The notes under the pieces were generated by a model. That model was not told the DNA's origin and ran no database searches. It saw only the letters and a program-made list of their open reading frames with translations. Below, in pieces: positions 1-64,000 of a DNA stretch of 64,000 nt (position 1 is the stretch's first letter; each line of letters begins with the position of its first letter). The translations under genes were made by a program, and so were the position numbers. The stretch covers positions 1,327 to 65,326 of the forward strand of contig CAZIHS010000002.1 of NCBI GenBank assembly GCA_964538765.1. The letters are read 5' to 3'. Origin of the DNA: an uncultured Gammaproteobacteria bacterium (lineage in GTDB: Bacteria; Patescibacteriota; Microgenomatia; UBA12405).

Positions 1-3
1 TTA

Positions 4-627
4 ATGCCTAAAGATCAGCTGATATTTATATCTAGCTCTGAGCATTCAGTTGTTCCTTACCACTCCAATGAAATTCTTGACCTTTCAAAACTGCCACTAA
101 AATATGTTAATTACTCTCCGTGTTTCCGGCGTGAGGCCGGAGCCTATGGCAAAGACACCCGCGGTCTTTTCAGGGTTCACTTTTTCAATAAAGTTGAGAT
201 GAATGTTTTTACCATTCCCGACATTTCCGTTTCTGACGACATGTGTCTTCAGATGTTGGCCATCGAAGAAGAAATTATGTCCGACCTCGGTTTGCCCTAC
301 CAGGTAGTGAACTGTTGCACTGGAGATTTACCTCAACCCAACCGTCGAATGTATGACATCAACACTTGGTTTCCTGGCCAAAACACCTATCGCGAAACCC
401 AGTCCTGCAGTAACTGCACTGACTACCAATCCCGTCGTTTAAACACCAAAGTTAAGCTTAACGGAGAAAGTAAATTTGTCCACGTTCTTAATGCCACCGT
501 CATCACTGATCGGGCAGTTTTGGCTATCATCGAAAACTATCAGCAAGCGGATGGGTCCGTAAATATACCCCCAGTTTTACAGTCATTAACCGGGTTTGAC
601 ACTATCAAACCGAAACCTAATTTGTAG
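4..627 (+). CDS. serS: Seryl-tRNA synthetase, C-terminal catalytic fragment (5' end lies outside the window)
   Basis: Class II aaRS motif 2 'FRREAG...DTRGLFRVHFFNKVEM' and the C-terminal region are typical of SerS. The ORF opens at the window edge. Confidence 0.85.
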   Translation: MPKDQLIFISSSEHSVVPYHSNEILDLSKLPLKYVNYSPCFRREAGAYGKDTRGLFRVHFFNKVEMNVFTIPDISVSDDMCLQMLAIEEEIMSDLGLPYQVVNCCTGDLPQPNRRMYDINTWFPGQNTYRETQSCSNCTDYQSRRLNTKVKLNGESKFVHVLNATVITDRAVLAIIENYQQADGSVNIPPVLQSLTGFDTIKPKPNL

Positions 628-636
628 AGGAGCCAC

Positions 637-690
637 CTACCCCGATCCCGCCGCCATGGCGGTGGGGTCGGGGCGGTTTGTTACTTTGTT
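637..690 (+). terminator. Rho-independent terminator after serS
   Basis: GC-rich imperfect hairpin 'ACCCCGATCCCGCCGCC-ATGG-CGGTGGGGTCGGGGCGG' at ~639-676, followed by the T-rich run 'TTTGTTACTTTGTT'. It sits between the serS stop and the secA start. Confidence 0.6.
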
Positions 691-701
691 AAAATTATCT
701 T

Positions 702-3380
702 GTGTTTTCGATAATAAAAAATCTTTTTGACGACAGCAAAAAAGTACTTGCAAAATACCAAAAAATTGTCGACCAGATAAATAAGCTGGAACCATCGGTT
801 GCCAATCTTTCAAACGATCAGCTGGCCGCTAAAACCGATTTTTTTAAACAGGAATTAGCCGACGGAAAAACCCTGGACGACATTCTTCCTCATTCGTTTG
901 CGGTTGTTCGCGAAGCAGTAAAAAGAGTAATTGGCCAACGTGCCTATGACGTCCAGCTACTGGCTGCCATCACCCTCCATTATGGTTCAATTGCCGAGCA
1001 AAAAACCGGCGAAGGCAAAACACATTCCGTTATTTTTCCCGCCTATTTAAACTCTCTTGCCGGAAATGGTGTTCATATTGTTACCCCCAACGACTATCTT
1101 ACCCGGGTCGGTGCCGGCTGGTATCCCCAGGCGTTGTCATTATTAGGTATCAAAACTGCCGCAATTGTTCACGAACAGTCGTTTTTATATGACCCCGATT
1201 ACACTGATGCTACCGAAAAATTCGACAGCCGTTTAACTCATCTTCGGCCCATCAGCCGCCAACAGGCTTATCAGGCCCACATTACTTATGGTACTAACAA
1301 CGAGTTTGGCTTTGATTATCTTCGCGATCACATGGCTCCCAGCCAAAGCCAGGTTGTTCAACGCGGCCATTACTTCGCCATAGTAGACGAAGTAGACTTT
1401 GTGTTGATTGACGAGGCCAGAACTCCTCTCATTATTTCCTCTCCCAACAATCAGCCTACTGATAAATATTATAGTTTTGCCAAAGTTGCCGCCCAGCTAC
1501 AACCAACAGATTACATTATTGATGAAAAGGCCCGCTCTGCCACCTTGTCTGAATACGGTATTAGAAAGGTCGAAAAAATACTTGGTGTTAAAAACCTTTA
1601 TGAAGAATCGTTCGAAACAATTCATTATGTTGAAAATGCCATAAAAGCCATGGCGCTTTTTCATAAAGATAAAGACTATGTTATTAAGGAGGGAGAAATA
1701 ATTATTGTCGACGAATTCACTGGCCGCCTGATGAACGGCCGCCGTTGGTCAGATGGTTTGCATCAGGCAATAGAGGCAAAAGAAAACGTTACCGTTCAAA
1801 AAGAATCCCAAACTTGGGCAACTATCACTTTTCAAAATTACTTCCGCCTCTATCAAAAACTCGCAGGCATGACAGGCACTGCCCTCACTGAAGCGGAAGA
1901 GTTTAGAAAAATTTATCGTCTAGAAGTAGTATCGATTCCTACCCACCGCCCCCTAAAAAGAATAGACACCCACGACCTTATATATAAAAGCCAGCGCTCA
2001 AAATATGCCGCCATTGCCGCCAGTGTGGCTGATCTCCATTCCAAAGGACAGCCGGTTTTAATCGGTACCACCTCGATTGAAAAAAACCAAATTATTTCAT
2101 CATTGTTAACTAAAAAAAATATTCCCCACCAGGTTTTAAACGCAAAAAATCACCGATTTGAGGCGGAAATTATTGCTAAAGCCGGCATGAAGGGTGCGGT
2201 AACGGTTGCCACCAATATGGCCGGAAGGGGAGTCGACATCATCCTTGGAGGTCCAACCGAAAATGTTGACCCTGCGCTTTGGCGCTCTGATCACGAAGAC
2301 GTTGTTGCCCTGGGAGGTCTGTATGTTATTGGTACTGAACGCCACGAGTCCCGCCGCATAGATAACCAACTTCGTGGCCGATCAGGACGTCAGGGTGATC
2401 CCGGTTACAGCAAGTTCTTTATTGCCCTAGACGACGATTTGATGAGAGTTTTTGGAGGAGAAAAAATTGCCGACTTAATGACCCGTTTCAACATGCCAGA
2501 TGATACCCCCTTAACCCACCCCCTGGTTTCAAAGGTGGTTGAGCAAATCCAAATCAAAGTTGAAGGTTATAACTTTGATGTTCGGAAAAATTTGGTTGAA
2601 TACGATGATGTTATCAACAAGCAACGCCAAATAGTCTACTCTCTTCGAGAAAAGATACTAAAAGGTTTTCCTCAGCCTTCAGACAATATAAATTTTGTCA
2701 CCAACTACCTGACCACCGAAGTTGACTATCTGGTTGAACTAAGCAAAGAACAACTCAGTCAGTCATTCGATTTTCAAAAAATGATTCTTGAATTCTGTGA
2801 AATTTTACCTCTCGATAACTCATCACGCGGCCAGCTGGTCTCCAAAATTGAGTCGGCCGAGAATCCAAAACAGCAGTTACTAAACTTACTAGTTGAACAA
2901 TGGCAGCAGCGCCTTGACTATTTCGGTCCTCAGGTTAGCAGCGAGATCCTGGTTTTTGCCGCGATTTCAACCCTAGATCCGTTGTGGGTTGACCACCTTA
3001 CAGCCCTTGATGATCTTCGTGAAGGTGTGCGGCTTCGGGGTTATGCCCAACGCGACCCCCTGATTGAATACCGCAAAGAAGGTTATGATATGTTTCAAAA
3101 ATTAATGCGCCACTTTGAATCAAATTTTGTCAGGAAACTATTTCGGCTCGAACCGGCCACCTCCTCCTCTTCATTGACTCCACAAAATGTTAATGAGATC
3201 CACGGCCCGGCTGAAACTCCTGTTGTCCAACCGACCGCGCCGGCAAACATCGACACGGGCGACTTTCCTCCAGCATTTCAACAGCCGGTTATTTCCGGAC
3301 CAACATTGGGGCGAAACGATCCGTGCTGGTGCGGCTCTGGTAAGAAATGGAAAAAGTGCCACTACCCCGAACTTAACTAG
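702..3380 (+). CDS. secA: Preprotein translocase ATPase SecA
   Basis: 892 aa. The N-terminus 'LAKYQKIVDQINKLEPSVANLSNDQL', the DEAD-like motor motifs ('GEGKTHS', 'VDEVDFVLIDEARTPLIIS') and the C-terminal zinc-binding tail 'CWCGSGKKWKKCH' are all SecA hallmarks. Confidence 0.96.
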   Translation: MFSIIKNLFDDSKKVLAKYQKIVDQINKLEPSVANLSNDQLAAKTDFFKQELADGKTLDDILPHSFAVVREAVKRVIGQRAYDVQLLAAITLHYGSIAEQKTGEGKTHSVIFPAYLNSLAGNGVHIVTPNDYLTRVGAGWYPQALSLLGIKTAAIVHEQSFLYDPDYTDATEKFDSRLTHLRPISRQQAYQAHITYGTNNEFGFDYLRDHMAPSQSQVVQRGHYFAIVDEVDFVLIDEARTPLIISSPNNQPTDKYYSFAKVAAQLQPTDYIIDEKARSATLSEYGIRKVEKILGVKNLYEESFETIHYVENAIKAMALFHKDKDYVIKEGEIIIVDEFTGRLMNGRRWSDGLHQAIEAKENVTVQKESQTWATITFQNYFRLYQKLAGMTGTALTEAEEFRKIYRLEVVSIPTHRPLKRIDTHDLIYKSQRSKYAAIAASVADLHSKGQPVLIGTTSIEKNQIISSLLTKKNIPHQVLNAKNHRFEAEIIAKAGMKGAVTVATNMAGRGVDIILGGPTENVDPALWRSDHEDVVALGGLYVIGTERHESRRIDNQLRGRSGRQGDPGYSKFFIALDDDLMRVFGGEKIADLMTRFNMPDDTPLTHPLVSKVVEQIQIKVEGYNFDVRKNLVEYDDVINKQRQIVYSLREKILKGFPQPSDNINFVTNYLTTEVDYLVELSKEQLSQSFDFQKMILEFCEILPLDNSSRGQLVSKIESAENPKQQLLNLLVEQWQQRLDYFGPQVSSEILVFAAISTLDPLWVDHLTALDDLREGVRLRGYAQRDPLIEYRKEGYDMFQKLMRHFESNFVRKLFRLEPATSSSSLTPQNVNEIHGPAETPVVQPTAPANIDTGDFPPAFQQPVISGPTLGRNDPCWCGSGKKWKKCHYPELN

Positions 3381-3420
3381 TATCAGTTTTTGACACAAAA
3401 ATTTCAGTCGTCCTTCAGTT

Positions 3421-3918
3421 TTGGCAATTAAATTTATGATAAAGTTACTAGTTATGCCAAAACTAACTCACACTTCAATTAAAAAGTTTTTAGCTGACAC
3501 AGCCGTTATGAATTTGGCTGTAATAGGCTCAAAAGGTCCAATTTCTTCGGTAATGATATTTACCCTTGATTCCAACTTTAATTTTTATGGAGCAACTCGC
3601 CGTTCCAGCTTTAAAGCCCTGGCTCTTAAGAATGACAATCGAATTAGTTTTTCTGTTTGGCAGCACCGACAAATGTTGATTCAGGCAAATGGCATCGCCG
3701 AGGAAGTAACCGATCCCAAAGAGGTAAGCTTGATTATTGATAAGCTTATTCGTTCCGTAGATAAAGTTGGCGACTTCTGGCCCCCAATTGTCCGGGCTGG
3801 AGATAAAGACTATGTAATTTATAAAATAGTCCCTTTTTGGATCCGGGCCTTAAACCTTGAAGATCCTAAAGTTGCTTTTACTGAAAATCATTTTTATGAA
3901 ATTAAAATCAAAAAGTGA
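3421..3918 (+). CDS. Pyridoxamine-5'-phosphate-oxidase-like (FMN-binding split-barrel) family protein
   Basis: The pattern 'MNLAVIGSKGPISSVMIFTLD...YGATRRSSFKALALKNDNRISFSVWQ' resembles the PNPOx/general-stress-26 fold. The start is uncertain: TTG at 3421 or ATG at 3436. Confidence 0.45.
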   Translation: MAIKFMIKLLVMPKLTHTSIKKFLADTAVMNLAVIGSKGPISSVMIFTLDSNFNFYGATRRSSFKALALKNDNRISFSVWQHRQMLIQANGIAEEVTDPKEVSLIIDKLIRSVDKVGDFWPPIVRAGDKDYVIYKIVPFWIRALNLEDPKVAFTENHFYEIKIKK

Positions 3919-4283
3919 AAAAAGTTTTAATCATTGAAGACGATATATTTTTAGTCCGGCTGTACAAGCTAAAGCTGAAAAAAGAAGGCTTTGAAGCAAG
4001 TTATCTAGCGAATACCGATAACCTAATCACCACTGCGGTTCGCGAGTTTCCCGACCTGATTGTTCTGGATTTGGTGTTGTTGCAAAACGACGGCTTTAAA
4101 GTTTTGAAAAGTCTTAAAAATAACCCTTCCACATCGTCAATTCCGGTAATTGTCCTAACTTCGCAAGACAAGCCCTCGTATGCTGCCCGGGCCTTAAAGT
4201 TTGGGGCGGCAAAATATCTTGTCAAATCCAAGGTAAGTTTTAAGGAAGTTATTGATCAGGTTAAATATTTTTCCCAAAAATAG
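3915..4283 (+). CDS. Stand-alone response regulator receiver domain (CheY-like)
   Basis: 'KVLIIEDD...DLIVLDLVLLQNDGF...IPVIVLTSQDK...K' carries the receiver motifs (acidic pocket, phospho-acceptor Asp in 'LDL', conserved Thr/Ser and Lys). There is no output domain and no histidine kinase nearby. Confidence 0.85.
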   Translation: MKKVLIIEDDIFLVRLYKLKLKKEGFEASYLANTDNLITTAVREFPDLIVLDLVLLQNDGFKVLKSLKNNPSTSSIPVIVLTSQDKPSYAARALKFGAAKYLVKSKVSFKEVIDQVKYFSQK

Positions 4284-4704
4284 TAGCGCAATACAAATAA
4301 CCGTGACCAATCCAACAGACTGTATATTTTGTCAAATAGCCAATCAGGCGGCTCCCTGTCACCAAATCTATCAAGATGAGCTTTTTATTGCATTTCTAAA
4401 CATCAGGCCTCTCGCAAAGGGTCACACTCTCCTGATTCCCAAAATTCACTATCGGTGGATCTACGACCTACCCAATATTGGCAAATATTTTGAGATTGCC
4501 CAGCTGATCGCTTTTTCTCAGCTTAACAAGCTCAAGTGCCAATTTGTTACCTTTCTTACGGTCGGCAGGCAAGTACCTCACGCTCATCTTCACCTTATAC
4601 CCCGCTATCCCAACGATCCCCACCAGGAGGGAATTGACGTTACCAAAGGAACGTCACCGACCAACGAAGAACTTTCTACAATAGCCAACAGTTTGAAACT
4701 ATGA
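4252..4704 (+). CDS. HIT (histidine triad) family hydrolase
   Basis: HIT motif 'HAHLHLIP' and an N-terminal 'CIFCQIA' zinc-finger-like motif. The ORF overlaps the upstream gene by 32 nt, so an in-frame GTG at 4303 is an alternative start. Confidence 0.8.
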   Translation: MIRLNIFPKNSSAIQITVTNPTDCIFCQIANQAAPCHQIYQDELFIAFLNIRPLAKGHTLLIPKIHYRWIYDLPNIGKYFEIAQLIAFSQLNKLKCQFVTFLTVGRQVPHAHLHLIPRYPNDPHQEGIDVTKGTSPTNEELSTIANSLKL

Positions 4705-4979
4705 TCGAAAATCAGGAGTTATTATCCGAGCTTCAAAAGATTAACCGTCGCCTTGATATTGTCAACAACCCTTTCAAAAACGCGTTTTACAATCTTATCG
4801 CCGGCTTTTTCCGGGCCATAGGTAATTTAATTGGCACCTTGGTTATCGCCTATATTGTCTATTTCTTTTTATCTCAAATTAACCTTGTAAAACCGGCTTC
4901 CCAGTTTATTGAATCTTTACTCTCCGACGTAAATTGGCAAAAAATAATCCCGACCCCGTCAATATATTCCAATGACTAA
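4701..4979 (+). CDS. Small hypothetical membrane protein
   Basis: 92 aa with one strong hydrophobic helix ('LIGTLVIAYIVYFFL'). It is translationally coupled to the HIT gene (ATGA overlap). No recognisable family. Confidence 0.4.
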   Translation: MIENQELLSELQKINRRLDIVNNPFKNAFYNLIAGFFRAIGNLIGTLVIAYIVYFFLSQINLVKPASQFIESLLSDVNWQKIIPTPSIYSND

Positions 4980-4980
4980 G

Positions 4981-6837
4981 CTACCTTTTCTTGGCCAGTC
5001 TTTCCCTTTCCGACTTATCAAGTGTCTTTTTACGCAGCCTGACCTGTTTGGGTGTCACATCAATATACTCGTCGCTGTCAATAAAGTCTAAGCCTTCCTC
5101 AATTGAATATTTTACAGCCGGTGCCAATATTATTGCCTCGTCATTGCCGGCCGACCTCATGTTTGTTAGTTGTTTACCCTTGCATATGTTCATCTCCAAA
5201 TCTCCCTCAATGGGTCTTACTCCAATGATTTGACCTTGGTAAACCTCCTCTGTCGGGTAAACAAAGGTGATTCCTCTTTTTTGTGCCAGGTTTAGGCCAT
5301 ACGACAAAGCCTTTCCTGTTTCCGAAGCAATTAACGCCCCGTTTCTTTTTTTATCAACCTCCTGTCCAAGTGGTTGATAACCGAGGAATAGCATATTAAT
5401 TGAAACCTGTCCTTTGGTTTCAGCCATCAACTTGCTTCTTAAGCCCAAAGCGTTTTTATCGGTAATTCTATAGACAAGTTTTAAACCAAAGTCACCATTT
5501 TCAACAATTTCTTTTAAAACTGCTTTCCTTTTCCCTAATTCAGCGCTAATAACACCTAAATATTGACTGGGGCTTAGTATAACCAACTCACTATACGGTT
5601 CCTCCAGGCCATGCTCGGTTTTTTTTAAAATTACTTCGGGTTTTCCAACTTCAAGTGCATATCCCTCCCTTCTTAGCTTTTCAATCAGTATCGCCAGATG
5701 TAACTCACCCCGCCCCGACACCACCATTCTGATGCTGTCTGTTGTGTCTGCCTCTACTCTTAACCCCAAATCAACTTCAACCTCTTCTAATAACCGGTTC
5801 TTTAATTCTCGGCTTGTTAAAAAACGCCCTTCCTTTTTGGCAAACAAGCTACTATTTGGACCAAAACTGGCTTTGAGTGTTGGTGGGGCAATATCTATTT
5901 CTCTCAATACCGTTTTATCATCGGCCGAACAAATTGTTTGGCCAATTTCGATCTTATCAATTCCGGAAATAAAAACAATTTCCCCGCTTTCAGCGCTTTC
6001 AACTTCTACCTTGCTAACCCCTTCATTAACATACATTTTCTCAACCTTGTAACTTCCAACCTCTTCACCATTTGGTTTTATCAGCCACACCTTATCACCG
6101 GTTTTGATTCTACCCTGATAAATTCTTCCCATCGCCAGCTTACCCAGGAAAGTATTTTTTTCAAAAGCTGAAACCATCATCTTAAACGGTTTATCTACGT
6201 CGACAATCGAGCTGGGAACAAAATCAATTATCGTTTGCAAAAGGGGCGTAATGTCACCGCCAGTTTCAGTGTCAGCCGGCAAGTCTCTAAATGCCACTCC
6301 TTTTCGTCCTATCGAGTACACCACCGGAAATTTTAAGTAATTGACATTTTCGGTCATTGATAAAAACATATCCTCAATTTCAGCCAACACCCTTTTTGGG
6401 TTAGCATCTTTTCGGTCAATTTTGTTTATCACCACCACCACTTTCAATCCATAATCCATCGCCCTTTTTAAAACAAACTTGGTTTGTGACAATGGCCCTT
6501 CAGCAGCGTCAACAATTAGCAGGGCTCCATCGGCCATATTCAAAACCCTTTCCACTTCCCCCCCAAAGTCGGCGTGGCCGGGAGTATCAATTATGTTAAT
6601 TTTTATCTGCTTGTAATACACCGACGTGTTTTTTGCCAATATCGTAATACCCTTTTCTTTTTCAAGCTCGTTACTGTCCATTATTCTTTCCTGACTCATT
6701 TCAACCTGATTATCACGAAAAGTATGGGTTTGCTTAAGCATCGCATCAACTAAGGTGGTTTTGCCATGGTCCACATGGGCAATAACGGCGACATTTCTAA
6801 TATCTGCATAATTTGACACGTTGACGATTATACACAA
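4981..6837 (-). CDS. typA: Translational GTPase TypA/BipA
   Basis: '[19 protein letters not shown]', '[14 protein letters not shown]' and 'NKIDR' G-motifs, plus the TypA-specific C-terminal domain. The start is ambiguous: TTG at 6837 or GTG at 6819. Confidence 0.93.
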
Positions 6838-6890
6838 ATTTAAAAAATATATGTCAATTTAGGCATAAACAAATAGAGTAAAATATCAAA

Positions 6891-7613
6891 ATGAGACTCT
6901 TTGTTGTATTAACAGCATTAATAGTCCCCACCATTGTCGTTGGCTTTCTTGCCTTCAATCATGTTGATACTTTTCAACCCCCGTCAGTTAAAGATGATTT
7001 GCCCAGTGCTTCGGCAACTCCAACCGCTCACCCAAAAAGGTACCTAATCAGAACAGAGTTTATTCCTCAAGCCCCAGAAAAAAACTGGGAACAGCCATGG
7101 CAGGATGCCTGTGAAGAAGCCGCCATATTAACCGTTTATTATTACTATCAAAACATCAAGCCCAGCCTGCCCGTACTGCTTTCAGACTATCAGGCACTTT
7201 TCAAGGCTGAGGCAGATCATGGCTGGGGCCACGACCTCGACCTAAATAAAATGGCGCAAATCGCCCAGGAGCAATTTAAACTTAAGCCTCTGCTGATTCT
7301 AAATCCAACGGCCGATCTCATAAAAACCCATCTTCTTTCTAATTCTCCGGTAATAATTCCGGCCAATGGCAAAATTCTTTTCCAGGAAAATAAAAATTTT
7401 ACCCACGGGGGTCCTTGGTACCACAATTTGGTTATTCTTGGATTTGACGATGTCCACCAGCAGTTTATTGTTCACGACGTTGGTACCCGCAAAGGTGCTT
7501 ATTACCGCTATTCCTATCAAACTCTAATTGATAGTATTCATGATTTTCCTTCAACCATGATCAAGGAAGACATAAACTCAGGCGCTAAACAGGCATTAGT
7601 TTTGTTAAAATAA
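6891..7613 (+). CDS. Secreted peptidase_C39-like (papain-fold) domain protein
   Basis: N-terminal TM/signal anchor. 'NWEQPWQDACEEAAILTVYYYY' fits the C39_2 catalytic Cys segment, and 'GHDL...HNLVILGFDD...HDVG' fits the His segment. Confidence 0.45.
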   Translation: MRLFVVLTALIVPTIVVGFLAFNHVDTFQPPSVKDDLPSASATPTAHPKRYLIRTEFIPQAPEKNWEQPWQDACEEAAILTVYYYYQNIKPSLPVLLSDYQALFKAEADHGWGHDLDLNKMAQIAQEQFKLKPLLILNPTADLIKTHLLSNSPVIIPANGKILFQENKNFTHGGPWYHNLVILGFDDVHQQFIVHDVGTRKGAYYRYSYQTLIDSIHDFPSTMIKEDINSGAKQALVLLK

Positions 7614-7620
7614 TCCATCC

Positions 7621-8226
7621 ATGAAATTTAAAAGGACATTTCCCCTGTTAGTTATTATATTTTTCTTTTGCGTCGCTTTTTCGGCCTGTAACCTTTTAGG
7701 TAGCCAAACAGCGCCGACATCTGTTCCAACCATGACAAGCCAAATTTCACCTTCTCCAGCGATAACAGTTTCCGACACTCCGGTCTCATCAAATCCGGTT
7801 GTAGCTCTTAATACAAGAAATGGCCAGATAGTTCTCAGGTTGTACTCTGACGTTGCCCCCAAAACAGTAGCCAATTTTATTAAAAAGGCTGATTCCGGAT
7901 TCTACAAAAATCTCACATTTCACCGTGTTATTGATGGTTTTATGGCCCAGGGTGGAGATCCAACTGGCACCGGCTCAGGTGGCGGAAGCCAAAAGTCAGA
8001 GCTCAATAACCGCCCCTTTATAAGAGGATCCATCGGTTTAGCTCGAACGCCTGCCTCAAAAGAAATCAGCAACGACAGTCAATTTTTTATCTGTTTTACC
8101 ACCGAGGGTTGTCAGCACTTAACGGGAGATTACGTAAACTTTGGAGAAGTAATCTCAGGCTTTGAAGCTTTAGACAAAATTAAACAGGGTGATTACATAT
8201 TAGATATAACAAGTAATACAAAATAA
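7621..8226 (+). CDS. Cyclophilin-type peptidyl-prolyl cis-trans isomerase, probable lipoprotein
   Basis: 'FHRVIDGFMAQGGDPTGTGSGG' is the cyclophilin signature. The N-terminal signal peptide ends in a lipobox-like 'AFSAC'. Confidence 0.88.
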   Translation: MKFKRTFPLLVIIFFFCVAFSACNLLGSQTAPTSVPTMTSQISPSPAITVSDTPVSSNPVVALNTRNGQIVLRLYSDVAPKTVANFIKKADSGFYKNLTFHRVIDGFMAQGGDPTGTGSGGGSQKSELNNRPFIRGSIGLARTPASKEISNDSQFFICFTTEGCQHLTGDYVNFGEVISGFEALDKIKQGDYILDITSNTK

Positions 8227-8227
8227 A

Positions 8228-8620
8228 ATGAAAAATCTACTTATCATTGCTCTGGTTCTCATTCTCGTCTCGGGTTTTTACTTTGGATCGCAAAAATTCT
8301 CCCTAAAGTCCGTACCAGAAAGCGAGGCTGATTTAATTCTATTTTGGGGAGACGGTTGTCCCCATTGTGAAGTAGTTAAGGAATATTTTAAAAATAACCA
8401 GATCGATAGTAAATTAAAAATTAGCTATCAGGAGGTTTGGTACAATAAAAAAAATCTTCAAAAACTTCAGGAGACAGTCAAGAATTGCCCTGAAATTAAA
8501 CCTGACCAGGGTATTGGTGTCCCGCTGGCGTGGATAGTAGCCGATAAAAAATGTTTGTCTGGTGACGCTCCTATTCTTGACTATGTCAAACAAAAAATAG
8601 CCACCAGTTCTGGGCAATAA
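8228..8620 (+). CDS. Membrane-anchored thioredoxin-fold thiol-disulfide oxidoreductase
   Basis: N-terminal TM helix followed by 'WGDGCPHCEVVKEY' (CxxC active site). Confidence 0.7.
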   Translation: MKNLLIIALVLILVSGFYFGSQKFSLKSVPESEADLILFWGDGCPHCEVVKEYFKNNQIDSKLKISYQEVWYNKKNLQKLQETVKNCPEIKPDQGIGVPLAWIVADKKCLSGDAPILDYVKQKIATSSGQ

Positions 8621-8628
8621 TAATTACT

Positions 8629-8979
8629 GTGAAAAATTCCAAGAATGATTTCCGTTTTACTCTCAACCATCTGGTGCGTATCGCCATCTTTTTTTCTCTA
8701 TTTATCTACCTTATTAATTATTTTAACCACAGATCTGGCAAGGTCGCAATTAAAAACGACATTACCCTAACTCTTGAAGAACAGTCAAAAAAAATAGACT
8801 GGAAAAAAATCATTTCTTTTCTTCCTGACCGCAGCCAGGAATTAATTAATCATGTCTCAACCGATTCTACCCTCTCCTCGGCTGATATATTAAAAAATTT
8901 TCCCCAGTCCCAGATCGAAAAAATTAAGCGCTGGCTGGTTACCTCAATTGCATCGGAAATCTTAAAAAAATACCAATAA
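8629..8979 (+). CDS. Hypothetical membrane protein
   Basis: 116 aa with one TM helix ('[15 protein letters not shown]'). No recognisable motif. Confidence 0.35.
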
Positions 8980-8980
8980 T

Positions 8981-10051
8981 ATGAATGTTTCAGACTTATC
9001 AAACACGTTAAACGGTCTTAAGCAAAAACTTGACTACACCAAAAAGCTGAGTTTATTAGATGAGCTGGTTTTGCAGTCAAAAGATCCAAAATTGTGGCAG
9101 GATCAATCAAAAGCAACCAAAATACTACAACAAATTTCTGATTTAAGTTCTCAACTGGAAACTCTCACCAGTTTGGGTCGTGAGCTGTCTACTCTAGCCG
9201 AAATTGAGGAGTTTCTTTCCAAAACGGCCGACCCTTTTCTAAGTCAAAATCTTGTCGATCAGACATTACAGATAGAAAATAAACTTAAACAGTTGGAAAT
9301 ACAAACATATTTATCGCAACCATACGACCAAAATCACGCTTTTTTGTCGATCCACTCCGGTCAGGGCGGTACTGAAGCGATGGATTGGGCCTCAATGCTT
9401 CAACGGATGTATCAAAGATATTTTGAAATAAAAAATTGGCCGTTTTCTTTGCTTGACCTGACACCCGGAGAGGAGGCTGGAATTAAGTCGGTCTATTTCC
9501 AGATAAAAGCACCTTTTGCCTATGGTTATCTGCGGGGTGAACACGGGGTTCACCGGCTGGTCAGACAATCACCTTTTAATGCTGACAACCTTCGTCAAAC
9601 GTCGTTTGCCAAGGTTGAAGTTACCCCCGTATTTGAAAATACTGCCATGGTTGACATCAATCCGCAAGACGTCGAGTTTTCTTCATATCGGGCTGGTGGC
9701 CACGGCGGCCAAAACGTCAATAAGGTAAGCACTGCCGTTCGCCTAACCCATCGTCCCACCGGCATCACTGTCAGTTGTCAAAGTCAAAGGTCTCAAGACC
9801 AAAACCGGCTAATCGCTATGCAGTTGTTACAGTCAAAAATATTTACATTAGAAGAAGAAAAACGTCAAAAACAAAAGAAGGACATAAAAGGGGAGTTGAT
9901 TGTGGCCGGTTGGGGTAGACAGATTCGGTCCTACGTACTTCACCCCTATAAAATGGTTAAAGATCTTCGCACCAGGGTCGAAACAGCAAATGCTTCCTCA
10001 GTTCTTGATGGAAAACTCGAACAGTTTATTATCGCTGAATTAAAGCTATAA
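8981..10051 (+). CDS. prfB: Peptide chain release factor 2, contiguous ORF with no programmed frameshift
   Basis: GGQ motif '[13 protein letters not shown]' and the RF2-specific 'SPF' tripeptide ('RQSPFNADN'). The full-length 356 aa protein is in one frame. Confidence 0.9.
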
Positions 10052-10057
10052 GACAAA

Positions 10058-11068
10058 ATGAAACTTGAAAAATTAAAGCGTCCGCTGGTCTATATTATCC
10101 TTGCCTCTTTAACGCTAATCCTGGTTTTAGTTTTAACCCTAAGCATTACTGTTAAGGTTTTTTTAAATATTCCTTTCCATGACCAGGTGACAATAGTCTA
10201 CCGTGCTTATATTGCCAACCATGATTTAAAAGAAAACAGAACAAATTTAATTGTATTAGGGCTTGACGAGAGAAACGACAGTTTCGAAAACACAAAAACC
10301 ACTGATACCATAATTTTTACTTCACTCAACAGTCAGTCTGGTATTATTAATCTTTTATCTTTGCCCCGGGATCTGTGGGATGACAAAAACCAGTCAAAAA
10401 TTAACCAGATCTACCAAACCGCCCTGCTTAAGCAAAACAAAAACACAATAAAGCCATATTACAGCCTAATAACCGGTCAAAGTATTGATTACTATCTGGT
10501 TGTTAACACCCAAAATTTGGTCGACATAATTAATATTTTAGGCGGTATTGACCTGTATTTAGACACCGGTTTTCGAGATCAGTTCTATCCCAATTCCGAA
10601 TATATTAAGGATCCTTCCTCAGGCGCACCAATTTATAAAACTATCGAATTTCCTGCTGGTCTAATCCATTTGGATAAAAACAATGTTACCGAGTTTGTGA
10701 GATCCCGAAAATCTTCCGATGATCCTTCAAAAGGTGGCACTGATCTTGGTCGAATAAATCGTCAACAGCTATTAATATCGGCCATCTTCGGCAAGATTCA
10801 GTTAAACATTGCCAACCTCAACTTTAAAGTTCTTTCCAAACTTTTGGATTACTACCAAAAACACATCGACACCGACCTTGGCCTGTCCGATATTGCCGCC
10901 CTGACCTCAGTTTATTTGCCAAATTATCGCCGGCTTTCTCTAAACAGGCTCGATATAACTCCTTTAATTTACCATCCCGACCGTCTTGTCAACCGCCAAT
11001 GGGTCTTTATGCCTGTTGGTGATAATTACGACAAAATCCAACAGTATATAAGTCAGGGGTTAAAATGA
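10058..11068 (+). CDS. LytR-CpsA-Psr (LCP) family cell-envelope glycopolymer ligase
   Basis: N-terminal TM helix. 'LIVLGLDERNDSF...TDTIIFTSLN...INLLSLPRDLW' is the LCP core motif. Confidence 0.8.
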   Translation: MKLEKLKRPLVYIILASLTLILVLVLTLSITVKVFLNIPFHDQVTIVYRAYIANHDLKENRTNLIVLGLDERNDSFENTKTTDTIIFTSLNSQSGIINLLSLPRDLWDDKNQSKINQIYQTALLKQNKNTIKPYYSLITGQSIDYYLVVNTQNLVDIINILGGIDLYLDTGFRDQFYPNSEYIKDPSSGAPIYKTIEFPAGLIHLDKNNVTEFVRSRKSSDDPSKGGTDLGRINRQQLLISAIFGKIQLNIANLNFKVLSKLLDYYQKHIDTDLGLSDIAALTSVYLPNYRRLSLNRLDITPLIYHPDRLVNRQWVFMPVGDNYDKIQQYISQGLK

Positions 11069-11811
11069 ATCATATCGATAGTTTAATTAACCGTTTCAGA
11101 CCATCTCTAACCGATCCGGCGTCAATAAACTACTTCAATATTCACATCGACCGCTACCGCTATTTGCTTTCAAAAATATCCAAACTCAATTTACCAAAAA
11201 ACAGTCGGGTGCTTGACATTGGTTGTTATCCGCCCCATCTCTTTTCACTTTTAAAGATGCAGGGATTTCAAGTCCATGGAATTTCCTCTCCACACGAACC
11301 GGTTATTTATCCAAAAATTCAGGTGTTGAATATCGAAAATTCAGATCTTCCTTTTTCAAAAAATCATTTTGATCTGATTTTGCTAACAGAGTTAGTTGAA
11401 CATTTGCTTCTTAATCCTGTTCCGGTTTTGAAAAATATCTGCCGGGTCTTAAAACCCGGCGGGCATTTTATATTAACTACGCCAAACGCCGCCCGCCTGC
11501 AAAATATTGTCAAACTATTAATTGGTCAAAACATTTACTTCAGCCTTGACCAACTCTACGATTCCAGTCTTAGTACCGGTTCAGTCTACCATCGTCACAA
11601 CCGGGAATATACTCTCAAAGAGTTAAAAAAGGTCATCTTTGACTCCTCTTTTAACCGTTACCAAGGCCAATATTTTTCTGCCTACACTCCGTTTCGCTCA
11701 AAAAATCAAACCGACAGTTTCTTGTTAAAAACGGCCAAGTATCTAAATTTCTATATAAGCTGTATATATCCTAGGTTTTCCGACAGTATCTATATACATG
11801 CCCAAAAATAG
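11065..11811 (+). CDS. Class I SAM-dependent methyltransferase
   Basis: 'VLDIGCYPPH' (motif I) and 'LKPGGHFILTTPN' (post-I/II motifs). It is paralogous in architecture to the gene at 54944. Confidence 0.75.
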   Translation: MNHIDSLINRFRPSLTDPASINYFNIHIDRYRYLLSKISKLNLPKNSRVLDIGCYPPHLFSLLKMQGFQVHGISSPHEPVIYPKIQVLNIENSDLPFSKNHFDLILLTELVEHLLLNPVPVLKNICRVLKPGGHFILTTPNAARLQNIVKLLIGQNIYFSLDQLYDSSLSTGSVYHRHNREYTLKELKKVIFDSSFNRYQGQYFSAYTPFRSKNQTDSFLLKTAKYLNFYISCIYPRFSDSIYIHAQK

Positions 11812-11829
11812 TTTTGTTATACTCTTTCT

Positions 11830-12321
11830 ATGGATATACCAAACCTCTCCCAAACCCCCCCCGCCGATTCCTCGCCAACCACTCCAGACAACCAGAAGAT
11901 TTTAGTCTTAATCATAATTTTCATTTCAATTGCCCTGGGATTTTGGATATCAAGAGTCGCCCCGTCCTCAACTGTTTCGACTTCTTCCCTGAAAAACGGC
12001 ACTTCATTAACTGGCCAAACTGCTGTTAACACAGAAAACATTGCCGATCCTTCCGACATAAAAATCGGAGTGGTCTATGGTAACCTGGCTAAAAATTTTA
12101 CCGATTCCGCTGTTGGAGTTATAGAGTCGGGTAGTATTAACTCGGAAGGCACCCACATTTTAGTTCGGGAAGGGGGTTTGTCCCAGCGGGCCTCTCTAAC
12201 CTCCTCGGCCGTAGACCTTGACCTATTCGTTGGCCGTAAGGTAGAAGTAAAAGGGGAAACTAATGCTTCCAACAAAACTTCTTGGCTTATGGACGTTGGT
12301 TCAGTCAAGGTTTTGGAATGA
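11830..12321 (+). CDS. Hypothetical secreted/membrane-anchored protein
   Basis: Pro/Ser/Thr-rich N-terminus, a single TM helix ('ILVLIIIFISIALGFWI'), and a Ser/Thr-rich extracellular domain. Confidence 0.4.
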   Translation: MDIPNLSQTPPADSSPTTPDNQKILVLIIIFISIALGFWISRVAPSSTVSTSSLKNGTSLTGQTAVNTENIADPSDIKIGVVYGNLAKNFTDSAVGVIESGSINSEGTHILVREGGLSQRASLTSSAVDLDLFVGRKVEVKGETNASNKTSWLMDVGSVKVLE

Positions 12322-12322
12322 A

Positions 12323-12991
12323 ATGAAAATCGACTTTCAAAAAGTATCCAAAACATATGGTCTGGTTCAGGCCCTGTCCAACGTCAGTTTTGCAGTTGAA
12401 AGTGGAGAGTTTGTTTTTATCGTCGGTCCCTCGGGAGCCGGCAAATCAACGCTTATCAAGCTTATCTTAAACCAGGTCAAGCCGGACGACGGTTCGGTAG
12501 TAATTGACAACATTGATTTGTCCAAGGCAACCCGCCGTCAGATAGACACAATCAGGCGTCAAATAGGAGTAGTCTTTCAGGACTATCAGCTTATCTCCGA
12601 CAAAACCGTTGAAGAAAATATCTCCTTAGCTCTTGACATTGCGGGTTTTCCCAATGCCCAAAGACCTGCCAAAATTAGTCAGGTAATTGAACAGGTAAAC
12701 CTAAGTTCCCGTCGTTTTCTCTTTCCCTCCCAGCTATCCGGAGGAGAGTTGCAAAGGGCGTGTTTGGCTCGGGCTTTGGCTGTAGACCCCAAGGTCATTC
12801 TTGCCGATGAACCCACCGGCAACCTTGATCCTGACAACATTGCCATTCTGATGGCCATTTTTAGAGAAATAAACAAAAAAACAAAAGCTACTGTTATTAT
12901 GACCACCCACAACCAGGACATTATCGGTTCCACCACCAAAAGAATTATTACTCTAAAAAACGGAACAATTTCCAACGATATAAAAAAATAA
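12323..12991 (+). CDS. ftsE: Cell-division ABC ATPase FtsE
   Basis: Walker A 'GPSGAGKST', ABC signature 'LSGGELQR', Walker B 'ILADEPTGNLD'. The start was moved to the ATG at 12323, directly after the upstream stop; the longer ORF from 12263 overlaps the previous gene. Confidence 0.9.
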   Translation: MKIDFQKVSKTYGLVQALSNVSFAVESGEFVFIVGPSGAGKSTLIKLILNQVKPDDGSVVIDNIDLSKATRRQIDTIRRQIGVVFQDYQLISDKTVEENISLALDIAGFPNAQRPAKISQVIEQVNLSSRRFLFPSQLSGGELQRACLARALAVDPKVILADEPTGNLDPDNIAILMAIFREINKKTKATVIMTTHNQDIIGSTTKRIITLKNGTISNDIKK

Positions 12992-12992
12992 C

Positions 12993-13865
12993 ATGACTCT
13001 TTTTCAAAACACCTGGCACCATCTTCGCCGCTCACCCTTTCAAACCATTACCGCCTTTCTGGTAATGTTCATCTGTTTTTTTTGTCTAAATACTTTCGCG
13101 ATTATAAGTCGCGGGCTTTCCACGGTCCTGCTCTACTTTGAAACCAAACCGGAAGTCACCATATTTTTAAAAGACGGACTTGATCGAAACACAATTGACG
13201 GCCTTCAAAAAGAGCTGGCTGATTATCCTAATGTTAAAGAAATTAAGTATATTTCCAAAGAAAAAGCTCTTTCAATATATAAAGAACAAAACAAAGCCAA
13301 TCCGCTTCTCACCGAGATGGTAACCTCTAGCATTCTTCCCGCTTCTTTCGAAGTCTCGGTATCCGACCCGCTTACCCTTGACCAGGTCGCCCAAAATTTT
13401 TCCGCCAAAACATCGCAAATTGATGAAATTATTTATCAGAAAGATTTAATAAACTCATTGCTTTCCTGGACCAGTCTCATACGTAAAATCGGCCTTATCA
13501 TCATAAGCACTGGGGTTTTTGTTGCTTTCCTAATCATTAGCGCGATTATCAGCCTAAAGGCAACCAACCGGCGTGACGAGGTTAAAATTAGCCGGCTTTT
13601 GGGAGCTTCTAAATTCTATGTTCACCGCCCTTTTCTTCTTGAAGGAGCCTTTTACGGTTTGTTTGGAAGTATAGCGGCCTTCTTCACTAGTGGCGGTATT
13701 TTTCTTTATTTCCGGTCTCAAATTAATTCCAGCTTTCAGCCAATCGAGTTTATTGGTTTTAATCCGAATTTTATCCTGCTTTCCTTTTCTCTCGAAGTAT
13801 TTTTTGGTTTGCTAGTTGGTTATCTGGCCAGTTGGTTTGCGGTTCGCCGTCACATTAAGTTTTAA
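12993..13865 (+). CDS. ftsX: Cell-division permease-like protein FtsX
   Basis: FtsX topology: an N-terminal TM helix, an extracellular loop domain and three C-terminal TM helices. It sits immediately downstream of ftsE. Confidence 0.85.
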   Translation: MTLFQNTWHHLRRSPFQTITAFLVMFICFFCLNTFAIISRGLSTVLLYFETKPEVTIFLKDGLDRNTIDGLQKELADYPNVKEIKYISKEKALSIYKEQNKANPLLTEMVTSSILPASFEVSVSDPLTLDQVAQNFSAKTSQIDEIIYQKDLINSLLSWTSLIRKIGLIIISTGVFVAFLIISAIISLKATNRRDEVKISRLLGASKFYVHRPFLLEGAFYGLFGSIAAFFTSGGIFLYFRSQINSSFQPIEFIGFNPNFILLSFSLEVFFGLLVGYLASWFAVRRHIKF

Positions 13866-13870
13866 ATACA

Positions 13871-14983
13871 ATGCTGAAACTAGTCGTATTTTTGCTCTGC
13901 CTATATTTTTGGCTATCTCTTCCGGTGCAACAGTTTCTTAGCGCTCGAAAATCAGACGGAGGTTGTGAAACAAGCGAGGAATGTGACTCTGATATAAAAC
14001 AATACACCCAAAAATTATCCGAACTTGAAAAAACAAAAGACAGTCTTTCAAAGCAACTCAATATTCTCAGCTCCCAAATCAGCCTAACCCTTCTAAAAAT
14101 AAATCAAACCGAGTTGCTTATCCGCCAACTGCAAGCCGAGATCGACAAACTTACCGTAAAAATTAATATTCTCGACGACAATCTGAATCAACTTTCTTCA
14201 ATCTATTTAAAGCAAATTGACCAAAATTACCGGCTTTCAAAGCGTTTTGCCAATATCCCAATTTTAGTCTTGATGGGCGGTGACTCGTTTCTAAAACAAT
14301 ACAAATACGTCACCACCCTGCAAAGATACAACCAAAGTACTCTTCTAAGTATGGAAACAACCAGGACAAATTATGACATCCAAAAATCTCAAAAACAAAA
14401 AAAGCAGGAAGAAATGGAAATACTTCAGGGTAAATTAGCCTCAGAGAAAAACAATTTGGCCAAGCAAAAAGAATCAAAATCCACCCTTCTCTCTATCACC
14501 CAAAACGATGAAAATCGCTATCAGCAACTTAAAAAAGCCGCCGAAAACGAATTGAGTTCGCTTCTAAAAGCTAAATTTGTTGGTAAAAAGGAAGTTAGGA
14601 AAGGAGACCCTCTTGGCTTAATGGGTAATACCGGTTATTCATTTGGTGACCATCTTCATTTCGGGTTATACGATCTTAAGGAGGATAACTTGGCTCAATG
14701 GTCCTACCCAAACGACGCCGACCCAATTCCCTACATAAACCAAAACCGTTGGCCAATGGATGCTCCCATTGAAATTACCCAGGATCGCGGCCGCACCAAA
14801 TATTCATATCTTTATTCCGATCATTTTCACCACGGAGTTGACATGGTCTCTGACAATAAAACGGTCAGGGCGGTAAACGATGGCGTGGCCTACATCTATC
14901 GTAACGCTGGAAGCAGCCTAGGAAATCACGTCAAACTATTTCACCCCGACGGCAAGATGACTCTGTACCTTCACCTTCAGTAG
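13871..14983 (+). CDS. EnvC-like coiled-coil protein with an M23/LytM peptidase domain whose two halves appear in reversed order
   Basis: Signal anchor and a long coiled coil. The C-terminal half of M23 ('VGKKEVRKGDPLGLMGNTGYSFGDHLHFGLY') comes before the N-terminal half ('HHGVDM...VRAVNDGVAYIY...GNHVKLFHPDGKMTLYLHLQ'), and the ORF ends there. Confidence 0.75.
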   Translation: MLKLVVFLLCLYFWLSLPVQQFLSARKSDGGCETSEECDSDIKQYTQKLSELEKTKDSLSKQLNILSSQISLTLLKINQTELLIRQLQAEIDKLTVKINILDDNLNQLSSIYLKQIDQNYRLSKRFANIPILVLMGGDSFLKQYKYVTTLQRYNQSTLLSMETTRTNYDIQKSQKQKKQEEMEILQGKLASEKNNLAKQKESKSTLLSITQNDENRYQQLKKAAENELSSLLKAKFVGKKEVRKGDPLGLMGNTGYSFGDHLHFGLYDLKEDNLAQWSYPNDADPIPYINQNRWPMDAPIEITQDRGRTKYSYLYSDHFHHGVDMVSDNKTVRAVNDGVAYIYRNAGSSLGNHVKLFHPDGKMTLYLHLQ

Positions 14984-15031
14984 TATGAAACTGTCGCCGG
15001 CAAACTCCCTGCTTTGGTGAAAAGAAATGAT

Positions 15032-15637
15032 TCAGAAACCTCGGGCCAGTTTTCTAATCACTATGGCCAATCCAATTGAAGAAAGTAGAATCAAACTTAT
15101 GGAAAAAACAGAAGTGCCGCCCGTCTCGGGAACTTCTTTGTTGCCAATAAAAAAGGAGGCGGTATCACTGTCATAAAGATCACCCACCCTTACTTCAGCT
15201 TTGTTTGTCAGCATTTTCCTGCCAAAACCGGAAGACAACTCTTCAACCTTTGCCTTAATCAGGTACTCTCTGCTTTCTCCTGGTCCCAAAGTAGAAATCT
15301 CCCAAGTAACAAGGTTTTTATCTTTTTGCCCGGGATACAAAATCAAAACTAAATATGAAGGCAAAAAGTCCTTAACCTTGATGTTTTGCAAACTTTCATT
15401 ACCTGTATTTTCTACTCTAACTTTATATTCAACTATCTCGTTTTCAAAAAAAATCTTCTGGTTATAGGAAATGTTGTCAAGATACTGGTTTATTCCCAGC
15501 TGGCCAACCTTCTTATCAATTACTATTGACTTTACGCTACCGCCTCCATATGTATATTGCGCCATCACCTTGCCGGCCAAACCAGAAAATATGGTCACTC
15601 CGGCCAAGAAATATAAGGCCACTGTTTTGAAATTCAT
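15032..15637 (-). CDS. Cell-wall-anchored surface protein: DUF11-like repeat domain plus LPXTG-type sorting signal
   Basis: N-terminal signal peptide. The C-terminus is 'VPETGG', then a hydrophobic stretch, then 'RKLARGF', which is a canonical sortase sorting signal. Confidence 0.7.
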   Translation of the reverse strand: MNFKTVALYFLAGVTIFSGLAGKVMAQYTYGGGSVKSIVIDKKVGQLGINQYLDNISYNQKIFFENEIVEYKVRVENTGNESLQNIKVKDFLPSYLVLILYPGQKDKNLVTWEISTLGPGESREYLIKAKVEELSSGFGRKMLTNKAEVRVGDLYDSDTASFFIGNKEVPETGGTSVFSISLILLSSIGLAIVIRKLARGF

Positions 15638-15721
15638 GACTTGATTATACTAAACTATAGCCTATAGTCAAGTGTTATAGAAAATAGCCAGGGATTTCTA
15701 AAATCCTGATATACTCTCTTT

Positions 15722-16450
15722 ATGACACCAAAGTTGAAAGAGCTTTCAGTCTTTTTTCCCTGTTATAACGAAGAGGCGAACCTGGAAACTACTTTTAACA
15801 AAACCCTTCCGATAATTAAAGAAATTGCCGATAAATGGGAAGTAATTATTGTTGATGATGGCTCAAAAGACAACACCGGGGCCGTGGCCCTAGGCATTCA
15901 AAATAAATATCCCGAAAACGTTAGAATTATCACCCACCGCCCCAACCGCGGCTATGGAGCAGCAATCAAAAGCGGCCTTTTTAACTCGCGCTATGAATGG
16001 GTGGTGTTTACCGACTCTGATGGTCAATTTGACTTTAACGACGTTCGGGAGCTTATCCAAAAACAGAAAATTACAAATGCCGACATGGTAATCGGCTACT
16101 ACCTAAACCGCCGCGTTCCATTATACCGGAAGATTGGGTCAAAGCTGTGGCAATTTGCCGTCGGGATATTATTTGGCCTTTGGGTTCGCGACATCGACTG
16201 CGCCTTCAAATTGATTAATCAAAAAGTAATTAAAAAGTTACCGCCCCTGACTTCCGAGCGGGGACCCTTCATTACCAGCGAATTTCTGATCTATTCCCAA
16301 AAAAATGGCTTTTCAATCGCTGAAGTCGGAGTCCACCACTTTTCCCGCCAGGCCGGTGAGGCCACCGGCGCCAAGCTAAACGTCATTCTCTCTGGCTTTA
16401 AAGATCTCTTCCGACTTTGGTTTAAGGTCACATTTTCGGCCAAAAAATGA
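15722..16450 (+). CDS. GT2 polyprenyl-phosphate sugar synthase (DPM1/GtrB/ArnC-like)
   Basis: 'LSVFFPCYNEE', 'VIIVDDGSKDNT' and 'FTDSDGQFD' match the GT-A DxD/DAD architecture of Pol-P-hexose synthases. Confidence 0.8.
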   Translation: MTPKLKELSVFFPCYNEEANLETTFNKTLPIIKEIADKWEVIIVDDGSKDNTGAVALGIQNKYPENVRIITHRPNRGYGAAIKSGLFNSRYEWVVFTDSDGQFDFNDVRELIQKQKITNADMVIGYYLNRRVPLYRKIGSKLWQFAVGILFGLWVRDIDCAFKLINQKVIKKLPPLTSERGPFITSEFLIYSQKNGFSIAEVGVHHFSRQAGEATGAKLNVILSGFKDLFRLWFKVTFSAKK

Positions 16451-16460
16451 CACATCAATT

Positions 16461-17897
16461 ATGACCCAACCAATATCAAAAAGGTTGGTTTTACTAACCC
16501 TCATCATTGTCCTCGCCGCCTTTTTCCGTCTATACCGCATCAATGATTATATGGAATACTTAGGTGATCAGGGCCGGGACCTTATTATCATCAGGGAGTT
16601 TCTAGTCAACAAAAACCTGTTTTTTATCGGTCCTCAAACCAGTGTCGGGAACATGTATTTAGGACCATGGTTTTATTATTTTATCGCTCCAAGCCTTCTG
16701 TTTGCCGGCTACAATCCGGTTGGACCGGCAATATTCACTGGACTTTTAGGAGTATTAACAATATATCTTGTCTACCATGTTGCCTCCCGGTGGTTTAGTG
16801 TACCCGTCGGGCTTGCCGCCTCCCTTTTGATGTCAATTTCGCCGGTAGTCATTAAATATTCAACTTCTTCCTGGAATCCCAACGTTATGCCCCTTTTTTC
16901 CTTGTTGTTCATCTATTTCCTATGCCAAAAACGCTATATTCCGGCCACAATTTCCTTTATTATGATAATTAATTCCCACTATTTAGGTATATTACTTTTA
17001 GCGCCGGCAATATTTATCCTCATCCACAACTATAAAACCAGCCAGCAAAAAATCCCGATATTTATCCGCCATTTAATTTTCCCGGCTATATTATTCATTA
17101 TCAGTCTTTCACCCCTGATACTATTTGATCTGAAACATCAGGGGCAAAATATCGGTGCGGTCCTACGTTTTTTTAGCCAGCGTGAAACCACCGTTAATTT
17201 AAAACCTTACAAGGCTTTTCCTTTAATTTTTCCTCTCACCAGACAAGTATTCGAAAGGTTGCTGTTGGGTAAAAACCACTTGGTGTCTCTAGTTGCCACA
17301 TTATTATTTCTCTTGGGCTCACTCATGGCCTTTATCCGTTTTCGCTTTTCCAACTATTATCTGAACCTAATATATCTTTGGATATTCACTGGCATTGTCG
17401 GTTTGGCGCTATACAAACAGCATATTTATGATCACTATTTTGGCTTTATTTTTCCGGCCATATTTATCCTAGCTGCCTACCTAATTGTCCAGGTTAAGTA
17501 CTCAACCGTCCGCTATATAATTATTGCCGTTTTAGTCATCCTTTCGTTAGTGGAAAATCCATTTCGCTGGCCGCCACCAAAACAACTCCAAACCAGTTCC
17601 CAAATCACCGACTCAATCATTGCTGACAGTCAGAACCTCCCCTTCAACTTTGCTCTTCTCGCCAAGCAAAACTATGACCCGCCCTACCGCTATCTATTTA
17701 TCCTTAAGGGCGCCCCGTTATATTCCATTGACCAAAAACTTACAAAGCAGCTATATGTTGTCTGTGAACCTTTTCAAACCGACTGCAATCCCATCAATAA
17801 TCCCGAGTGGTCTGTGGCGGCTTTTGGCTGGGGTAAGATCGCCAAGTCGTGGCAAATCAACGGCATCAGTATATACAAAATTGTCCACAATATTTAG
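16461..17897 (+). CDS. Polytopic membrane glycosyltransferase, GT-C superfamily (subfamily A)
   Basis: 478 aa with about 12 TM helices. The N-terminal loop 'RINDYMEYLGDQGRDL...IGPQTSVGNMYLGPWFYYF' is shared with 17849 and 19371. Confidence 0.6.
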   Translation: MTQPISKRLVLLTLIIVLAAFFRLYRINDYMEYLGDQGRDLIIIREFLVNKNLFFIGPQTSVGNMYLGPWFYYFIAPSLLFAGYNPVGPAIFTGLLGVLTIYLVYHVASRWFSVPVGLAASLLMSISPVVIKYSTSSWNPNVMPLFSLLFIYFLCQKRYIPATISFIMIINSHYLGILLLAPAIFILIHNYKTSQQKIPIFIRHLIFPAILFIISLSPLILFDLKHQGQNIGAVLRFFSQRETTVNLKPYKAFPLIFPLTRQVFERLLLGKNHLVSLVATLLFLLGSLMAFIRFRFSNYYLNLIYLWIFTGIVGLALYKQHIYDHYFGFIFPAIFILAAYLIVQVKYSTVRYIIIAVLVILSLVENPFRWPPPKQLQTSSQITDSIIADSQNLPFNFALLAKQNYDPPYRYLFILKGAPLYSIDQKLTKQLYVVCEPFQTDCNPINNPEWSVAAFGWGKIAKSWQINGISIYKIVHNI

Positions 17898-19369
17898 AAA
17901 TAGTGAAGAATATTAGATTATCAACCGTATTAATTGTCATCTTCTGGCTCGCAGGGTTGTTTCTTCGAACCTACCGCCAAAAAGACCTTCTTGGATTTTA
18001 CTACGACCAAGGGTGCGATGCCCAAATAGCCTCAGACATTATCCACCTTCGTAATTTACCCGCCATCGGTCCAACCACCGGAATCCCCGGTTTGCATCTT
18101 GGACCGTTTTGGTTTTATCTTTTGGCACCCTTTTATTTTATAGGTTCTGGCAGTCCGGTAATTGCCAGTTACTTCATTTCGTTTATCGACAGTTTATCAA
18201 TCATCCTGTTATACCTAATTCTCAAAAAATATCACTCGGCCTCTGCCGGTTTGGTTGGCGCCGCAACATACAGCTTCAGCCGGTACCTAATAAGCTCTTC
18301 CCGGTGGTTTTCCAATCCTTCTCCGCTACCGTTTTTTACTCTTCTGGCAATATATCTTACTCTTGAAGTATTTTCACAAAAAAAATTTAATCGGCTGCCT
18401 CTGCTTTCTTTAGTTCTAGGATTATCTCTTCAACTCGAGGCCGCCAGCGCCATTTTTTTCTACCTTTCTCTCGGAGCATATACAGTTTTGCAGCTCTCAA
18501 CAGCCAAAGCTATTCCGCTTAAATATTACCGGAATGCTTTTGGTGTATTTATTGTTCTTCTCATCCCCCAATTTGCTTTCGAGCTAAAAAATAATTACCC
18601 CACCCTAAAGACATTGATGTTGTTTACAACCGGTCGGGTTGCCTCTTCGGGTACACCTTCGTGGTCGATCCCAAACATTAATTTTATCCAAAACAGGCTT
18701 CTAACTTATTACCAGTATTTATTCAGCAAGTTTGATGTTTCTGTATCAATATATTCCACCATCGCTTTAATGGTGTTTCTTTTTGGTTTGGTTCTATTGC
18801 TAAAGCGGCAATCTGATCAGCCGCTGGTCAGGCTAACTTGCGTCTGGCTGATAGTTCCGCTGACTCTCCTGCTGTTTTTTAGTGGCAATTATGGTCGGCT
18901 ATATGACTATTATTTGACTGGTTTTTACCCAAGCTTCGTTATCATTGTCTCTTTAATTTTGTTCTTGCCAAGCAAAATAATATCAAAGACAGTCTTAATC
19001 TTGCTGTTTTTTGTATATTTTATTTTTGGAAACGAAGTTCACCTCTATCATTATCTGACAGATGGAATTGACGGGCCCACCAATGTCGTGTTTGGCAATC
19101 AGTTTGCCGCGGTTTCCAAACTTTGTTCCATGCCGGAAGACTATCGGCTTGACATCTATGTTCCGCCGATTACGCCATTATCCTATGACTATCTTTTCGA
19201 CTGGCTTTCCTCCACAGGTTGCCGACGGCCATCTTCATCAGGTCCTCTCCTCCTACTCTACGAAACCGACCTGGTAAACCCCGGCAGTTTGCAAAAATGG
19301 CTTTCTAAACAGCCAAACCGCCTGCCGGTTGCAAAATTTGGCGGAGTCACTATTGAAAAAGTCAAATAA
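17849..19369 (+). CDS. Polytopic membrane glycosyltransferase, GT-C superfamily (subfamily A paralog)
   Basis: 'YYDQGCDAQIASDIIHL...IGPTTGIPGLHLGPFWFYLL' is paralogous to 16461. Both 17849 and the non-overlapping 17903 are GTG start candidates. Confidence 0.6.
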   Translation: MANQRHQYIQNCPQYLEIVKNIRLSTVLIVIFWLAGLFLRTYRQKDLLGFYYDQGCDAQIASDIIHLRNLPAIGPTTGIPGLHLGPFWFYLLAPFYFIGSGSPVIASYFISFIDSLSIILLYLILKKYHSASAGLVGAATYSFSRYLISSSRWFSNPSPLPFFTLLAIYLTLEVFSQKKFNRLPLLSLVLGLSLQLEAASAIFFYLSLGAYTVLQLSTAKAIPLKYYRNAFGVFIVLLIPQFAFELKNNYPTLKTLMLFTTGRVASSGTPSWSIPNINFIQNRLLTYYQYLFSKFDVSVSIYSTIALMVFLFGLVLLLKRQSDQPLVRLTCVWLIVPLTLLLFFSGNYGRLYDYYLTGFYPSFVIIVSLILFLPSKIISKTVLILLFFVYFIFGNEVHLYHYLTDGIDGPTNVVFGNQFAAVSKLCSMPEDYRLDIYVPPITPLSYDYLFDWLSSTGCRRPSSSGPLLLLYETDLVNPGSLQKWLSKQPNRLPVAKFGGVTIEKVK

Positions 19370-19370
19370 A

Positions 19371-20867
19371 CTATTCCGTGTACCCAAGAAGAGGATCGAG
19401 AAAATTTGCAGAATCATTGCAATATCCGTCTGGCACCACTCCTTCAAATTTTGGATAAATCAGCCCGAATCTTCCAAAACCAACCTCGGTTTCAGAGCTG
19501 ATTGTTGGGGGGATGGCTATATTATAAATCGGCACAAATTTACTGGGTTTAACCAAATTTATACCGTTGTACCAAAAAAGGTATCTAAACCCAACTCCGA
19601 CCCCCGGCCCGGCAATATAATTTACCGCCACGCATGGATAATTGTTCATATCAATATTAGTTTTTATAGTCTCAACCAATTTCCTTCTATAAAAATAAGA
19701 TTCACTGGAGTCAGATTTGGTCACCAGCCATAAACCGTTGAAGGTCAAATATAATATGGACATTAATATTAGCAAACGGTTTCCAAATTTGCTTATAGTT
19801 CCAACTAAAAAATACATAATAACCACCAGCGTATTGCTAAAATAGTATTCCGAAACTATCCTCTTTGAAAAAAATTGAGCCACCATAATCATTACCAGCC
19901 ACAGCCCAAACCACCAAGCGTAGCCTCGTTTACTGTAAGTAAATAAACCTACGATTACCATTAAAACTATTGCCATCCCAAAGATAAAATGGTCAATTTG
20001 ATCAAAGCCAAACAATAACCGGTGTTGCCACTCGTCTCCCGAAGCATCCAAAATTTTCTGAAGTTTTTGAAGACCTCCGGGGCCGCCCTGGTCAACCTGA
20101 CTGGCTGAAATAATTTGTCTGCTTTGGCTAAAACCGTGTTTTATTTCAAACAGCCAAAACGGACTGCTAACCGCCAAAAATAATATTATCGATAAGATGA
20201 AATATCTACAAATTATCTTGGTTATAAATTCCTTTAAAAAATTTTTAACCTCCAAGTAAAAGCTATTTTGCCCAACTCGAAACCTGGAGTATTCACCAAA
20301 AATGTATGCCAAAATCGGAATCGGAAGAATCGGCAACAAGGCAATGTGTATGTGCCAGGTGAAACCAATTAAAACACCATAGCCCAAAAGCCATCTGATA
20401 TCGCCTGCCGACAACCGGTATATAACGTATAATAACCAAACAGACCACAGGATGGTAGGCATGGTTGGTACCAGCCATCTGTCAAAGTAAACCGCTCCAA
20501 ACGAAAACGAATAAATAAAAGCCGCAATCAAACCCGCCCTAAACCCGGAAATCTTTGAAAACACATAGTAAATGCTGATAATCGTTAACCCGCCAAAAAT
20601 CAAACTTACCCCCATCATCGAGAGGGGATTCATCTTCCCAAGAAAATAAAATATCGATGTCAGATAGTACCAAAATGGGCCGATAAACACCCCCTCTACG
20701 CTTGTAATTTGTCCTGCCAGCCTTAGGTGGTGATTAACAAGAATATCCTTGGCAATCCATGAATATAAATCCTGATCGTGAGCGAAAGATAAACCTTTCT
20801 CAAAATTATATAACCTGAAAAGCAATCCCAAAAAAAGCAATGTCACCACAGCGAATCTAGCTTTCAC
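19371..20867 (-). CDS. Polytopic membrane glycosyltransferase, GT-C superfamily (subfamily A paralog, opposite strand)
   Basis: 'FAHDQDLYSWIAKDIL...AGQITSVEGVFIGPFWYYL' is the same subfamily as 16461 and 17849. Confidence 0.6.
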   Translation of the reverse strand: MKARFAVVTLLFLGLLFRLYNFEKGLSFAHDQDLYSWIAKDILVNHHLRLAGQITSVEGVFIGPFWYYLTSIFYFLGKMNPLSMMGVSLIFGGLTIISIYYVFSKISGFRAGLIAAFIYSFSFGAVYFDRWLVPTMPTILWSVWLLYVIYRLSAGDIRWLLGYGVLIGFTWHIHIALLPILPIPILAYIFGEYSRFRVGQNSFYLEVKNFLKEFITKIICRYFILSIILFLAVSSPFWLFEIKHGFSQSRQIISASQVDQGGPGGLQKLQKILDASGDEWQHRLLFGFDQIDHFIFGMAIVLMVIVGLFTYSKRGYAWWFGLWLVMIMVAQFFSKRIVSEYYFSNTLVVIMYFLVGTISKFGNRLLILMSILYLTFNGLWLVTKSDSSESYFYRRKLVETIKTNIDMNNYPCVAVNYIAGPGVGVGFRYLFWYNGINLVKPSKFVPIYNIAIPPTISSETEVGFGRFGLIYPKFEGVVPDGYCNDSANFLDPLLGYTE

Positions 20868-20899
20868 AATTGGATCATAACACGTATAATCACTTATAA

Positions 20900-21685
20900 A
20901 TGAAACCCAAAATTTCGGTAATTATTCCCTGCTATAACGAAGAAAACAACATAAAGCAGGGAATCCTTGGTCAGGTATACCAGTTTTTATCAACCCAAAC
21001 ATTTGATTGGGAAGTCTTGATATGCAATGACGATTCAACCGATAACAGCCCAAAATTAATAAAGGAGCAAATTTCACATTTTCCCGGTTTTCGCCTGATT
21101 AATCTTCCCCACGGAGGTAAACCTTCCGCTCTTTTTGGTGGAATTCAACAGGCCAAGTATCCCTGGGTTCTCCTGACCGATATGGATCAGTCAACTCCTA
21201 TCAAAGAAATCCATAAGTTATTGCCATATCTCGACTCTCATGACATAGTTATCGGTTCCAGAGGTAATCTTCGCCAGGGCCACAGTATAATCCGAAAAAT
21301 AGGTTCTTATGTATTTACCAATATCCGAATGTTGATAATGCTTCACCATATTGTTGACACACAGTGTGGTTTTAAGGCTGTCAAAACCACGGTTGCCAAA
21401 AAAATCTTTCCTCTTTTGGCTGCGGTCAAAACAGCCAGTCAAACAGTTGGTTGGAGGGTTTCATCATATGATGTCGAGATGTTATACATCGCCGACAAAT
21501 GGAAGCTCAAAATTAAAGAGGTTTTGGTCAATTGGAAAAATGAGGATTTATCAACCACAAAAGGGGATTTCATTACCCGTTATCGGAAGGAATCCGTACA
21601 AATGGCCAAAGAGGTTGTTCGCGTCAAATTTAGCGACCTTAGGGGATTATACCCTGACAAATTTGCATCCGATGACTCTTCCTAA
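20900..21685 (+). CDS. GT2 polyprenyl-phosphate sugar synthase-like glycosyltransferase
   Basis: 'ISVIIPCYNEENNI', 'CNDDSTDNS' and 'LLTDMDQS' are motifs of DPM1-like GT2 enzymes. Confidence 0.75.
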   Translation: MKPKISVIIPCYNEENNIKQGILGQVYQFLSTQTFDWEVLICNDDSTDNSPKLIKEQISHFPGFRLINLPHGGKPSALFGGIQQAKYPWVLLTDMDQSTPIKEIHKLLPYLDSHDIVIGSRGNLRQGHSIIRKIGSYVFTNIRMLIMLHHIVDTQCGFKAVKTTVAKKIFPLLAAVKTASQTVGWRVSSYDVEMLYIADKWKLKIKEVLVNWKNEDLSTTKGDFITRYRKESVQMAKEVVRVKFSDLRGLYPDKFASDDSS

Positions 21686-23222
21686 TATCAAAGCCACTCT
21701 TCCTCTCGTCGCTTTCTTGTTTGTGGACATATTATATTTGGCTACCCGCGTATTATCTCTCGATGTTTTTCCCATATTTGGCGACGAGGCCATTTATGTC
21801 CGCTGGTCCCAGATAATAAAATCTGTCGAGACATTGCGCTTTATCCCTCTCACCGATGGAAAACAACCGCTATTTATGTGGGTCACCGTGCTTTTCTTCA
21901 AGCTAACGCCCGACCCCCTTGTCGCCGGCCGGCTGGTATCAGTAATTGCCGGTTTAGGAAACATATTCTGCCTTTGTTTAATTGTAAACTTAATTAACCC
22001 TAAAAATCTAAAAAATATTCCAAATAATCCACTAAAACTTGTTGTCATGTGCCAAAGCCGCTTCAGTCCTGCTGCTCTAATTGTCTCAGCTTTTTATCTT
22101 CTATCACCCTACACTCTCTTTTTTGACCGCCTGGCGTTAGCCGATAACCTTCTTACCTTTTGGGGGCTTCTTTCGTTTGTTCTGGCCGTTCTTCTTTCAC
22201 TATATCCACGATTTGATTTGTCAATTCTTCTCGGCGTAGTCCTAGGTCTTGCCTATCTTACCAAGTCACCGGCCCTATTTTTTGTGATTCTCTCATTTAT
22301 TACCTATATTTTTTTAAACCGGCCCACCTTAAAAAATTACATATATCCCTTAATTTCCGTTTCAATCGCCTACTCAATATACAACCTCCTGCGGCTCGGG
22401 CCCCAATTTCACCAAATTGCGATTCGTAACCGTGACTATATTTGGCCTTTTTCAAGTATTGTTAAACACCCTCTAGATCCATTATTTCCCCATCTGACCG
22501 ATGCAGTTTCGCTCTACCGTTCATATCTTGGTCTCCCTGTTTTGGTCACATTTATTGTTTTTCTTATATTAACTATTCGCCGGTCTCTTGCTTCAAGGCT
22601 ATATGTTCCACTGATACTTTGGTGGGGTTTCCCATTATTTGTTAATCTTGCCTTTAGCCGTGTTTTCACCGCCCGTTACATTTTATACGCCACACCCTAC
22701 TTATTCATTCTTCTGGCTTTGATGACCCAACGCCTCGCCCTTAATCTTAAGTCAAACATTATCTACCTCGTCCCGGTTATTTCGCTTATTTACACCTTTC
22801 CATTATTTTTCCAGATCCTCACCAAACCACTTTTGGCTATTTCCCGTTTACCCGGAAACGAAAGTGGCTATCTTACCGATTGGACCTCGGGCTGGGGAGT
22901 TAAACCAGTCGCCCAGTATTTAATTAACCGTGCTAAAACATATAATGTTATTGTCGGAACCGAGGGTTATTTCGGCACTCTACCCGATGGCCTTCAAGTA
23001 TATACCAATAACGTTCCAAAACTGACGGTTTTTGGTGTTGGCCTGGAAATTGAAACTGTTCCAGATAAGCTGGTTGACGCCCGAAATCATGAAGACGACG
23101 TATACCTCCTCATAAACCGCTCACGTCACCACCTCAAGCCCAGTGCCATTTCTCTCCTCGATCTTGTCTACTCGTATCCCAAGCCAAACAATGACAGCTT
23201 AGACCTTTATCGGCTACGATGA
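21672..23222 (+). CDS. ArnT/PMT-like GT-C membrane glycosyltransferase
   Basis: 'LSLDVFPIFGDEAIYVRWSQ' is the ArnT/PMT DE-loop motif. The start was set to the ATG at 21672; the ORF-track start at 21351 is an out-of-frame overlap with the previous gene. Confidence 0.65.
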   Translation: MTLPNIKATLPLVAFLFVDILYLATRVLSLDVFPIFGDEAIYVRWSQIIKSVETLRFIPLTDGKQPLFMWVTVLFFKLTPDPLVAGRLVSVIAGLGNIFCLCLIVNLINPKNLKNIPNNPLKLVVMCQSRFSPAALIVSAFYLLSPYTLFFDRLALADNLLTFWGLLSFVLAVLLSLYPRFDLSILLGVVLGLAYLTKSPALFFVILSFITYIFLNRPTLKNYIYPLISVSIAYSIYNLLRLGPQFHQIAIRNRDYIWPFSSIVKHPLDPLFPHLTDAVSLYRSYLGLPVLVTFIVFLILTIRRSLASRLYVPLILWWGFPLFVNLAFSRVFTARYILYATPYLFILLALMTQRLALNLKSNIIYLVPVISLIYTFPLFFQILTKPLLAISRLPGNESGYLTDWTSGWGVKPVAQYLINRAKTYNVIVGTEGYFGTLPDGLQVYTNNVPKLTVFGVGLEIETVPDKLVDARNHEDDVYLLINRSRHHLKPSAISLLDLVYSYPKPNNDSLDLYRLR

Positions 23223-24976
23223 AAATAGCTCAAGCAATAACCCGAAGTTTAATAAAACACCGGGTTTTGATGATATATTTAATCCTTTTTCTTGTCACCC
23301 TTCCCGCCTTTTTCTTTCTATTAAAACCTGGGGAGTATTGGAATATGCACGATGATATGCAGTTAATCCGTCAACTGGAAATGGAAAAGTGTTTTCAGGA
23401 CGGTCAGTTTCCGTGTCGCTGGTCTCCTGACCTTGGGTATGGATACGGCTATCCTCTATTCAATTTTTACCCACCCCTTCCATACTATGTCGGGCAGGTT
23501 TTTAGGCTATCCGGCCAAAGCTTTGTCACCACCGTCAAATTAACCGCCATTGCTCAAATTATTCTATCGTCGCTGGTGATGTTTGTCTTAATTACGGCGA
23601 TTTTTGGCTCCACCGCCGGCCTAATCGCTTCAGTTTTCTACACCTACGCTCCCTACCATTTAGTAAACATCTACGTCCGGGGGGCCATGAACGAAGCCTG
23701 GGCAGGAGTATTTTTTCCATTAATATTCCTTTTTATCCACCGTCTTGTAACCTCGCCAAAACTGTCCAACTCACTTTTGCTCGCCCTCTCTTTTTCACTC
23801 CTTTTACAATCCCACAATCCTATGGCTCTGATTTTTCTACCGCCAGCTTTTGCCTGGTTTCTTCTCTGTCTTTTTCTCTCCCATTCCCGCCCAAAAAACG
23901 ATTTACGAAATACGGTATTTCATTTCCTTTTTGCCCTGGTTTTTTCCCTGTCGCTTTCAGCCTATTTTACTTTGCCGGTGATCATTGAAAGTTCTTTGGT
24001 TCAAATTGAGTCAATGTTTCAAAACTATTATCATTTCACAGTTCATTTTGTCAGTATTTACCAGCTATTTTTTAGCAGTTTTTGGGGTGACGGACCTTCG
24101 GTTTGGGGACCAAACGATGGCATGTCTTTTTCTCTGGGATATCTTCACTGGATATTACCAATAATAATATTATTATTATCAGTTTATGTTTTACTTAAAA
24201 AAAAGCGATACCAAAAACAGTTTGTAATTTTTACGTTTTTCCTTGTCATGGGCGCCGTCAGTACGTTTCTTACCCACCAGCGTTCTGTTTTTATTTGGCA
24301 ACTGATTACTCCTCTTCAAAAAATACAATTTCCATGGCGCTTTTTGTCTCTTTCTGCATTTTTTCTTTCACTTTCCACCGGCTATCTCTCTGTTCTTCTT
24401 AAACAAAATTCACTACTAAACAAATATAGGTTATTCATTGTTGCCCTGATCCTTGTCATTCTTATTTTCATTAGCCTTCCCCACCTTACCCCGGTTACAC
24501 ATGGTCCGATCACCGACCGTCAAAAATTTTCTGGAATAGCCTGGACAAACCAAATCACCAGCGGTATCTATGACTATCTTCCAAAAACTGCCTCTAAAGC
24601 CGCCTCTTCACCGCCCTCTGGCCTTGTTGAAAATATTGATCCTGGCCAACAAAATTATTTAGTCGAAAATATAACCCGAGGTACCGATTGGATAAGTTTT
24701 AATATCTATTTACCCCAAAGCGGTCGAGTTACCCTGGCTCAGCTTTATTTCCCAGGTTTTAAGGCATATGTCAACGGCAAGCCGGAAAAAATTCAAAGCG
24801 AACCTTTGCTTGGTCGGATGGTTTTGGACCTGCCGGGAGGCTCAAATCAGGTGTTTATTCGTCTATTCAACACTCCAATTCGTACTATATCAAATCTAAT
24901 TTCACTGATATCATGGACAGCTCTTATCATTTATTTTTTATTTCGTTTATGGATGCGGCTTTATCACAGGAACTAA
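23219..24976 (+). CDS. YfhO-like GT-C-type polytopic membrane protein
   Basis: 585 aa, many TM helices. Conserved 'NMHDDMQLIRQLEMEKCFQDGQFPCRWSPDLGYGYGYPLFNFY' segment. It is a paralog of 43177. Confidence 0.5.
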   Translation: MKIAQAITRSLIKHRVLMIYLILFLVTLPAFFFLLKPGEYWNMHDDMQLIRQLEMEKCFQDGQFPCRWSPDLGYGYGYPLFNFYPPLPYYVGQVFRLSGQSFVTTVKLTAIAQIILSSLVMFVLITAIFGSTAGLIASVFYTYAPYHLVNIYVRGAMNEAWAGVFFPLIFLFIHRLVTSPKLSNSLLLALSFSLLLQSHNPMALIFLPPAFAWFLLCLFLSHSRPKNDLRNTVFHFLFALVFSLSLSAYFTLPVIIESSLVQIESMFQNYYHFTVHFVSIYQLFFSSFWGDGPSVWGPNDGMSFSLGYLHWILPIIILLLSVYVLLKKKRYQKQFVIFTFFLVMGAVSTFLTHQRSVFIWQLITPLQKIQFPWRFLSLSAFFLSLSTGYLSVLLKQNSLLNKYRLFIVALILVILIFISLPHLTPVTHGPITDRQKFSGIAWTNQITSGIYDYLPKTASKAASSPPSGLVENIDPGQQNYLVENITRGTDWISFNIYLPQSGRVTLAQLYFPGFKAYVNGKPEKIQSEPLLGRMVLDLPGGSNQVFIRLFNTPIRTISNLISLISWTALIIYFLFRLWMRLYHRN

Positions 24977-26406
24977 AAGACACAACCACCAAAAACATTT
25001 TTTTACTCACTTTTCGTAATTTTGGTATTCAAGCCATTTCTACGATCGGATTTTTTATTCTTACCATTATTCTTGGGCCGGCCGAAGTCGGACTTTTCGC
25101 CGTAGTTGCCGAGGCTGTCGGAATACTGGGCTATTTCTCTGATTTAGGTTTAGCCTCGGCTCTGATTCAACAAAAGGAAGAGGTTAAGAAAGAAGAGCTG
25201 CAGACAACTTTTATTATTCAGCAGATATTGGTGGCGGTTGGGATTATTCTTGCATTCTTTCTCTATCGGCGCTATTCAACCTCTAAAGGTTATGGTTATA
25301 AAGAGGAGTGGATATTTTACTCGCTTTGTTTCGCGTTTTTTGCCGCTTCTCTCAAAACAATTCCTTCTGTACTTCTTGAAAGAAAACTAAACTTTAAAGT
25401 AATTTCCTCAGTTGACATTGCTGAAAACGTTGTTTTCTACCTGGTCGCTGTCATTTTTGCCCTCCTTGGTTTCGGCGCTATTTCTTACGCCTTCGCCTCT
25501 TTTTTAAGAAGTTTTCTCGGTTTAATAATGATTTATCGGCTTCAGCCGTGGCCTTTTGGAATATCCTTTGACCCAAAAAGCGCCAAAAAACTTTTTCGTT
25601 TTGGAATTCCTTTCCAGCTTAACTCATTTATCGCTGTTGCCAAAGACCGGCTTTCCAACCTTCTTGTTGCCGCTATTTTGGGTCGCGAGTCTTTTGGGCT
25701 ATTATCATGGGCTCAAAAGGGTCCCCGGGTGCCTCTTAGTTTTATGGACGCGGTTATGAGAGTAACCTTCCCCACCTTTTCACGCATTCAAAATCAAACC
25801 GACCTTCTCAAAAGATCCCTTCAAAAAAGTCTATTTTATATATCGTTTTTTATATTTCCTTCACTGGTAATGGTTTGCTTCATTGCTCCCGATATAATCC
25901 AGATAATTCCAAAATACAATAAATGGTTTGCCGCTATTGTTCCAGTCTATTTCTATTCTATGAGTTATGCTATCGCCGCCGTCACCACCCCCATCACTAA
26001 TGCTTTTAACGCTGTCGGCAAAATTACCCTCACCACCAGGTTTATGATTATGTGGACAATTTTAACCTGGCTTTTATACCCTTGGTTAAGTTACAGGTTT
26101 TCATATATTGGCACCTCCATGGCCGTCTTAATCGTTGGCTGCAGTTCGTTTTTCGTTTGGCTCTCGGCCTATAAAGAGTTCAATGTCAACGTTTTAAAAT
26201 CGATCCTTCACCCAACAATAGGTTCGTTTATTATGTTATTGTCACTAATTTTAATCAGTTTTAGTGTAGATAATAACTATTTGGCCCTGGTTCTAAAACT
26301 AATTACTGGAACTTCGGCTTATTTGTTGTACCAGTTAACTTTTTCCCGGCGACAAATCACTTGGTTTATAAACCAAATACCATGGCTAAATTTTATAAAA
26401 CGTTAA
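24949..26406 (+). CDS. Wzx-like oligosaccharide flippase (MOP/polysaccharide-biosynthesis family)
   Basis: About 12-14 TM helices. The N-terminus 'KNIFLLTFRNFGIQAISTIGFFILTIILGPAEVGLF' is typical of Wzx proteins. Confidence 0.65.
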   Translation: MDAALSQELKDTTTKNIFLLTFRNFGIQAISTIGFFILTIILGPAEVGLFAVVAEAVGILGYFSDLGLASALIQQKEEVKKEELQTTFIIQQILVAVGIILAFFLYRRYSTSKGYGYKEEWIFYSLCFAFFAASLKTIPSVLLERKLNFKVISSVDIAENVVFYLVAVIFALLGFGAISYAFASFLRSFLGLIMIYRLQPWPFGISFDPKSAKKLFRFGIPFQLNSFIAVAKDRLSNLLVAAILGRESFGLLSWAQKGPRVPLSFMDAVMRVTFPTFSRIQNQTDLLKRSLQKSLFYISFFIFPSLVMVCFIAPDIIQIIPKYNKWFAAIVPVYFYSMSYAIAAVTTPITNAFNAVGKITLTTRFMIMWTILTWLLYPWLSYRFSYIGTSMAVLIVGCSSFFVWLSAYKEFNVNVLKSILHPTIGSFIMLLSLILISFSVDNNYLALVLKLITGTSAYLLYQLTFSRRQITWFINQIPWLNFIKR

Positions 26407-28058
26407 CCATATTATTACTGGCTGTTTTTGTTATATTCCAGGCATTGCCGCTTATTAGAAGTGGCCTAAGCTACGATTTTGGTATTGGCTACTGGGGCCC
26501 AAATGGTCACGACGCCATCTGGCATCTTGCCCTAATAAAACAGATCAATAACCCTTTTAATATCAGCCACCCTGCCATCTCGGGGCAAAAACTGACCAAC
26601 TATCATCCGGCTTTTGATGTTCTGGTAGCCTTCGTTTCCAAAACAACCGGCCTTTCTGTTGAATTTCTCTATTTCCAAATTTTCCCACTAATTTCTTCAA
26701 CCCTGTTAGTTATTCTTTCCTATAAACTTGGACTAATTTTATATCAAAAACAATTTTGGGCCGTTTTTCTAGCATTTTTAGTTTCATTTTCAGGCTCATT
26801 CGGCTGGATAATAACCTTTATCAGAAACGGTCAATTTGGTGGCGAGTCAATATTTTGGTCGATGCAATCGGCCTCTAATCAACTAAACCCGCCATTCTCT
26901 TGGTCTCTTATTCTTATTCTGGTCGGTTTGATAATCATAAGTACGCTAAGAACGGCAAATAGCCGGTACTCTTATTTGTATCTTGGCCTGATTACTCTTG
27001 TTATTCCACTTGTCAAAACATATGCCGGATTGCTCTGGTATCCCTTATTATTGTTGTTCTCTATATCGCTCCACCAATCTAAAATATTTAAAGTTCTGCT
27101 GGTTTATGGGCTGATAGGTATTTATACTTTCATCCTGTTTAATCCTTCCCCAAAAAAACTTCTCTCTTTTTCCCCCTTTTGGTTTTCTCATTCAATGATT
27201 GAGTCACCCGACCGGCTTTATTGGCCCAAAATAGCTTCATTACGATACAACCTGGCTCTTAAGCCCAATTTTGACAAACGTCTTGTTCTCATCGAGTTGG
27301 CTCTGGTAGTTGTTTTTTTTATCGGCAATTTTGGTTTCAGGACACTCGGACTTTTATCAATTAAAAGACTGATAAACGACACCTTCTATCTGCCGATACT
27401 TATCGTTTCATTTTTAGCCTTTCTTATTCCGCTTATTTTTATTCAAAAAGGAACCGCCTGGAACACCATTCAGTTCCTGTATTACTCAGTGTTTCTGTTT
27501 AACCTATTTTTAACAAAACACCTTTCGTCAATAAAATCAAAAAATATGGCGTTATTCCTTGCCTTCCTAATTTCTATCCTGTCCATACTTGGAAACCTAA
27601 CCAATTATCAAAATTATTTCGGCTATCCACCTCCTTCAGCTGTTTTGAAAGAGGAAATTTCCGGCCTTAAATTTTTGAAAAATCAACCCGCGGGAGTTGT
27701 TCTGTCGTATCCCTACGATCCCTATCTTAAAAAGTCATTTACCCGCACCCCCATTCCTCTTTATGCCTACGAAACCACTGCCTATCTTTCAGCATTTACA
27801 GGAAAGATTTCATATCTTGCCGACGAAATGAATCTTGATATTTCAGGCTATGACTGGCAGTCTAGACGTCAACAGTCATTAATATTTTTTAATCAACAAA
27901 ACCCTATCGAAAATCGCGGCTTTCTCGTAAATAATCAAATAGACTATATTTATCTTGCTGGAAATCAGGTTGAATTTAACCCGACAAACCTTAAATATTT
28001 GTCCCTGGCCAAAATTTATGATAACGGCTATTCCATAATTTATAAAGTAAACCGCTAA
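26361..28058 (+). CDS. Polytopic membrane protein of unknown family (possible GT-C or polymerase)
   Basis: 565 aa and more than 12 TM helices. The conserved-looking loop 'GYWGPNGHDAIWHLAL' could not be assigned to a family. The start is either 26361 or the ATG at 26382. Confidence 0.4.
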   Translation: MVYKPNTMAKFYKTLTILLLAVFVIFQALPLIRSGLSYDFGIGYWGPNGHDAIWHLALIKQINNPFNISHPAISGQKLTNYHPAFDVLVAFVSKTTGLSVEFLYFQIFPLISSTLLVILSYKLGLILYQKQFWAVFLAFLVSFSGSFGWIITFIRNGQFGGESIFWSMQSASNQLNPPFSWSLILILVGLIIISTLRTANSRYSYLYLGLITLVIPLVKTYAGLLWYPLLLLFSISLHQSKIFKVLLVYGLIGIYTFILFNPSPKKLLSFSPFWFSHSMIESPDRLYWPKIASLRYNLALKPNFDKRLVLIELALVVVFFIGNFGFRTLGLLSIKRLINDTFYLPILIVSFLAFLIPLIFIQKGTAWNTIQFLYYSVFLFNLFLTKHLSSIKSKNMALFLAFLISILSILGNLTNYQNYFGYPPPSAVLKEEISGLKFLKNQPAGVVLSYPYDPYLKKSFTRTPIPLYAYETTAYLSAFTGKISYLADEMNLDISGYDWQSRRQQSLIFFNQQNPIENRGFLVNNQIDYIYLAGNQVEFNPTNLKYLSLAKIYDNGYSIIYKVNR

Positions 28059-28088
28059 CCGCCCAAATTCAGTACCATATAACCAAAT

Positions 28089-29528
28089 ATGGCTATTTTT
28101 TCAAGCCAAACAGCTAGATACATTTCTATCATTGTATTTTCTCTTCTGACAATTACATTTTTTTCTTACCGGCTTCTTAATGTTCCTATGGGATTAACTG
28201 TCGACGAAACCGCCTTTGGATACAACGCTGCTCTTCTAGCTCACTCGGGTTTCGACGAAAATGGTCGCTTTATGCCTCTTTTTGTGTTGTCAGTTAATGG
28301 CCAGGATTGGCGCCAGCCAATTACCCAATATTATCTGGCCCTTCTGTTTAAAATCTTTGGCCCTTCAGTCTATCTTCTTCGTTTTAGCTCAGTCCTAATA
28401 ACCCTTCTATCGTCAATTTTTCTTTATTACTTTGCCAAAAAAATCAGCGGGCTATTATTTGCCTTGATTACGGCAATTGTTTATATTACCACCCCTCTTA
28501 TTATGATCCAAAGCCACTTGGGTCTGGACAACATCATGCCGATTCCCTTCACCATGTTTTGGCTTTTTGGTCTTTATCAATATGGTCAGACCAAGAAAAT
28601 TAAATATGTTATTTTTTCGGCCGTATCTTTAGGCGTCTCCTTCTATTCATATAAGGGCATGAGGGCAGTTGTGCCTGTTTGGTCTGCCCTCTCTGTGCTC
28701 TACCTGCTGACATCAAGAATTAATCCACTCAAATCAATTATTCTATTTGCTTTATCAATTTCTCCATTTCTTCTGGCCGTTCCTTATCTTCATCATCTGT
28801 ATCCTGGCGCCATCCTTGGTGGGGCCAGGCCAAAATTTGCATCGGTATACGACTTTTTCCTTCCTTACTTATCAAGTTTTGACCCGACTTTTCTATATAT
28901 TAAAGGCGACGACACTCCCTACCACTCAACCGGCCGTCACGGCATGATGCTTCTTTCTACACTACCCATATTTGTCATTGGAATAATTTCCTCTATAAAT
29001 TCAAAGAAGCCATTTCAAAGGTTTATCCTTCTGTCATTTTTTTCTGCACCGCTTTTGTATGGTCTTGTTGATTCGGTCCACCGGGCCAGCCGTTTAATGT
29101 GTCTCATTCCAGCCTACTCTCTTATTTGCGCTTTTGGAATAACTTACATCCTCAAAAATAAATCAAAATTCAACCTTCCTGTAATAATTATACTTTCTGT
29201 CATCGCAGTTTGTAATTATGGCGACTTTCTTAACTATTATTGGAATGACTATGCTAAATATACCCAAAATTTTCTAGGCGACCTTAGGCCCTATTTATCA
29301 TATAAACAGCTAAGAATTAAATCAGAGACCCTAGGGTTGAATCCCTACATCGACAGCAACATAAACAACCATTTTTTTGAGTCGATATATTTCCCAAACG
29401 GGTTAAATAAAATTCAGGGAGACCAAGTTCCTCCGTCAGGGTCCATACTGATGACAAATCGGGATAACATTCCGGGCATGCAAAAAACAGTTGACAAGCT
29501 CCTCCATTATTATTTCCAAACCAATTAA
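28089..29528 (+). CDS. PMT_2/ArnT-like GT-C glycosyltransferase
   Basis: 'LNVPMGLTVDETAFGYNAALLAHSG' is the (D/N)E + GYNA loop motif shared with the 36860-49735 paralogs. Multi-TM. Confidence 0.65.
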   Translation: MAIFSSQTARYISIIVFSLLTITFFSYRLLNVPMGLTVDETAFGYNAALLAHSGFDENGRFMPLFVLSVNGQDWRQPITQYYLALLFKIFGPSVYLLRFSSVLITLLSSIFLYYFAKKISGLLFALITAIVYITTPLIMIQSHLGLDNIMPIPFTMFWLFGLYQYGQTKKIKYVIFSAVSLGVSFYSYKGMRAVVPVWSALSVLYLLTSRINPLKSIILFALSISPFLLAVPYLHHLYPGAILGGARPKFASVYDFFLPYLSSFDPTFLYIKGDDTPYHSTGRHGMMLLSTLPIFVIGIISSINSKKPFQRFILLSFFSAPLLYGLVDSVHRASRLMCLIPAYSLICAFGITYILKNKSKFNLPVIIILSVIAVCNYGDFLNYYWNDYAKYTQNFLGDLRPYLSYKQLRIKSETLGLNPYIDSNINNHFFESIYFPNGLNKIQGDQVPPSGSILMTNRDNIPGMQKTVDKLLHYYFQTN

Positions 29529-29720
29529 ACAACATTTTCCGACCCCGTCGTTTCAAGTATTGAAGCTGAAAGTCACAAACCGGCTAAATCCAAAATTAAT
29601 CTAAGTTATCATCACCATCATATAAAAAATATCGAAATCAAAAACATTTTCTGGTAAATTACCATAAAACTTACCAGCTGATGCGACAATGAGTCAACAG
29701 GTGATAAACTTAACCAGCTT

Positions 29721-30656
29721 ATGTTAAAGAAATCAACAATTTCGGCAGTTATCAATGTTCACAACGAGGCCGAATATTTGGAAAAATGCCTAAAATCAAT
29801 AAAAGGCTTTGTTGATGAAATTTTTGTTGTCGACATGGAATCAACCGACAATAGCGCCGAAATCGCCGCTTCCTTTGGCGCCAAAATATATTCGCACAAG
29901 CACCTCAAAGTAGTCGAACCGGCCAGAAATTTTGGTATCTCCAAAGTAACCAGTAAGTGGGTCCTTCTCCTTGATCCGGATGAATATCTAAACAAGACCC
30001 TTAAAAAAGAATTAAAAAAAATTACTAAAAGAACCGATATCGACTATGTCAAAATTCCAAGAAAAAACATTATTTTTGGCAAATGGCTGCGATATTCAAA
30101 CACCTGGCCGGACTACCTGATCCGCTTCTTTAAAAAAGGAGCGGTTGTTTGGAAAAAAGAAATTCACAGCCAACCTGAAGCTAAAGGCAATGGATACACT
30201 CTATTAGATGTTGAAAAGCTGGCAATCCGTCACCTAAATTATCCAACTGTCACCCAGTTTATTACCCGAGCTCTCCGATATAGCAGTGTCCAGGCCGTAG
30301 AATTAAAAAACTCAGACTATAGACTTAAAACCAGCGACTTTTTTTTAAAACCTGTTCAGGAGTTTAACAGCAGATTTTTTAAAAGCGGCGGTTACAAAGA
30401 CGGATACCATGGCCTTATCTTTTGCCTTTTGCAGGCATTTGCAGTTGGGCTGGTTTACATCAGACTTTGGGAAAAAACCGGCTCTCAGGACAAACCTCTC
30501 ATAAAAGAATCCCTGGTTTCGGCCAGTCAAGAGGCCACTTATGAATACGATCACTGGTTTAGTCAATTTTTCCAAAAAGAATATTCGCCAAATATTTTTA
30601 AAAAACTAATTGTTAAGATACGCCATTTTCTATTTAGGTTGACAAAAAATTTTTAA
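29721..30656 (+). CDS. GT2 glycosyltransferase (subfamily with C-terminal amphipathic/TM tail)
   Basis: 'ISAVINVHNEAEYL', 'VVDMESTDNS' and 'LLLDPDE' motifs. 31560 and 49732 are paralogous. Confidence 0.75.
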   Translation: MLKKSTISAVINVHNEAEYLEKCLKSIKGFVDEIFVVDMESTDNSAEIAASFGAKIYSHKHLKVVEPARNFGISKVTSKWVLLLDPDEYLNKTLKKELKKITKRTDIDYVKIPRKNIIFGKWLRYSNTWPDYLIRFFKKGAVVWKKEIHSQPEAKGNGYTLLDVEKLAIRHLNYPTVTQFITRALRYSSVQAVELKNSDYRLKTSDFFLKPVQEFNSRFFKSGGYKDGYHGLIFCLLQAFAVGLVYIRLWEKTGSQDKPLIKESLVSASQEATYEYDHWFSQFFQKEYSPNIFKKLIVKIRHFLFRLTKNF

Positions 30657-30657
30657 G

Positions 30658-31575
30658 ATGAACTCGGTGGCCATCATCATCGTCAACTGGAATCAACCGG
30701 CTCTTACCCTTAAAACTCTAGACTCACTTTTCAATATTGATTACCCGGACTATAAAATTTTTCTAGTCGACAACCATTCCGGCGACAATTCTTATAAAAC
30801 CTTTACAAAGGCTCTCAATAATAATCAGAAAGTAGATATAATAAGCTCGCCGACCAATTCTGGCTACGTTGGTGGCAACAACCTTGGTCTTTCTATTGCC
30901 GATCAACAAGGTTTTGAATACTTCCTGCTTCTCAATAATGATGTCCTGGTCAAAAAAGACTTTCTAACTCATCTTGTAAACGAGGCCAAAAGGTCACCGA
31001 CGGTTGGAATTTTAGGTCCAAAAATCTATTTTGCCCCCGGCCACGAGTTTCATTCCGGCTACCATAAAAATGAAATTGGAAAAGTCATTTGGTCAGCTGG
31101 AGGACAAATGGATTGGCGCAATATCCTTGGAAGCAACCGCGGAGTAGATGAAGTTGACCGGGGTCAATATGACCAGTCAACCTCCAAATTAGATTTTCTC
31201 ACCGGCTGCTGCCTTCTTATCAAAAAAAGCCTTTATCAAAAAATAGGTGGGCTTGACCAAAAATATTTTATGTATCTTGAAGATTTTGATTATTGTCAAA
31301 GAGCAAAAAGAGCCGGTTACCGTCTTTTATACGTCCCGAAATCAGTTATCTGGCATATTAATTCGGGATCATCAAGAAGCGGAGGATCATTGCATGACTA
31401 TTTTATTATCCGAAACCGTCTTCTCACGGGTACTCGGTACGCATCGCTCCGGACTAAAATTGCACTTTATCGGGAATCAGTTCAATTTCTTTTCCAATCA
31501 AATATTTGGAAAAGAAAAGCGGTTATTGATTTTTACCTAGGTCGCCTCGGCCGCGGTTCATGGCCCAAAATATAA
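30658..31575 (+). CDS. GT2 glycosyltransferase (rhamnosyl/glucosyl-transferase-like)
   Basis: 'VAIIIVNWNQ', 'LVDNHSGDNS' and 'LLLNNDV' are GT2 motifs. Confidence 0.8.
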   Translation: MNSVAIIIVNWNQPALTLKTLDSLFNIDYPDYKIFLVDNHSGDNSYKTFTKALNNNQKVDIISSPTNSGYVGGNNLGLSIADQQGFEYFLLLNNDVLVKKDFLTHLVNEAKRSPTVGILGPKIYFAPGHEFHSGYHKNEIGKVIWSAGGQMDWRNILGSNRGVDEVDRGQYDQSTSKLDFLTGCCLLIKKSLYQKIGGLDQKYFMYLEDFDYCQRAKRAGYRLLYVPKSVIWHINSGSSRSGGSLHDYFIIRNRLLTGTRYASLRTKIALYRESVQFLFQSNIWKRKAVIDFYLGRLGRGSWPKI

Positions 31576-32366
31576 AAAGACCATCACTGACGATAATAAT
31601 TATCGCCGCCAACGAACAGGATGTTATATCAAACTGTCTAAAAACGGCCCATTTCGCCGACCAAATCTTGCTGGTTAGTTCTAACTGTACCGATAATACA
31701 ATTTCTATCGCCAAAAAAACAAATCCCTCTGTTCAAGTTGTTGTCCTCGATAGCCAAAAAGACACCAGCTTTTCCTACCGGCGGACAAAATCTCTTGAAT
31801 ACGCCAACTCCCAGTGGATTCTATACCTTGACGCCGACGAAAGAATTACCCAAAAATTGCAAAAAGAGATAGTCACCGTAATTTCCAAAAAACCAGATAA
31901 AAACAGACCATCCTGGTACGTTATTCCCCGGGCCAACTATCATCTGGGAAAACGGGTTAGATATGGCGGCACGTATCCCGATTTTGTAAAGCGGCTGTTC
32001 TGGAACGAAAATATCAAAGGCTGGCGGGGAGATGTCCACGAAGAACCAGTTGTTGAGGGTAAAATGGGAATTTTAAAAAATGACCTTCTACATTTTACGC
32101 ATCGGCAACTGTCCACCATGGTCGACAAAACCATTAGATGGACCAAGCATGAGTCAGACCTTTTATATTCAAGCCAACACCCTCCGGTTTACTGGTGGCG
32201 GTTTCCGCGGATGATGTTTACTACCCTTTATCATCGGCTGATAAAACAACAAATTTGGCGCGACGGCATAGTCGGCTGGATATCAGTTATTTTTGAAATG
32301 TACAATACATTTATTATCTACGCCCGGCTATGGGAACAACAACATGAAAAACGCCGCCATCTATGA
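31560..32366 (+). CDS. GT2 glycosyltransferase (paralog of 29721/49732)
   Basis: 'LTIIIIAANEQDVI', 'LVSSNCTDNT' and 'LYLDADE' motifs. Confidence 0.75.
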   Translation: MAQNIKRPSLTIIIIAANEQDVISNCLKTAHFADQILLVSSNCTDNTISIAKKTNPSVQVVVLDSQKDTSFSYRRTKSLEYANSQWILYLDADERITQKLQKEIVTVISKKPDKNRPSWYVIPRANYHLGKRVRYGGTYPDFVKRLFWNENIKGWRGDVHEEPVVEGKMGILKNDLLHFTHRQLSTMVDKTIRWTKHESDLLYSSQHPPVYWWRFPRMMFTTLYHRLIKQQIWRDGIVGWISVIFEMYNTFIIYARLWEQQHEKRRHL

Positions 32367-33423
32367 TCCATATCTCGACACGCTTGGAGGAGGGGAGAGA
32401 TACTGCCTGACATTGGCCGAGTTCCTGGCTGACAACCACTTCCTGGTTGATATCCTCTTTCAGCCGCATAGCCAGCTTCTTGGCCTGGCTTCAAACCGCT
32501 TTTCACTTAACCTAAACCGTCCCGAAATTCGTATTAAATCACCACTTCCCTTGCACAACATTGTCAGCCGATATCAGCTTTTATCAAAATACGATTTCTG
32601 TTTCTACATATCAGACGGTAGTATTCCTTCTTTATTTTCAGCTAAAAACATTCTCCATTTTCAGGTTCCGTTCATAGCTTCCAATAATTCGTTTAAAAAA
32701 ATATTAAACTCGCTGAAACTAAAGCTGATTAGTGCTGTAGTTTGCAATTCAAATTTTACTGCCGGAGTAATTCAGCGCCAATATCATTACCGCCCAACCG
32801 TTATCTATCCGCCAGTAGATATCAATAAATTTAAATATCAACCAGATCTAAAGGAAAAAATGATTTTGGCTGTTGGCAGATTTGACAATGTTCTAAATGC
32901 CAAACGTCAGGATGTTTTAATAGAGGCATTTTCTCAATTCTACGCCAAAAATCCTAAATGGCGCCTTGTCTTGGCTGGAGGTAGCCTTGAAAAGGAAAAA
33001 AACAATTCTTACTTGAATCAATTAAAGAATCATTCCAAAAACCTGCCGGTAACCTATTTTGTTAATCCTTCATTTGACTCGATCAAAGATCTATATCAAA
33101 GATCGACCCTGTTTTGGCACGCCGCTGGTTACCAGATAAATCAACTGCTTGAACCGCATAAAACCGAGCACTTTGGCATGTCTACAGTCGAGGCAATGGC
33201 CTCGGGTTCAATCCCCCTTGTCTACGGTGCCGGAGGTCTTCCGGAAATCATAAACCACCAAAAAAACGGTTATTTATGGAAAACAGTTGAAGAATTGTTG
33301 CTTTACTCCAATAAATCAGTTATTAGATCAAAACAGAATTTGAAAATAATTAACCAGGCACTAAAAGATTGCCAGCACTTTTCAAAAAATAGATTTAACC
33401 GTCAATTTTCCCATTTATTATGA
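32344..33423 (+). CDS. GT4 (GT-B fold) glycosyltransferase
   Basis: C-terminal 'EHFGMSTVEAMASGSIPLV' E-x7-E motif. The start was set to the ATG at 32344 ('MKNAAIYDPYLDTLGGGE'). Confidence 0.8.
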   Translation: MKNAAIYDPYLDTLGGGERYCLTLAEFLADNHFLVDILFQPHSQLLGLASNRFSLNLNRPEIRIKSPLPLHNIVSRYQLLSKYDFCFYISDGSIPSLFSAKNILHFQVPFIASNNSFKKILNSLKLKLISAVVCNSNFTAGVIQRQYHYRPTVIYPPVDINKFKYQPDLKEKMILAVGRFDNVLNAKRQDVLIEAFSQFYAKNPKWRLVLAGGSLEKEKNNSYLNQLKNHSKNLPVTYFVNPSFDSIKDLYQRSTLFWHAAGYQINQLLEPHKTEHFGMSTVEAMASGSIPLVYGAGGLPEIINHQKNGYLWKTVEELLLYSNKSVIRSKQNLKIINQALKDCQHFSKNRFNRQFSHLL

Positions 33424-34304
33424 CAAATTTAAATATTTCAGTCATTGTTACCAACTTTAACACTGTCAATTTGCTTTCCCGATACCTAGAAGAGGTAATT
33501 ATCCGCTCCGAAATTGCCAATGAAATTATTTTGTCGGACGACGCCTCAACCGACGGCAGCGTTAGTTACGCCACTGAATTGTCAAAAAAGCACCCAAAGT
33601 TAAAAGTAATAAAAAATAAACAAAATATTGGCTTTGCAAAAAACTCAAATAATGCAGTAAAGCATTCTAAAGGAGACTTCGTTGTTCTTTTAAACAGCGA
33701 TATTAGACCACATCCCAACTATATTGAAAACAGTTTGTCCCACTTTAATAATTCAAACAACATTTTTGGCGTTAGTTTTGCCGAAAAAGGACATGAAAAC
33801 TGGGCCAAAATATTTTGGAAAAACGGTTATATTCAACACCTGCCAGGACTTGAGGTTGACTTGCCTCATATTACCGGTTGGCTTTCAGGAGGCAGCTCAA
33901 TAATTAATAAAAATTATTTTACCAGCCTTGGGGGCTTTGATGCGGTTTATGAACCTTTTTATTCAGAAGACCTTGACCTAGGATACCGTGCCTGGAAGTC
34001 GGGTTACCGGCTTTTATGGACTCCCTCGTCCGTAGTCGAACACCGTCACGAGTCGACAACATCCAAATTCCCCAAGCGTTTTTCTGATTATGTTAAGGAA
34101 CGAAATCGTCTCTTAAATGTTTGGAGGAACATATCCGACCCTTCCTACATTTTCCAAAATAAACTCGCTCTAATCGGCAGGGTCGCCTTTGGCCCAAATT
34201 ACCTGAAAATTATTCTTGCTGCTAAACGGCAAATGAAACGTTATCCTCCACCTTTGGTCTTTCCAAAAATTACCGACCGCCAAATATTTGAAAAATTTTT
34301 ATGA
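33420..34304 (+). CDS. GT2 glycosyltransferase
   Basis: 'ISVIVTNFN', 'LSDDASTDGS' and 'LLNSDI' are GT2 motifs. Confidence 0.8.
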   Translation: MTNLNISVIVTNFNTVNLLSRYLEEVIIRSEIANEIILSDDASTDGSVSYATELSKKHPKLKVIKNKQNIGFAKNSNNAVKHSKGDFVVLLNSDIRPHPNYIENSLSHFNNSNNIFGVSFAEKGHENWAKIFWKNGYIQHLPGLEVDLPHITGWLSGGSSIINKNYFTSLGGFDAVYEPFYSEDLDLGYRAWKSGYRLLWTPSSVVEHRHESTTSKFPKRFSDYVKERNRLLNVWRNISDPSYIFQNKLALIGRVAFGPNYLKIILAAKRQMKRYPPPLVFPKITDRQIFEKFL

Positions 34305-35107
34305 AAAAGCCCTTGCTTTCTATAATAATCGTAACCTGGAACACTGCCGCAACTACAAAGAAATGCATTGATTCGATAATTGAACATACTAAAAACATTC
34401 AACTTCCCCAAATAATTGTTGTTGACAATAATTCAACCGACAACACCCCCGATATTATCTCAAATCTGCCCAAAGTCGACTATCTCAGGCTACCAAAAAA
34501 TTTCGGGTATGCAACTGCCTGCAACCGTGGGGCCAACCTGTCTAAGGCAGATCACCTCCTGTTTCTTAATTCAGATATGGAAATGATTGACTCAACGGTT
34601 TTCAACATGCTGTCATATTTTCAAAAACATCCTACCTGTGGACTTATTGGCCCGGCTTTTCTAAACCCCGACAAATCCCGGCAAGGCTCGGTTCTCCCTC
34701 CCCAAACTCTCGCAAACGCCTTCAGACAGTTTTATTTAAACCAGCCTGTCTATTTAAAATTTTCTCCAAAAGGCAATTCCCCCAAAAAGGTTTGGGCAAT
34801 TTCAGGAGGAGCCATCCTGACCTCTACCAAAATATTTTCTCGTCTTGGTGGTTGGGACGAGAGATATCATATGTATTACGAAGATCTTGAATTATGTCGT
34901 CAGGCCAGAAAAAAACAACTCGATATTGTCTATTTTCCTCGCTGCCGGTTTATCCATCGTCACGGCGTTAGTGGATCAAAGCTTGCCGACAACGCCAATC
35001 AGTGGCGGCGGCTTATTAAAAGCAGTCTTATTTACCATGGAACTATATACCATCATCTAATTAACCTAATCATTTATACAGGTCAAAAGTGGCAAAACCT
35101 AAAATAG
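34301..35107 (+). CDS. GT2 glycosyltransferase
   Basis: 'LSIIIVTWN', 'VVDNNSTDNT' and 'LFLNSDME' are GT2 motifs. Confidence 0.8.
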   Translation: MKKPLLSIIIVTWNTAATTKKCIDSIIEHTKNIQLPQIIVVDNNSTDNTPDIISNLPKVDYLRLPKNFGYATACNRGANLSKADHLLFLNSDMEMIDSTVFNMLSYFQKHPTCGLIGPAFLNPDKSRQGSVLPPQTLANAFRQFYLNQPVYLKFSPKGNSPKKVWAISGGAILTSTKIFSRLGGWDERYHMYYEDLELCRQARKKQLDIVYFPRCRFIHRHGVSGSKLADNANQWRRLIKSSLIYHGTIYHHLINLIIYTGQKWQNLK

Positions 35108-36279
35108 CCTCACTTGGTAAACTCGCCCTTTTATCATTACTGATAAAGCTATTACTGATTCCGTGGTTTTATCACCCCGACCTAAAAAGCCAGCATTTTC
35201 ATTTCCAGTACCTAAGTCAGGGAATAGTTAATATTTATAGTTATCTCCAAGAGAATAGGTTAAATCTACCCAACAAAGACACCTTTAACTATCTTCCTTT
35301 AACCTATTTCACCTTTGGGTTTACCCACTCGCTTACCCGGCTTGTCGCACCTTCCGATTTTACTATTTGGGTAAACGATTGGGGTCCAGATCAAAATAAA
35401 TATCCCAATCTGCCAATATTTATTTTGCTACTGAAAATACCCTACGTTATTGCTGATTTCGCCATCGCTTATATCCTATTCAGGATATCGAGATCAAAAA
35501 TTCTTAGTCTTCTGTGGCTATTTAATCCTTTTGTATTTTATCTTATATACATTTTGGGCAATTTTGACATAGTTCCGGCTGCCCTTGTTCTACTCTCGTA
35601 TTTTCTTCTGACAAATAATAAATACCACCTTTCGGCACTAACCCTGGGTATTTCAGTAGCCATAAAGTTCTATCCCCTTCTGTTTTTTCCATTTTTCCTG
35701 CTATCACTAAAGTCTTCCTATAAAAACATGATTATCTACCTGCTATATTTTCTAATCGTACCCATAGTATCGACTTTGCCGTTCTTGGGCGATAAATATT
35801 TACTATCGTCCTTTATCGGTTCGGGATTAACCCAAAAACTTTTTCAACTTACTGTTTTCTACATACCATTGTTTCCGGCTGTTTATATTTTCCTTCTTGT
35901 CCGATATCTAATAAACCGGCAGACGCTTATAAAATCACTTTGCTTTCTATTTTTACTCTTTGTCTCAACCGTTTCATTCCATCCTCAATGGCTTATCTGG
36001 TTTCTACCCTTTCTTTTTATATGGCCCAACCGTCAAAACCAAACCTCAATCATTATATTCTCATTCCTGACGGTTTTGCTGGTTATTTTCATATTGTTGT
36101 TTGATGACCAGTATTTATCGTGGGGTCATTTAATTCCCCTCAACCTTCAATTTGCCACGCTAACAACTCCCTACAATTTTCTCCGTTACCGGTTATATTT
36201 AAATCCACAAACCATCCAAAACCAGATTAAAGTGCTTTTGGCCGCAATTTCCCTAATTATATTTCTAAAGAATAAATAG
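35089..36279 (+). CDS. DUF2029/GT87-like (PimE-type) GT-C membrane mannosyltransferase-like protein
   Basis: Polytopic. 'VIADFAIAYILF', 'WLFNPFVFY' and 'AIKFYPLLFFPFFLL' resemble the conserved helices of polyprenol-P-Man-dependent GT87/PIG-M-like enzymes. Confidence 0.45.
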   Translation: MAKPKIASLGKLALLSLLIKLLLIPWFYHPDLKSQHFHFQYLSQGIVNIYSYLQENRLNLPNKDTFNYLPLTYFTFGFTHSLTRLVAPSDFTIWVNDWGPDQNKYPNLPIFILLLKIPYVIADFAIAYILFRISRSKILSLLWLFNPFVFYLIYILGNFDIVPAALVLLSYFLLTNNKYHLSALTLGISVAIKFYPLLFFPFFLLSLKSSYKNMIIYLLYFLIVPIVSTLPFLGDKYLLSSFIGSGLTQKLFQLTVFYIPLFPAVYIFLLVRYLINRQTLIKSLCFLFLLFVSTVSFHPQWLIWFLPFLFIWPNRQNQTSIIIFSFLTVLLVIFILLFDDQYLSWGHLIPLNLQFATLTTPYNFLRYRLYLNPQTIQNQIKVLLAAISLIIFLKNK

Positions 36280-36879
36280 ATGCTAAAAAAATTGGTTGCC
36301 GTTAACCTGTCACTTCTTATAATAATGGTGTTTTTACTGGTCATTATCCCCTCGGCTGTTATCACTAGATATCCAGGCCCGTCAAACCTTATTGGGGAAA
36401 CGATCCTGCCGCTCACTTCATCGTCCCCTCTGGTAATAAATATTGACCCGCCCAAATATCTAAATTCAATTAGTGTATTTTTAAAAAATCCACTAATTCA
36501 AGACAACCATTACATCTATTTTCAGTTAATTCAAAACGGGTTGACAATCAGAAACCTTGTTTTTAACGGCCAGAACGTCGGCGATCCCAGCTGGCTTACG
36601 GCCAAATTCGAGCCGTTATCGGCCCAGCAACCAATAACCATAACGTTTACCACCGAAAACAAAAACGACCAATCTCTTTACTACTATTCAGGTCCCGATT
36701 ATCTCCCCCTATATTCCAGCACCTTCCAAATTCCTAGCTTTAAAGACAGGTTAATCTACCAAACAAAGTTAAAACAAAACCAACTTTTGGCCCTTAACAA
36801 ACAATTTCTATTTGCCTATCTGTTTTTATTATCAATCATCGAGTACCTGTTATTAAAAAATGATCGTAAGACATATTAA
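36280..36879 (+). CDS. Hypothetical membrane-anchored protein with extracytoplasmic domain
   Basis: One N-terminal TM helix, about 150 aa of non-hydrophobic domain, and a C-terminal hydrophobic segment. Confidence 0.35.
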   Translation: MLKKLVAVNLSLLIIMVFLLVIIPSAVITRYPGPSNLIGETILPLTSSSPLVINIDPPKYLNSISVFLKNPLIQDNHYIYFQLIQNGLTIRNLVFNGQNVGDPSWLTAKFEPLSAQQPITITFTTENKNDQSLYYYSGPDYLPLYSSTFQIPSFKDRLIYQTKLKQNQLLALNKQFLFAYLFLLSIIEYLLLKNDRKTY

Positions 36880-38584
36880 AAACCACCTGCTACTAGTAAT
36901 CATCGCCCTGTCTGTATTTATGCGTTATATCTATCTTGACCGCTTTCCAACGGGCATTACTAATGATGAGCTCCATTTTGTTCTAAATGCAAAAGCCGTT
37001 TTTTACCGTTTTAGCGATATGTCTTCAAGATGGTTTCCGCTTTCGTTTTCCACCATCCCCAACGAATCAAGCTCCGAGCTTACCTATATTTTACTCTCTC
37101 CATTTATAGGCCCTCTTCAAACCAACTTATTTACTGCCAGATTTCCATTTGCATTGGCTGGAACCATATCAGTATTGGTTATTTATTTATTAGTACTCCA
37201 AATAACCAAAAGCAAGACTATGTCAATTGCTTCCTCGTTTGTAGCCGCTATCAATCCGTGGTTTATCTATGTTAATCGCACCTCATTTGATGCTCCTGTT
37301 TCTCTTCTATTCTTTTTAATTTCAATACTGCTAATTCTACAAAAACGGGCCGTCTACACCTATGTTTCAATTATTTCTTTAACTTTGGCCTTCTACACCT
37401 ATATCGGATCAAAGGTTATATTTATTCCCTTTGTCCTGATTACTATATACTTTTCTCACCGTTTCCAGCCTACAAAATCAAAGGCCTCATCCATTATTGT
37501 CATCCTTTTTTCCTTTTTTCTTTTTTTTAATTTCGTCATAAAAACACTTCCTTCTGCTTCCCGCACTTCCGAGCTGTGGTTTCCCGGCTCTCAAGAAATT
37601 TCAAGCCAGGTAAAAATTGAAAAAAATCAGTCACTCCAAAATCCACTAAAACCAATTCTAACCAATAATTACACTATATATTTCCGAAACTTTATCACAA
37701 AATACTTAAATAGTTTTTCCTCCGACGTTCTTTTCACAACCGGGGATCATACATTTATGGTTTCGCTTTGGAAACATGGCTATTTTTATATTTTTGAAGC
37801 TCCGCTGCTAATCTTTGGCCTGTTATATGTGTATAACTATTATCGCCGATTATTTTGGTATTTAATTTCTATATTATTAATTTCCCCGCTTCCTGAAGCA
37901 TTTAGAAAAGACGTTATCCCGGCCTATGCGTTTCACAGCTTTCTCCAATATCCGTTTCTTGTAATAATTATCGCCAGTGGTATTTTATTTACTCTTAAAA
38001 CCTTAAAAAACACAACGTTCTCACGAGCATTTATAATTTCACTCTATATTTTTGGTGTAATAAATTTTGCGGACACATACTTTTTTAAGTATCCTGTTTA
38101 TCAGCCCGAAGGTTTTGGTTTCAGTCGGCGGCTCCTTTCACGTTTTCTATATTTTGAATCTTTTAGCCAAAAACCAATTGTTGTTTTCACCAAAGAGCCG
38201 GACACCCTTTTTAGAAGTTATCTTTTTTATAACAATCTCTATTTGAATTCTACGTTTGATCGGGTTAAATCTGTATACAGCCAAAACCGAGATCTGATAA
38301 AGTTTAACAATCTGACTTTTACCTCACAGGATCGCCAGCTCGAACCAACCACCCAAAGTGTTGTCGTTGTTGACCGGCAAGTAACCAACCGTCAATATTC
38401 GGCTCTTAAATTATCAATTAATCATCTTGGCGATAATCATGAGCTTTATTCATTTTTTAATGCTGCCACCTGCTCTGACGTTGTATTAGAGCCGTTTTCA
38501 CACAACTTAAACCTCTTTGATCTTTCTATCGAATCATTATCTAAAAAAGATTTTTGCCGGCTATATATAACCAAAACATTTTAA
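36860..38584 (+). CDS. PMT_2/ArnT-like GT-C glycosyltransferase
   Basis: 'DRFPTGITNDELHFVLNAKA' loop motif, multi-TM, about 570 aa. Confidence 0.6.
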   Translation: MIVRHIKNHLLLVIIALSVFMRYIYLDRFPTGITNDELHFVLNAKAVFYRFSDMSSRWFPLSFSTIPNESSSELTYILLSPFIGPLQTNLFTARFPFALAGTISVLVIYLLVLQITKSKTMSIASSFVAAINPWFIYVNRTSFDAPVSLLFFLISILLILQKRAVYTYVSIISLTLAFYTYIGSKVIFIPFVLITIYFSHRFQPTKSKASSIIVILFSFFLFFNFVIKTLPSASRTSELWFPGSQEISSQVKIEKNQSLQNPLKPILTNNYTIYFRNFITKYLNSFSSDVLFTTGDHTFMVSLWKHGYFYIFEAPLLIFGLLYVYNYYRRLFWYLISILLISPLPEAFRKDVIPAYAFHSFLQYPFLVIIIASGILFTLKTLKNTTFSRAFIISLYIFGVINFADTYFFKYPVYQPEGFGFSRRLLSRFLYFESFSQKPIVVFTKEPDTLFRSYLFYNNLYLNSTFDRVKSVYSQNRDLIKFNNLTFTSQDRQLEPTTQSVVVVDRQVTNRQYSALKLSINHLGDNHELYSFFNAATCSDVVLEPFSHNLNLFDLSIESLSKKDFCRLYITKTF

Positions 38585-40248
38585 TCCAACGTCACCAGCA
38601 TCCCCGAGTTGTATTTTGAGATAGCTGAAGGTAAATAATATAGTGTTGAATAAGGCACCGAATAAATTTCCTCTCTTGCCGTATTGTCCTGCATCCACAA
38701 AATTGTTTTACGAAGATACTTGTCTTCAACGTAGTTAATTTTTCTGAATTCAAATTTCCCAAAGTCAAAATCTAAGTTACCATCTTTTGACCCTATCAGC
38801 TCACGATAATTTGCCAGTTTCTGGATGTAAAAAGGATTATATCTTAAATAAAAAAGCATAAAAATATAATTTTGAGCCTGCGGAGAATCAATTATTACAC
38901 GATCATAGTTATTCAGTATGGGCATAATTATTTTCAATCCTTGTCTATATCCTCCAGGCTGAAACTCGCCATTATTTTCCCAAATCGAATAAACATATTC
39001 GCTGTTAACTACAAACGCCAACTGCCACAAAACAAACACGGTAAACAGGATTTTAATAATCAACCGTTTGTTCTCTAAAAAAGAAAATGTTGCCAGCACT
39101 ACAGCCAACTCAACTACCGGCACCATGTTTAAAGACCTTAAGTGATGAAACCAGTTCCAGGTTAACGCGGCAGGAAGAACACCTGCCAAAAACCAATAAA
39201 TCAAAAACCGAAACTTTTTTGTACCCAGCCTTTTTAGTACGTAAATAATGCCAGGCAGTAACATTATGTATTCCCAAAAACCCAGTAGTGAAAAATCAGG
39301 GGTATACTGCACTGACTTTCTAATCCAATGATACGCGGTTGAGCCAAAGTTAGCCACCGAGACGTAAGACAAAATATGTCCGGCCAGATACTCCATTAAG
39401 TAATAGGCCGGATTAATTCTTAGCCATTCCATCAATCCTTCCTTATACAATTCTTTAGGAGAAAAAGGGTAATATCTGCTAAATATATTTTCTTGTCTAA
39501 ACCTTTGCAGCGCACCGATAGATTTACCTGAGACCATCATTGGAGCTAAAACCAGCATTGTCAAAAAACATATCAAAAACAACCTTCTAAACAGGTCGCT
39601 GGATACAAAAAAACGTTTTTTAAGTTCAATAAAACGTCTCAACGGGTCTGTCGTTAAAAGCACCATCAAGACCGGAAAAGCCAATCTGGCCGAGTGGTAA
39701 CTATATGCCGCCCCGGCCATAAACAAAAACCCTGCCAAAAAGTTTAATTTTCGTTTGTTACCTAAAAACCATCTTAACAAAAAATACACTCCCCAGCTAA
39801 ATAAAGCCATTGAAACATTAGTTTCAAGCGCAATCCTTGAAAAATGGATTCGCCACGGCTCAAATGAAATCAATAGGCTAAATATAAATGAAACCATCGG
39901 CCTATTCGTAAATAAATTCAATATTAAAAAGAAAGCGACAATACTTAGCGAACCAAACACCGCCGAGGGCAATCTAACAGTTGACTGGTTTAACCCAAAA
40001 ATTTTAATAAACGGAATTGTGGTATAAGCGTAAAGAGCAGGCTTATAATCGTTAAAAGACCTGATATTTATTGGATACAAATTTCCCCATTCATCTTTAC
40101 CGTTGGTAGCAATTGAATAGGCGTTATAGCCAAGAGATGCCTCGTCCCAATTTAACGAATAAGGTGACTTATCTAACCACACCGATCTAAATATAAGCGA
40201 TACTAAGAACAACATTGTGGAAAATATCAATAAACCCGATTTAGTCAT
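38581..40248 (-). CDS. PMT_2/ArnT-like GT-C glycosyltransferase (close paralog of 44883/46480/48113)
   Basis: 'SLNWDEASLGYNAYSIATNGKDEWGNLYPINIRSFNDYKPALYAYTTIPFIKIFGLNQSTVRLPSAVFGS' is nearly colinear with the three tandem paralogs. Confidence 0.7.
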   Translation of the reverse strand: MTKSGLLIFSTMLFLVSLIFRSVWLDKSPYSLNWDEASLGYNAYSIATNGKDEWGNLYPINIRSFNDYKPALYAYTTIPFIKIFGLNQSTVRLPSAVFGSLSIVAFFLILNLFTNRPMVSFIFSLLISFEPWRIHFSRIALETNVSMALFSWGVYFLLRWFLGNKRKLNFLAGFLFMAGAAYSYHSARLAFPVLMVLLTTDPLRRFIELKKRFFVSSDLFRRLFLICFLTMLVLAPMMVSGKSIGALQRFRQENIFSRYYPFSPKELYKEGLMEWLRINPAYYLMEYLAGHILSYVSVANFGSTAYHWIRKSVQYTPDFSLLGFWEYIMLLPGIIYVLKRLGTKKFRFLIYWFLAGVLPAALTWNWFHHLRSLNMVPVVELAVVLATFSFLENKRLIIKILFTVFVLWQLAFVVNSEYVYSIWENNGEFQPGGYRQGLKIIMPILNNYDRVIIDSPQAQNYIFMLFYLRYNPFYIQKLANYRELIGSKDGNLDFDFGKFEFRKINYVEDKYLRKTILWMQDNTAREEIYSVPYSTLYYLPSAISKYNSGMLVTLD

Positions 40249-41501
40249 TCAATAAGCCCAAATACTATATAATCGCCATAACCATAGGCTATTGTGTCTC
40301 TAAGTTTAATCCAGTCAAGCACTTTTACCCCTTTCCCCTCTAATATGCTCTGCCAGTTATCATCAAAACTATTACCACTGTGCCTTCCAATAAACTCACC
40401 CACAAACCCGATATATACACCTCTGCTTACGTCTCCATCATTTTTCATATCAAAACCAGCAACACGAACACCGCTGCAGTTTGCAATATAGTATCGACAA
40501 AAACTCTCTCCCTTTCCAAGTCTTCCCGAAACCGTTATCTCCCCGGGTACTAAAGATTTTGCCTCTATAGCTTTTTCAAACATATACCGGTAAGCAAGCG
40601 GACGATTATCAAGCCAATGGTCTGGTCGGCTAGTCAGATCAAAATAAAAGGCCTGAAACCCGTAAACATAAAGAAATAATGTTAACAATCCAAACGACCG
40701 GCCAGACATGTTTCGCAAATACAATGAACTTGTATATGCAACCAGCCAAAGCGTCAGGCTGTGCCGGTTCCACCACTCACTACCGCCTACCAAATAGTTA
40801 ATTAATGCCACTGTCATTAAAAACAAAACTAGTTTGACTTCTTTTTCACTTTTCCGTACGTAAACGATTGCCAAAATTAGCCAAAATACTGCCGGCCAAA
40901 ATAAAATCGGCATCTCTTTTTTCATGTTCGGATGTATTTCAGCAAAATAAATATCTTCCAGGCTAAAAAATGACATCACCTCCTTGATTTCGTCCCTAAT
41001 GATCAAACCGTACTTGTTATTCGCTACTCTTCTAAAAATCATTGGTAGTCTAATCCTGTTGTCAATTTCATCCTCACGACTAAATCTCTCAATCGCAATT
41101 ATTTGAGCCCTTTTTAAAGAAAGATTATCCAAAATAACCGGTTTGGCTCCGTCCCTGTAATATTGACCAAAAAAATATAAAATCATAATGGCGAAAAGAG
41201 CGGTAATTAGCAAATATGTTCTATTTTTATATTTATTAGAAACCAGCCAAAAAATAAAGGCAAAAATAAGCCATTTTATGGCTTCAACGGGATAACACCA
41301 CCCTATTACAAAACTGACCGGAGAGGAAATGATAAGCAGAATCGAAAATAATGCCACCTTTCGATCGTATTTAAGTGTTCGGTAAGTCAAAAACAGCACC
41401 AGACACAATAACCCAAGCGTAACTAACCTTACAAAAGACGTACCTCCCCAAAGCTGATAAGCAGTTGGCGGATAGTTCCACCATCCTATTTGACCACTCA
41501 C
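40245..41501 (-). CDS. Hypothetical polytopic membrane protein with C-terminal soluble domain
   Basis: 418 aa. Several N-terminal TM helices and a roughly 150 aa C-terminal non-hydrophobic domain. No family recognised. Co-directional with 38581. Confidence 0.35.
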   Translation of the reverse strand: MSGQIGWWNYPPTAYQLWGGTSFVRLVTLGLLCLVLFLTYRTLKYDRKVALFSILLIISSPVSFVIGWCYPVEAIKWLIFAFIFWLVSNKYKNRTYLLITALFAIMILYFFGQYYRDGAKPVILDNLSLKRAQIIAIERFSREDEIDNRIRLPMIFRRVANNKYGLIIRDEIKEVMSFFSLEDIYFAEIHPNMKKEMPILFWPAVFWLILAIVYVRKSEKEVKLVLFLMTVALINYLVGGSEWWNRHSLTLWLVAYTSSLYLRNMSGRSFGLLTLFLYVYGFQAFYFDLTSRPDHWLDNRPLAYRYMFEKAIEAKSLVPGEITVSGRLGKGESFCRYYIANCSGVRVAGFDMKNDGDVSRGVYIGFVGEFIGRHSGNSFDDNWQSILEGKGVKVLDWIKLRDTIAYGYGDYIVFGLIE

Positions 41502-41546
41502 CGACCTATTATAAACCTCCTGCCAAAAGTATAAAATACCTCTATA

Positions 41547-43187
41547 ATGCCTCGAACGCTGACTTTGGCCTTGATTGTTGTAATCGCCTTATTTATCCGA
41601 ACCTTTAATCTTTCCTCAATCCCTCCGGCTCTTTTTTCAGACGAAATCGATGCCGGCTATCAGGCCATGGTGTTTAACCGCTTTGGTTCAGACTATTTCG
41701 GAAACAAGTTTCCGGTTCATTTCCATTCTTTTTCCGACTGGCGAACCCCGCTTTACATATATTCTGTTGCCATTTTTCAAAAAATCGGTTTCAGCCCCGA
41801 AACCTCTATCAGGCTACCATCAGTGTTTTATAGTCTGCCGTGCCTGTTGTTTTTATATTTATTAACCAAATCATTAATTCCTCCGTTTATGTTTTCTTTA
41901 TCACCGTGGGCTGTTCACTACGGTCGAACAGGCTTTGAAGTCAGTGGTATGCTTTTTTGTCAAATAGCCTCGATAGTTTTTCTGCAAAATGGTTTAAAAA
42001 ATCGCTCTACTATTAAGCTTGCCGTCAGCCAACTTCTCCTAATATCATCTATCTATTTTTATAGCACTGCCAAACTCTTTGTTCCGTTTATTATACTTGC
42101 CGAAATTTATATCTACAGGCAGGCCCTGCGCAAATTTAGCAATAAAAGTCTTTTTATTGTTGGCCTCATTAGCCTGGTATTCATAGTCCCGCTAGTAAGA
42201 GACACCCTTCTTCGCCGAACCGGTTTTCGTTTTTCATACATCAGCATTATTACCGACCCGCAAGTTAAAAATCAGGTTGATTATCAACGTTATCAGGACA
42301 TTATCCTAAGCCATCAAAATCAAATTGGCGTAAGCCCTACTATATTTTCAAAAATAATTCATAACCGTTACACAAAAATTATCCAAACATTCCTGTTAAA
42401 CTACACCTCCTCTTTTTCTACTCAATTCCTGATTACAACCGGCGACACCAACCTTCGCCATGGTTTTGGAAACCGCGGCTATCTATACATCATCGACTTA
42501 TTACTTATAGCAACGGCAATTTTTACAATTTATAGATCACCCTCAAAGTTGTCCCTACTGTTCCTTATTTCACTTATTATTGCCCCCATCCCCTTTTCGC
42601 TTACCCGTGATTCAACTTCTCCTCATGCCACGAGATTAATTCTGATGCTTCCATCCTTAATATACCTTTCATACTTCGGCTTTGCCAAACTAGTTTCCCG
42701 TTATCAAATATTGGGGCCATTAATTATTATCGTGTATACAACCTCTTTTCTCCTGTTTTGGCACGATTATCAACTTCATTACCCTTTGGTATCGGCCCGA
42801 TATTGGCATTATGGTATTAAAGAGGCCGTTTTAGCCGCCACCCAAAATAATCCTTCTTCAATATATTTTTCAAACTCAGCCGAACCCTTTTTGCCATTCT
42901 TTCTTTTCTACCACCGCTATCTTCCTGCCTCATCAAAAGGAAACATTGCCTCGCAATTAACCAGCTACCGCGATAGCCGGTTTGACGGAAAGCAACTAGA
43001 AAGTAAGTACTATTTTGGCAATTTCACCTCAAACCTTACTGGTTTCCCTCCGGGCTCCTTACTTGTCCTGCCCCGGCTTGAGTATTATTCCAATCAAAAT
43101 TTTGCCTCTTTTAAAATCGTCCACCAAACACCTTTAAAATACCCTGAACAAGATCAGTTTTTTGTTTTAAATCCAAATGAAACATAA
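41547..43187 (+). CDS. PMT_2/ArnT-like GT-C glycosyltransferase
   Basis: 'IPPALFSDEIDAGYQAMVF...IRLPSVFY' loop motif, multi-TM. Confidence 0.65.
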   Translation: MPRTLTLALIVVIALFIRTFNLSSIPPALFSDEIDAGYQAMVFNRFGSDYFGNKFPVHFHSFSDWRTPLYIYSVAIFQKIGFSPETSIRLPSVFYSLPCLLFLYLLTKSLIPPFMFSLSPWAVHYGRTGFEVSGMLFCQIASIVFLQNGLKNRSTIKLAVSQLLLISSIYFYSTAKLFVPFIILAEIYIYRQALRKFSNKSLFIVGLISLVFIVPLVRDTLLRRTGFRFSYISIITDPQVKNQVDYQRYQDIILSHQNQIGVSPTIFSKIIHNRYTKIIQTFLLNYTSSFSTQFLITTGDTNLRHGFGNRGYLYIIDLLLIATAIFTIYRSPSKLSLLFLISLIIAPIPFSLTRDSTSPHATRLILMLPSLIYLSYFGFAKLVSRYQILGPLIIIVYTTSFLLFWHDYQLHYPLVSARYWHYGIKEAVLAATQNNPSSIYFSNSAEPFLPFFLFYHRYLPASSKGNIASQLTSYRDSRFDGKQLESKYYFGNFTSNLTGFPPGSLLVLPRLEYYSNQNFASFKIVHQTPLKYPEQDQFFVLNPNET

Positions 43188-44886
43188 ATTTTTTAAAGGA
43201 TATTTGGTAACTCTTGCGTTGTTTTTACTTTTTATATTTTCTTCCTGGCGGCTACTTCGGCCGGGATACTATTCGATGCAAGACGACATCCATGTTTTCC
43301 GGCTTTGGCAGTATCACCAATGTTTTAAGGACCATCAACTGCCATGCCGGTATGTTCCCGACGCTGGTTTTGGATACGGATATCCTCTGTTTAATTTTTA
43401 TTCACCGTTTTTCTATCAGGGCAGCCATCTTTTTTACCTTCTCGGCTTCTCACTTATTAATAGCATCAAAATTATGGTGGTTACTTCCAATGCCCTAATG
43501 GTCATCGGCATCTTTCTTTTAGCCGGCTTTCTATTTAACACCCCCGCCGCTGTTATTGTTTCGGCACTTTACACTTTAGCCCCCTACCACGCCCTTAACG
43601 TTTACGTACGTGGCGCCTTCTCTGAAAACCTGTCGCTCTCAATTCTGCCTATTTTAATTTATCTGACCCTGAAGTTTATCAAAATCACTTCCTTTTCAAC
43701 CGGCATCATCTTTACACTCTTCTTCACAACATATTTACTATCACACAACCTTTCAATAATTTATGGTCTACCCCTAATAGTTCTGTTCATAATAGTAATT
43801 TACTATAAACAGCCAGACCTAAAAAAAAGACTAATTAAATTTTCTATTTTCCCCATAATCTCGTTAGGAATTTCCTCATACTTTCTTATACCGGCAATTT
43901 TTGAAAAACGATTTACCACAGTTACAACCATGACCCAGGGGTATTTCAGCTTTATAAACCACTTCGTAACTCTTAAGCAGTTATTTACAGATCGAAACTG
44001 GAGTTATGGCGCCTCTCTTTGGGGTCCCAACGACGACATGTCTTTTCAAGTTGGAATTATTCATTGGATTGTCCCATTAATTTTTCTTCTAATTTTAACT
44101 GTAAAATATCTTACATCAAAAAATATTTCCTTTCCGTTTCATCAAGACCGTCTGGCATTATACCTATGCCTGATATCAATCCTGTTTATGTTTCTTACCC
44201 ACAACAGGTCAACTCCTCTTTGGCAATTGTTTCCCTTTATGCCATATTTTCAATTTCCCTGGCGCTTCTTAGGCCCTCTTTCCTTAACCCTGTCTTTGCT
44301 ATCCGGATATCTCTACTACCGGCTATTTTCATCCCATCCTCACCCAGTGACTATCTTGGTAATAATCATATCTTTGGTCACTTATCTAAACCTGCCATAT
44401 TTTAAAGAAGACATTTGGTATCCGGGTTACACCGATAAAGACAGGCTGACACCCTCTGAAATAGTTCGCCAAAGTGGGGCAGGTTTAAAAGATTACTGGC
44501 CAAACTATGGCACCAAGTTTCCGGATACTTATTCAAACAATACTCCTAAAATAGAAGCGGGAAAAGTCAAAACACTCGATTTTAAGAAAAATTCAACATC
44601 AGCAACCGCCTCCTTTCTTGTTATTTCTGATTCAGCCACTATTGTCTTGCCAGTTGTATTTTTTCCTAAAATGTCAACCTATGTTGACGGCAAACCAATT
44701 CAATTCTTCATCGACCCAGAGTATGGACTTATCAAAGTTAACCTTCCCAACGGCTCCCATCAATTGCTAGTTGAACTAAAAAATACCCCGGTTCGAATTT
44801 TTTCTAATATTATCTCCGGATTAAGTTTAATTGCCCTTTTCTGGCTAATACTATCCCACTCTATTCGAAAAGAATTCCGCCTATGA
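43177..44886 (+). CDS. YfhO-like GT-C-type polytopic membrane protein (paralog of 23219)
   Basis: 'SMQDDIHVFRLWQYHQCFKDHQLPCRYVPDAGFGYGYPLFNFY' is colinear with the 23219 protein, and the two share motifs along their whole length. Confidence 0.5.
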   Translation: MKHKFFKGYLVTLALFLLFIFSSWRLLRPGYYSMQDDIHVFRLWQYHQCFKDHQLPCRYVPDAGFGYGYPLFNFYSPFFYQGSHLFYLLGFSLINSIKIMVVTSNALMVIGIFLLAGFLFNTPAAVIVSALYTLAPYHALNVYVRGAFSENLSLSILPILIYLTLKFIKITSFSTGIIFTLFFTTYLLSHNLSIIYGLPLIVLFIIVIYYKQPDLKKRLIKFSIFPIISLGISSYFLIPAIFEKRFTTVTTMTQGYFSFINHFVTLKQLFTDRNWSYGASLWGPNDDMSFQVGIIHWIVPLIFLLILTVKYLTSKNISFPFHQDRLALYLCLISILFMFLTHNRSTPLWQLFPFMPYFQFPWRFLGPLSLTLSLLSGYLYYRLFSSHPHPVTILVIIISLVTYLNLPYFKEDIWYPGYTDKDRLTPSEIVRQSGAGLKDYWPNYGTKFPDTYSNNTPKIEAGKVKTLDFKKNSTSATASFLVISDSATIVLPVVFFPKMSTYVDGKPIQFFIDPEYGLIKVNLPNGSHQLLVELKNTPVRIFSNIISGLSLIALFWLILSHSIRKEFRL

Positions 44887-46490
44887 CAAAATTTTATCAA
44901 AAATTCCTGTTTATTCTAATCCTTTTTCTTGCAATATTTCTGCGGTTTTACCGCCTTGGCTCGCTGATGCCATCCCTAAATTGGGACGAAATATCTCACG
45001 GTTATAACGCCTACAGCCTGCTTAAAACCGGAAAAGACCAATGGAACCAACCCTTTCCAGTATTTAACTTTCGTGCCTATGGAGACTACCCGATGGCCGC
45101 GAATCTCTACCTAACCCTTCCCTTTATTAAAGTTTTCGGTCTAAACAATTATTCTGTGCGACTACCCTCCGCGGTCCTTGGCTCCATATTCGTAGTTATA
45201 ATTTACCTGTTTGTCTACAAGGTAACTCGAAACCAGCTGCTTTCCTTGGTTATTATGACTGCTTCTGCCATCATTCCATGGACTCTATTTCCTTCAAGAG
45301 CGGTTTTTCAATCAAACCTGGCTCAGTTGTTTTTACTGCTCAGCTTACTGCTCCTGATTATTTCTAGGTCAAAAATACGGTTCTTTCCCTTTTCAATATT
45401 ATTCCTGGTTGTCTCAAGCTATTGTTATCACAACACCCGTTTTTTAAGTCCGTTTTTAATAGTCGCTTACTTCACCCATTATTGTTACTACCACCATCAT
45501 CTTCAAAATTTTAAAAAAATTCTATTAACATCGTCGCTAATACTGCTCCTTTACCTCCCAAATTTTTTTAATATCTTTCAACCTGAAAGCTGGGCTCGGA
45601 CTCAATGGGTTGGAGTTCTTGGCCAAAACTCCATCAATATTATCAACGAAAAAAGACGCCTTTTTAACGGACCACAATTTGTTAGCCGCATCGTCTACAA
45701 CAAAGCTTCATTCCTGGGCAATGTACTGGTAAAAAACTATCTTAGCTTTTTTAATCCTTCCTATATATTTTTCAGAGGCAGTCAAAATTACCAGTTTAAC
45801 CCGCCCCAAACCCCGTTAATATTTTCAGTATTTCTCCCGTTCTTTTATATTGGAATTTACCCGTTACTTAAAAAATATCCTTTCCTGTTTTTTATGTGGA
45901 TGCTTACGCTTCTGCCGGCAGCTCTCACAATTGGCGACTATCCCTCAATAAGGATGACAATAGCTGTTCCATTTTATCTTTTATCTATTGCTCTCGGTAT
46001 TTCAGCCACAATAAAAGTTCTAAAAAGCTCATATCCTGCATACCTGTTTATTGTTATCGTTTCTCTAATTCAACTTAACTTCTGGTGGCAACGCTATTCC
46101 ACAGATTACGCAACAAACTATTCTCAAGCGTGGCAATATGGCTACCAGCCGGCTGTCGACTATATCAGAGCTGTATATAAAAAATACGACCATGTTGTCT
46201 TTACTAAAAAATATGGTGAACCGCACCAATTTATTTTATTTTATTGGCCATGGGAACCTGCCATCTACCAGTCGTCTCCTGTTTTGTGGGATTTTCATTC
46301 TGGATGGTACTGGGTAAACTCATTTGATAAGTTTACTTTTATAGACGACTGGCAAATAAAAGATCAGACATTTTATCCCAAAACGCTCCTGATTACCTCG
46401 CCTGACAATGTTCCAAATATCAATTTAACTAAACTGAAAACCATATATTATCCAAACAGCAAACCCGTATTCGAAATATATGAAAACTAA
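44883..46490 (+). CDS. PMT_2/ArnT-like GT-C glycosyltransferase (tandem paralog 1)
   Basis: 'SLNWDEISHGYNAYSLLKTGKDQW...YSVRLPSAVLGS' loop motif, multi-TM. Confidence 0.7.
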   Translation: MTKFYQKFLFILILFLAIFLRFYRLGSLMPSLNWDEISHGYNAYSLLKTGKDQWNQPFPVFNFRAYGDYPMAANLYLTLPFIKVFGLNNYSVRLPSAVLGSIFVVIIYLFVYKVTRNQLLSLVIMTASAIIPWTLFPSRAVFQSNLAQLFLLLSLLLLIISRSKIRFFPFSILFLVVSSYCYHNTRFLSPFLIVAYFTHYCYYHHHLQNFKKILLTSSLILLLYLPNFFNIFQPESWARTQWVGVLGQNSINIINEKRRLFNGPQFVSRIVYNKASFLGNVLVKNYLSFFNPSYIFFRGSQNYQFNPPQTPLIFSVFLPFFYIGIYPLLKKYPFLFFMWMLTLLPAALTIGDYPSIRMTIAVPFYLLSIALGISATIKVLKSSYPAYLFIVIVSLIQLNFWWQRYSTDYATNYSQAWQYGYQPAVDYIRAVYKKYDHVVFTKKYGEPHQFILFYWPWEPAIYQSSPVLWDFHSGWYWVNSFDKFTFIDDWQIKDQTFYPKTLLITSPDNVPNINLTKLKTIYYPNSKPVFEIYEN

Positions 46491-48132
46491 ACATAAAACC
46501 ACTCTCTTGCTGATTATCATTACTATTATTTCACTAATATTAAGATTGCACTCACTAAACTCATATCCGCCTCTTCTCTGGGACGAAGCCTCACTTGGAT
46601 ACAATGCCTACTCAATATTAACTACCGGAAAGGACGAACATGGCGCTGTTTTACCTATATTTTTTAAATCATTTGGTGACTACAAGCCTGGTCTATATGT
46701 ATATTTAACTATCCCGTTTGTCTATATTTTCGGTCTAAACACTTTATCAGTAAGACTCCCCTCAGCTCTACTTGGATCACTCCTTCCGCTTGTGTTCTAC
46801 TTATTGGTCAAACGCCTCACCGGCAATAGAAAACTATCTTTAATTTGCGCCTTAGTTTTAGCTTTTAACCCCTACAACCTTCATTATTCAAAAGGAGCCT
46901 GGGAAACAAACCTTTTATTATTCGAGCTGTGCCTTGCCTCATTACTCTACTACCATAATAAATATAATCTGGCCGCGGTTATTCTCGGCCTAACAATATA
47001 TTCATACCAAAGCGGAAAAATATTTAGCCTGATCCTCATCCTGGTCATATTTCTATCAAAACTATCCAGCATTAAAAATAATAAGCCGGCCGTCAAAGCA
47101 TTACTCCAAGTTTTCCCGGCCAGCTTTATGTTAATATTTCTGACTTTCTCCATTCCGGCAATTTTGGGGCTTATCTTTTCCCCTCAGGGGGACCGTTTGA
47201 AAGTCTTAAGCCTGTTTTCCTACCATCGGAGTATTCAGGAAACCGCTGAAATAAAAAAGGAATCTTTTGGACCTCTTGACTACAATTTATTTCACTCTGA
47301 AGCGATTTATTTTCTAAGGAATTTTATTCTGCGATACTTTAACAACTTTAGCCCGAAATTTCTAATTTTTGAAGGAGACTGGCAAAACCCCCGGCACAGT
47401 GCCCCCTACGCCGGCGTAATATTAATCCCTTCGTTTGCATTTCTAATAATCGGTCTTTTCGTTCGAAAAACAGTAAAAAGCACCAAAGCTTTCATATTTT
47501 TCATTCTTCTGCTTTTGCTTTCACCAATCCCGGCTTCTCTCACCCGTGATACTATCCAAGCCACCCGAAGCTTACCATTTTCCCTTCCACTGGTATATTT
47601 TACCTCACTCGGGTTATACCAGGCACTAAAACTGTGCCAAAAGCTCCTGATGTTACCAAGATATTTCTCTTTCGCCCTGGTATGCATTATCTACCTGTTC
47701 GCATTTATATATTATCAAGACTTATATTATAGCCATATGATTAAAAAGTCGCCAAAGGACTGGTTGTATGGTTACCAACAGGCCATCGAATACATTAAAC
47801 ACAACCGCATTCCAGAAACCAAAGTATACTTAACCAACTTTTACGGACAGCCCTACATATTTTACCTGTTTTTTAACAAATTCCCCCCAACTTTATATCA
47901 ACAGCAATCAAAGCTGATTTCAACCGGTCCGGATGTTGGACAAATTTATTCGATTAAAAGTGACAACATAATTTTTACCAGTCCCGATTTTAATAACCTT
48001 AAATATCAACCAAATACCCTGATCGTCATCTCGGACGACGAGGTTTTAAGGCAGGGGATAGACAAAAACCTGCTAACCCCGCTTTCCCAGATCGGCGGAA
48101 TTTCAACATTTTATGGCTACAAAACATACTAA
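46480..48132 (+). CDS. PMT_2/ArnT-like GT-C glycosyltransferase (tandem paralog 2)
   Basis: 'PLLWDEASLGYNAYSILTTGKDEHG...LSVRLPSALLGS' loop motif, multi-TM. Confidence 0.7.
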   Translation: MKTKHKTTLLLIIITIISLILRLHSLNSYPPLLWDEASLGYNAYSILTTGKDEHGAVLPIFFKSFGDYKPGLYVYLTIPFVYIFGLNTLSVRLPSALLGSLLPLVFYLLVKRLTGNRKLSLICALVLAFNPYNLHYSKGAWETNLLLFELCLASLLYYHNKYNLAAVILGLTIYSYQSGKIFSLILILVIFLSKLSSIKNNKPAVKALLQVFPASFMLIFLTFSIPAILGLIFSPQGDRLKVLSLFSYHRSIQETAEIKKESFGPLDYNLFHSEAIYFLRNFILRYFNNFSPKFLIFEGDWQNPRHSAPYAGVILIPSFAFLIIGLFVRKTVKSTKAFIFFILLLLLSPIPASLTRDTIQATRSLPFSLPLVYFTSLGLYQALKLCQKLLMLPRYFSFALVCIIYLFAFIYYQDLYYSHMIKKSPKDWLYGYQQAIEYIKHNRIPETKVYLTNFYGQPYIFYLFFNKFPPTLYQQQSKLISTGPDVGQIYSIKSDNIIFTSPDFNNLKYQPNTLIVISDDEVLRQGIDKNLLTPLSQIGGISTFYGYKTY

Positions 48133-49735
48133 TATCATTTTATCGATAATACTTTTGCTGGCTCTTGTTATTCGCGGCTGGCATCTCTCCTCCGTTCCAG
48201 CCTTAAATCCTGACGAAGCCTCGCTCGGCTACAATGCTTTTTCAATCATCAACACCTTAAAAGACGAGCATGGTTCACTTCTTCCAATTCATTTTAAATC
48301 CTTTGGTGACTTTAAGCCGGGAGGATATGTTTACCTGTCCATCCCCTTTATTAAAATATTCGGGCTAAATCCTTTGGCCGTAAGACTACCCAATCTGATA
48401 TTTTCTATTCTGGCGATATATATATTCTCCAAACTGATCCTGCTTCTTTCTGCTAACCAAACTTTAGCACTTATCTCCGCCGTCTTTTTATCAATTTCTC
48501 CCTGGCACATTCACTTTTCGCGCGGCGCCTGGGAAAGCAATGTCGCTCTCACTTTAATACTGGTAGCAAACTATTATTTTCTATTATTTGTTCGTCAGTC
48601 TAAAAATCGTTATCTATACTATTCTCTGGCCTTATTTTCAACCTCCCTCTATTTTTATCATTCAGCCCGCATTTTAGCTCCAACCTTACTGCTTTTCTTA
48701 TTAATCTCAAACTACAAAAAACTTGCAGATCATAAAATAACAGTTTTCACGGCTATTGCTTTATTTTTACTAATCGCTGGCCCGGTTACCATATCTTTTA
48801 TTACAAACGGTGGCAGTTCGAGATTTTCAGGAGTTGGCCTGTTGGCTGATCCCGGTCCGCTTTCCCGATCAGAGGAGTTATTAAACCACCACTCAAGTAC
48901 CCTTCTTGGCTACAGAACCATCCACAACCGCCGTTTGCTATACCTGCTATCATGGTCAGAAAAATATCTATCCCATTTCAGTCCCAACTTTTTATTCGTT
49001 ACCGGCGATGAAGTCCCCAGATCAAAATCTCCGGAGGTCGGCCAGCTAAACCTTATCGATTTCCCTTTGATTATAGTCGGCGCCTATATAATTTTTTCCA
49101 CCTCTTCATCTCTTGTTATTAAGAATTTTTATCTTTCCTGGTTCATTCTCGCCCCTTTGGCCTCTTCATTAACATTCCAATCACCGTCCGCACTACGTTC
49201 CCTGCCTCTGGTAATTCCCTTTATTGGGCTTTCTTCCACTGGCTTCTACTACATAGCCACAACCGTTCGGCGCAAAATTCCCGGTCTATTCGAAATCATA
49301 TCAATTATCGCCATTGCCGCCATCGTCTATTTCCATATATATTATTTAGACGCCTATTTTATTCACTCACCAAAAAGGTATCCATTTGCCTGGAACACGT
49401 CTGCCGACAAAATAGTCTCGGTTATAAACCAAAATAAGGATAAATACAATCAAGTATATCTTACAACTAAATATGACCAGCCATACATCCTATATTTATT
49501 TTATAGTCACTATCCACCGGCCCAAATTCAATCTCAAATAAAACTAACCCCAAAAGATCAGTTTGGCTTCTCGACGGTGTCCAAAATTGACAATATCTAT
49601 TTTGAAAAAATCAACTGGTCAAATATCCCGGCCAACTCTTTAGTTATAGCCGCAGACGAACCCGTGCCTCAAGGGCCTGCTAAGGTGCTAAATTTTCCAA
49701 ACGGTTCACCCGGTTATAATATATACATCAAATGA
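48113..49735 (+). CDS. PMT_2/ArnT-like GT-C glycosyltransferase (tandem paralog 3)
   Basis: 'ALNPDEASLGYNAFSIINTLKDEHG...LAVRLPNLIFS' loop motif, multi-TM. Confidence 0.7.
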   Translation: MATKHTNIILSIILLLALVIRGWHLSSVPALNPDEASLGYNAFSIINTLKDEHGSLLPIHFKSFGDFKPGGYVYLSIPFIKIFGLNPLAVRLPNLIFSILAIYIFSKLILLLSANQTLALISAVFLSISPWHIHFSRGAWESNVALTLILVANYYFLLFVRQSKNRYLYYSLALFSTSLYFYHSARILAPTLLLFLLISNYKKLADHKITVFTAIALFLLIAGPVTISFITNGGSSRFSGVGLLADPGPLSRSEELLNHHSSTLLGYRTIHNRRLLYLLSWSEKYLSHFSPNFLFVTGDEVPRSKSPEVGQLNLIDFPLIIVGAYIIFSTSSSLVIKNFYLSWFILAPLASSLTFQSPSALRSLPLVIPFIGLSSTGFYYIATTVRRKIPGLFEIISIIAIAAIVYFHIYYLDAYFIHSPKRYPFAWNTSADKIVSVINQNKDKYNQVYLTTKYDQPYILYLFYSHYPPAQIQSQIKLTPKDQFGFSTVSKIDNIYFEKINWSNIPANSLVIAADEPVPQGPAKVLNFPNGSPGYNIYIK

Positions 49736-50517
49736 ACAAAATAACAAAACAACCTCCCTCCTTATCGGTGGCCATTGCCACCTACAATGAACAAAACAAT
49801 ATCAAGCGCTGCCTTGACAGCGTCAAAATGCTAGCCAGCGAAATCATAATCGTCGACGGTCAATCAACCGACGGCACCATCTCTATTGCCAAAAAATATA
49901 AAAACACCAAAATAATATCTACAACAAATAAGCCAAACTTTCACCTCAACAAACAACTGGCAATAGACAATTGCACCTCAGATTGGATTCTGCAGCTTGA
50001 TGCGGACGAATCAGTTTCGCGAGAGTTAGCAAATGAAATAACAAAAACAATTGCTTCGACTCACCTTGATGGTTTCTGGATAAAACGCAAAAACTTTTTT
50101 CTGGGTAGATTTATCACCAAAGGCGGATTTTATCCTGATCCAACACTAAGGCTGTATCGTCGTGGAAAAGCCAGACTACCCTGTCAAGATGTCCACGAAC
50201 AGGCCGAAGTTAACGGACAAGTGGGTTGGTTGACAAATGATCTTCTCCATTTTTCCGACCCAACTTTCTCTCGCTACCTTCTCAGAAACGACCGGTACAC
50301 CTCTCTAATTGCCACAAAACTTTATGAAAATGGCGTCCGGGCAAATATTTTAAATTTTGTTAAGTATTTTTTTCTAAGGCCGACAATCACCTTTATATCT
50401 ACATATTTTCGACATCGAGGCTATGTTGACGGCTTTCCCGGCTTTGTCTTTTGTTTTTTTTCGGCACTTAGATTTCCAATATCTTTCGTCAAACTATGGG
50501 AACTGTCCAAAACATAA
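49732..50517 (+). CDS. GT2 glycosyltransferase (paralog of 29721/31560)
   Basis: 'LSVAIATYNEQNNI', 'IVDGQSTDGT', 'LQLDADE' and 'GGFYPD' motifs. Confidence 0.75.
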   Translation: MNKITKQPPSLSVAIATYNEQNNIKRCLDSVKMLASEIIIVDGQSTDGTISIAKKYKNTKIISTTNKPNFHLNKQLAIDNCTSDWILQLDADESVSRELANEITKTIASTHLDGFWIKRKNFFLGRFITKGGFYPDPTLRLYRRGKARLPCQDVHEQAEVNGQVGWLTNDLLHFSDPTFSRYLLRNDRYTSLIATKLYENGVRANILNFVKYFFLRPTITFISTYFRHRGYVDGFPGFVFCFFSALRFPISFVKLWELSKT

Positions 50518-51590
50518 AAAAACCAAAAAATATCGCCATTGATATTAGTCCACTTCAAGACTCCAACTCAAAAAGGGGAGTCGGCTTTTATACCCGACTA
50601 CTTATAGACTCTCTTCATACTGAAATTAAGTTAAATCCAGATTTTTCCCGATTTAAAATATCGCTGGTTACAAACAATATTTTTCCGGCCAAAACAAGTT
50701 TAATCCATTACCCGTTTTTCAATCCTTTCCAAAAAACATTACCGGCCAAAACATATTGCCCCACCATAGTTACAATTCACGACCTGATCCCAAGACAACT
50801 TAAAAAATATTATCCGGTTGGCCTAAAAGGAGAAATTAATTGGCTTTTCCAAAAACACCGCCTAAAAAACATTGACTATATTATCACCGATTCTCACACT
50901 TCTAAATATGAAATTCATCGCCACACCGGCTATCCTCTGGACCGCATGTATGTTATCTATCTGGCCGCGGCCGACTACATTAAACCCGTAAAAAACACGG
51001 CGATTCTAAAAAAAATACAAAAAAAGTATCACCTTCCCGATAAATTTGTACTCTACGTTGGCGATATTAATTACAATAAAAATATCCCCCTGCTGGTTAA
51101 CACCTGTCTCGATCTCAAGTATCCTTTAGTAATTATCGGTGACTCAGCCAAAAGTCAAGATGTTCCCACGCACCCCTGGACCAAAGACCTCCTCTGGCTT
51201 CAGTCCAAAGCCAAAACTACCCCTGCCAGCCAGCTGATTTTAACCGGTTTTGTTCCAGACTCTGAAATATCGGCCATCTATTCGCTTGCCACTATCTATT
51301 GCCAACCGTCTTTTGCTGAGGGTTTTGGGCTTCCTTTAGTTGAAGCCATGCAGGCCGGCTGTCCAACCGTTTACAGCTCGGAATCGTGTTTAGAAGAAAT
51401 TAGCCAAAATTCAGGCATATCGTTTTCGCCCTACTCTGCCCAAGAGCTATCGTTAGCTCTAAAACAAATTTGGACATCTCCACTTATAGCCAACAAACTA
51501 ATAAAACTTGGTCTTAAAAGAGCCAAATACTTCAGTTGGTCATTCACCGCCAAACAAACACTTTCTGTTTATCAACTCGCCCTACTATAA
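50496..51590 (+). CDS. GT4 (GT-B fold) glycosyltransferase
   Basis: 'FAEGFGLPLVEAMQAGCPTV' is the E-x7-E region of the GT4 family. Confidence 0.8.
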   Translation: MGTVQNIKKPKNIAIDISPLQDSNSKRGVGFYTRLLIDSLHTEIKLNPDFSRFKISLVTNNIFPAKTSLIHYPFFNPFQKTLPAKTYCPTIVTIHDLIPRQLKKYYPVGLKGEINWLFQKHRLKNIDYIITDSHTSKYEIHRHTGYPLDRMYVIYLAAADYIKPVKNTAILKKIQKKYHLPDKFVLYVGDINYNKNIPLLVNTCLDLKYPLVIIGDSAKSQDVPTHPWTKDLLWLQSKAKTTPASQLILTGFVPDSEISAIYSLATIYCQPSFAEGFGLPLVEAMQAGCPTVYSSESCLEEISQNSGISFSPYSAQELSLALKQIWTSPLIANKLIKLGLKRAKYFSWSFTAKQTLSVYQLALL

Positions 51591-52394
51591 ATGCCACCGA
51601 CAAAACATTTTTTATCGGTAATTATTCCTGTTTACAAACAGGAAAAAACAATTTCCAAAGATGTCGAAAACATCACCAGTACCTTAAACAACATTCGCTA
51701 TCCTTACGAAGTAATCGCGGTAGTTGATGGCACTTCAGCCGATAATTCCTACAATATTCTTAAAAAACTAAAACTGCCAAACCTAAAAGTATATGGCTAT
51801 CAAACAAACCATGGTAAAGGTTACGCCATCCGCTTTGGCATGGCCAAAACAAAAGGGGATTATATTGCCTTTATTGACTCGGGGATGGAAATAGACCCAA
51901 ATGGCATTTCGCTTTTAATAGAACACCTGGAATGGTATCAGGCCGATATAATTGTCGGTTCAAAACACCATCCCGCCTCAAAGGTTCACTACCCTTTTTT
52001 CCGTCAGCTACTTAGCTATATCTCCTGGCTCTACTCAAAGATATTTCTCGGAATAAACGTTAGAGACACCCAGGCGGGACTAAAACTTTTTCGGCGGCCG
52101 GTTTTAGTCACCATCCTGCCCAGGCTTCTAATCAAAAGTTTTGCCTTCGATATGGAAATATTATCTGTTGCTTCTCGGCTTGGTTATAATCGAATTTACG
52201 AGGCACCGATAAAACTTACCTACGTTTTCGAGGGTCTTCATCTCAACGGACGTTTTTACCACACATTGTTTAAAATAGGGCTAGATTCGCTGGCAATTTT
52301 TTATCGACTGCGTCTCCTGAAATACTATGACGACCGAAACCATCGTCGCTGGCGGTATGACCCCGAGCTTAGAATGAGAATAAACATTGGGTAA
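51591..52394 (+). CDS. GT2 polyprenyl-phosphate sugar synthase-like glycosyltransferase
   Basis: 'LSVIIPVYKQEKTI', 'VIAVVDGTSADNS' and 'IAFIDSGMEID' are DPM1/GtrB-like motifs. Confidence 0.75.
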   Translation: MPPTKHFLSVIIPVYKQEKTISKDVENITSTLNNIRYPYEVIAVVDGTSADNSYNILKKLKLPNLKVYGYQTNHGKGYAIRFGMAKTKGDYIAFIDSGMEIDPNGISLLIEHLEWYQADIIVGSKHHPASKVHYPFFRQLLSYISWLYSKIFLGINVRDTQAGLKLFRRPVLVTILPRLLIKSFAFDMEILSVASRLGYNRIYEAPIKLTYVFEGLHLNGRFYHTLFKIGLDSLAIFYRLRLLKYYDDRNHRRWRYDPELRMRINIG

Positions 52395-52398
52395 ACTT

Positions 52399-53412
52399 AT
52401 GAATAACCGCCTATTATTTTCTATAATTATTCCTGTTCGTATTGAAAACAGCTACCTTAAGGAAACCATTAAACACCTAAACAACCAAAGTGAAAAAAGC
52501 TTTGAGTTATTGGTAATAACCGATAAGCTGGCGTCTTTATTATCACTCAGTTCAAAATATAATATAGGACCATCGGCCAAACGCAACCTTGGAGCTAAAA
52601 TCGCCAAAGGAAAATACCTGGCCTTTATCGACGACGACTCCTACCCAAACCAGAATTGGTTAAAAAACGCCCTTATCCACCTAAACTCAGCCGCCGATAT
52701 TTCAGCAGTGTGTGGACCATCTCTCACCCCACCCTCCGACAATGTCTATCAACAGGCCTCTGGCCTCGTCTGGTCGTCCTGGTTTGGAGCAGGTGGCGCC
52801 GGGATATATCGAAATCGTATTAGCAAACCACGTTTTGTTGATGATTTTCCCTCAGTAAACTTAATTGTAAACAAGGCCGATTTCGACAAAATCGGTGGTT
52901 TCAACGAAAAATATTGGCCAGGTGAAGACACCCTTCTTTGTTTATCCATAGTTAACAGTTTAAATAAAAAAATCTATTATCATCCCTCAATCGTTGTATA
53001 CCATCATCGCCGCCAGGTCATTATTCCCCATCTTCAGCAAATCCGCCGCTACGCTATTCATCGCGGTTATTTTGCTAAAAAATACCCAAAAAACAGCCTG
53101 AAAATAGGGTATATAACTCCCTCAATATTTGTTATCTACCTGCTTCTAATCCTACCTATTTTATATCTTTTTCCCGCATTTCGCCTCCCAATTTTAATGC
53201 CCCTTGCAACCTACATAATTATACTGATATCCAACTTTGTCTACTCACTGCACCAGAATCGTAATCTGCCTTTATCTATCTATTTTGTGATCTCACTTCC
53301 GCTTACTCATATTTACTATGGAATCTTTTTTCCACTGGGTTACTTCAGTTCCGACCTGTCTTTAAAACTTCACAAAGTTAACACTAAAACCGGAAACTAT
53401 CTTGGCGGTTGA
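52399..53412 (+). CDS. GT2 glycosyltransferase with C-terminal transmembrane domain
   Basis: 'FSIIIPVRIENSYL' and 'FIDDDSYP' GT2 motifs, plus 3-4 C-terminal TM helices. The start was set at the ATG at 52399 (no overlap); a TTG at 52387 is also possible. Confidence 0.7.
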   Translation: MNNRLLFSIIIPVRIENSYLKETIKHLNNQSEKSFELLVITDKLASLLSLSSKYNIGPSAKRNLGAKIAKGKYLAFIDDDSYPNQNWLKNALIHLNSAADISAVCGPSLTPPSDNVYQQASGLVWSSWFGAGGAGIYRNRISKPRFVDDFPSVNLIVNKADFDKIGGFNEKYWPGEDTLLCLSIVNSLNKKIYYHPSIVVYHHRRQVIIPHLQQIRRYAIHRGYFAKKYPKNSLKIGYITPSIFVIYLLLILPILYLFPAFRLPILMPLATYIIILISNFVYSLHQNRNLPLSIYFVISLPLTHIYYGIFFPLGYFSSDLSLKLHKVNTKTGNYLGG

Positions 53413-53448
53413 TTTTTATACTCCTACTATATTAGTATTAGTTATCAG

Positions 53449-54981
53449 ATGAGCAAAACAAAACCCACAATTTCCATTTCCTATCCTCCACTTTCAAATC
53501 AAAAAGGCCAGCCTTTTCTATCCCAAAATCGGCAGTTTCAATGGACCAACACTGGAAATGTAATTTACCCCGTTATTCCCGCCTACGGCGCCTCACTGTT
53601 AAAACAATCCGGCTACCAGGTGTTTTGGGACGATGCAATCTCAGAAAAAATTTCCTACTCCGATTGGCTGTCCCGTCTTAAAGACCGTAAACCAGAAGTA
53701 ATTTTTTTTGAAGCCAAAACTCCCACCATCAAAACACATTGGAAAATAATAAATGAAATAAAGGATCTAAACTTGACATCATGGAAACCCGTCATTGTGT
53801 TAATGGGAGATCACGTTACCGCTCTTCCGGCCGAATCCTTAAAACAATCAAAAGTTGATTTTGTCATAACCGGAGGAGATTACGATTTTATGATGCACAA
53901 CCTGGTTTCACATCTCTTCCTTTCCCAAAAACTTGAACCGGGTTTTTACTATAAAAGTAAAAGTCAAAACGGCAAGCACAAGATCGTCAATACCGGCCCT
54001 TTTGCCCTCAAACATCACCAACTTGACAGTCTTCCGTTTATCGACCGGAAACTGACCCGATGGGAATTATACGCCTACGACAATACAAACTATAAATACA
54101 CGCCAGGAACATATTTAATGTCGGGGCGGGATTGCTGGTGGGGAAAGTGTACTTTTTGCTCATGGACCACCACCCACCCGGCAGGGACATTCCGCTTTTT
54201 CTCCCCAAAAAGACTTCTGGATGAAATTGACAAAATATCCGCCGAATACGGAGTCAAAGAAATTTTCGATGATGCCGGAACACTTCCGATAGGTCCATGG
54301 CTTTCTCAATTCTGCCAGGGACTCATAAGCCGGGGTCTGAACAAAAAACTACGCTATGGATGCAACATGCGTTTTTCGGCGTTAAACCAATCACAATATT
54401 ACCAAATGGGCCAGGCTGGCTTCCGGTTTATTCTCTATGGTCTTGAGTCAAATAACCAAAGTACATTAGACAAAATCAAAAAAAACACCAAAGTAGAAGA
54501 GGCAAGAAAAACATTAATAATGGCAAAAAAGGCCAATTTAGAGCCGCACCTGACTATTATGATTGGCTACCCCTGGGAAACCATAAATGACGCCACCAAC
54601 ACTTTAAACGAGGCTCGCCGGCTATTTCTTGATGGTTTGGCCGACACCATGCAAGCCACCCGGATAATTCCTTATCCCGGCACGCCGCTATTCGAACAAT
54701 GCCGAAAAAACGGTTGGCTTCTTACCGAAAACTGGGATGATTACGATATGCGCCAGCCAGTAATGAAGTCACCCATCAGTCACCTGGATCAAGAAAAGCT
54801 CATCCAGGATTTATTCAAAGGGATACTAACCCCAAAGTTTATTTATCGAAAAATATCAACCATCAGGAATCTAGACGACATAGTTTTCCTTTCCCGCTAC
54901 GCCATCAAATACCTTAAAAAGTTATCAGACTTCAGCATTAACAATGCCAAATCTCAAATCAAAACTCCAAAACTTCAATAA
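53449..54981 (+). CDS. B12-binding-domain radical SAM enzyme (class-B-like)
   Basis: N-terminal Rossmann-like B12-binding region ('VIVLMGDHVTALP...DFVITGGDYDF') followed by the cysteine triad 'CWWGKCTFC', which has CX4CX2C spacing. Confidence 0.7.
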   Translation: MSKTKPTISISYPPLSNQKGQPFLSQNRQFQWTNTGNVIYPVIPAYGASLLKQSGYQVFWDDAISEKISYSDWLSRLKDRKPEVIFFEAKTPTIKTHWKIINEIKDLNLTSWKPVIVLMGDHVTALPAESLKQSKVDFVITGGDYDFMMHNLVSHLFLSQKLEPGFYYKSKSQNGKHKIVNTGPFALKHHQLDSLPFIDRKLTRWELYAYDNTNYKYTPGTYLMSGRDCWWGKCTFCSWTTTHPAGTFRFFSPKRLLDEIDKISAEYGVKEIFDDAGTLPIGPWLSQFCQGLISRGLNKKLRYGCNMRFSALNQSQYYQMGQAGFRFILYGLESNNQSTLDKIKKNTKVEEARKTLIMAKKANLEPHLTIMIGYPWETINDATNTLNEARRLFLDGLADTMQATRIIPYPGTPLFEQCRKNGWLLTENWDDYDMRQPVMKSPISHLDQEKLIQDLFKGILTPKFIYRKISTIRNLDDIVFLSRYAIKYLKKLSDFSINNAKSQIKTPKLQ

Positions 54982-55615
54982 CTACCGATATGGCTACCAA
55001 AACACTGCCATAAACAACCGTCTTGCTATCATAAAAGACCTTATCGATCCAAACGGTTACCTTCTTGATTTAGGTTGCGGCCGCGGTCACTTCCTAAAAT
55101 ACCTTGGACCCCAATATCGCTCGTTAGGCTATGACATTTCGACAACATCCATCAAACATTGCCTTTCTAAAAAAATAAATGCCAAGGTTGTTAACCTTGA
55201 AGAATCTTTTCCCGACAGCGCTAACACCTTTGATACCATCGTAGCAGGAGAAATTATTGAACACATTTTTGATACAGATAGTTTTCTCTCAGAAATTAAA
55301 AGAGTTCTAAAACCAAACGGTTCATTAATTCTATCTACCCCAAACCTGGCCTCTTTAGGCCGCCGACTACTTCTTATGATTGGCCGTAACCCATTGATTG
55401 AAGATAGTCTTGGTCCTCAAAATGCCGGCCACGTCCGATATTTCACCTTTCCACTCTTAAAACAGCTTCTAACCCGTCATGGTTTTGAAATTGAAATACA
55501 CAAAACCGACCAGATCAACTTTGATAACCAAGGCCGGCACTTTTCTACCTTCCTTTCTAATCTTTTTCCAAAATTAGGAGCCTCAATTATTCTAAAATGC
55601 AAAAACACAAAGTAA
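54944..55615 (+). CDS. Class I SAM-dependent methyltransferase
   Basis: 'LLDLGCGRGHF' motif I and 'LKPNGSLILSTPN'. Architecture is like the gene at 11065. Confidence 0.75.
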   Translation: MPNLKSKLQNFNNYRYGYQNTAINNRLAIIKDLIDPNGYLLDLGCGRGHFLKYLGPQYRSLGYDISTTSIKHCLSKKINAKVVNLEESFPDSANTFDTIVAGEIIEHIFDTDSFLSEIKRVLKPNGSLILSTPNLASLGRRLLLMIGRNPLIEDSLGPQNAGHVRYFTFPLLKQLLTRHGFEIEIHKTDQINFDNQGRHFSTFLSNLFPKLGASIILKCKNTK

Positions 55616-56613
55616 ATACGGTTTCCTTCTGCATTCCAACATATAACGCCGGCAAAGTTTTGGAACCGTGCCTTAATTCTATTCGTTCGCAAAAATATGA
55701 TCAATCAAAAATTGAAATAATAATAATAGACGCGGGTTCAACCGATAATACTCTGAATATTGCGCACCAATTTAACGCCCTCATATTTTCAAATCCTCTA
55801 AAAACCGGGGAAGCTGGTAAATCAATCGGCATCTCAAAAGCTAAGGGTGAATATATTGCTCTAATAGACTCAGACAACATACTTCCACACCGGTTATGGT
55901 TGCGAAGTATGATCAGACCCTTAATCAATGGCTCTAAAATAGTTGGAAGTGAACCAAAATATTTTACATATCGTCCAAAAGCCGGCTTCATTGAGCGTTA
56001 CTCGTCACTGCTTGGAGCCAACGATCCATACGCCTTCTTTTGCGGGCTATATGACCGGTATTCATATTTAACCAAACGCTGGACAAACCTGCCGCTAAAC
56101 ATAAAAGTTAAAAATAAATATTCCCAAATCTTAATTAAACCCGGCCAATCCATACCAACTATCGGGGCAAATGGAACTATATTTAGAAGCCGGTTTTTAA
56201 AAAAATACCACCAAGGAAGCTATTACTTCGACATCGATATCATCAACCGCGCCCTAACTCAACTTTCAAAGCCAATCTACTTTTCCAAAACAAACCAGTC
56301 AATTATCCACACCTATTGCGAAAACTCAATTGCCAAATTTTATATCAAGCAAACACGACGGGTTAATGACTATTTATTTTACCTTCCTCTAAGATCATTT
56401 GACTGGAAAAAAGCCAACTCCATTTCAATGTATATTTTCCCTCTCTATTCAATTAGCCTCATATTCCCGCTCTACCACTCTATAAAAGGATATCTTTCAA
56501 AACCCGATTTGGCCTGGTTTTTTCACCCAATAGCTTGTTTAATTACCTCCTTCGTCTATATTAAAGGCTACCTGTTTCGTCATCCCACTGACAGGTCAAC
56601 ATGGCATCAATAA
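55597..56613 (+). CDS. GT2 glycosyltransferase
   Basis: 'VSFCIPTYNAGKVL', 'IIIDAGSTDNT' and 'ALIDSDN' are GT2 motifs. Confidence 0.75.
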   Translation: MQKHKVNTVSFCIPTYNAGKVLEPCLNSIRSQKYDQSKIEIIIIDAGSTDNTLNIAHQFNALIFSNPLKTGEAGKSIGISKAKGEYIALIDSDNILPHRLWLRSMIRPLINGSKIVGSEPKYFTYRPKAGFIERYSSLLGANDPYAFFCGLYDRYSYLTKRWTNLPLNIKVKNKYSQILIKPGQSIPTIGANGTIFRSRFLKKYHQGSYYFDIDIINRALTQLSKPIYFSKTNQSIIHTYCENSIAKFYIKQTRRVNDYLFYLPLRSFDWKKANSISMYIFPLYSISLIFPLYHSIKGYLSKPDLAWFFHPIACLITSFVYIKGYLFRHPTDRSTWHQ

Positions 56614-57608
56614 AAAATAAAACCAACGTCAGCATTCTTATTCCAACCTATAACGGCGCGGCCTTCATAAAAAATACTCTTCAATCAATTTTCAATCAAA
56701 CATATCCTCACTATGAAATAATAATTTGTGACGATGCCTCAACCGACGAAACAATAAAAATAATAGAAAGCATATCCAATCCGAAAATAAGAGTTTATCG
56801 TCACAGCACAAATCTTGGATATCCCGGTAATCTCGAACGGGGTCGTCAATATTGCCGTTTACCATATCTTTACTTAGTCGGCCAGGACGATATACTCTCC
56901 CGAAACGCCCTCGAGTTAACCATCAAAGCTTTTTTCGAAAACCCAGAAATTGGAGCTGCTTCCAGACACTACTATTGGTTCCATAAAAACCCCGAAAAGC
57001 CTGTCCGCGCCAAGAAAAAACTTAACAGCCAAATCACTGTAATCTCAACTAAAAGTAATAAACAAAATATTATTAGACTTTTTGACAGTCTCGACCAGCT
57101 TACCGGTCTTTGTTACAAAAGAGACTATATTAGAATTCCATTCCACCCCGACATCTTTCCCTGTCACATCTATCCTTTCGCCGATATTTTTATTAATCAC
57201 CCGGTAGCTTTCCTGCCAAATTACACCGTCGCTGTCAGAATCGCCAGTAGTCAAACCCGCCAGCTTTCCTCCATATATAACAAGTCGCCAATATTAAGCT
57301 GGTGTCAGATGATAGATCATATTTTTTCTCTACCAAAATACAAAAATATAAAAAATTACCTTGTAAAAGACTTTATCGCTACAAATTATGTTGGCCTAAT
57401 TCAAATACGCAACTACTCAACCTATAAAAATCTTTTCAGAGAAATATATTATCTGTTGCGTTTTCGCTGGCAAAATATAGTTTCTCCAGGGTTTTGGCTA
57501 TTTTCCTTGGGATCGGCAATTCTGCCTCCAAGTGTCCTGATACCACTTGTCGATTGGTATAAAGAAAATATCTACAGCCAAACCATCACCAACATCAAGC
57601 TTGACTAA
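56601..57608 (+). CDS. GT2 glycosyltransferase
   Basis: 'VSILIPTYNGAAFI', 'IICDDASTDET' and 'YLVGQDD' are GT2 motifs. Confidence 0.75.
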   Translation: MASIKNKTNVSILIPTYNGAAFIKNTLQSIFNQTYPHYEIIICDDASTDETIKIIESISNPKIRVYRHSTNLGYPGNLERGRQYCRLPYLYLVGQDDILSRNALELTIKAFFENPEIGAASRHYYWFHKNPEKPVRAKKKLNSQITVISTKSNKQNIIRLFDSLDQLTGLCYKRDYIRIPFHPDIFPCHIYPFADIFINHPVAFLPNYTVAVRIASSQTRQLSSIYNKSPILSWCQMIDHIFSLPKYKNIKNYLVKDFIATNYVGLIQIRNYSTYKNLFREIYYLLRFRWQNIVSPGFWLFSLGSAILPPSVLIPLVDWYKENIYSQTITNIKLD

Positions 57609-57652
57609 CAACAATATATGAATATTACACACTCTTAAGATAAAATACCTAA

Positions 57653-59311
57653 ATGATAGTACTAGGTCTAACTGCTCCAATTTCATGGAACCCCGCTGCC
57701 GCCATATTCAAAGATCAAAAACTTTTGGCTGCGGTTGAAGAGGAGCGGTTTCTTGGCTTGAAACATGCCCCTCGCCTCCTGCCTCTTAAATCAATTGATT
57801 ATTGTCTTATATCAAGCAAAATTAATGCCCAAGATGTCGACGCAATCGTTTTTGGCTATCGTCAACCGCTTGACTACTATCTTCGTTCACTAATTGAAAA
57901 TTTTAAATATAAAGACCTCAAAAGAGCCGCTCGGGAAGCGGGGGCTTTTGCTGAATACTATGTTGGGTTAATCCGCCTTTACGATTGGCTGAAAATTAGA
58001 GGATTCAAGCTGGAAGGCGATAATCCTGTCAAAATTAAATTTTACCCCCATCACCTGGCTCATGCCGCCTCAGCCTTTCGATGCTCTGGCTTCAAATCGG
58101 CCAATACTATCACCCTTGATGGTCAGGGAGAAGATGATTCGGGGTCAGTATGGTACTCCAGCAACCGTAATCTAAAACTTCTAACTAAAATATCAAGCCA
58201 TCAAAGCCTAGGCTGGCTATATAGCGACACCACCGACATTCTCGGGTTCAAAGTTCACAGTCACGAAGGAAAAACTATGGGTTTATCCGCCTGGGGGAAA
58301 AAAAACCTTAAATTGGGCGATTTATTTTCGATTACACCCCAAGGGTATGTTTTAAAACACAACTGGAACAACAAACTATGGCAGCGTTTTGGTCCAAGAC
58401 GTGACAAAAACACTCCACTGTCCAACACCAACCGAAATTTAGCCCTGACAATTCAAACTTTTACCCAGGAGGCCGGCGTTTCTCTGGCCAAAAATGTCTT
58501 TTCCAAAACCAGGAACGGAAACTTTTGCCTTTCCGGTGGAGTGGCCTTAAATTGCGATATGAACTCTCACATATGGCTCCAGGATTTTATTGAAAATATC
58601 TACATTCAACCTGCCTCAAACGATGCCGGAACGGCCATAGGTGCCGCGCTGGAGTTTTTAAACGAGTCTGGATTAAACTCCGACTTTACAATGGATCACC
58701 CCTATTGGGGCCCAGAATATCAAAATGACGAAATTGAAAACTACTTAAAAGAATCAAAGATAAACTATCAAAAAGTCAGAGATATAGAAAAGGTAGTTTC
58801 TAAAAAATTGTCTCAGGGAAAAATTGTTGGCTGGTTTCAAGGCAGATTAGAAATTGGCCCCCGAGCTCTCGGCAACCGTTCAATTCTTGGCCATCCAGGA
58901 CTAAAAGGCATGAAAGACAAAATTAACCGTGAAGTAAAACACCGGGAAACATGGAGACCGTTTGCCCCGTCAGTACTGCACGAAGCTGGCCCTGATTACT
59001 TCCAAAAATACTGTTTCCATCCATTTATGGTTCTTGGTTTTAATACAAACAAAAAAGCCCAAAAAGATCTTTCACAGGCCATTCACATCGACAACACTGC
59101 ACGCATTCAAAGCGTCACTTCCGCTACCAACCCGAGGTACTATCGTTTAATTAAAAACTTTGCCTCAATCACTGGCATTCCTGCCCTTCTAAACACCTCT
59201 TTCAACGATGCCGAACAACCCCTCGTTCTTTCACCCAAAGAAGCAATCAAAACTTATTTTGGCACCGGGCTTGATTTATTAGCCATCGGCGATTTTATTT
59301 TGGAAAAATAA
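57653..59311 (+). CDS. Carbamoyltransferase, NodU/CmcH/TobZ family
   Basis: N-terminus 'MIVLGLTAPISWNPAAAIFKDQKLLAAVEEERF' and a later 'YPHHLAHAASAF' His motif are typical of O-carbamoyltransferases. Confidence 0.75.
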   Translation: MIVLGLTAPISWNPAAAIFKDQKLLAAVEEERFLGLKHAPRLLPLKSIDYCLISSKINAQDVDAIVFGYRQPLDYYLRSLIENFKYKDLKRAAREAGAFAEYYVGLIRLYDWLKIRGFKLEGDNPVKIKFYPHHLAHAASAFRCSGFKSANTITLDGQGEDDSGSVWYSSNRNLKLLTKISSHQSLGWLYSDTTDILGFKVHSHEGKTMGLSAWGKKNLKLGDLFSITPQGYVLKHNWNNKLWQRFGPRRDKNTPLSNTNRNLALTIQTFTQEAGVSLAKNVFSKTRNGNFCLSGGVALNCDMNSHIWLQDFIENIYIQPASNDAGTAIGAALEFLNESGLNSDFTMDHPYWGPEYQNDEIENYLKESKINYQKVRDIEKVVSKKLSQGKIVGWFQGRLEIGPRALGNRSILGHPGLKGMKDKINREVKHRETWRPFAPSVLHEAGPDYFQKYCFHPFMVLGFNTNKKAQKDLSQAIHIDNTARIQSVTSATNPRYYRLIKNFASITGIPALLNTSFNDAEQPLVLSPKEAIKTYFGTGLDLLAIGDFILEK

Positions 59312-60822
59312 TGAAAATTGTTTTTGTCGGTATTGCTGTCGAAAGCCTCGCCATTGAATTTCTAAGCAGCTATCTAAAAGAACGTGGGCATGACGTTCAT
59401 CTGGTTTTTGACCCAAACAGTTTCTCTACCGAAGTTATAAATCAGCCGCTTTTAGCCAAATTTTTCGATACCAAAAACCCGATTGTCAATCAAATCAAAA
59501 AAATAAACCCAGACCTGATCGGATTTTCTGTTTTTACCCTAAACTATCAACGATCACTCACCCTTTCCCGGCTTATCAAAAGTCAACTACCCGACATTCC
59601 GATTATTTTTGGAGGAATCCATCCAACATCTGTCCCTGAAATAGTCATAAAAGAACCATCGGTAGATATGGTTTGTATTGGCGAGGGAGAAGAAGCCCTG
59701 GACGAATTACTTCAAAACCCCGAAAAAACCGGTATAAAAAATATCTGGTTTAAAAAAAATAACAAAATAATTAAAAATCCCTGTCGGCCATTAATCAAAA
59801 ATCTTGACACCCTGCCCTTTCCCGACAAAGACTTATACTGGAAAATCTACAAAGGGTTTTTCCGGGATTATTACACCATCAGCAGCCGGGGCTGTCCTTT
59901 CGCCTGCACTTATTGTGCAAATAATGTTATCCGCCGTATCTATCAAGGTCTAGGTCCACCCATCCGCCGTCGAAGCCCAGAAAACATTGTCGAGGAGCTG
60001 TCTCTTGCCAAAAAAAAATATCACCTAAAGCTAGTAACTTTTGTTGATGACGTATTCGTTCAGGATTTGGGGTGGTTAAAAGAATTTGCCAAGTTATACA
60101 AAAAAAACGTCAACCTTCCCTATGCCATGCTAACCCACCCAAAATTTATAAACAAGGAAATAGCCAAAACTCTGGTTAAATCAGGTTGCTATTTCCTGCT
60201 TTTTGGAATCCAATCAGCCTCGGAAAAAATTCGCACTTCAGTTTTAGAGCGATTTGAAACTAACGCCGAAATTGAAAATGCCGCCAAAAGCTGTCACCAG
60301 GCCGGCCTGCGTTTTTCAATCGACCACATCTTCAATATCCCCGGTGAAACAGTTACCGAGTATGTTCAGGCCATGAGATTTTACAATAAGCTTCGGCCCT
60401 CGGTTATCAATGCCTATTGGCTTCAATATTTTCCAAAAACTAAAATTATCGATCACGCTCTAAAGCTAGGAATTCTTACTCGAGAGGATGTTTTAAAAAT
60501 TGAAAATGGTCAGGCCTCTTCTTCTTTAGTTCTCGGCTTTGGCAACAAAGACAGCGTCAACCCCAATCAGATATATTCACACATCCAACTATTTTTTATG
60601 ATTCTGCCATTTCTTTCACAAAACATTACCAATAAAATAATTAACACTCGCTTCTATTTAAAACCGGTCAAAATACCAATGATCATTGCAGTATCAATAA
60701 AATTCCTACTTATTTTTATTAACAAACGGGCCGAGGTATACATAGGCATCATCAGAAGTATTATCTATTTTTCCTTTTACAGTCTCTGGTCAAAATTAGT
60801 TTATGGAAAAAGCCAAACCTAA
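59311..60822 (+). CDS. B12-binding-domain radical SAM enzyme (class-B-like)
   Basis: N-terminal B12-binding-like domain ('KIVFVGIAVE...IPIIFGGIHPTS...CIGEGE') plus the canonical 'GCPFACTYC' CX3CX2C triad. Confidence 0.75.
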   Translation: MKIVFVGIAVESLAIEFLSSYLKERGHDVHLVFDPNSFSTEVINQPLLAKFFDTKNPIVNQIKKINPDLIGFSVFTLNYQRSLTLSRLIKSQLPDIPIIFGGIHPTSVPEIVIKEPSVDMVCIGEGEEALDELLQNPEKTGIKNIWFKKNNKIIKNPCRPLIKNLDTLPFPDKDLYWKIYKGFFRDYYTISSRGCPFACTYCANNVIRRIYQGLGPPIRRRSPENIVEELSLAKKKYHLKLVTFVDDVFVQDLGWLKEFAKLYKKNVNLPYAMLTHPKFINKEIAKTLVKSGCYFLLFGIQSASEKIRTSVLERFETNAEIENAAKSCHQAGLRFSIDHIFNIPGETVTEYVQAMRFYNKLRPSVINAYWLQYFPKTKIIDHALKLGILTREDVLKIENGQASSSLVLGFGNKDSVNPNQIYSHIQLFFMILPFLSQNITNKIINTRFYLKPVKIPMIIAVSIKFLLIFINKRAEVYIGIIRSIIYFSFYSLWSKLVYGKSQT

Positions 60823-61972
60823 ACTACTTTTTATTTTTAACCAGCTTCTATTTCCCTGTTTAATGAGCGGCGGTGATGTTAAAGGTCACCAAGTCTACAC
60901 GCTGGTATGCCAATCAAAAATATTCGACCCGTCAGTGGTCACCCCCTCATCCAGCCAAAATCTCTTTCCCCAAAACCCAAAAAATAACGTTAAGGTAATC
61001 GGCAATCCTGTCGGCAAACCATATTTAGTTAACCGTTTCTGGGTTACCTTGTATTACATACTTCGTGCTTTCCACACCATCCCCAAAATTATTACCAGAA
61101 ATTTTGATTCCATCTACACCACCGGCGATTTCTTTTGCAACACCTTCCCGGCCTATATCTATAAAATTACCCATCCAAAGTGCCGTTGGAATGCCTGCGT
61201 TTTCCACTTAAATCCAAAGCCAAGCAACAGGCAAAATACCTATTTTAATAGCCTGTTTTCCTACATTTTTCAAAAAGTAGGCATATTCTTTATTAATTCA
61301 AAAGCCGACAATGTTTTTCTTCTAAACCACCAAATCCGCCACCAGTTGGTTATTCAAAATTTTCGTCCAAATATGGTAGTTTCGGGGGCAGGTATCGATT
61401 CAAGCCACATATTAGCAAACACCCCTAAAATAACCTCTCCCCAGCCCCATTCCTTGCTTTTTCTGGGTCGGATCTGCCAAACCAAAGGAGCTCTAGACTT
61501 GCCCCTTATCTTAAGCAAAATTAAAAATATATATCCGGATACCCACCTAAACATGGTCGGCACTCCAGACATGTCAATATTAAATAAACTTAAAGACTCA
61601 TTTAATTCACTCGGCCTGAATAGCAACTACACCCTCCACAACTATGTAGCCGACAAAACTAAATACCGGTTAATAAAAGAATCAGAAGTGTGTATTTTCC
61701 CTTCATATGAGGAAGGCTGGAACATCTCGCTATTTGAATGCTTGTTTTTAAAAAGATTTTCCCTCGTTTACAAACTTAATTTTTACCGCCCGATTTTTAA
61801 AACGAATTTAATCCAAGTCCCTCTCGGAAACAAAAATCAATTTTCCAAAACTGTTGTCGATTATTTTATCAACCCTTCGTCTTTTGCTAAAAACATTTCT
61901 GCCTGCCACCGCATTTCACGTCAATACCAATGGCGCAACGTCTATAACAAAGAACTCCCTTTTCTTTTCTAG
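60803..61972 (+). CDS. GT4-like (GT-B fold) glycosyltransferase
   Basis: C-terminal 'LLFLGRICQTKG...CIFPSYEEGWNISLFECLF' resembles the GT4 EX7E region. The N-terminal domain is divergent. Confidence 0.5.
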   Translation: MEKAKPKLLFIFNQLLFPCLMSGGDVKGHQVYTLVCQSKIFDPSVVTPSSSQNLFPQNPKNNVKVIGNPVGKPYLVNRFWVTLYYILRAFHTIPKIITRNFDSIYTTGDFFCNTFPAYIYKITHPKCRWNACVFHLNPKPSNRQNTYFNSLFSYIFQKVGIFFINSKADNVFLLNHQIRHQLVIQNFRPNMVVSGAGIDSSHILANTPKITSPQPHSLLFLGRICQTKGALDLPLILSKIKNIYPDTHLNMVGTPDMSILNKLKDSFNSLGLNSNYTLHNYVADKTKYRLIKESEVCIFPSYEEGWNISLFECLFLKRFSLVYKLNFYRPIFKTNLIQVPLGNKNQFSKTVVDYFINPSSFAKNISACHRISRQYQWRNVYNKELPFLF

Positions 61973-63678
61973 CTTCCCCCAACCTGTTTACTAATTTCAA
62001 CCATTGCTCCCAATGCTGACTGGTTTTTTGGATCCAATTCTAGCGATTTTTTAAACGACCTTATTGCCTCATCTCTTTGGCCAAGCCTTGACAAAACCAC
62101 TCCATAAACAAACCAAGACTGGGAACTGTTCGGCGTTTTTTGAACTAAAGTCACCACATGTTTTACCGCCTGCTCGGCATTTTTTTCAATGAGATCAATC
62201 TGTACTAAACTCATATATGTTTGATAGAGATCAGGATTGAAACTTATTGCGGTTTCATAGCTTTGCCTGGCCAAATCGTATCGGCCCATTTTAAAAAATA
62301 TATTGGCCCGGTTATGATACGCATCAGCATAGTTACTCTTAACCACCGTTGATTGGGTAAAACCCTTTACAGCACTTTCTAAATCATTAAGTTTGTCATA
62401 GTCATCGCCTATATTATTCCACGCATTATGACTATTCGGAGACACCTGTACCGTATTCACCCAAAGCTTATGGTTTGTTTGCCAATCGATGTTTCTCAAA
62501 AATATTCTGTATCCATAAAACCCGCAAACAACAATCAGCGCCCCCAACGCCAAACGCGCACTTCGTTTCTCCAACGCCTCAAATATGATTCCAACCAGCA
62601 TTGCCGCACCCAAAGAACCCAAAAACATGTATCTCTCGGCTACTAACCAGCTAACTTTTAACGGGGTCATTGAGGGAGCCGCCGCCAAAAATATAAATAC
62701 CAGTGCAAAAAACATCCTTTTATTCTTAAAAAGAAAATATCCCGCCGCTGACAAATATGTAATCAAAATAGACCAGTTCAACCAAGAAGGGATAACAAAC
62801 AGAGTGTGATATAAAGTTAAATCAACCGGAAAAAATATTAACTGGAGATATTTAGAAACAGATAAAGGATATTGGAAAAAAGGGCTATAAAGCATATCTC
62901 CAAGGCCGCTGACACCACCGTTGACTGCCTGGATTCTAAATTTAATTAGAGGATACATGATCAAAGAAAACAAAAAAACCATCAAAAGCGAAACCAGAGC
63001 AACCCTAGCAAAACTAAAATTCTTACGTATTCTAACCCCGAATAAAAATATATACGCCAAACCTATCAAAACCGCTGAACCAAATCTTGTTTTTTCCGCT
63101 AAAAAATTAATTGGAAATAAAAGTACAACCAACTTCAGGTATCGTTTATTTCCAGTCCTTTCATATAAAGATAGAAAAATCAGCTCTAATAATACAAAAA
63201 AGGCATTAAGTAAATATGGCTTACCGGACACCCAGCTAACCGCTTCAACATGAATTGGAAAAAAACTAAATACCAGAATTGTATAAAACACAGCTCTGCT
63301 GTCAGAAATTATACGTAACCAGATAAACGCTAAAGTTATTACCACCAAGTAAAGGCAAAGACTGAAAATATGGTAAGGAACTGGGTTTTGGTTTCCAAAA
63401 AACGAAGCGATAAACGCATTAATCGTTAAGGGCAAGCTAATCTGCTTTATGGCGCCAACCACGTTACCCGCTTCAGGGTTCTGACTGATAGTCGCGTAAT
63501 CATCTGAAACAAAATGACCCCAAAGACCGTTCACATAAACAACAGATACTAAAAAGTACAATACCATCAAAAACCTTAAATTCCGCCTGACAACTCCAAT
63601 AACATCAAAATTGACAACATTTTCAGTCACCAAAACACTTTTTTTTTCAATTCTTTTAAGCTTATTTTTCTTGGACAT
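61969..63678 (-). CDS. TMTC-like GT-C membrane glycosyltransferase with C-terminal TPR repeats
   Basis: N-terminal polytopic domain with a 'GLWGHFVSDDYATISQ' loop (DD variant of the DE motif) and about 10 TM helices. The last ~170 aa contain 3-4 TPR units ('AWNNIGDDY...AYHNRANIFFKMGRYDLARQSYETAISFNPD...'). Confidence 0.6.
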   Translation of the reverse strand: MSKKNKLKRIEKKSVLVTENVVNFDVIGVVRRNLRFLMVLYFLVSVVYVNGLWGHFVSDDYATISQNPEAGNVVGAIKQISLPLTINAFIASFFGNQNPVPYHIFSLCLYLVVITLAFIWLRIISDSRAVFYTILVFSFFPIHVEAVSWVSGKPYLLNAFFVLLELIFLSLYERTGNKRYLKLVVLLFPINFLAEKTRFGSAVLIGLAYIFLFGVRIRKNFSFARVALVSLLMVFLFSLIMYPLIKFRIQAVNGGVSGLGDMLYSPFFQYPLSVSKYLQLIFFPVDLTLYHTLFVIPSWLNWSILITYLSAAGYFLFKNKRMFFALVFIFLAAAPSMTPLKVSWLVAERYMFLGSLGAAMLVGIIFEALEKRSARLALGALIVVCGFYGYRIFLRNIDWQTNHKLWVNTVQVSPNSHNAWNNIGDDYDKLNDLESAVKGFTQSTVVKSNYADAYHNRANIFFKMGRYDLARQSYETAISFNPDLYQTYMSLVQIDLIEKNAEQAVKHVVTLVQKTPNSSQSWFVYGVVLSRLGQRDEAIRSFKKSLELDPKNQSALGAMVEISKQVGGS

Positions 63679-63738
63679 ACCAACAGCTATAATCTTACCA
63701 AATCGTTTTACCTAATTTCCAACCCCAATCATTTCAAA

Positions 63739-63996
63739 TCAAAACATATCTCTAAAAAATCCTGCCACCTTATGGGCACTGTGCCTCAATCTGAAATTTA
63801 AATCGTCAACAATAATTAAGTCAGCCACAACGGTACTAATATCACAATTAACATCGTGTTTTATTGGAAAAGAATGTTCCATGCTATATAACTTCAAAAC
63901 CTCAGTAAGCAGTTTCCTATCAAGTTTTGACAGATCAGCCATAACAATCATATCTAACCTTAATTTAGCCCCCAGATATTTTTTCAAAAGTTTCAC
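63739..63996 (-). CDS. Hypothetical small protein
   Basis: 85 aa ORF adjacent to the window edge. No recognisable motif. Confidence 0.25.
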   Translation of the reverse strand: MKLLKKYLGAKLRLDMIVMADLSKLDRKLLTEVLKLYSMEHSFPIKHDVNCDISTVVADLIIVDDLNFRLRHSAHKVAGFFRDMF

Positions 63997-64000
63997 ATAG

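What the first reader, a model, noticed from the sequence alone, without database searches (positions are those of the whole stretch)
53449..61972. Sugar-tailoring sub-cluster: two B12-binding radical SAM enzymes, a SAM methyltransferase, a carbamoyltransferase, two GT2s and a GT4
The combination of class-B-like radical SAM enzymes and a NodU/CmcH/TobZ-type O-carbamoyltransferase is characteristic of modified-sugar tailoring. Class-B radical SAM enzymes are C-methyltransferases in aminoglycoside pathways such as GenK/GenD1 and Fom3. Here the set is embedded in a glycan-assembly island. This predicts C-methylated and/or carbamoylated sugars in the glycan.

The cluster is also striking for a small-genome, CPR-like organism that presumably cannot make cobalamin. 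It implies cofactor scavenging.
Basis: partly seen in the sequence, partly recalled or inferred. Interest (0 to 1): 0.72.

Follow-up and report, generated by a model that had tools for sequence, protein, structure and literature searches.

The report
Glycan-tailoring genes in a CPR bacterium
This is the tail end of a large cell-surface sugar-building operon shared by Shapirobacteria-like (CPR) bacteria; its most notable part is an uncharacterised radical enzyme that sits between two glycosyltransferase genes in most related loci, in many bacterial phyla and in genome bins labelled as archaea.

Summary
All seven genes exist at the stated coordinates with the stated folds. The block is not a self-contained unit. 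It is the 3' half of a tightly packed 17-gene operon (41547-61972) that is syntenic across Shapirobacteria/Microgenomates.

The two radical SAM proteins differ.
- rSAM2 (59311-60822) is a canonical B12-binding radical SAM. Its nearest solved structures are cobalamin-dependent methylases. It is sporadic among relatives, as is the TobZ-like carbamoyltransferase.
- rSAM1 (53449-54981) belongs to one tightly conserved, uncharacterised family, more than 50% identical across CPR, cultured Desulfovibrio relatives and bins labelled archaeal.
- rSAM1 has an invariant CX4CX2C cluster motif and a B12-domain score below the Pfam threshold.
- Its best structural match is AprD4, a cobalamin-free sugar diol dehydratase.
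- It follows a GT2 gene directly in 73 of 79 loci, and a second GT2 follows in most.

Neither protein reaches the cut-off of any curated family, methylating or not. Carbamoylated and methylated sugars remain a reasonable prediction. "Two C-methyltransferases" is unproven and doubtful for rSAM1. Cobalamin scavenging is plausible but could not be tested here.

The parts
41547..49735 (+). Five tandem PMT_2/PMT-like GT-C membrane glycosyltransferase paralogues (41547-43187, 43177-44886, 44883-46490, 46480-48132, 48113-49735). This is the start of the operon.
   Evidence: Pfam PMT/PMT_2 hits for the last two. The first has no Pfam hit. Each has 7-10 hydrophobic segments. Homologues lie in the same order in Microgenomates loci at 40-55% identity.
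49732..52394 (+). GT2 (49732-50517), GT4 (50496-51590) and GT2 (51591-52394). The last gives weak full-length matches to polyprenyl-phosphate sugar synthases (ArnC, PpgS, PgfS, AglJ).
   Evidence: Pfam and NCBIfam. Conserved order GT2_A-GT4_B-GT2_C in 48 loci at 47-67% identity.
52387..53412 (+). GT2_D, the glycosyltransferase that directly precedes rSAM1 in most related loci.
   Evidence: Pfam Glycos_transf_2 / Glyco_trans_2_3. A homologue lies immediately upstream of rSAM1 in 73 of 79 testable loci, median gap -4 nt.
53449..54981 (+). rSAM1: the core radical SAM enzyme. It has a class-B-like two-domain architecture, a CX4CX2C cluster motif (C229, C234, C237) and an invariant N-terminal QNRQFQ motif.
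54944..55615 (+). Class I SAM-dependent methyltransferase. It is an accessory gene inserted between rSAM1 and GT2_E.
   Evidence: Pfam Methyltransf_23/11/31/12/25. It is absent at this position in L087, L089 and most other loci.
55597..56613 (+). GT2_E, the conserved glycosyltransferase downstream of rSAM1.
   Evidence: Pfam. A homologue lies within 3.5 kb downstream of rSAM1 in 52 of 59 testable loci. The full triad is present in 48 of 56.
56601..57608 (+). GT2_F, an accessory glycosyltransferase with a C-terminal hydrophobic segment.
   Evidence: Pfam; hydropathy. It is present only in a subset of loci and lies next to the carbamoyltransferase in L087, L030 and L031.
57653..59311 (+). TobZ/NodU/CmcH-type O-carbamoyltransferase (N-terminal Kae1-like domain plus C-terminal YrdC-like domain).
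   Evidence: Pfam 172 and 215 bits. TobZ E=1e-80 with the HHLAHAASA motif aligned. Present in only 2 of 24 loci that reach the TPR gene, and also in L087 and L089.
59311..60822 (+). rSAM2: canonical B12-binding radical SAM (CX3CX2C at C195, C199, C202; GGIHPT motif) with a hydrophobic C-terminal helical tail.
60803..61972 (+). GT4 glycosyltransferase, the last gene of the operon.
   Evidence: Pfam Glycos_transf_1 / Glyco_trans_1_4. Weakly conserved (20-36% identity) in related loci.
61969..63678 (-). Convergent membrane protein with about 9 hydrophobic segments and C-terminal TPR repeats. It is the conserved right-hand boundary of the operon in Microgenomates.
   Evidence: Pfam TPR families; hydropathy. 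Homologues at 44-58% identity lie in the same convergent position.

Best explanation
The segment is the tailoring end of a roughly 20-kb, 17-gene operon (41547-61972) for a cell-surface glycan or glycoconjugate. The operon is conserved in Shapirobacteria/Microgenomates.

Shown:
- The operon has a fixed core: four or five GT-C paralogues, then GT2_A, GT4_B, GT2_C, GT2_D, rSAM1 and GT2_E.
- A strain-variable set follows before a convergent TPR membrane protein. In this genome the variable set is a class I methyltransferase, GT2_F, a TobZ-like carbamoyltransferase, rSAM2 and a GT4.
- The sub-unit GT2_D-rSAM1-GT2_E also occurs outside CPR. There it usually sits next to a Wzx flippase, an ArnC/PgfS-like polyprenyl-phosphate glycosyltransferase and a sugar-nucleotide SDR.

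Inferred mechanism:
- All steps happen on the cytoplasmic face, on a lipid-linked or nucleotide-linked sugar.
- GT2_D installs a sugar.
- rSAM1 cleaves SAM at its CX4CX2C [4Fe-4S] cluster and abstracts a hydrogen from that sugar. It then converts the sugar before GT2_E extends the chain.
- I judge a non-methylating conversion most likely (about 0.55). This would be an AprD4-type dehydration or deoxygenation, or an HpnJ/OxsB-type rearrangement. C-methylation is about 0.3.
- The accessory enzymes then decorate the glycan. The carbamoyltransferase makes carbamoyl-AMP from carbamoyl phosphate and ATP and O-carbamoylates a sugar hydroxyl. The class I methyltransferase O- or N-methylates.
- rSAM2 most likely acts as a cobalamin-dependent C-methylase (about 0.6), possibly held at the membrane by its hydrophobic tail.
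- The product is flipped and used by the GT-C enzymes outside the membrane.
For: Operon and synteny:
- ORF packing and chance-level promoter and terminator sites.
- The same gene order in L001, L004, L087, L089 and 48 Microgenomates-type loci.

Core versus accessory:
- rSAM1 forms a single family present in all 86 fetched loci, which were retrieved through it. Accessory B12-radical SAM genes fall into at least 19 families at 40% identity, each in 1-17 loci.
- Among 24 loci that reach the TPR gene, the carbamoyltransferase is present in 2, a methyltransferase in 7 and accessory radical SAM genes in 9.

Coupling of rSAM1 to the GT2 genes:
- GT2_D lies directly upstream in 73 of 79 loci, with a median gap of -4 nt. 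The full triad is present in 48 of 56.
- The family is found in three genomes deposited as strains, not as MAGs: Fundidesulfovibrio agrisoli SG106, Desulfovibrio sp. DV and Desulfosarcina cetonica JCM 12296. It is also found in many MAG phyla.
- Non-CPR neighbours are a Wzx flippase, an ArnC/PgfS-like GT2 (238 and 160 bits) and an SDR.

rSAM1 chemistry:
- AprD4 is also the top Foldseek match and the top sequence match among solved structures.
- The best curated HMM is HpnJ, aligned over the full length.
- The B12-binding score is below the Pfam threshold. AprD4 does not bind cobalamin.

rSAM2:
- B12-binding 69.8 bits.
- The four best-matching solved proteins are cobalamin-dependent methylases (MgmA, CysS, TokK, TsrM).
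- A natural fusion of a homologue with a class I methyltransferase exists (P0230).

Carbamoyltransferase: TobZ E=1e-80 and a natural GT2 fusion (P0316).
Against: - There is no biochemical or glycan-composition data for any member, so every reaction assignment is inference.
- For rSAM1, several points favour real cobalamin dependence.
  - The CX4CX2C motif is shared with OxsB, GenK and GenD1, which are cobalamin enzymes. GenK and GenD1 are sugar C-methylases.
  - The N-terminal domain is about as conserved as the catalytic barrel (mean column identity 0.67 against 0.72), so it is not vestigial.
  - Some family members pass the Pfam B12-binding threshold (34.1 and 39.8 bits).
- No AprD3-like reductase partner lies in the CPR operon.
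- The structural ranking rests on an AlphaFold model (pLDDT 84) built from a shallow alignment of sequences 62-70% identical to the query.
- The acceptor is unknown. No priming phosphoglycosyltransferase was found among the annotated ORFs of the window, and several ORFs have no family hit.
Confidence: 0.55

Rival explanations
1. One reading: both radical SAM proteins are cobalamin-dependent C-methyltransferases of the GenK/GenD1/Fom3 type. The glycan would then carry C-methyl branches made by both enzymes.
For: - Both have the class-B two-domain architecture.
- rSAM1's CX4CX2C motif is the one reported for GenD1, GenK and Sis14.
- rSAM2's nearest solved structures are methylases.
- Methylases make up most of the named, characterised members in the class-B similarity network.
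- rSAM1's N-terminal domain is strongly conserved, and some family members pass the Pfam B12-binding threshold.
Against: - No curated methylase family cut-off is approached. PhpK scores 50 and 64 bits against 600, KedN5 74 against 700, and HpnR 39 and 60 against 650.
- rSAM1's best matches are non-methylases: AprD4 by structure and sequence, HpnJ and BchE by HMM.
- rSAM1's B12-binding score is sub-threshold.
- CX4CX2C is also found in the non-methylase OxsB.
Confidence: 0.25
2. The radical SAM enzymes act on a lipid rather than a sugar, for example the polyprenyl carrier or a scavenged membrane lipid. Precedents are HpnJ, HpnP and HpnR, the ladderane enzyme and the GDGT-modifying radical SAM enzymes.
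For: - The best curated hits include HpnJ and the lipid-biosynthesis B12/radical SAM family TIGR04072 (98 bits for rSAM2).
- rSAM2 has a hydrophobic C-terminal tail.
- Lipid-modifying radical SAM enzymes are numerous.
Against: - All these scores are far below the family cut-offs.
- The neighbours are glycosyltransferases, a carbamoyltransferase and flippases, not lipid-synthesis genes.
- HpnJ itself is proposed to act on the sugar head group, not the lipid chain.
- From general knowledge, CPR bacteria lack de novo lipid synthesis.
Confidence: 0.1
3. The radical SAM enzymes modify a protein or peptide that the PMT-like GT-C enzymes glycosylate. Precedents are amino-acid C-methylation by MgmA, PoyC or Mmp10. 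The cluster would then be a glycoprotein or RiPP-like maturation system.
For: - rSAM2's top structural hit is MgmA, a protein glutamine C-methylase.
- rSAM2 gives RiPP radical SAM hits: ApyD 97 bits and rSAM_ocin_1 83 bits.
- PMT-family enzymes O-glycosylate proteins.
- GT2_A's top NCBIfam hit is the SunS peptide S-glycosyltransferase, at 62 bits against a cut-off of 350.
Against: - There is no room for a precursor-peptide gene. Gaps within 53449-61972 are at most 44 nt.
- All these scores are far below the cut-offs.
- rSAM1 is tied to GT2 genes, a Wzx flippase, an ArnC-like GT2 and an SDR in non-CPR genomes, which is polysaccharide-type context.
Confidence: 0.07

Closest known systems
AprD4 (radical SAM 1,2-diol dehydratase of apramycin biosynthesis, PDB 6fd2)
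   Different: Identity is only about 15%. The NCBIfam AprD4 model scores 37.5 bits against a cut-off of 500. No AprD3-like reductase lies in the operon. The context is a primary surface-glycan operon, not an aminoglycoside cluster. rSAM1's N-domain is strongly conserved and borders on the Pfam B12-binding threshold, whereas AprD4 does not bind cobalamin.
GenK / GenD1 (cobalamin-dependent radical SAM sugar C-methyltransferases of gentamicin biosynthesis)
   Same: They are class-B enzymes acting on sugars and are reported to carry a CX4CX2C motif like rSAM1.
   Different: No sequences or models of GenK or GenD1 were available, so membership could not be tested directly. No curated methylase family is approached. 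GenK and GenD1 are secondary-metabolite enzymes and have no flanking GT2 pair.
HpnI-HpnK-HpnJ (hopanoid cyclitol-ether head group)
   Same: A GT2 (HpnI) installs a hexosamine, and a class-B radical SAM enzyme (HpnJ) is proposed to contract the sugar ring. HpnJ is the best curated HMM hit of both rSAM1 (138.6 bits, aligned over the full length) and rSAM2 (116.4 bits).
   Different: The scores are far below the cut-off of 577.6. No hopanoid genes are present. GT2_D does not list HpnI among its hits. No HpnK-like deacetylase was seen.
OxsB (cobalamin-dependent radical SAM ring-contraction enzyme, PDB 5ul2-5ul4)
   Same: It has a CX4CX2C cluster motif. The rSAM1 family profile aligns to it across the Rossmann and barrel domains (26.5 bits). 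It is a non-methylating class-B enzyme that acts on a sugar (deoxyribose) ring.
TobZ / NodU / CmcH O-carbamoyltransferases
   Same: The window protein has both Pfam domains, aligns to TobZ at E=1e-80, and conserves the HHLAHAASA metal-site motif. TobZ and NodU carbamoylate sugar hydroxyls.
   Different: It is not a NodU equivalog (145 bits against 1000). It is encoded in a primary glycan operon of a CPR bacterium, and the acceptor is unknown.
ArnC/ArnT and GtrB/GtrC-type pathways (polyprenyl-phosphate sugar made by a GT2 and used by a GT-C outside the membrane)
   Same: PMT_2-type GT-C paralogues are present together with a GT2 resembling polyprenyl-phosphate sugar synthases. The match is weak for the window's GT2_C. 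It is clear for the F4 family in non-CPR loci (PgfS 238 bits, ArnC 160 bits).
   Different: No curated cut-off is reached. There are many more GT-C paralogues, plus radical SAM enzymes, which those pathways lack.

Membership tests
Radical SAM superfamily | Radical_SAM (PF04055) barrel with a three-cysteine motif for the SAM-binding [4Fe-4S] cluster | tested here: met
   rSAM1 scores 46.5 bits and rSAM2 71.3 bits, against a gathering score of 29.5. rSAM2 has the canonical CPFACTYC motif (CX3CX2C). rSAM1 has the variant CWWGKCTFC (CX4CX2C), conserved in 85 of 86 family members.
Class B (cobalamin-dependent) radical SAM enzymes | N-terminal B12-binding domain (PF02310) at or above the gathering score | tested here: inconclusive
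   rSAM2 scores 69.8 bits against 32.1, so the feature is met. rSAM1 scores 25.3 bits (E=1.5e-5), below threshold. Roughly half of rSAM1's close homologues carry a precomputed PF02310 hit, and two intein-bearing members score 34.1 and 39.8 bits. A Rossmann-like fold is present in the model.
Class B (cobalamin-dependent) radical SAM enzymes | Actual binding of cobalamin | not testable with these tools
   This needs purified protein (UV-visible spectrum, cobalt analysis) or a co-folded model. AprD4 and ArsL sit in the same similarity network yet do not bind cobalamin.
Cobalamin-dependent radical SAM C- or P-methyltransferases (GenK, GenD1, Fom3, PhpK, KedN5, HpnR, TokK, CysS) | Sequence membership in a characterised methylase family | tested here: not met
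   PhpK scores 49.9 and 64.4 bits against 600. KedN5 scores 74.1 against 700 (rSAM2). HpnR scores 39.2 and 60.4 against 650. rSAM_ocin_1 scores 52.3 and 83.0 against 281.9. No GenK, GenD1 or Fom3 models or sequences were available. TokK and CysS are the nearest solved relatives of rSAM2 only at fold level, with 14-18% identity.
HpnJ (hopanoid-associated radical SAM) | TIGR03471 score at or above 577.6, plus hopanoid gene context | tested here: not met
   The scores are 138.6 bits (rSAM1) and 116.4 bits (rSAM2). No hopanoid genes were found in the window or in the related loci.
BchE (anaerobic Mg-protoporphyrin cyclase) | TIGR02026 score at or above 481 | tested here: not met
   The scores are 98.9 and 93.0 bits.
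AprD4 family radical SAM diol dehydratases | NF033070 score at or above 500, plus an AprD3-type reductase partner | tested here: not met
TobZ/NodU/CmcH O-carbamoyltransferases | Carbam_trans_N (Kae1-like) and Carbam_trans_C (YrdC-like) domains, with the His-rich metal site | tested here: met
   The domains score 172.2 and 215.2 bits. The alignment to TobZ (3vex) has E=1.3e-80 and shows HHLAHAASA conserved. The NodU equivalog itself is not met (145 bits against 1000).
GT2 and GT4 glycosyltransferases | Pfam Glycos_transf_2 or Glycos_transf_1 above the gathering score | tested here: met
   The two GT2 score 84.3 and 100 bits. The GT4 scores 35.7 and 36.4 bits against cut-offs of 26.4 and 27. No specific equivalog cut-off is reached.

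The most novel reading that the evidence does not exclude
GT2_D-rSAM1-GT2_E is a widespread module with no characterised member. It is found in CPR, sulfate reducers, Acidobacteriota, Elusimicrobia and other bacterial phyla, and in genome bins labelled archaeal.

Its CX4CX2C, AprD4-like radical SAM enzyme would perform a sugar transformation not yet described for primary cell-surface glycans. Candidates are radical deoxygenation, ring contraction to a carbasugar, or C-branching. The modified residue would be a fixed core of the Microgenomates envelope glycan.

If rSAM1 and the accessory class-B enzymes truly need cobalamin, these minimal-genome bacteria would depend on corrinoid from their neighbours to build their surface.
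Probability: 0.4. Interest if true: 0.7.

Novelty: new variant of a known kind. Interest (0 to 1): 0.5.

Why it matters
Each gene belongs to a known superfamily, so the cluster as described is a fairly ordinary glycan-tailoring set. What stands out is rSAM1. It forms a single family more than 50% identical across distant phyla, it directly follows one GT2 gene in 73 of 79 loci and is usually followed by another, and it has no characterised member. It matches no curated family, and its nearest structure is the only reported radical SAM sugar dehydratase.

Working out its reaction would add a new radical step to primary glycan biosynthesis. It would also name a component of the cell surface of Microgenomates, whose envelopes are almost unknown. 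Three genomes deposited as strains carry the module: Fundidesulfovibrio agrisoli SG106, Desulfovibrio sp. DV and Desulfosarcina cetonica JCM 12296. The question can therefore be tested by genetics and biochemistry now.

The repeated presence of canonical B12-binding radical SAM genes in these operons also gives a concrete handle on whether CPR bacteria need external corrinoids.

Tried and rejected
- Exact look-ups of the window's own proteins for their source contig found nothing on record. Cluster look-up showed only an unnamed NCBI contig of 69,119 bp.
- The afdb50 fold library was not available, so no UniProt-named structural neighbours could be obtained.
- Full-text searches combining CPR, Microgenomates or Patescibacteria with radical SAM, glycosyltransferase or cobalamin found no paper on this module.
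- The Rfam scan of the window found nothing, including no cobalamin riboswitch. Promoter and terminator scans were at chance level.
- I considered that GT2_D and GT2_E are close paralogues, because they fell into one single-linkage cluster. Direct comparison shows only a short, generic match of 29% over 76 residues, so I rejected this.
- I considered an SDR reductase partner just downstream of the operon, as in L001. The window's partial ORF at 63739-64000 is instead the end of a CofD/YvcK-like gene, so I rejected this.
- A 412-aa "unknown" ORF next to the triad in L059 proved to be a wrong-frame artefact of a high-GC genome.
- HpnJ/HpnI-type membership was considered and not met.
- The AprD4 primary paper (PMC4943880) is not held, so I make no claim about AprD4's own cluster motif.
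- MAG labels such as "uncultured Gammaproteobacteria" or "Methanoperedens" on contigs with Shapirobacteria-type synteny (for example L028) look like generic or mis-binned labels. The archaeal occurrences were not independently verified.

Full report
OBSERVATION

The seven + strand ORFs lie exactly at the stated coordinates.
- rSAM1 (53449-54981): Radical_SAM 46.5 bits; B12-binding 25.3 bits, below the gathering score of 32.1.
- 54944-55615: class I SAM methyltransferase.
- 55597-56613 and 56601-57608: two GT2.
- 57653-59311: carbamoyltransferase, with N- and C-domains at 172 and 215 bits.
- rSAM2 (59311-60822): B12-binding 69.8 bits and Radical_SAM 71.3 bits.
- 60803-61972: GT4.

Adjacent genes overlap by 1-38 nt or are separated by at most 44 nt. 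Promoter-like and terminator-like sites occur at chance frequency. GC content is uniform, 0.37-0.44 across the whole window. The genes are real. However, only one of the two radical SAM proteins passes the B12-domain threshold, and the stated block is not a natural unit.

ORGANISM AND WIDER CONTEXT

The best homologues of rSAM1, rSAM2 and the carbamoyltransferase are 65-71% identical. Those that carry a name are labelled Candidatus Shapirobacteria, Microgenomates or Patescibacteria. The CPR origin is therefore supported.

The first 15 kb of the window are housekeeping genes: SecA, BipA, a release factor, an LCP protein, FtsEX and an M23 peptidase. From 15722 onward the window is one long glycosylation island. 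It encodes about 10 PMT_2-type GT-C paralogues, about 14 GT2, 4 GT4, a GT87-like protein and a Wzx flippase. The window holds no B12 transporter gene among the annotated ORFs and no cobalamin riboswitch.

COMPARATIVE GENOMICS

Eighty genome loci were fetched with rSAM1 as query, and nine more through exact-protein look-ups. In 48 Microgenomates-type loci the order is fixed: four or five GT-C paralogues, then GT2_A, GT4_B, GT2_C, GT2_D, rSAM1 and GT2_E. A variable stretch averaging about 5.4 kb follows, closed by a convergent membrane and TPR protein. The window's operon (41547-61972) follows this plan.

Among the 24 loci that reach the TPR gene, a carbamoyltransferase occurs in 2, a class I methyltransferase in 7 and accessory radical SAM genes in 9. 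The accessory B12-radical SAM genes fall into at least 19 different families at 40% identity, and all have the canonical CX3CX2C motif.

The window's cassette GT2_F-carbamoyltransferase-rSAM2 recurs intact in L087 (GCA_028710865.1) at 57-67% identity, without the methyltransferase. L089 combines the carbamoyltransferase with other radical SAM genes.

rSAM1 IS A DIFFERENT KIND OF GENE

It belongs to one family that stays more than 50% identical from Shapirobacteria to other CPR lineages and well beyond. Non-CPR carriers include Elusimicrobia, Acidobacteriota, Latescibacterota, Nitrospinae and Omnitrophota. They also include three genomes deposited as strains: Fundidesulfovibrio agrisoli SG106, Desulfovibrio sp. 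DV and Desulfosarcina cetonica JCM 12296. MAGs labelled Methanoperedens, Bathyarchaeia and "archaeon" carry it too. Some MAG labels are clearly generic or mis-binned, and the archaeal ones were not verified.

In a library clustered at 50% identity, only 299 representatives reach E<=1e-30.

Family features:
- The cluster motif RDCWWGKCTFC (CX4CX2C) is present in 85 of 86 members.
- An N-terminal QNRQFQ segment is invariant.
- The N-terminal Rossmann-like domain is about as conserved as the barrel, with mean column identity 0.67 against 0.72.

A GT2_D homologue lies directly upstream in 73 of 79 testable loci, with a median gap of -4 nt. The full triad GT2_D-rSAM1-GT2_E is present in 48 of 56. 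Outside CPR, the triad usually sits beside a Wzx-type flippase, an ArnC/PgfS-like polyprenyl-phosphate glycosyltransferase (238 and 160 bits) and a sugar-nucleotide SDR. That is surface-polysaccharide context.

CLASSIFYING THE TWO RADICAL SAM PROTEINS

Neither protein approaches the cut-off of any curated NCBIfam family. Both have HpnJ as best hit (138.6 and 116.4 bits against 577.6). BchE, ApyD, the ladderane-type lipid family and several methylase families follow, all at a small fraction of their cut-offs.

AlphaFold models are confident, with pLDDT 84.4 and 88.1.

For rSAM1, AprD4 is the best match in every comparison with solved structures.
- AprD4 is also first by Foldseek and by sequence.

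AprD4 is a radical SAM 1,2-diol dehydratase that acts on an aminosugar. A 2026 review states that it does not bind cobalamin, although it sits in the B12-radical SAM similarity network.

For rSAM2, the four best-matching solved proteins are cobalamin-dependent methylases: MgmA, CysS, TokK and TsrM.

The CX4CX2C motif does not discriminate. It is reported for the non-methylase OxsB and for the sugar C-methylases GenD1, GenK and Sis14. Two intein-bearing members of the rSAM1 family pass the Pfam B12-binding threshold. Cobalamin binding by rSAM1 therefore stays open.

MECHANISM

Shown: operon structure, the split into core and accessory genes, fold classes, and the TobZ-type carbamoyltransferase with its metal-site motif.

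Inferred:
- GT2_D adds a sugar to a lipid-linked or nucleotide-linked intermediate on the cytoplasmic face.
- rSAM1 generates a 5'-deoxyadenosyl radical, abstracts a sugar hydrogen and converts that residue. GT2_E then extends the chain.
- I put about 0.55 on a non-methylating conversion (AprD4-type dehydration or an HpnJ/OxsB-type rearrangement), about 0.3 on C-methylation, and the rest on other chemistry.
- The accessory enzymes decorate the product. The carbamoyltransferase O-carbamoylates through carbamoyl-AMP. The class I enzyme O- or N-methylates.
- rSAM2 probably C-methylates with cobalamin (about 0.6). Its hydrophobic C-terminal helices suggest it works at the membrane.
- Natural fusions support these couplings: GT2 plus carbamoyltransferase (P0316), and B12-radical SAM plus class I methyltransferase (P0230).
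- The GT-C paralogues and the flippase then use the lipid-linked products outside the membrane.

RIVALS

- The substrates are lipids (0.1).
- The substrates are proteins or peptides (0.07).

The evidence for and against each is given in the rival entries.

COBALAMIN

Canonical B12-binding radical SAM genes recur in these CPR operons, with 0-2 accessory copies per locus. From general knowledge, CPR genomes lack corrinoid synthesis. If that holds here, uptake from neighbours is implied. This could not be tested, because only the window and 10-kb flanks of relatives were readable.

VERDICT

It over-reads the radical SAM genes as two GenK-like methylases, and it misses that one of them is a conserved core enzyme of unknown chemistry. 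The cluster itself is a variant of a known kind. The GT2-rSAM1-GT2 module is the part worth following up.

Noticed in passing
rSAM1 family members P0361, P0363, P0364, P0366 and P0367 (no intein in the window copy, 53449-54981): Several family members carry inteins inserted at or next to the Fe-S cluster cysteines. Intein_splicing, LAGLIDADG_3 and Hint domains were confirmed by Pfam for P0361 and P0363. In P0361, P0366 and P0367 the intein sits before the third Cys. In P0363 it sits at the first Cys.
   Followed up: yes
window 15722-61972: A glycosylation island of about 46 kb. It holds about 10 PMT_2-type GT-C paralogues, about 14 GT2, 4 GT4, a GT87-like protein (35089-36279), a Wzx-type flippase (24913-26406) and a PTPS_related membrane protein (23219-24976). 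Several large ORFs have no family hit (21351-23222, 26361-28058, 36860-38584, 40245-41501). No priming phosphoglycosyltransferase was seen.
   Followed up: partly
window 61969-63678 (- strand): A membrane protein with about 9 hydrophobic segments and C-terminal TPR repeats. It is conserved as the convergent right-hand boundary of the operon in Microgenomates. The layout recalls GT-C plus TPR enzymes or O-antigen-ligase-like proteins. Its function was not tested.
   Followed up: partly
window 53512-53559 (rSAM1 residues 22-37): An N-terminal segment, PFLSQNRQFQWTNTGN, precedes the Rossmann-like domain. Its central L.QNRQFQ core is invariant across all 86 family sequences compared. The AlphaFold model has low confidence for residues 24-32. 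It might contact the substrate or occupy the cofactor site.
   Followed up: partly
P0316 (Moraniibacteriota); P0230; P0182: Natural fusions were found. P0316 is GT2 plus carbamoyltransferase (897 aa). P0230 is an rSAM2-like B12-radical SAM plus a class I SAM methyltransferase (776 aa). P0182 is an rSAM2-like protein with a SPASM domain listed in its precomputed Pfam hits (870 aa); this one was not checked further.
   Followed up: partly
L028, L010, L018 and others (genome contigs record titles): Contigs with Shapirobacteria-type synteny and 61-68% identity are deposited under labels such as "uncultured Gammaproteobacteria bacterium" or "Candidatus Methanoperedens sp.". These labels are probably generic or mis-binned, so taxonomic claims based on MAG titles need care.
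   Followed up: no
window 10058-14983: A LytR-CpsA-Psr (LCP) protein lies next to a class I methyltransferase, FtsE/FtsX and an M23 peptidase. LCP enzymes attach glycopolymers to peptidoglycan, which could be relevant to the fate of the island's product.
   Followed up: no
window 63739-64000 (- strand): A partial ORF running off the window end is the C-terminus of a CofD/YvcK-like protein. Its homologue L031:17903-18886 scores 145 bits against Pfam CofD. It follows the TPR gene in several relatives, whereas other relatives have an SDR epimerase there.
   Followed up: yes
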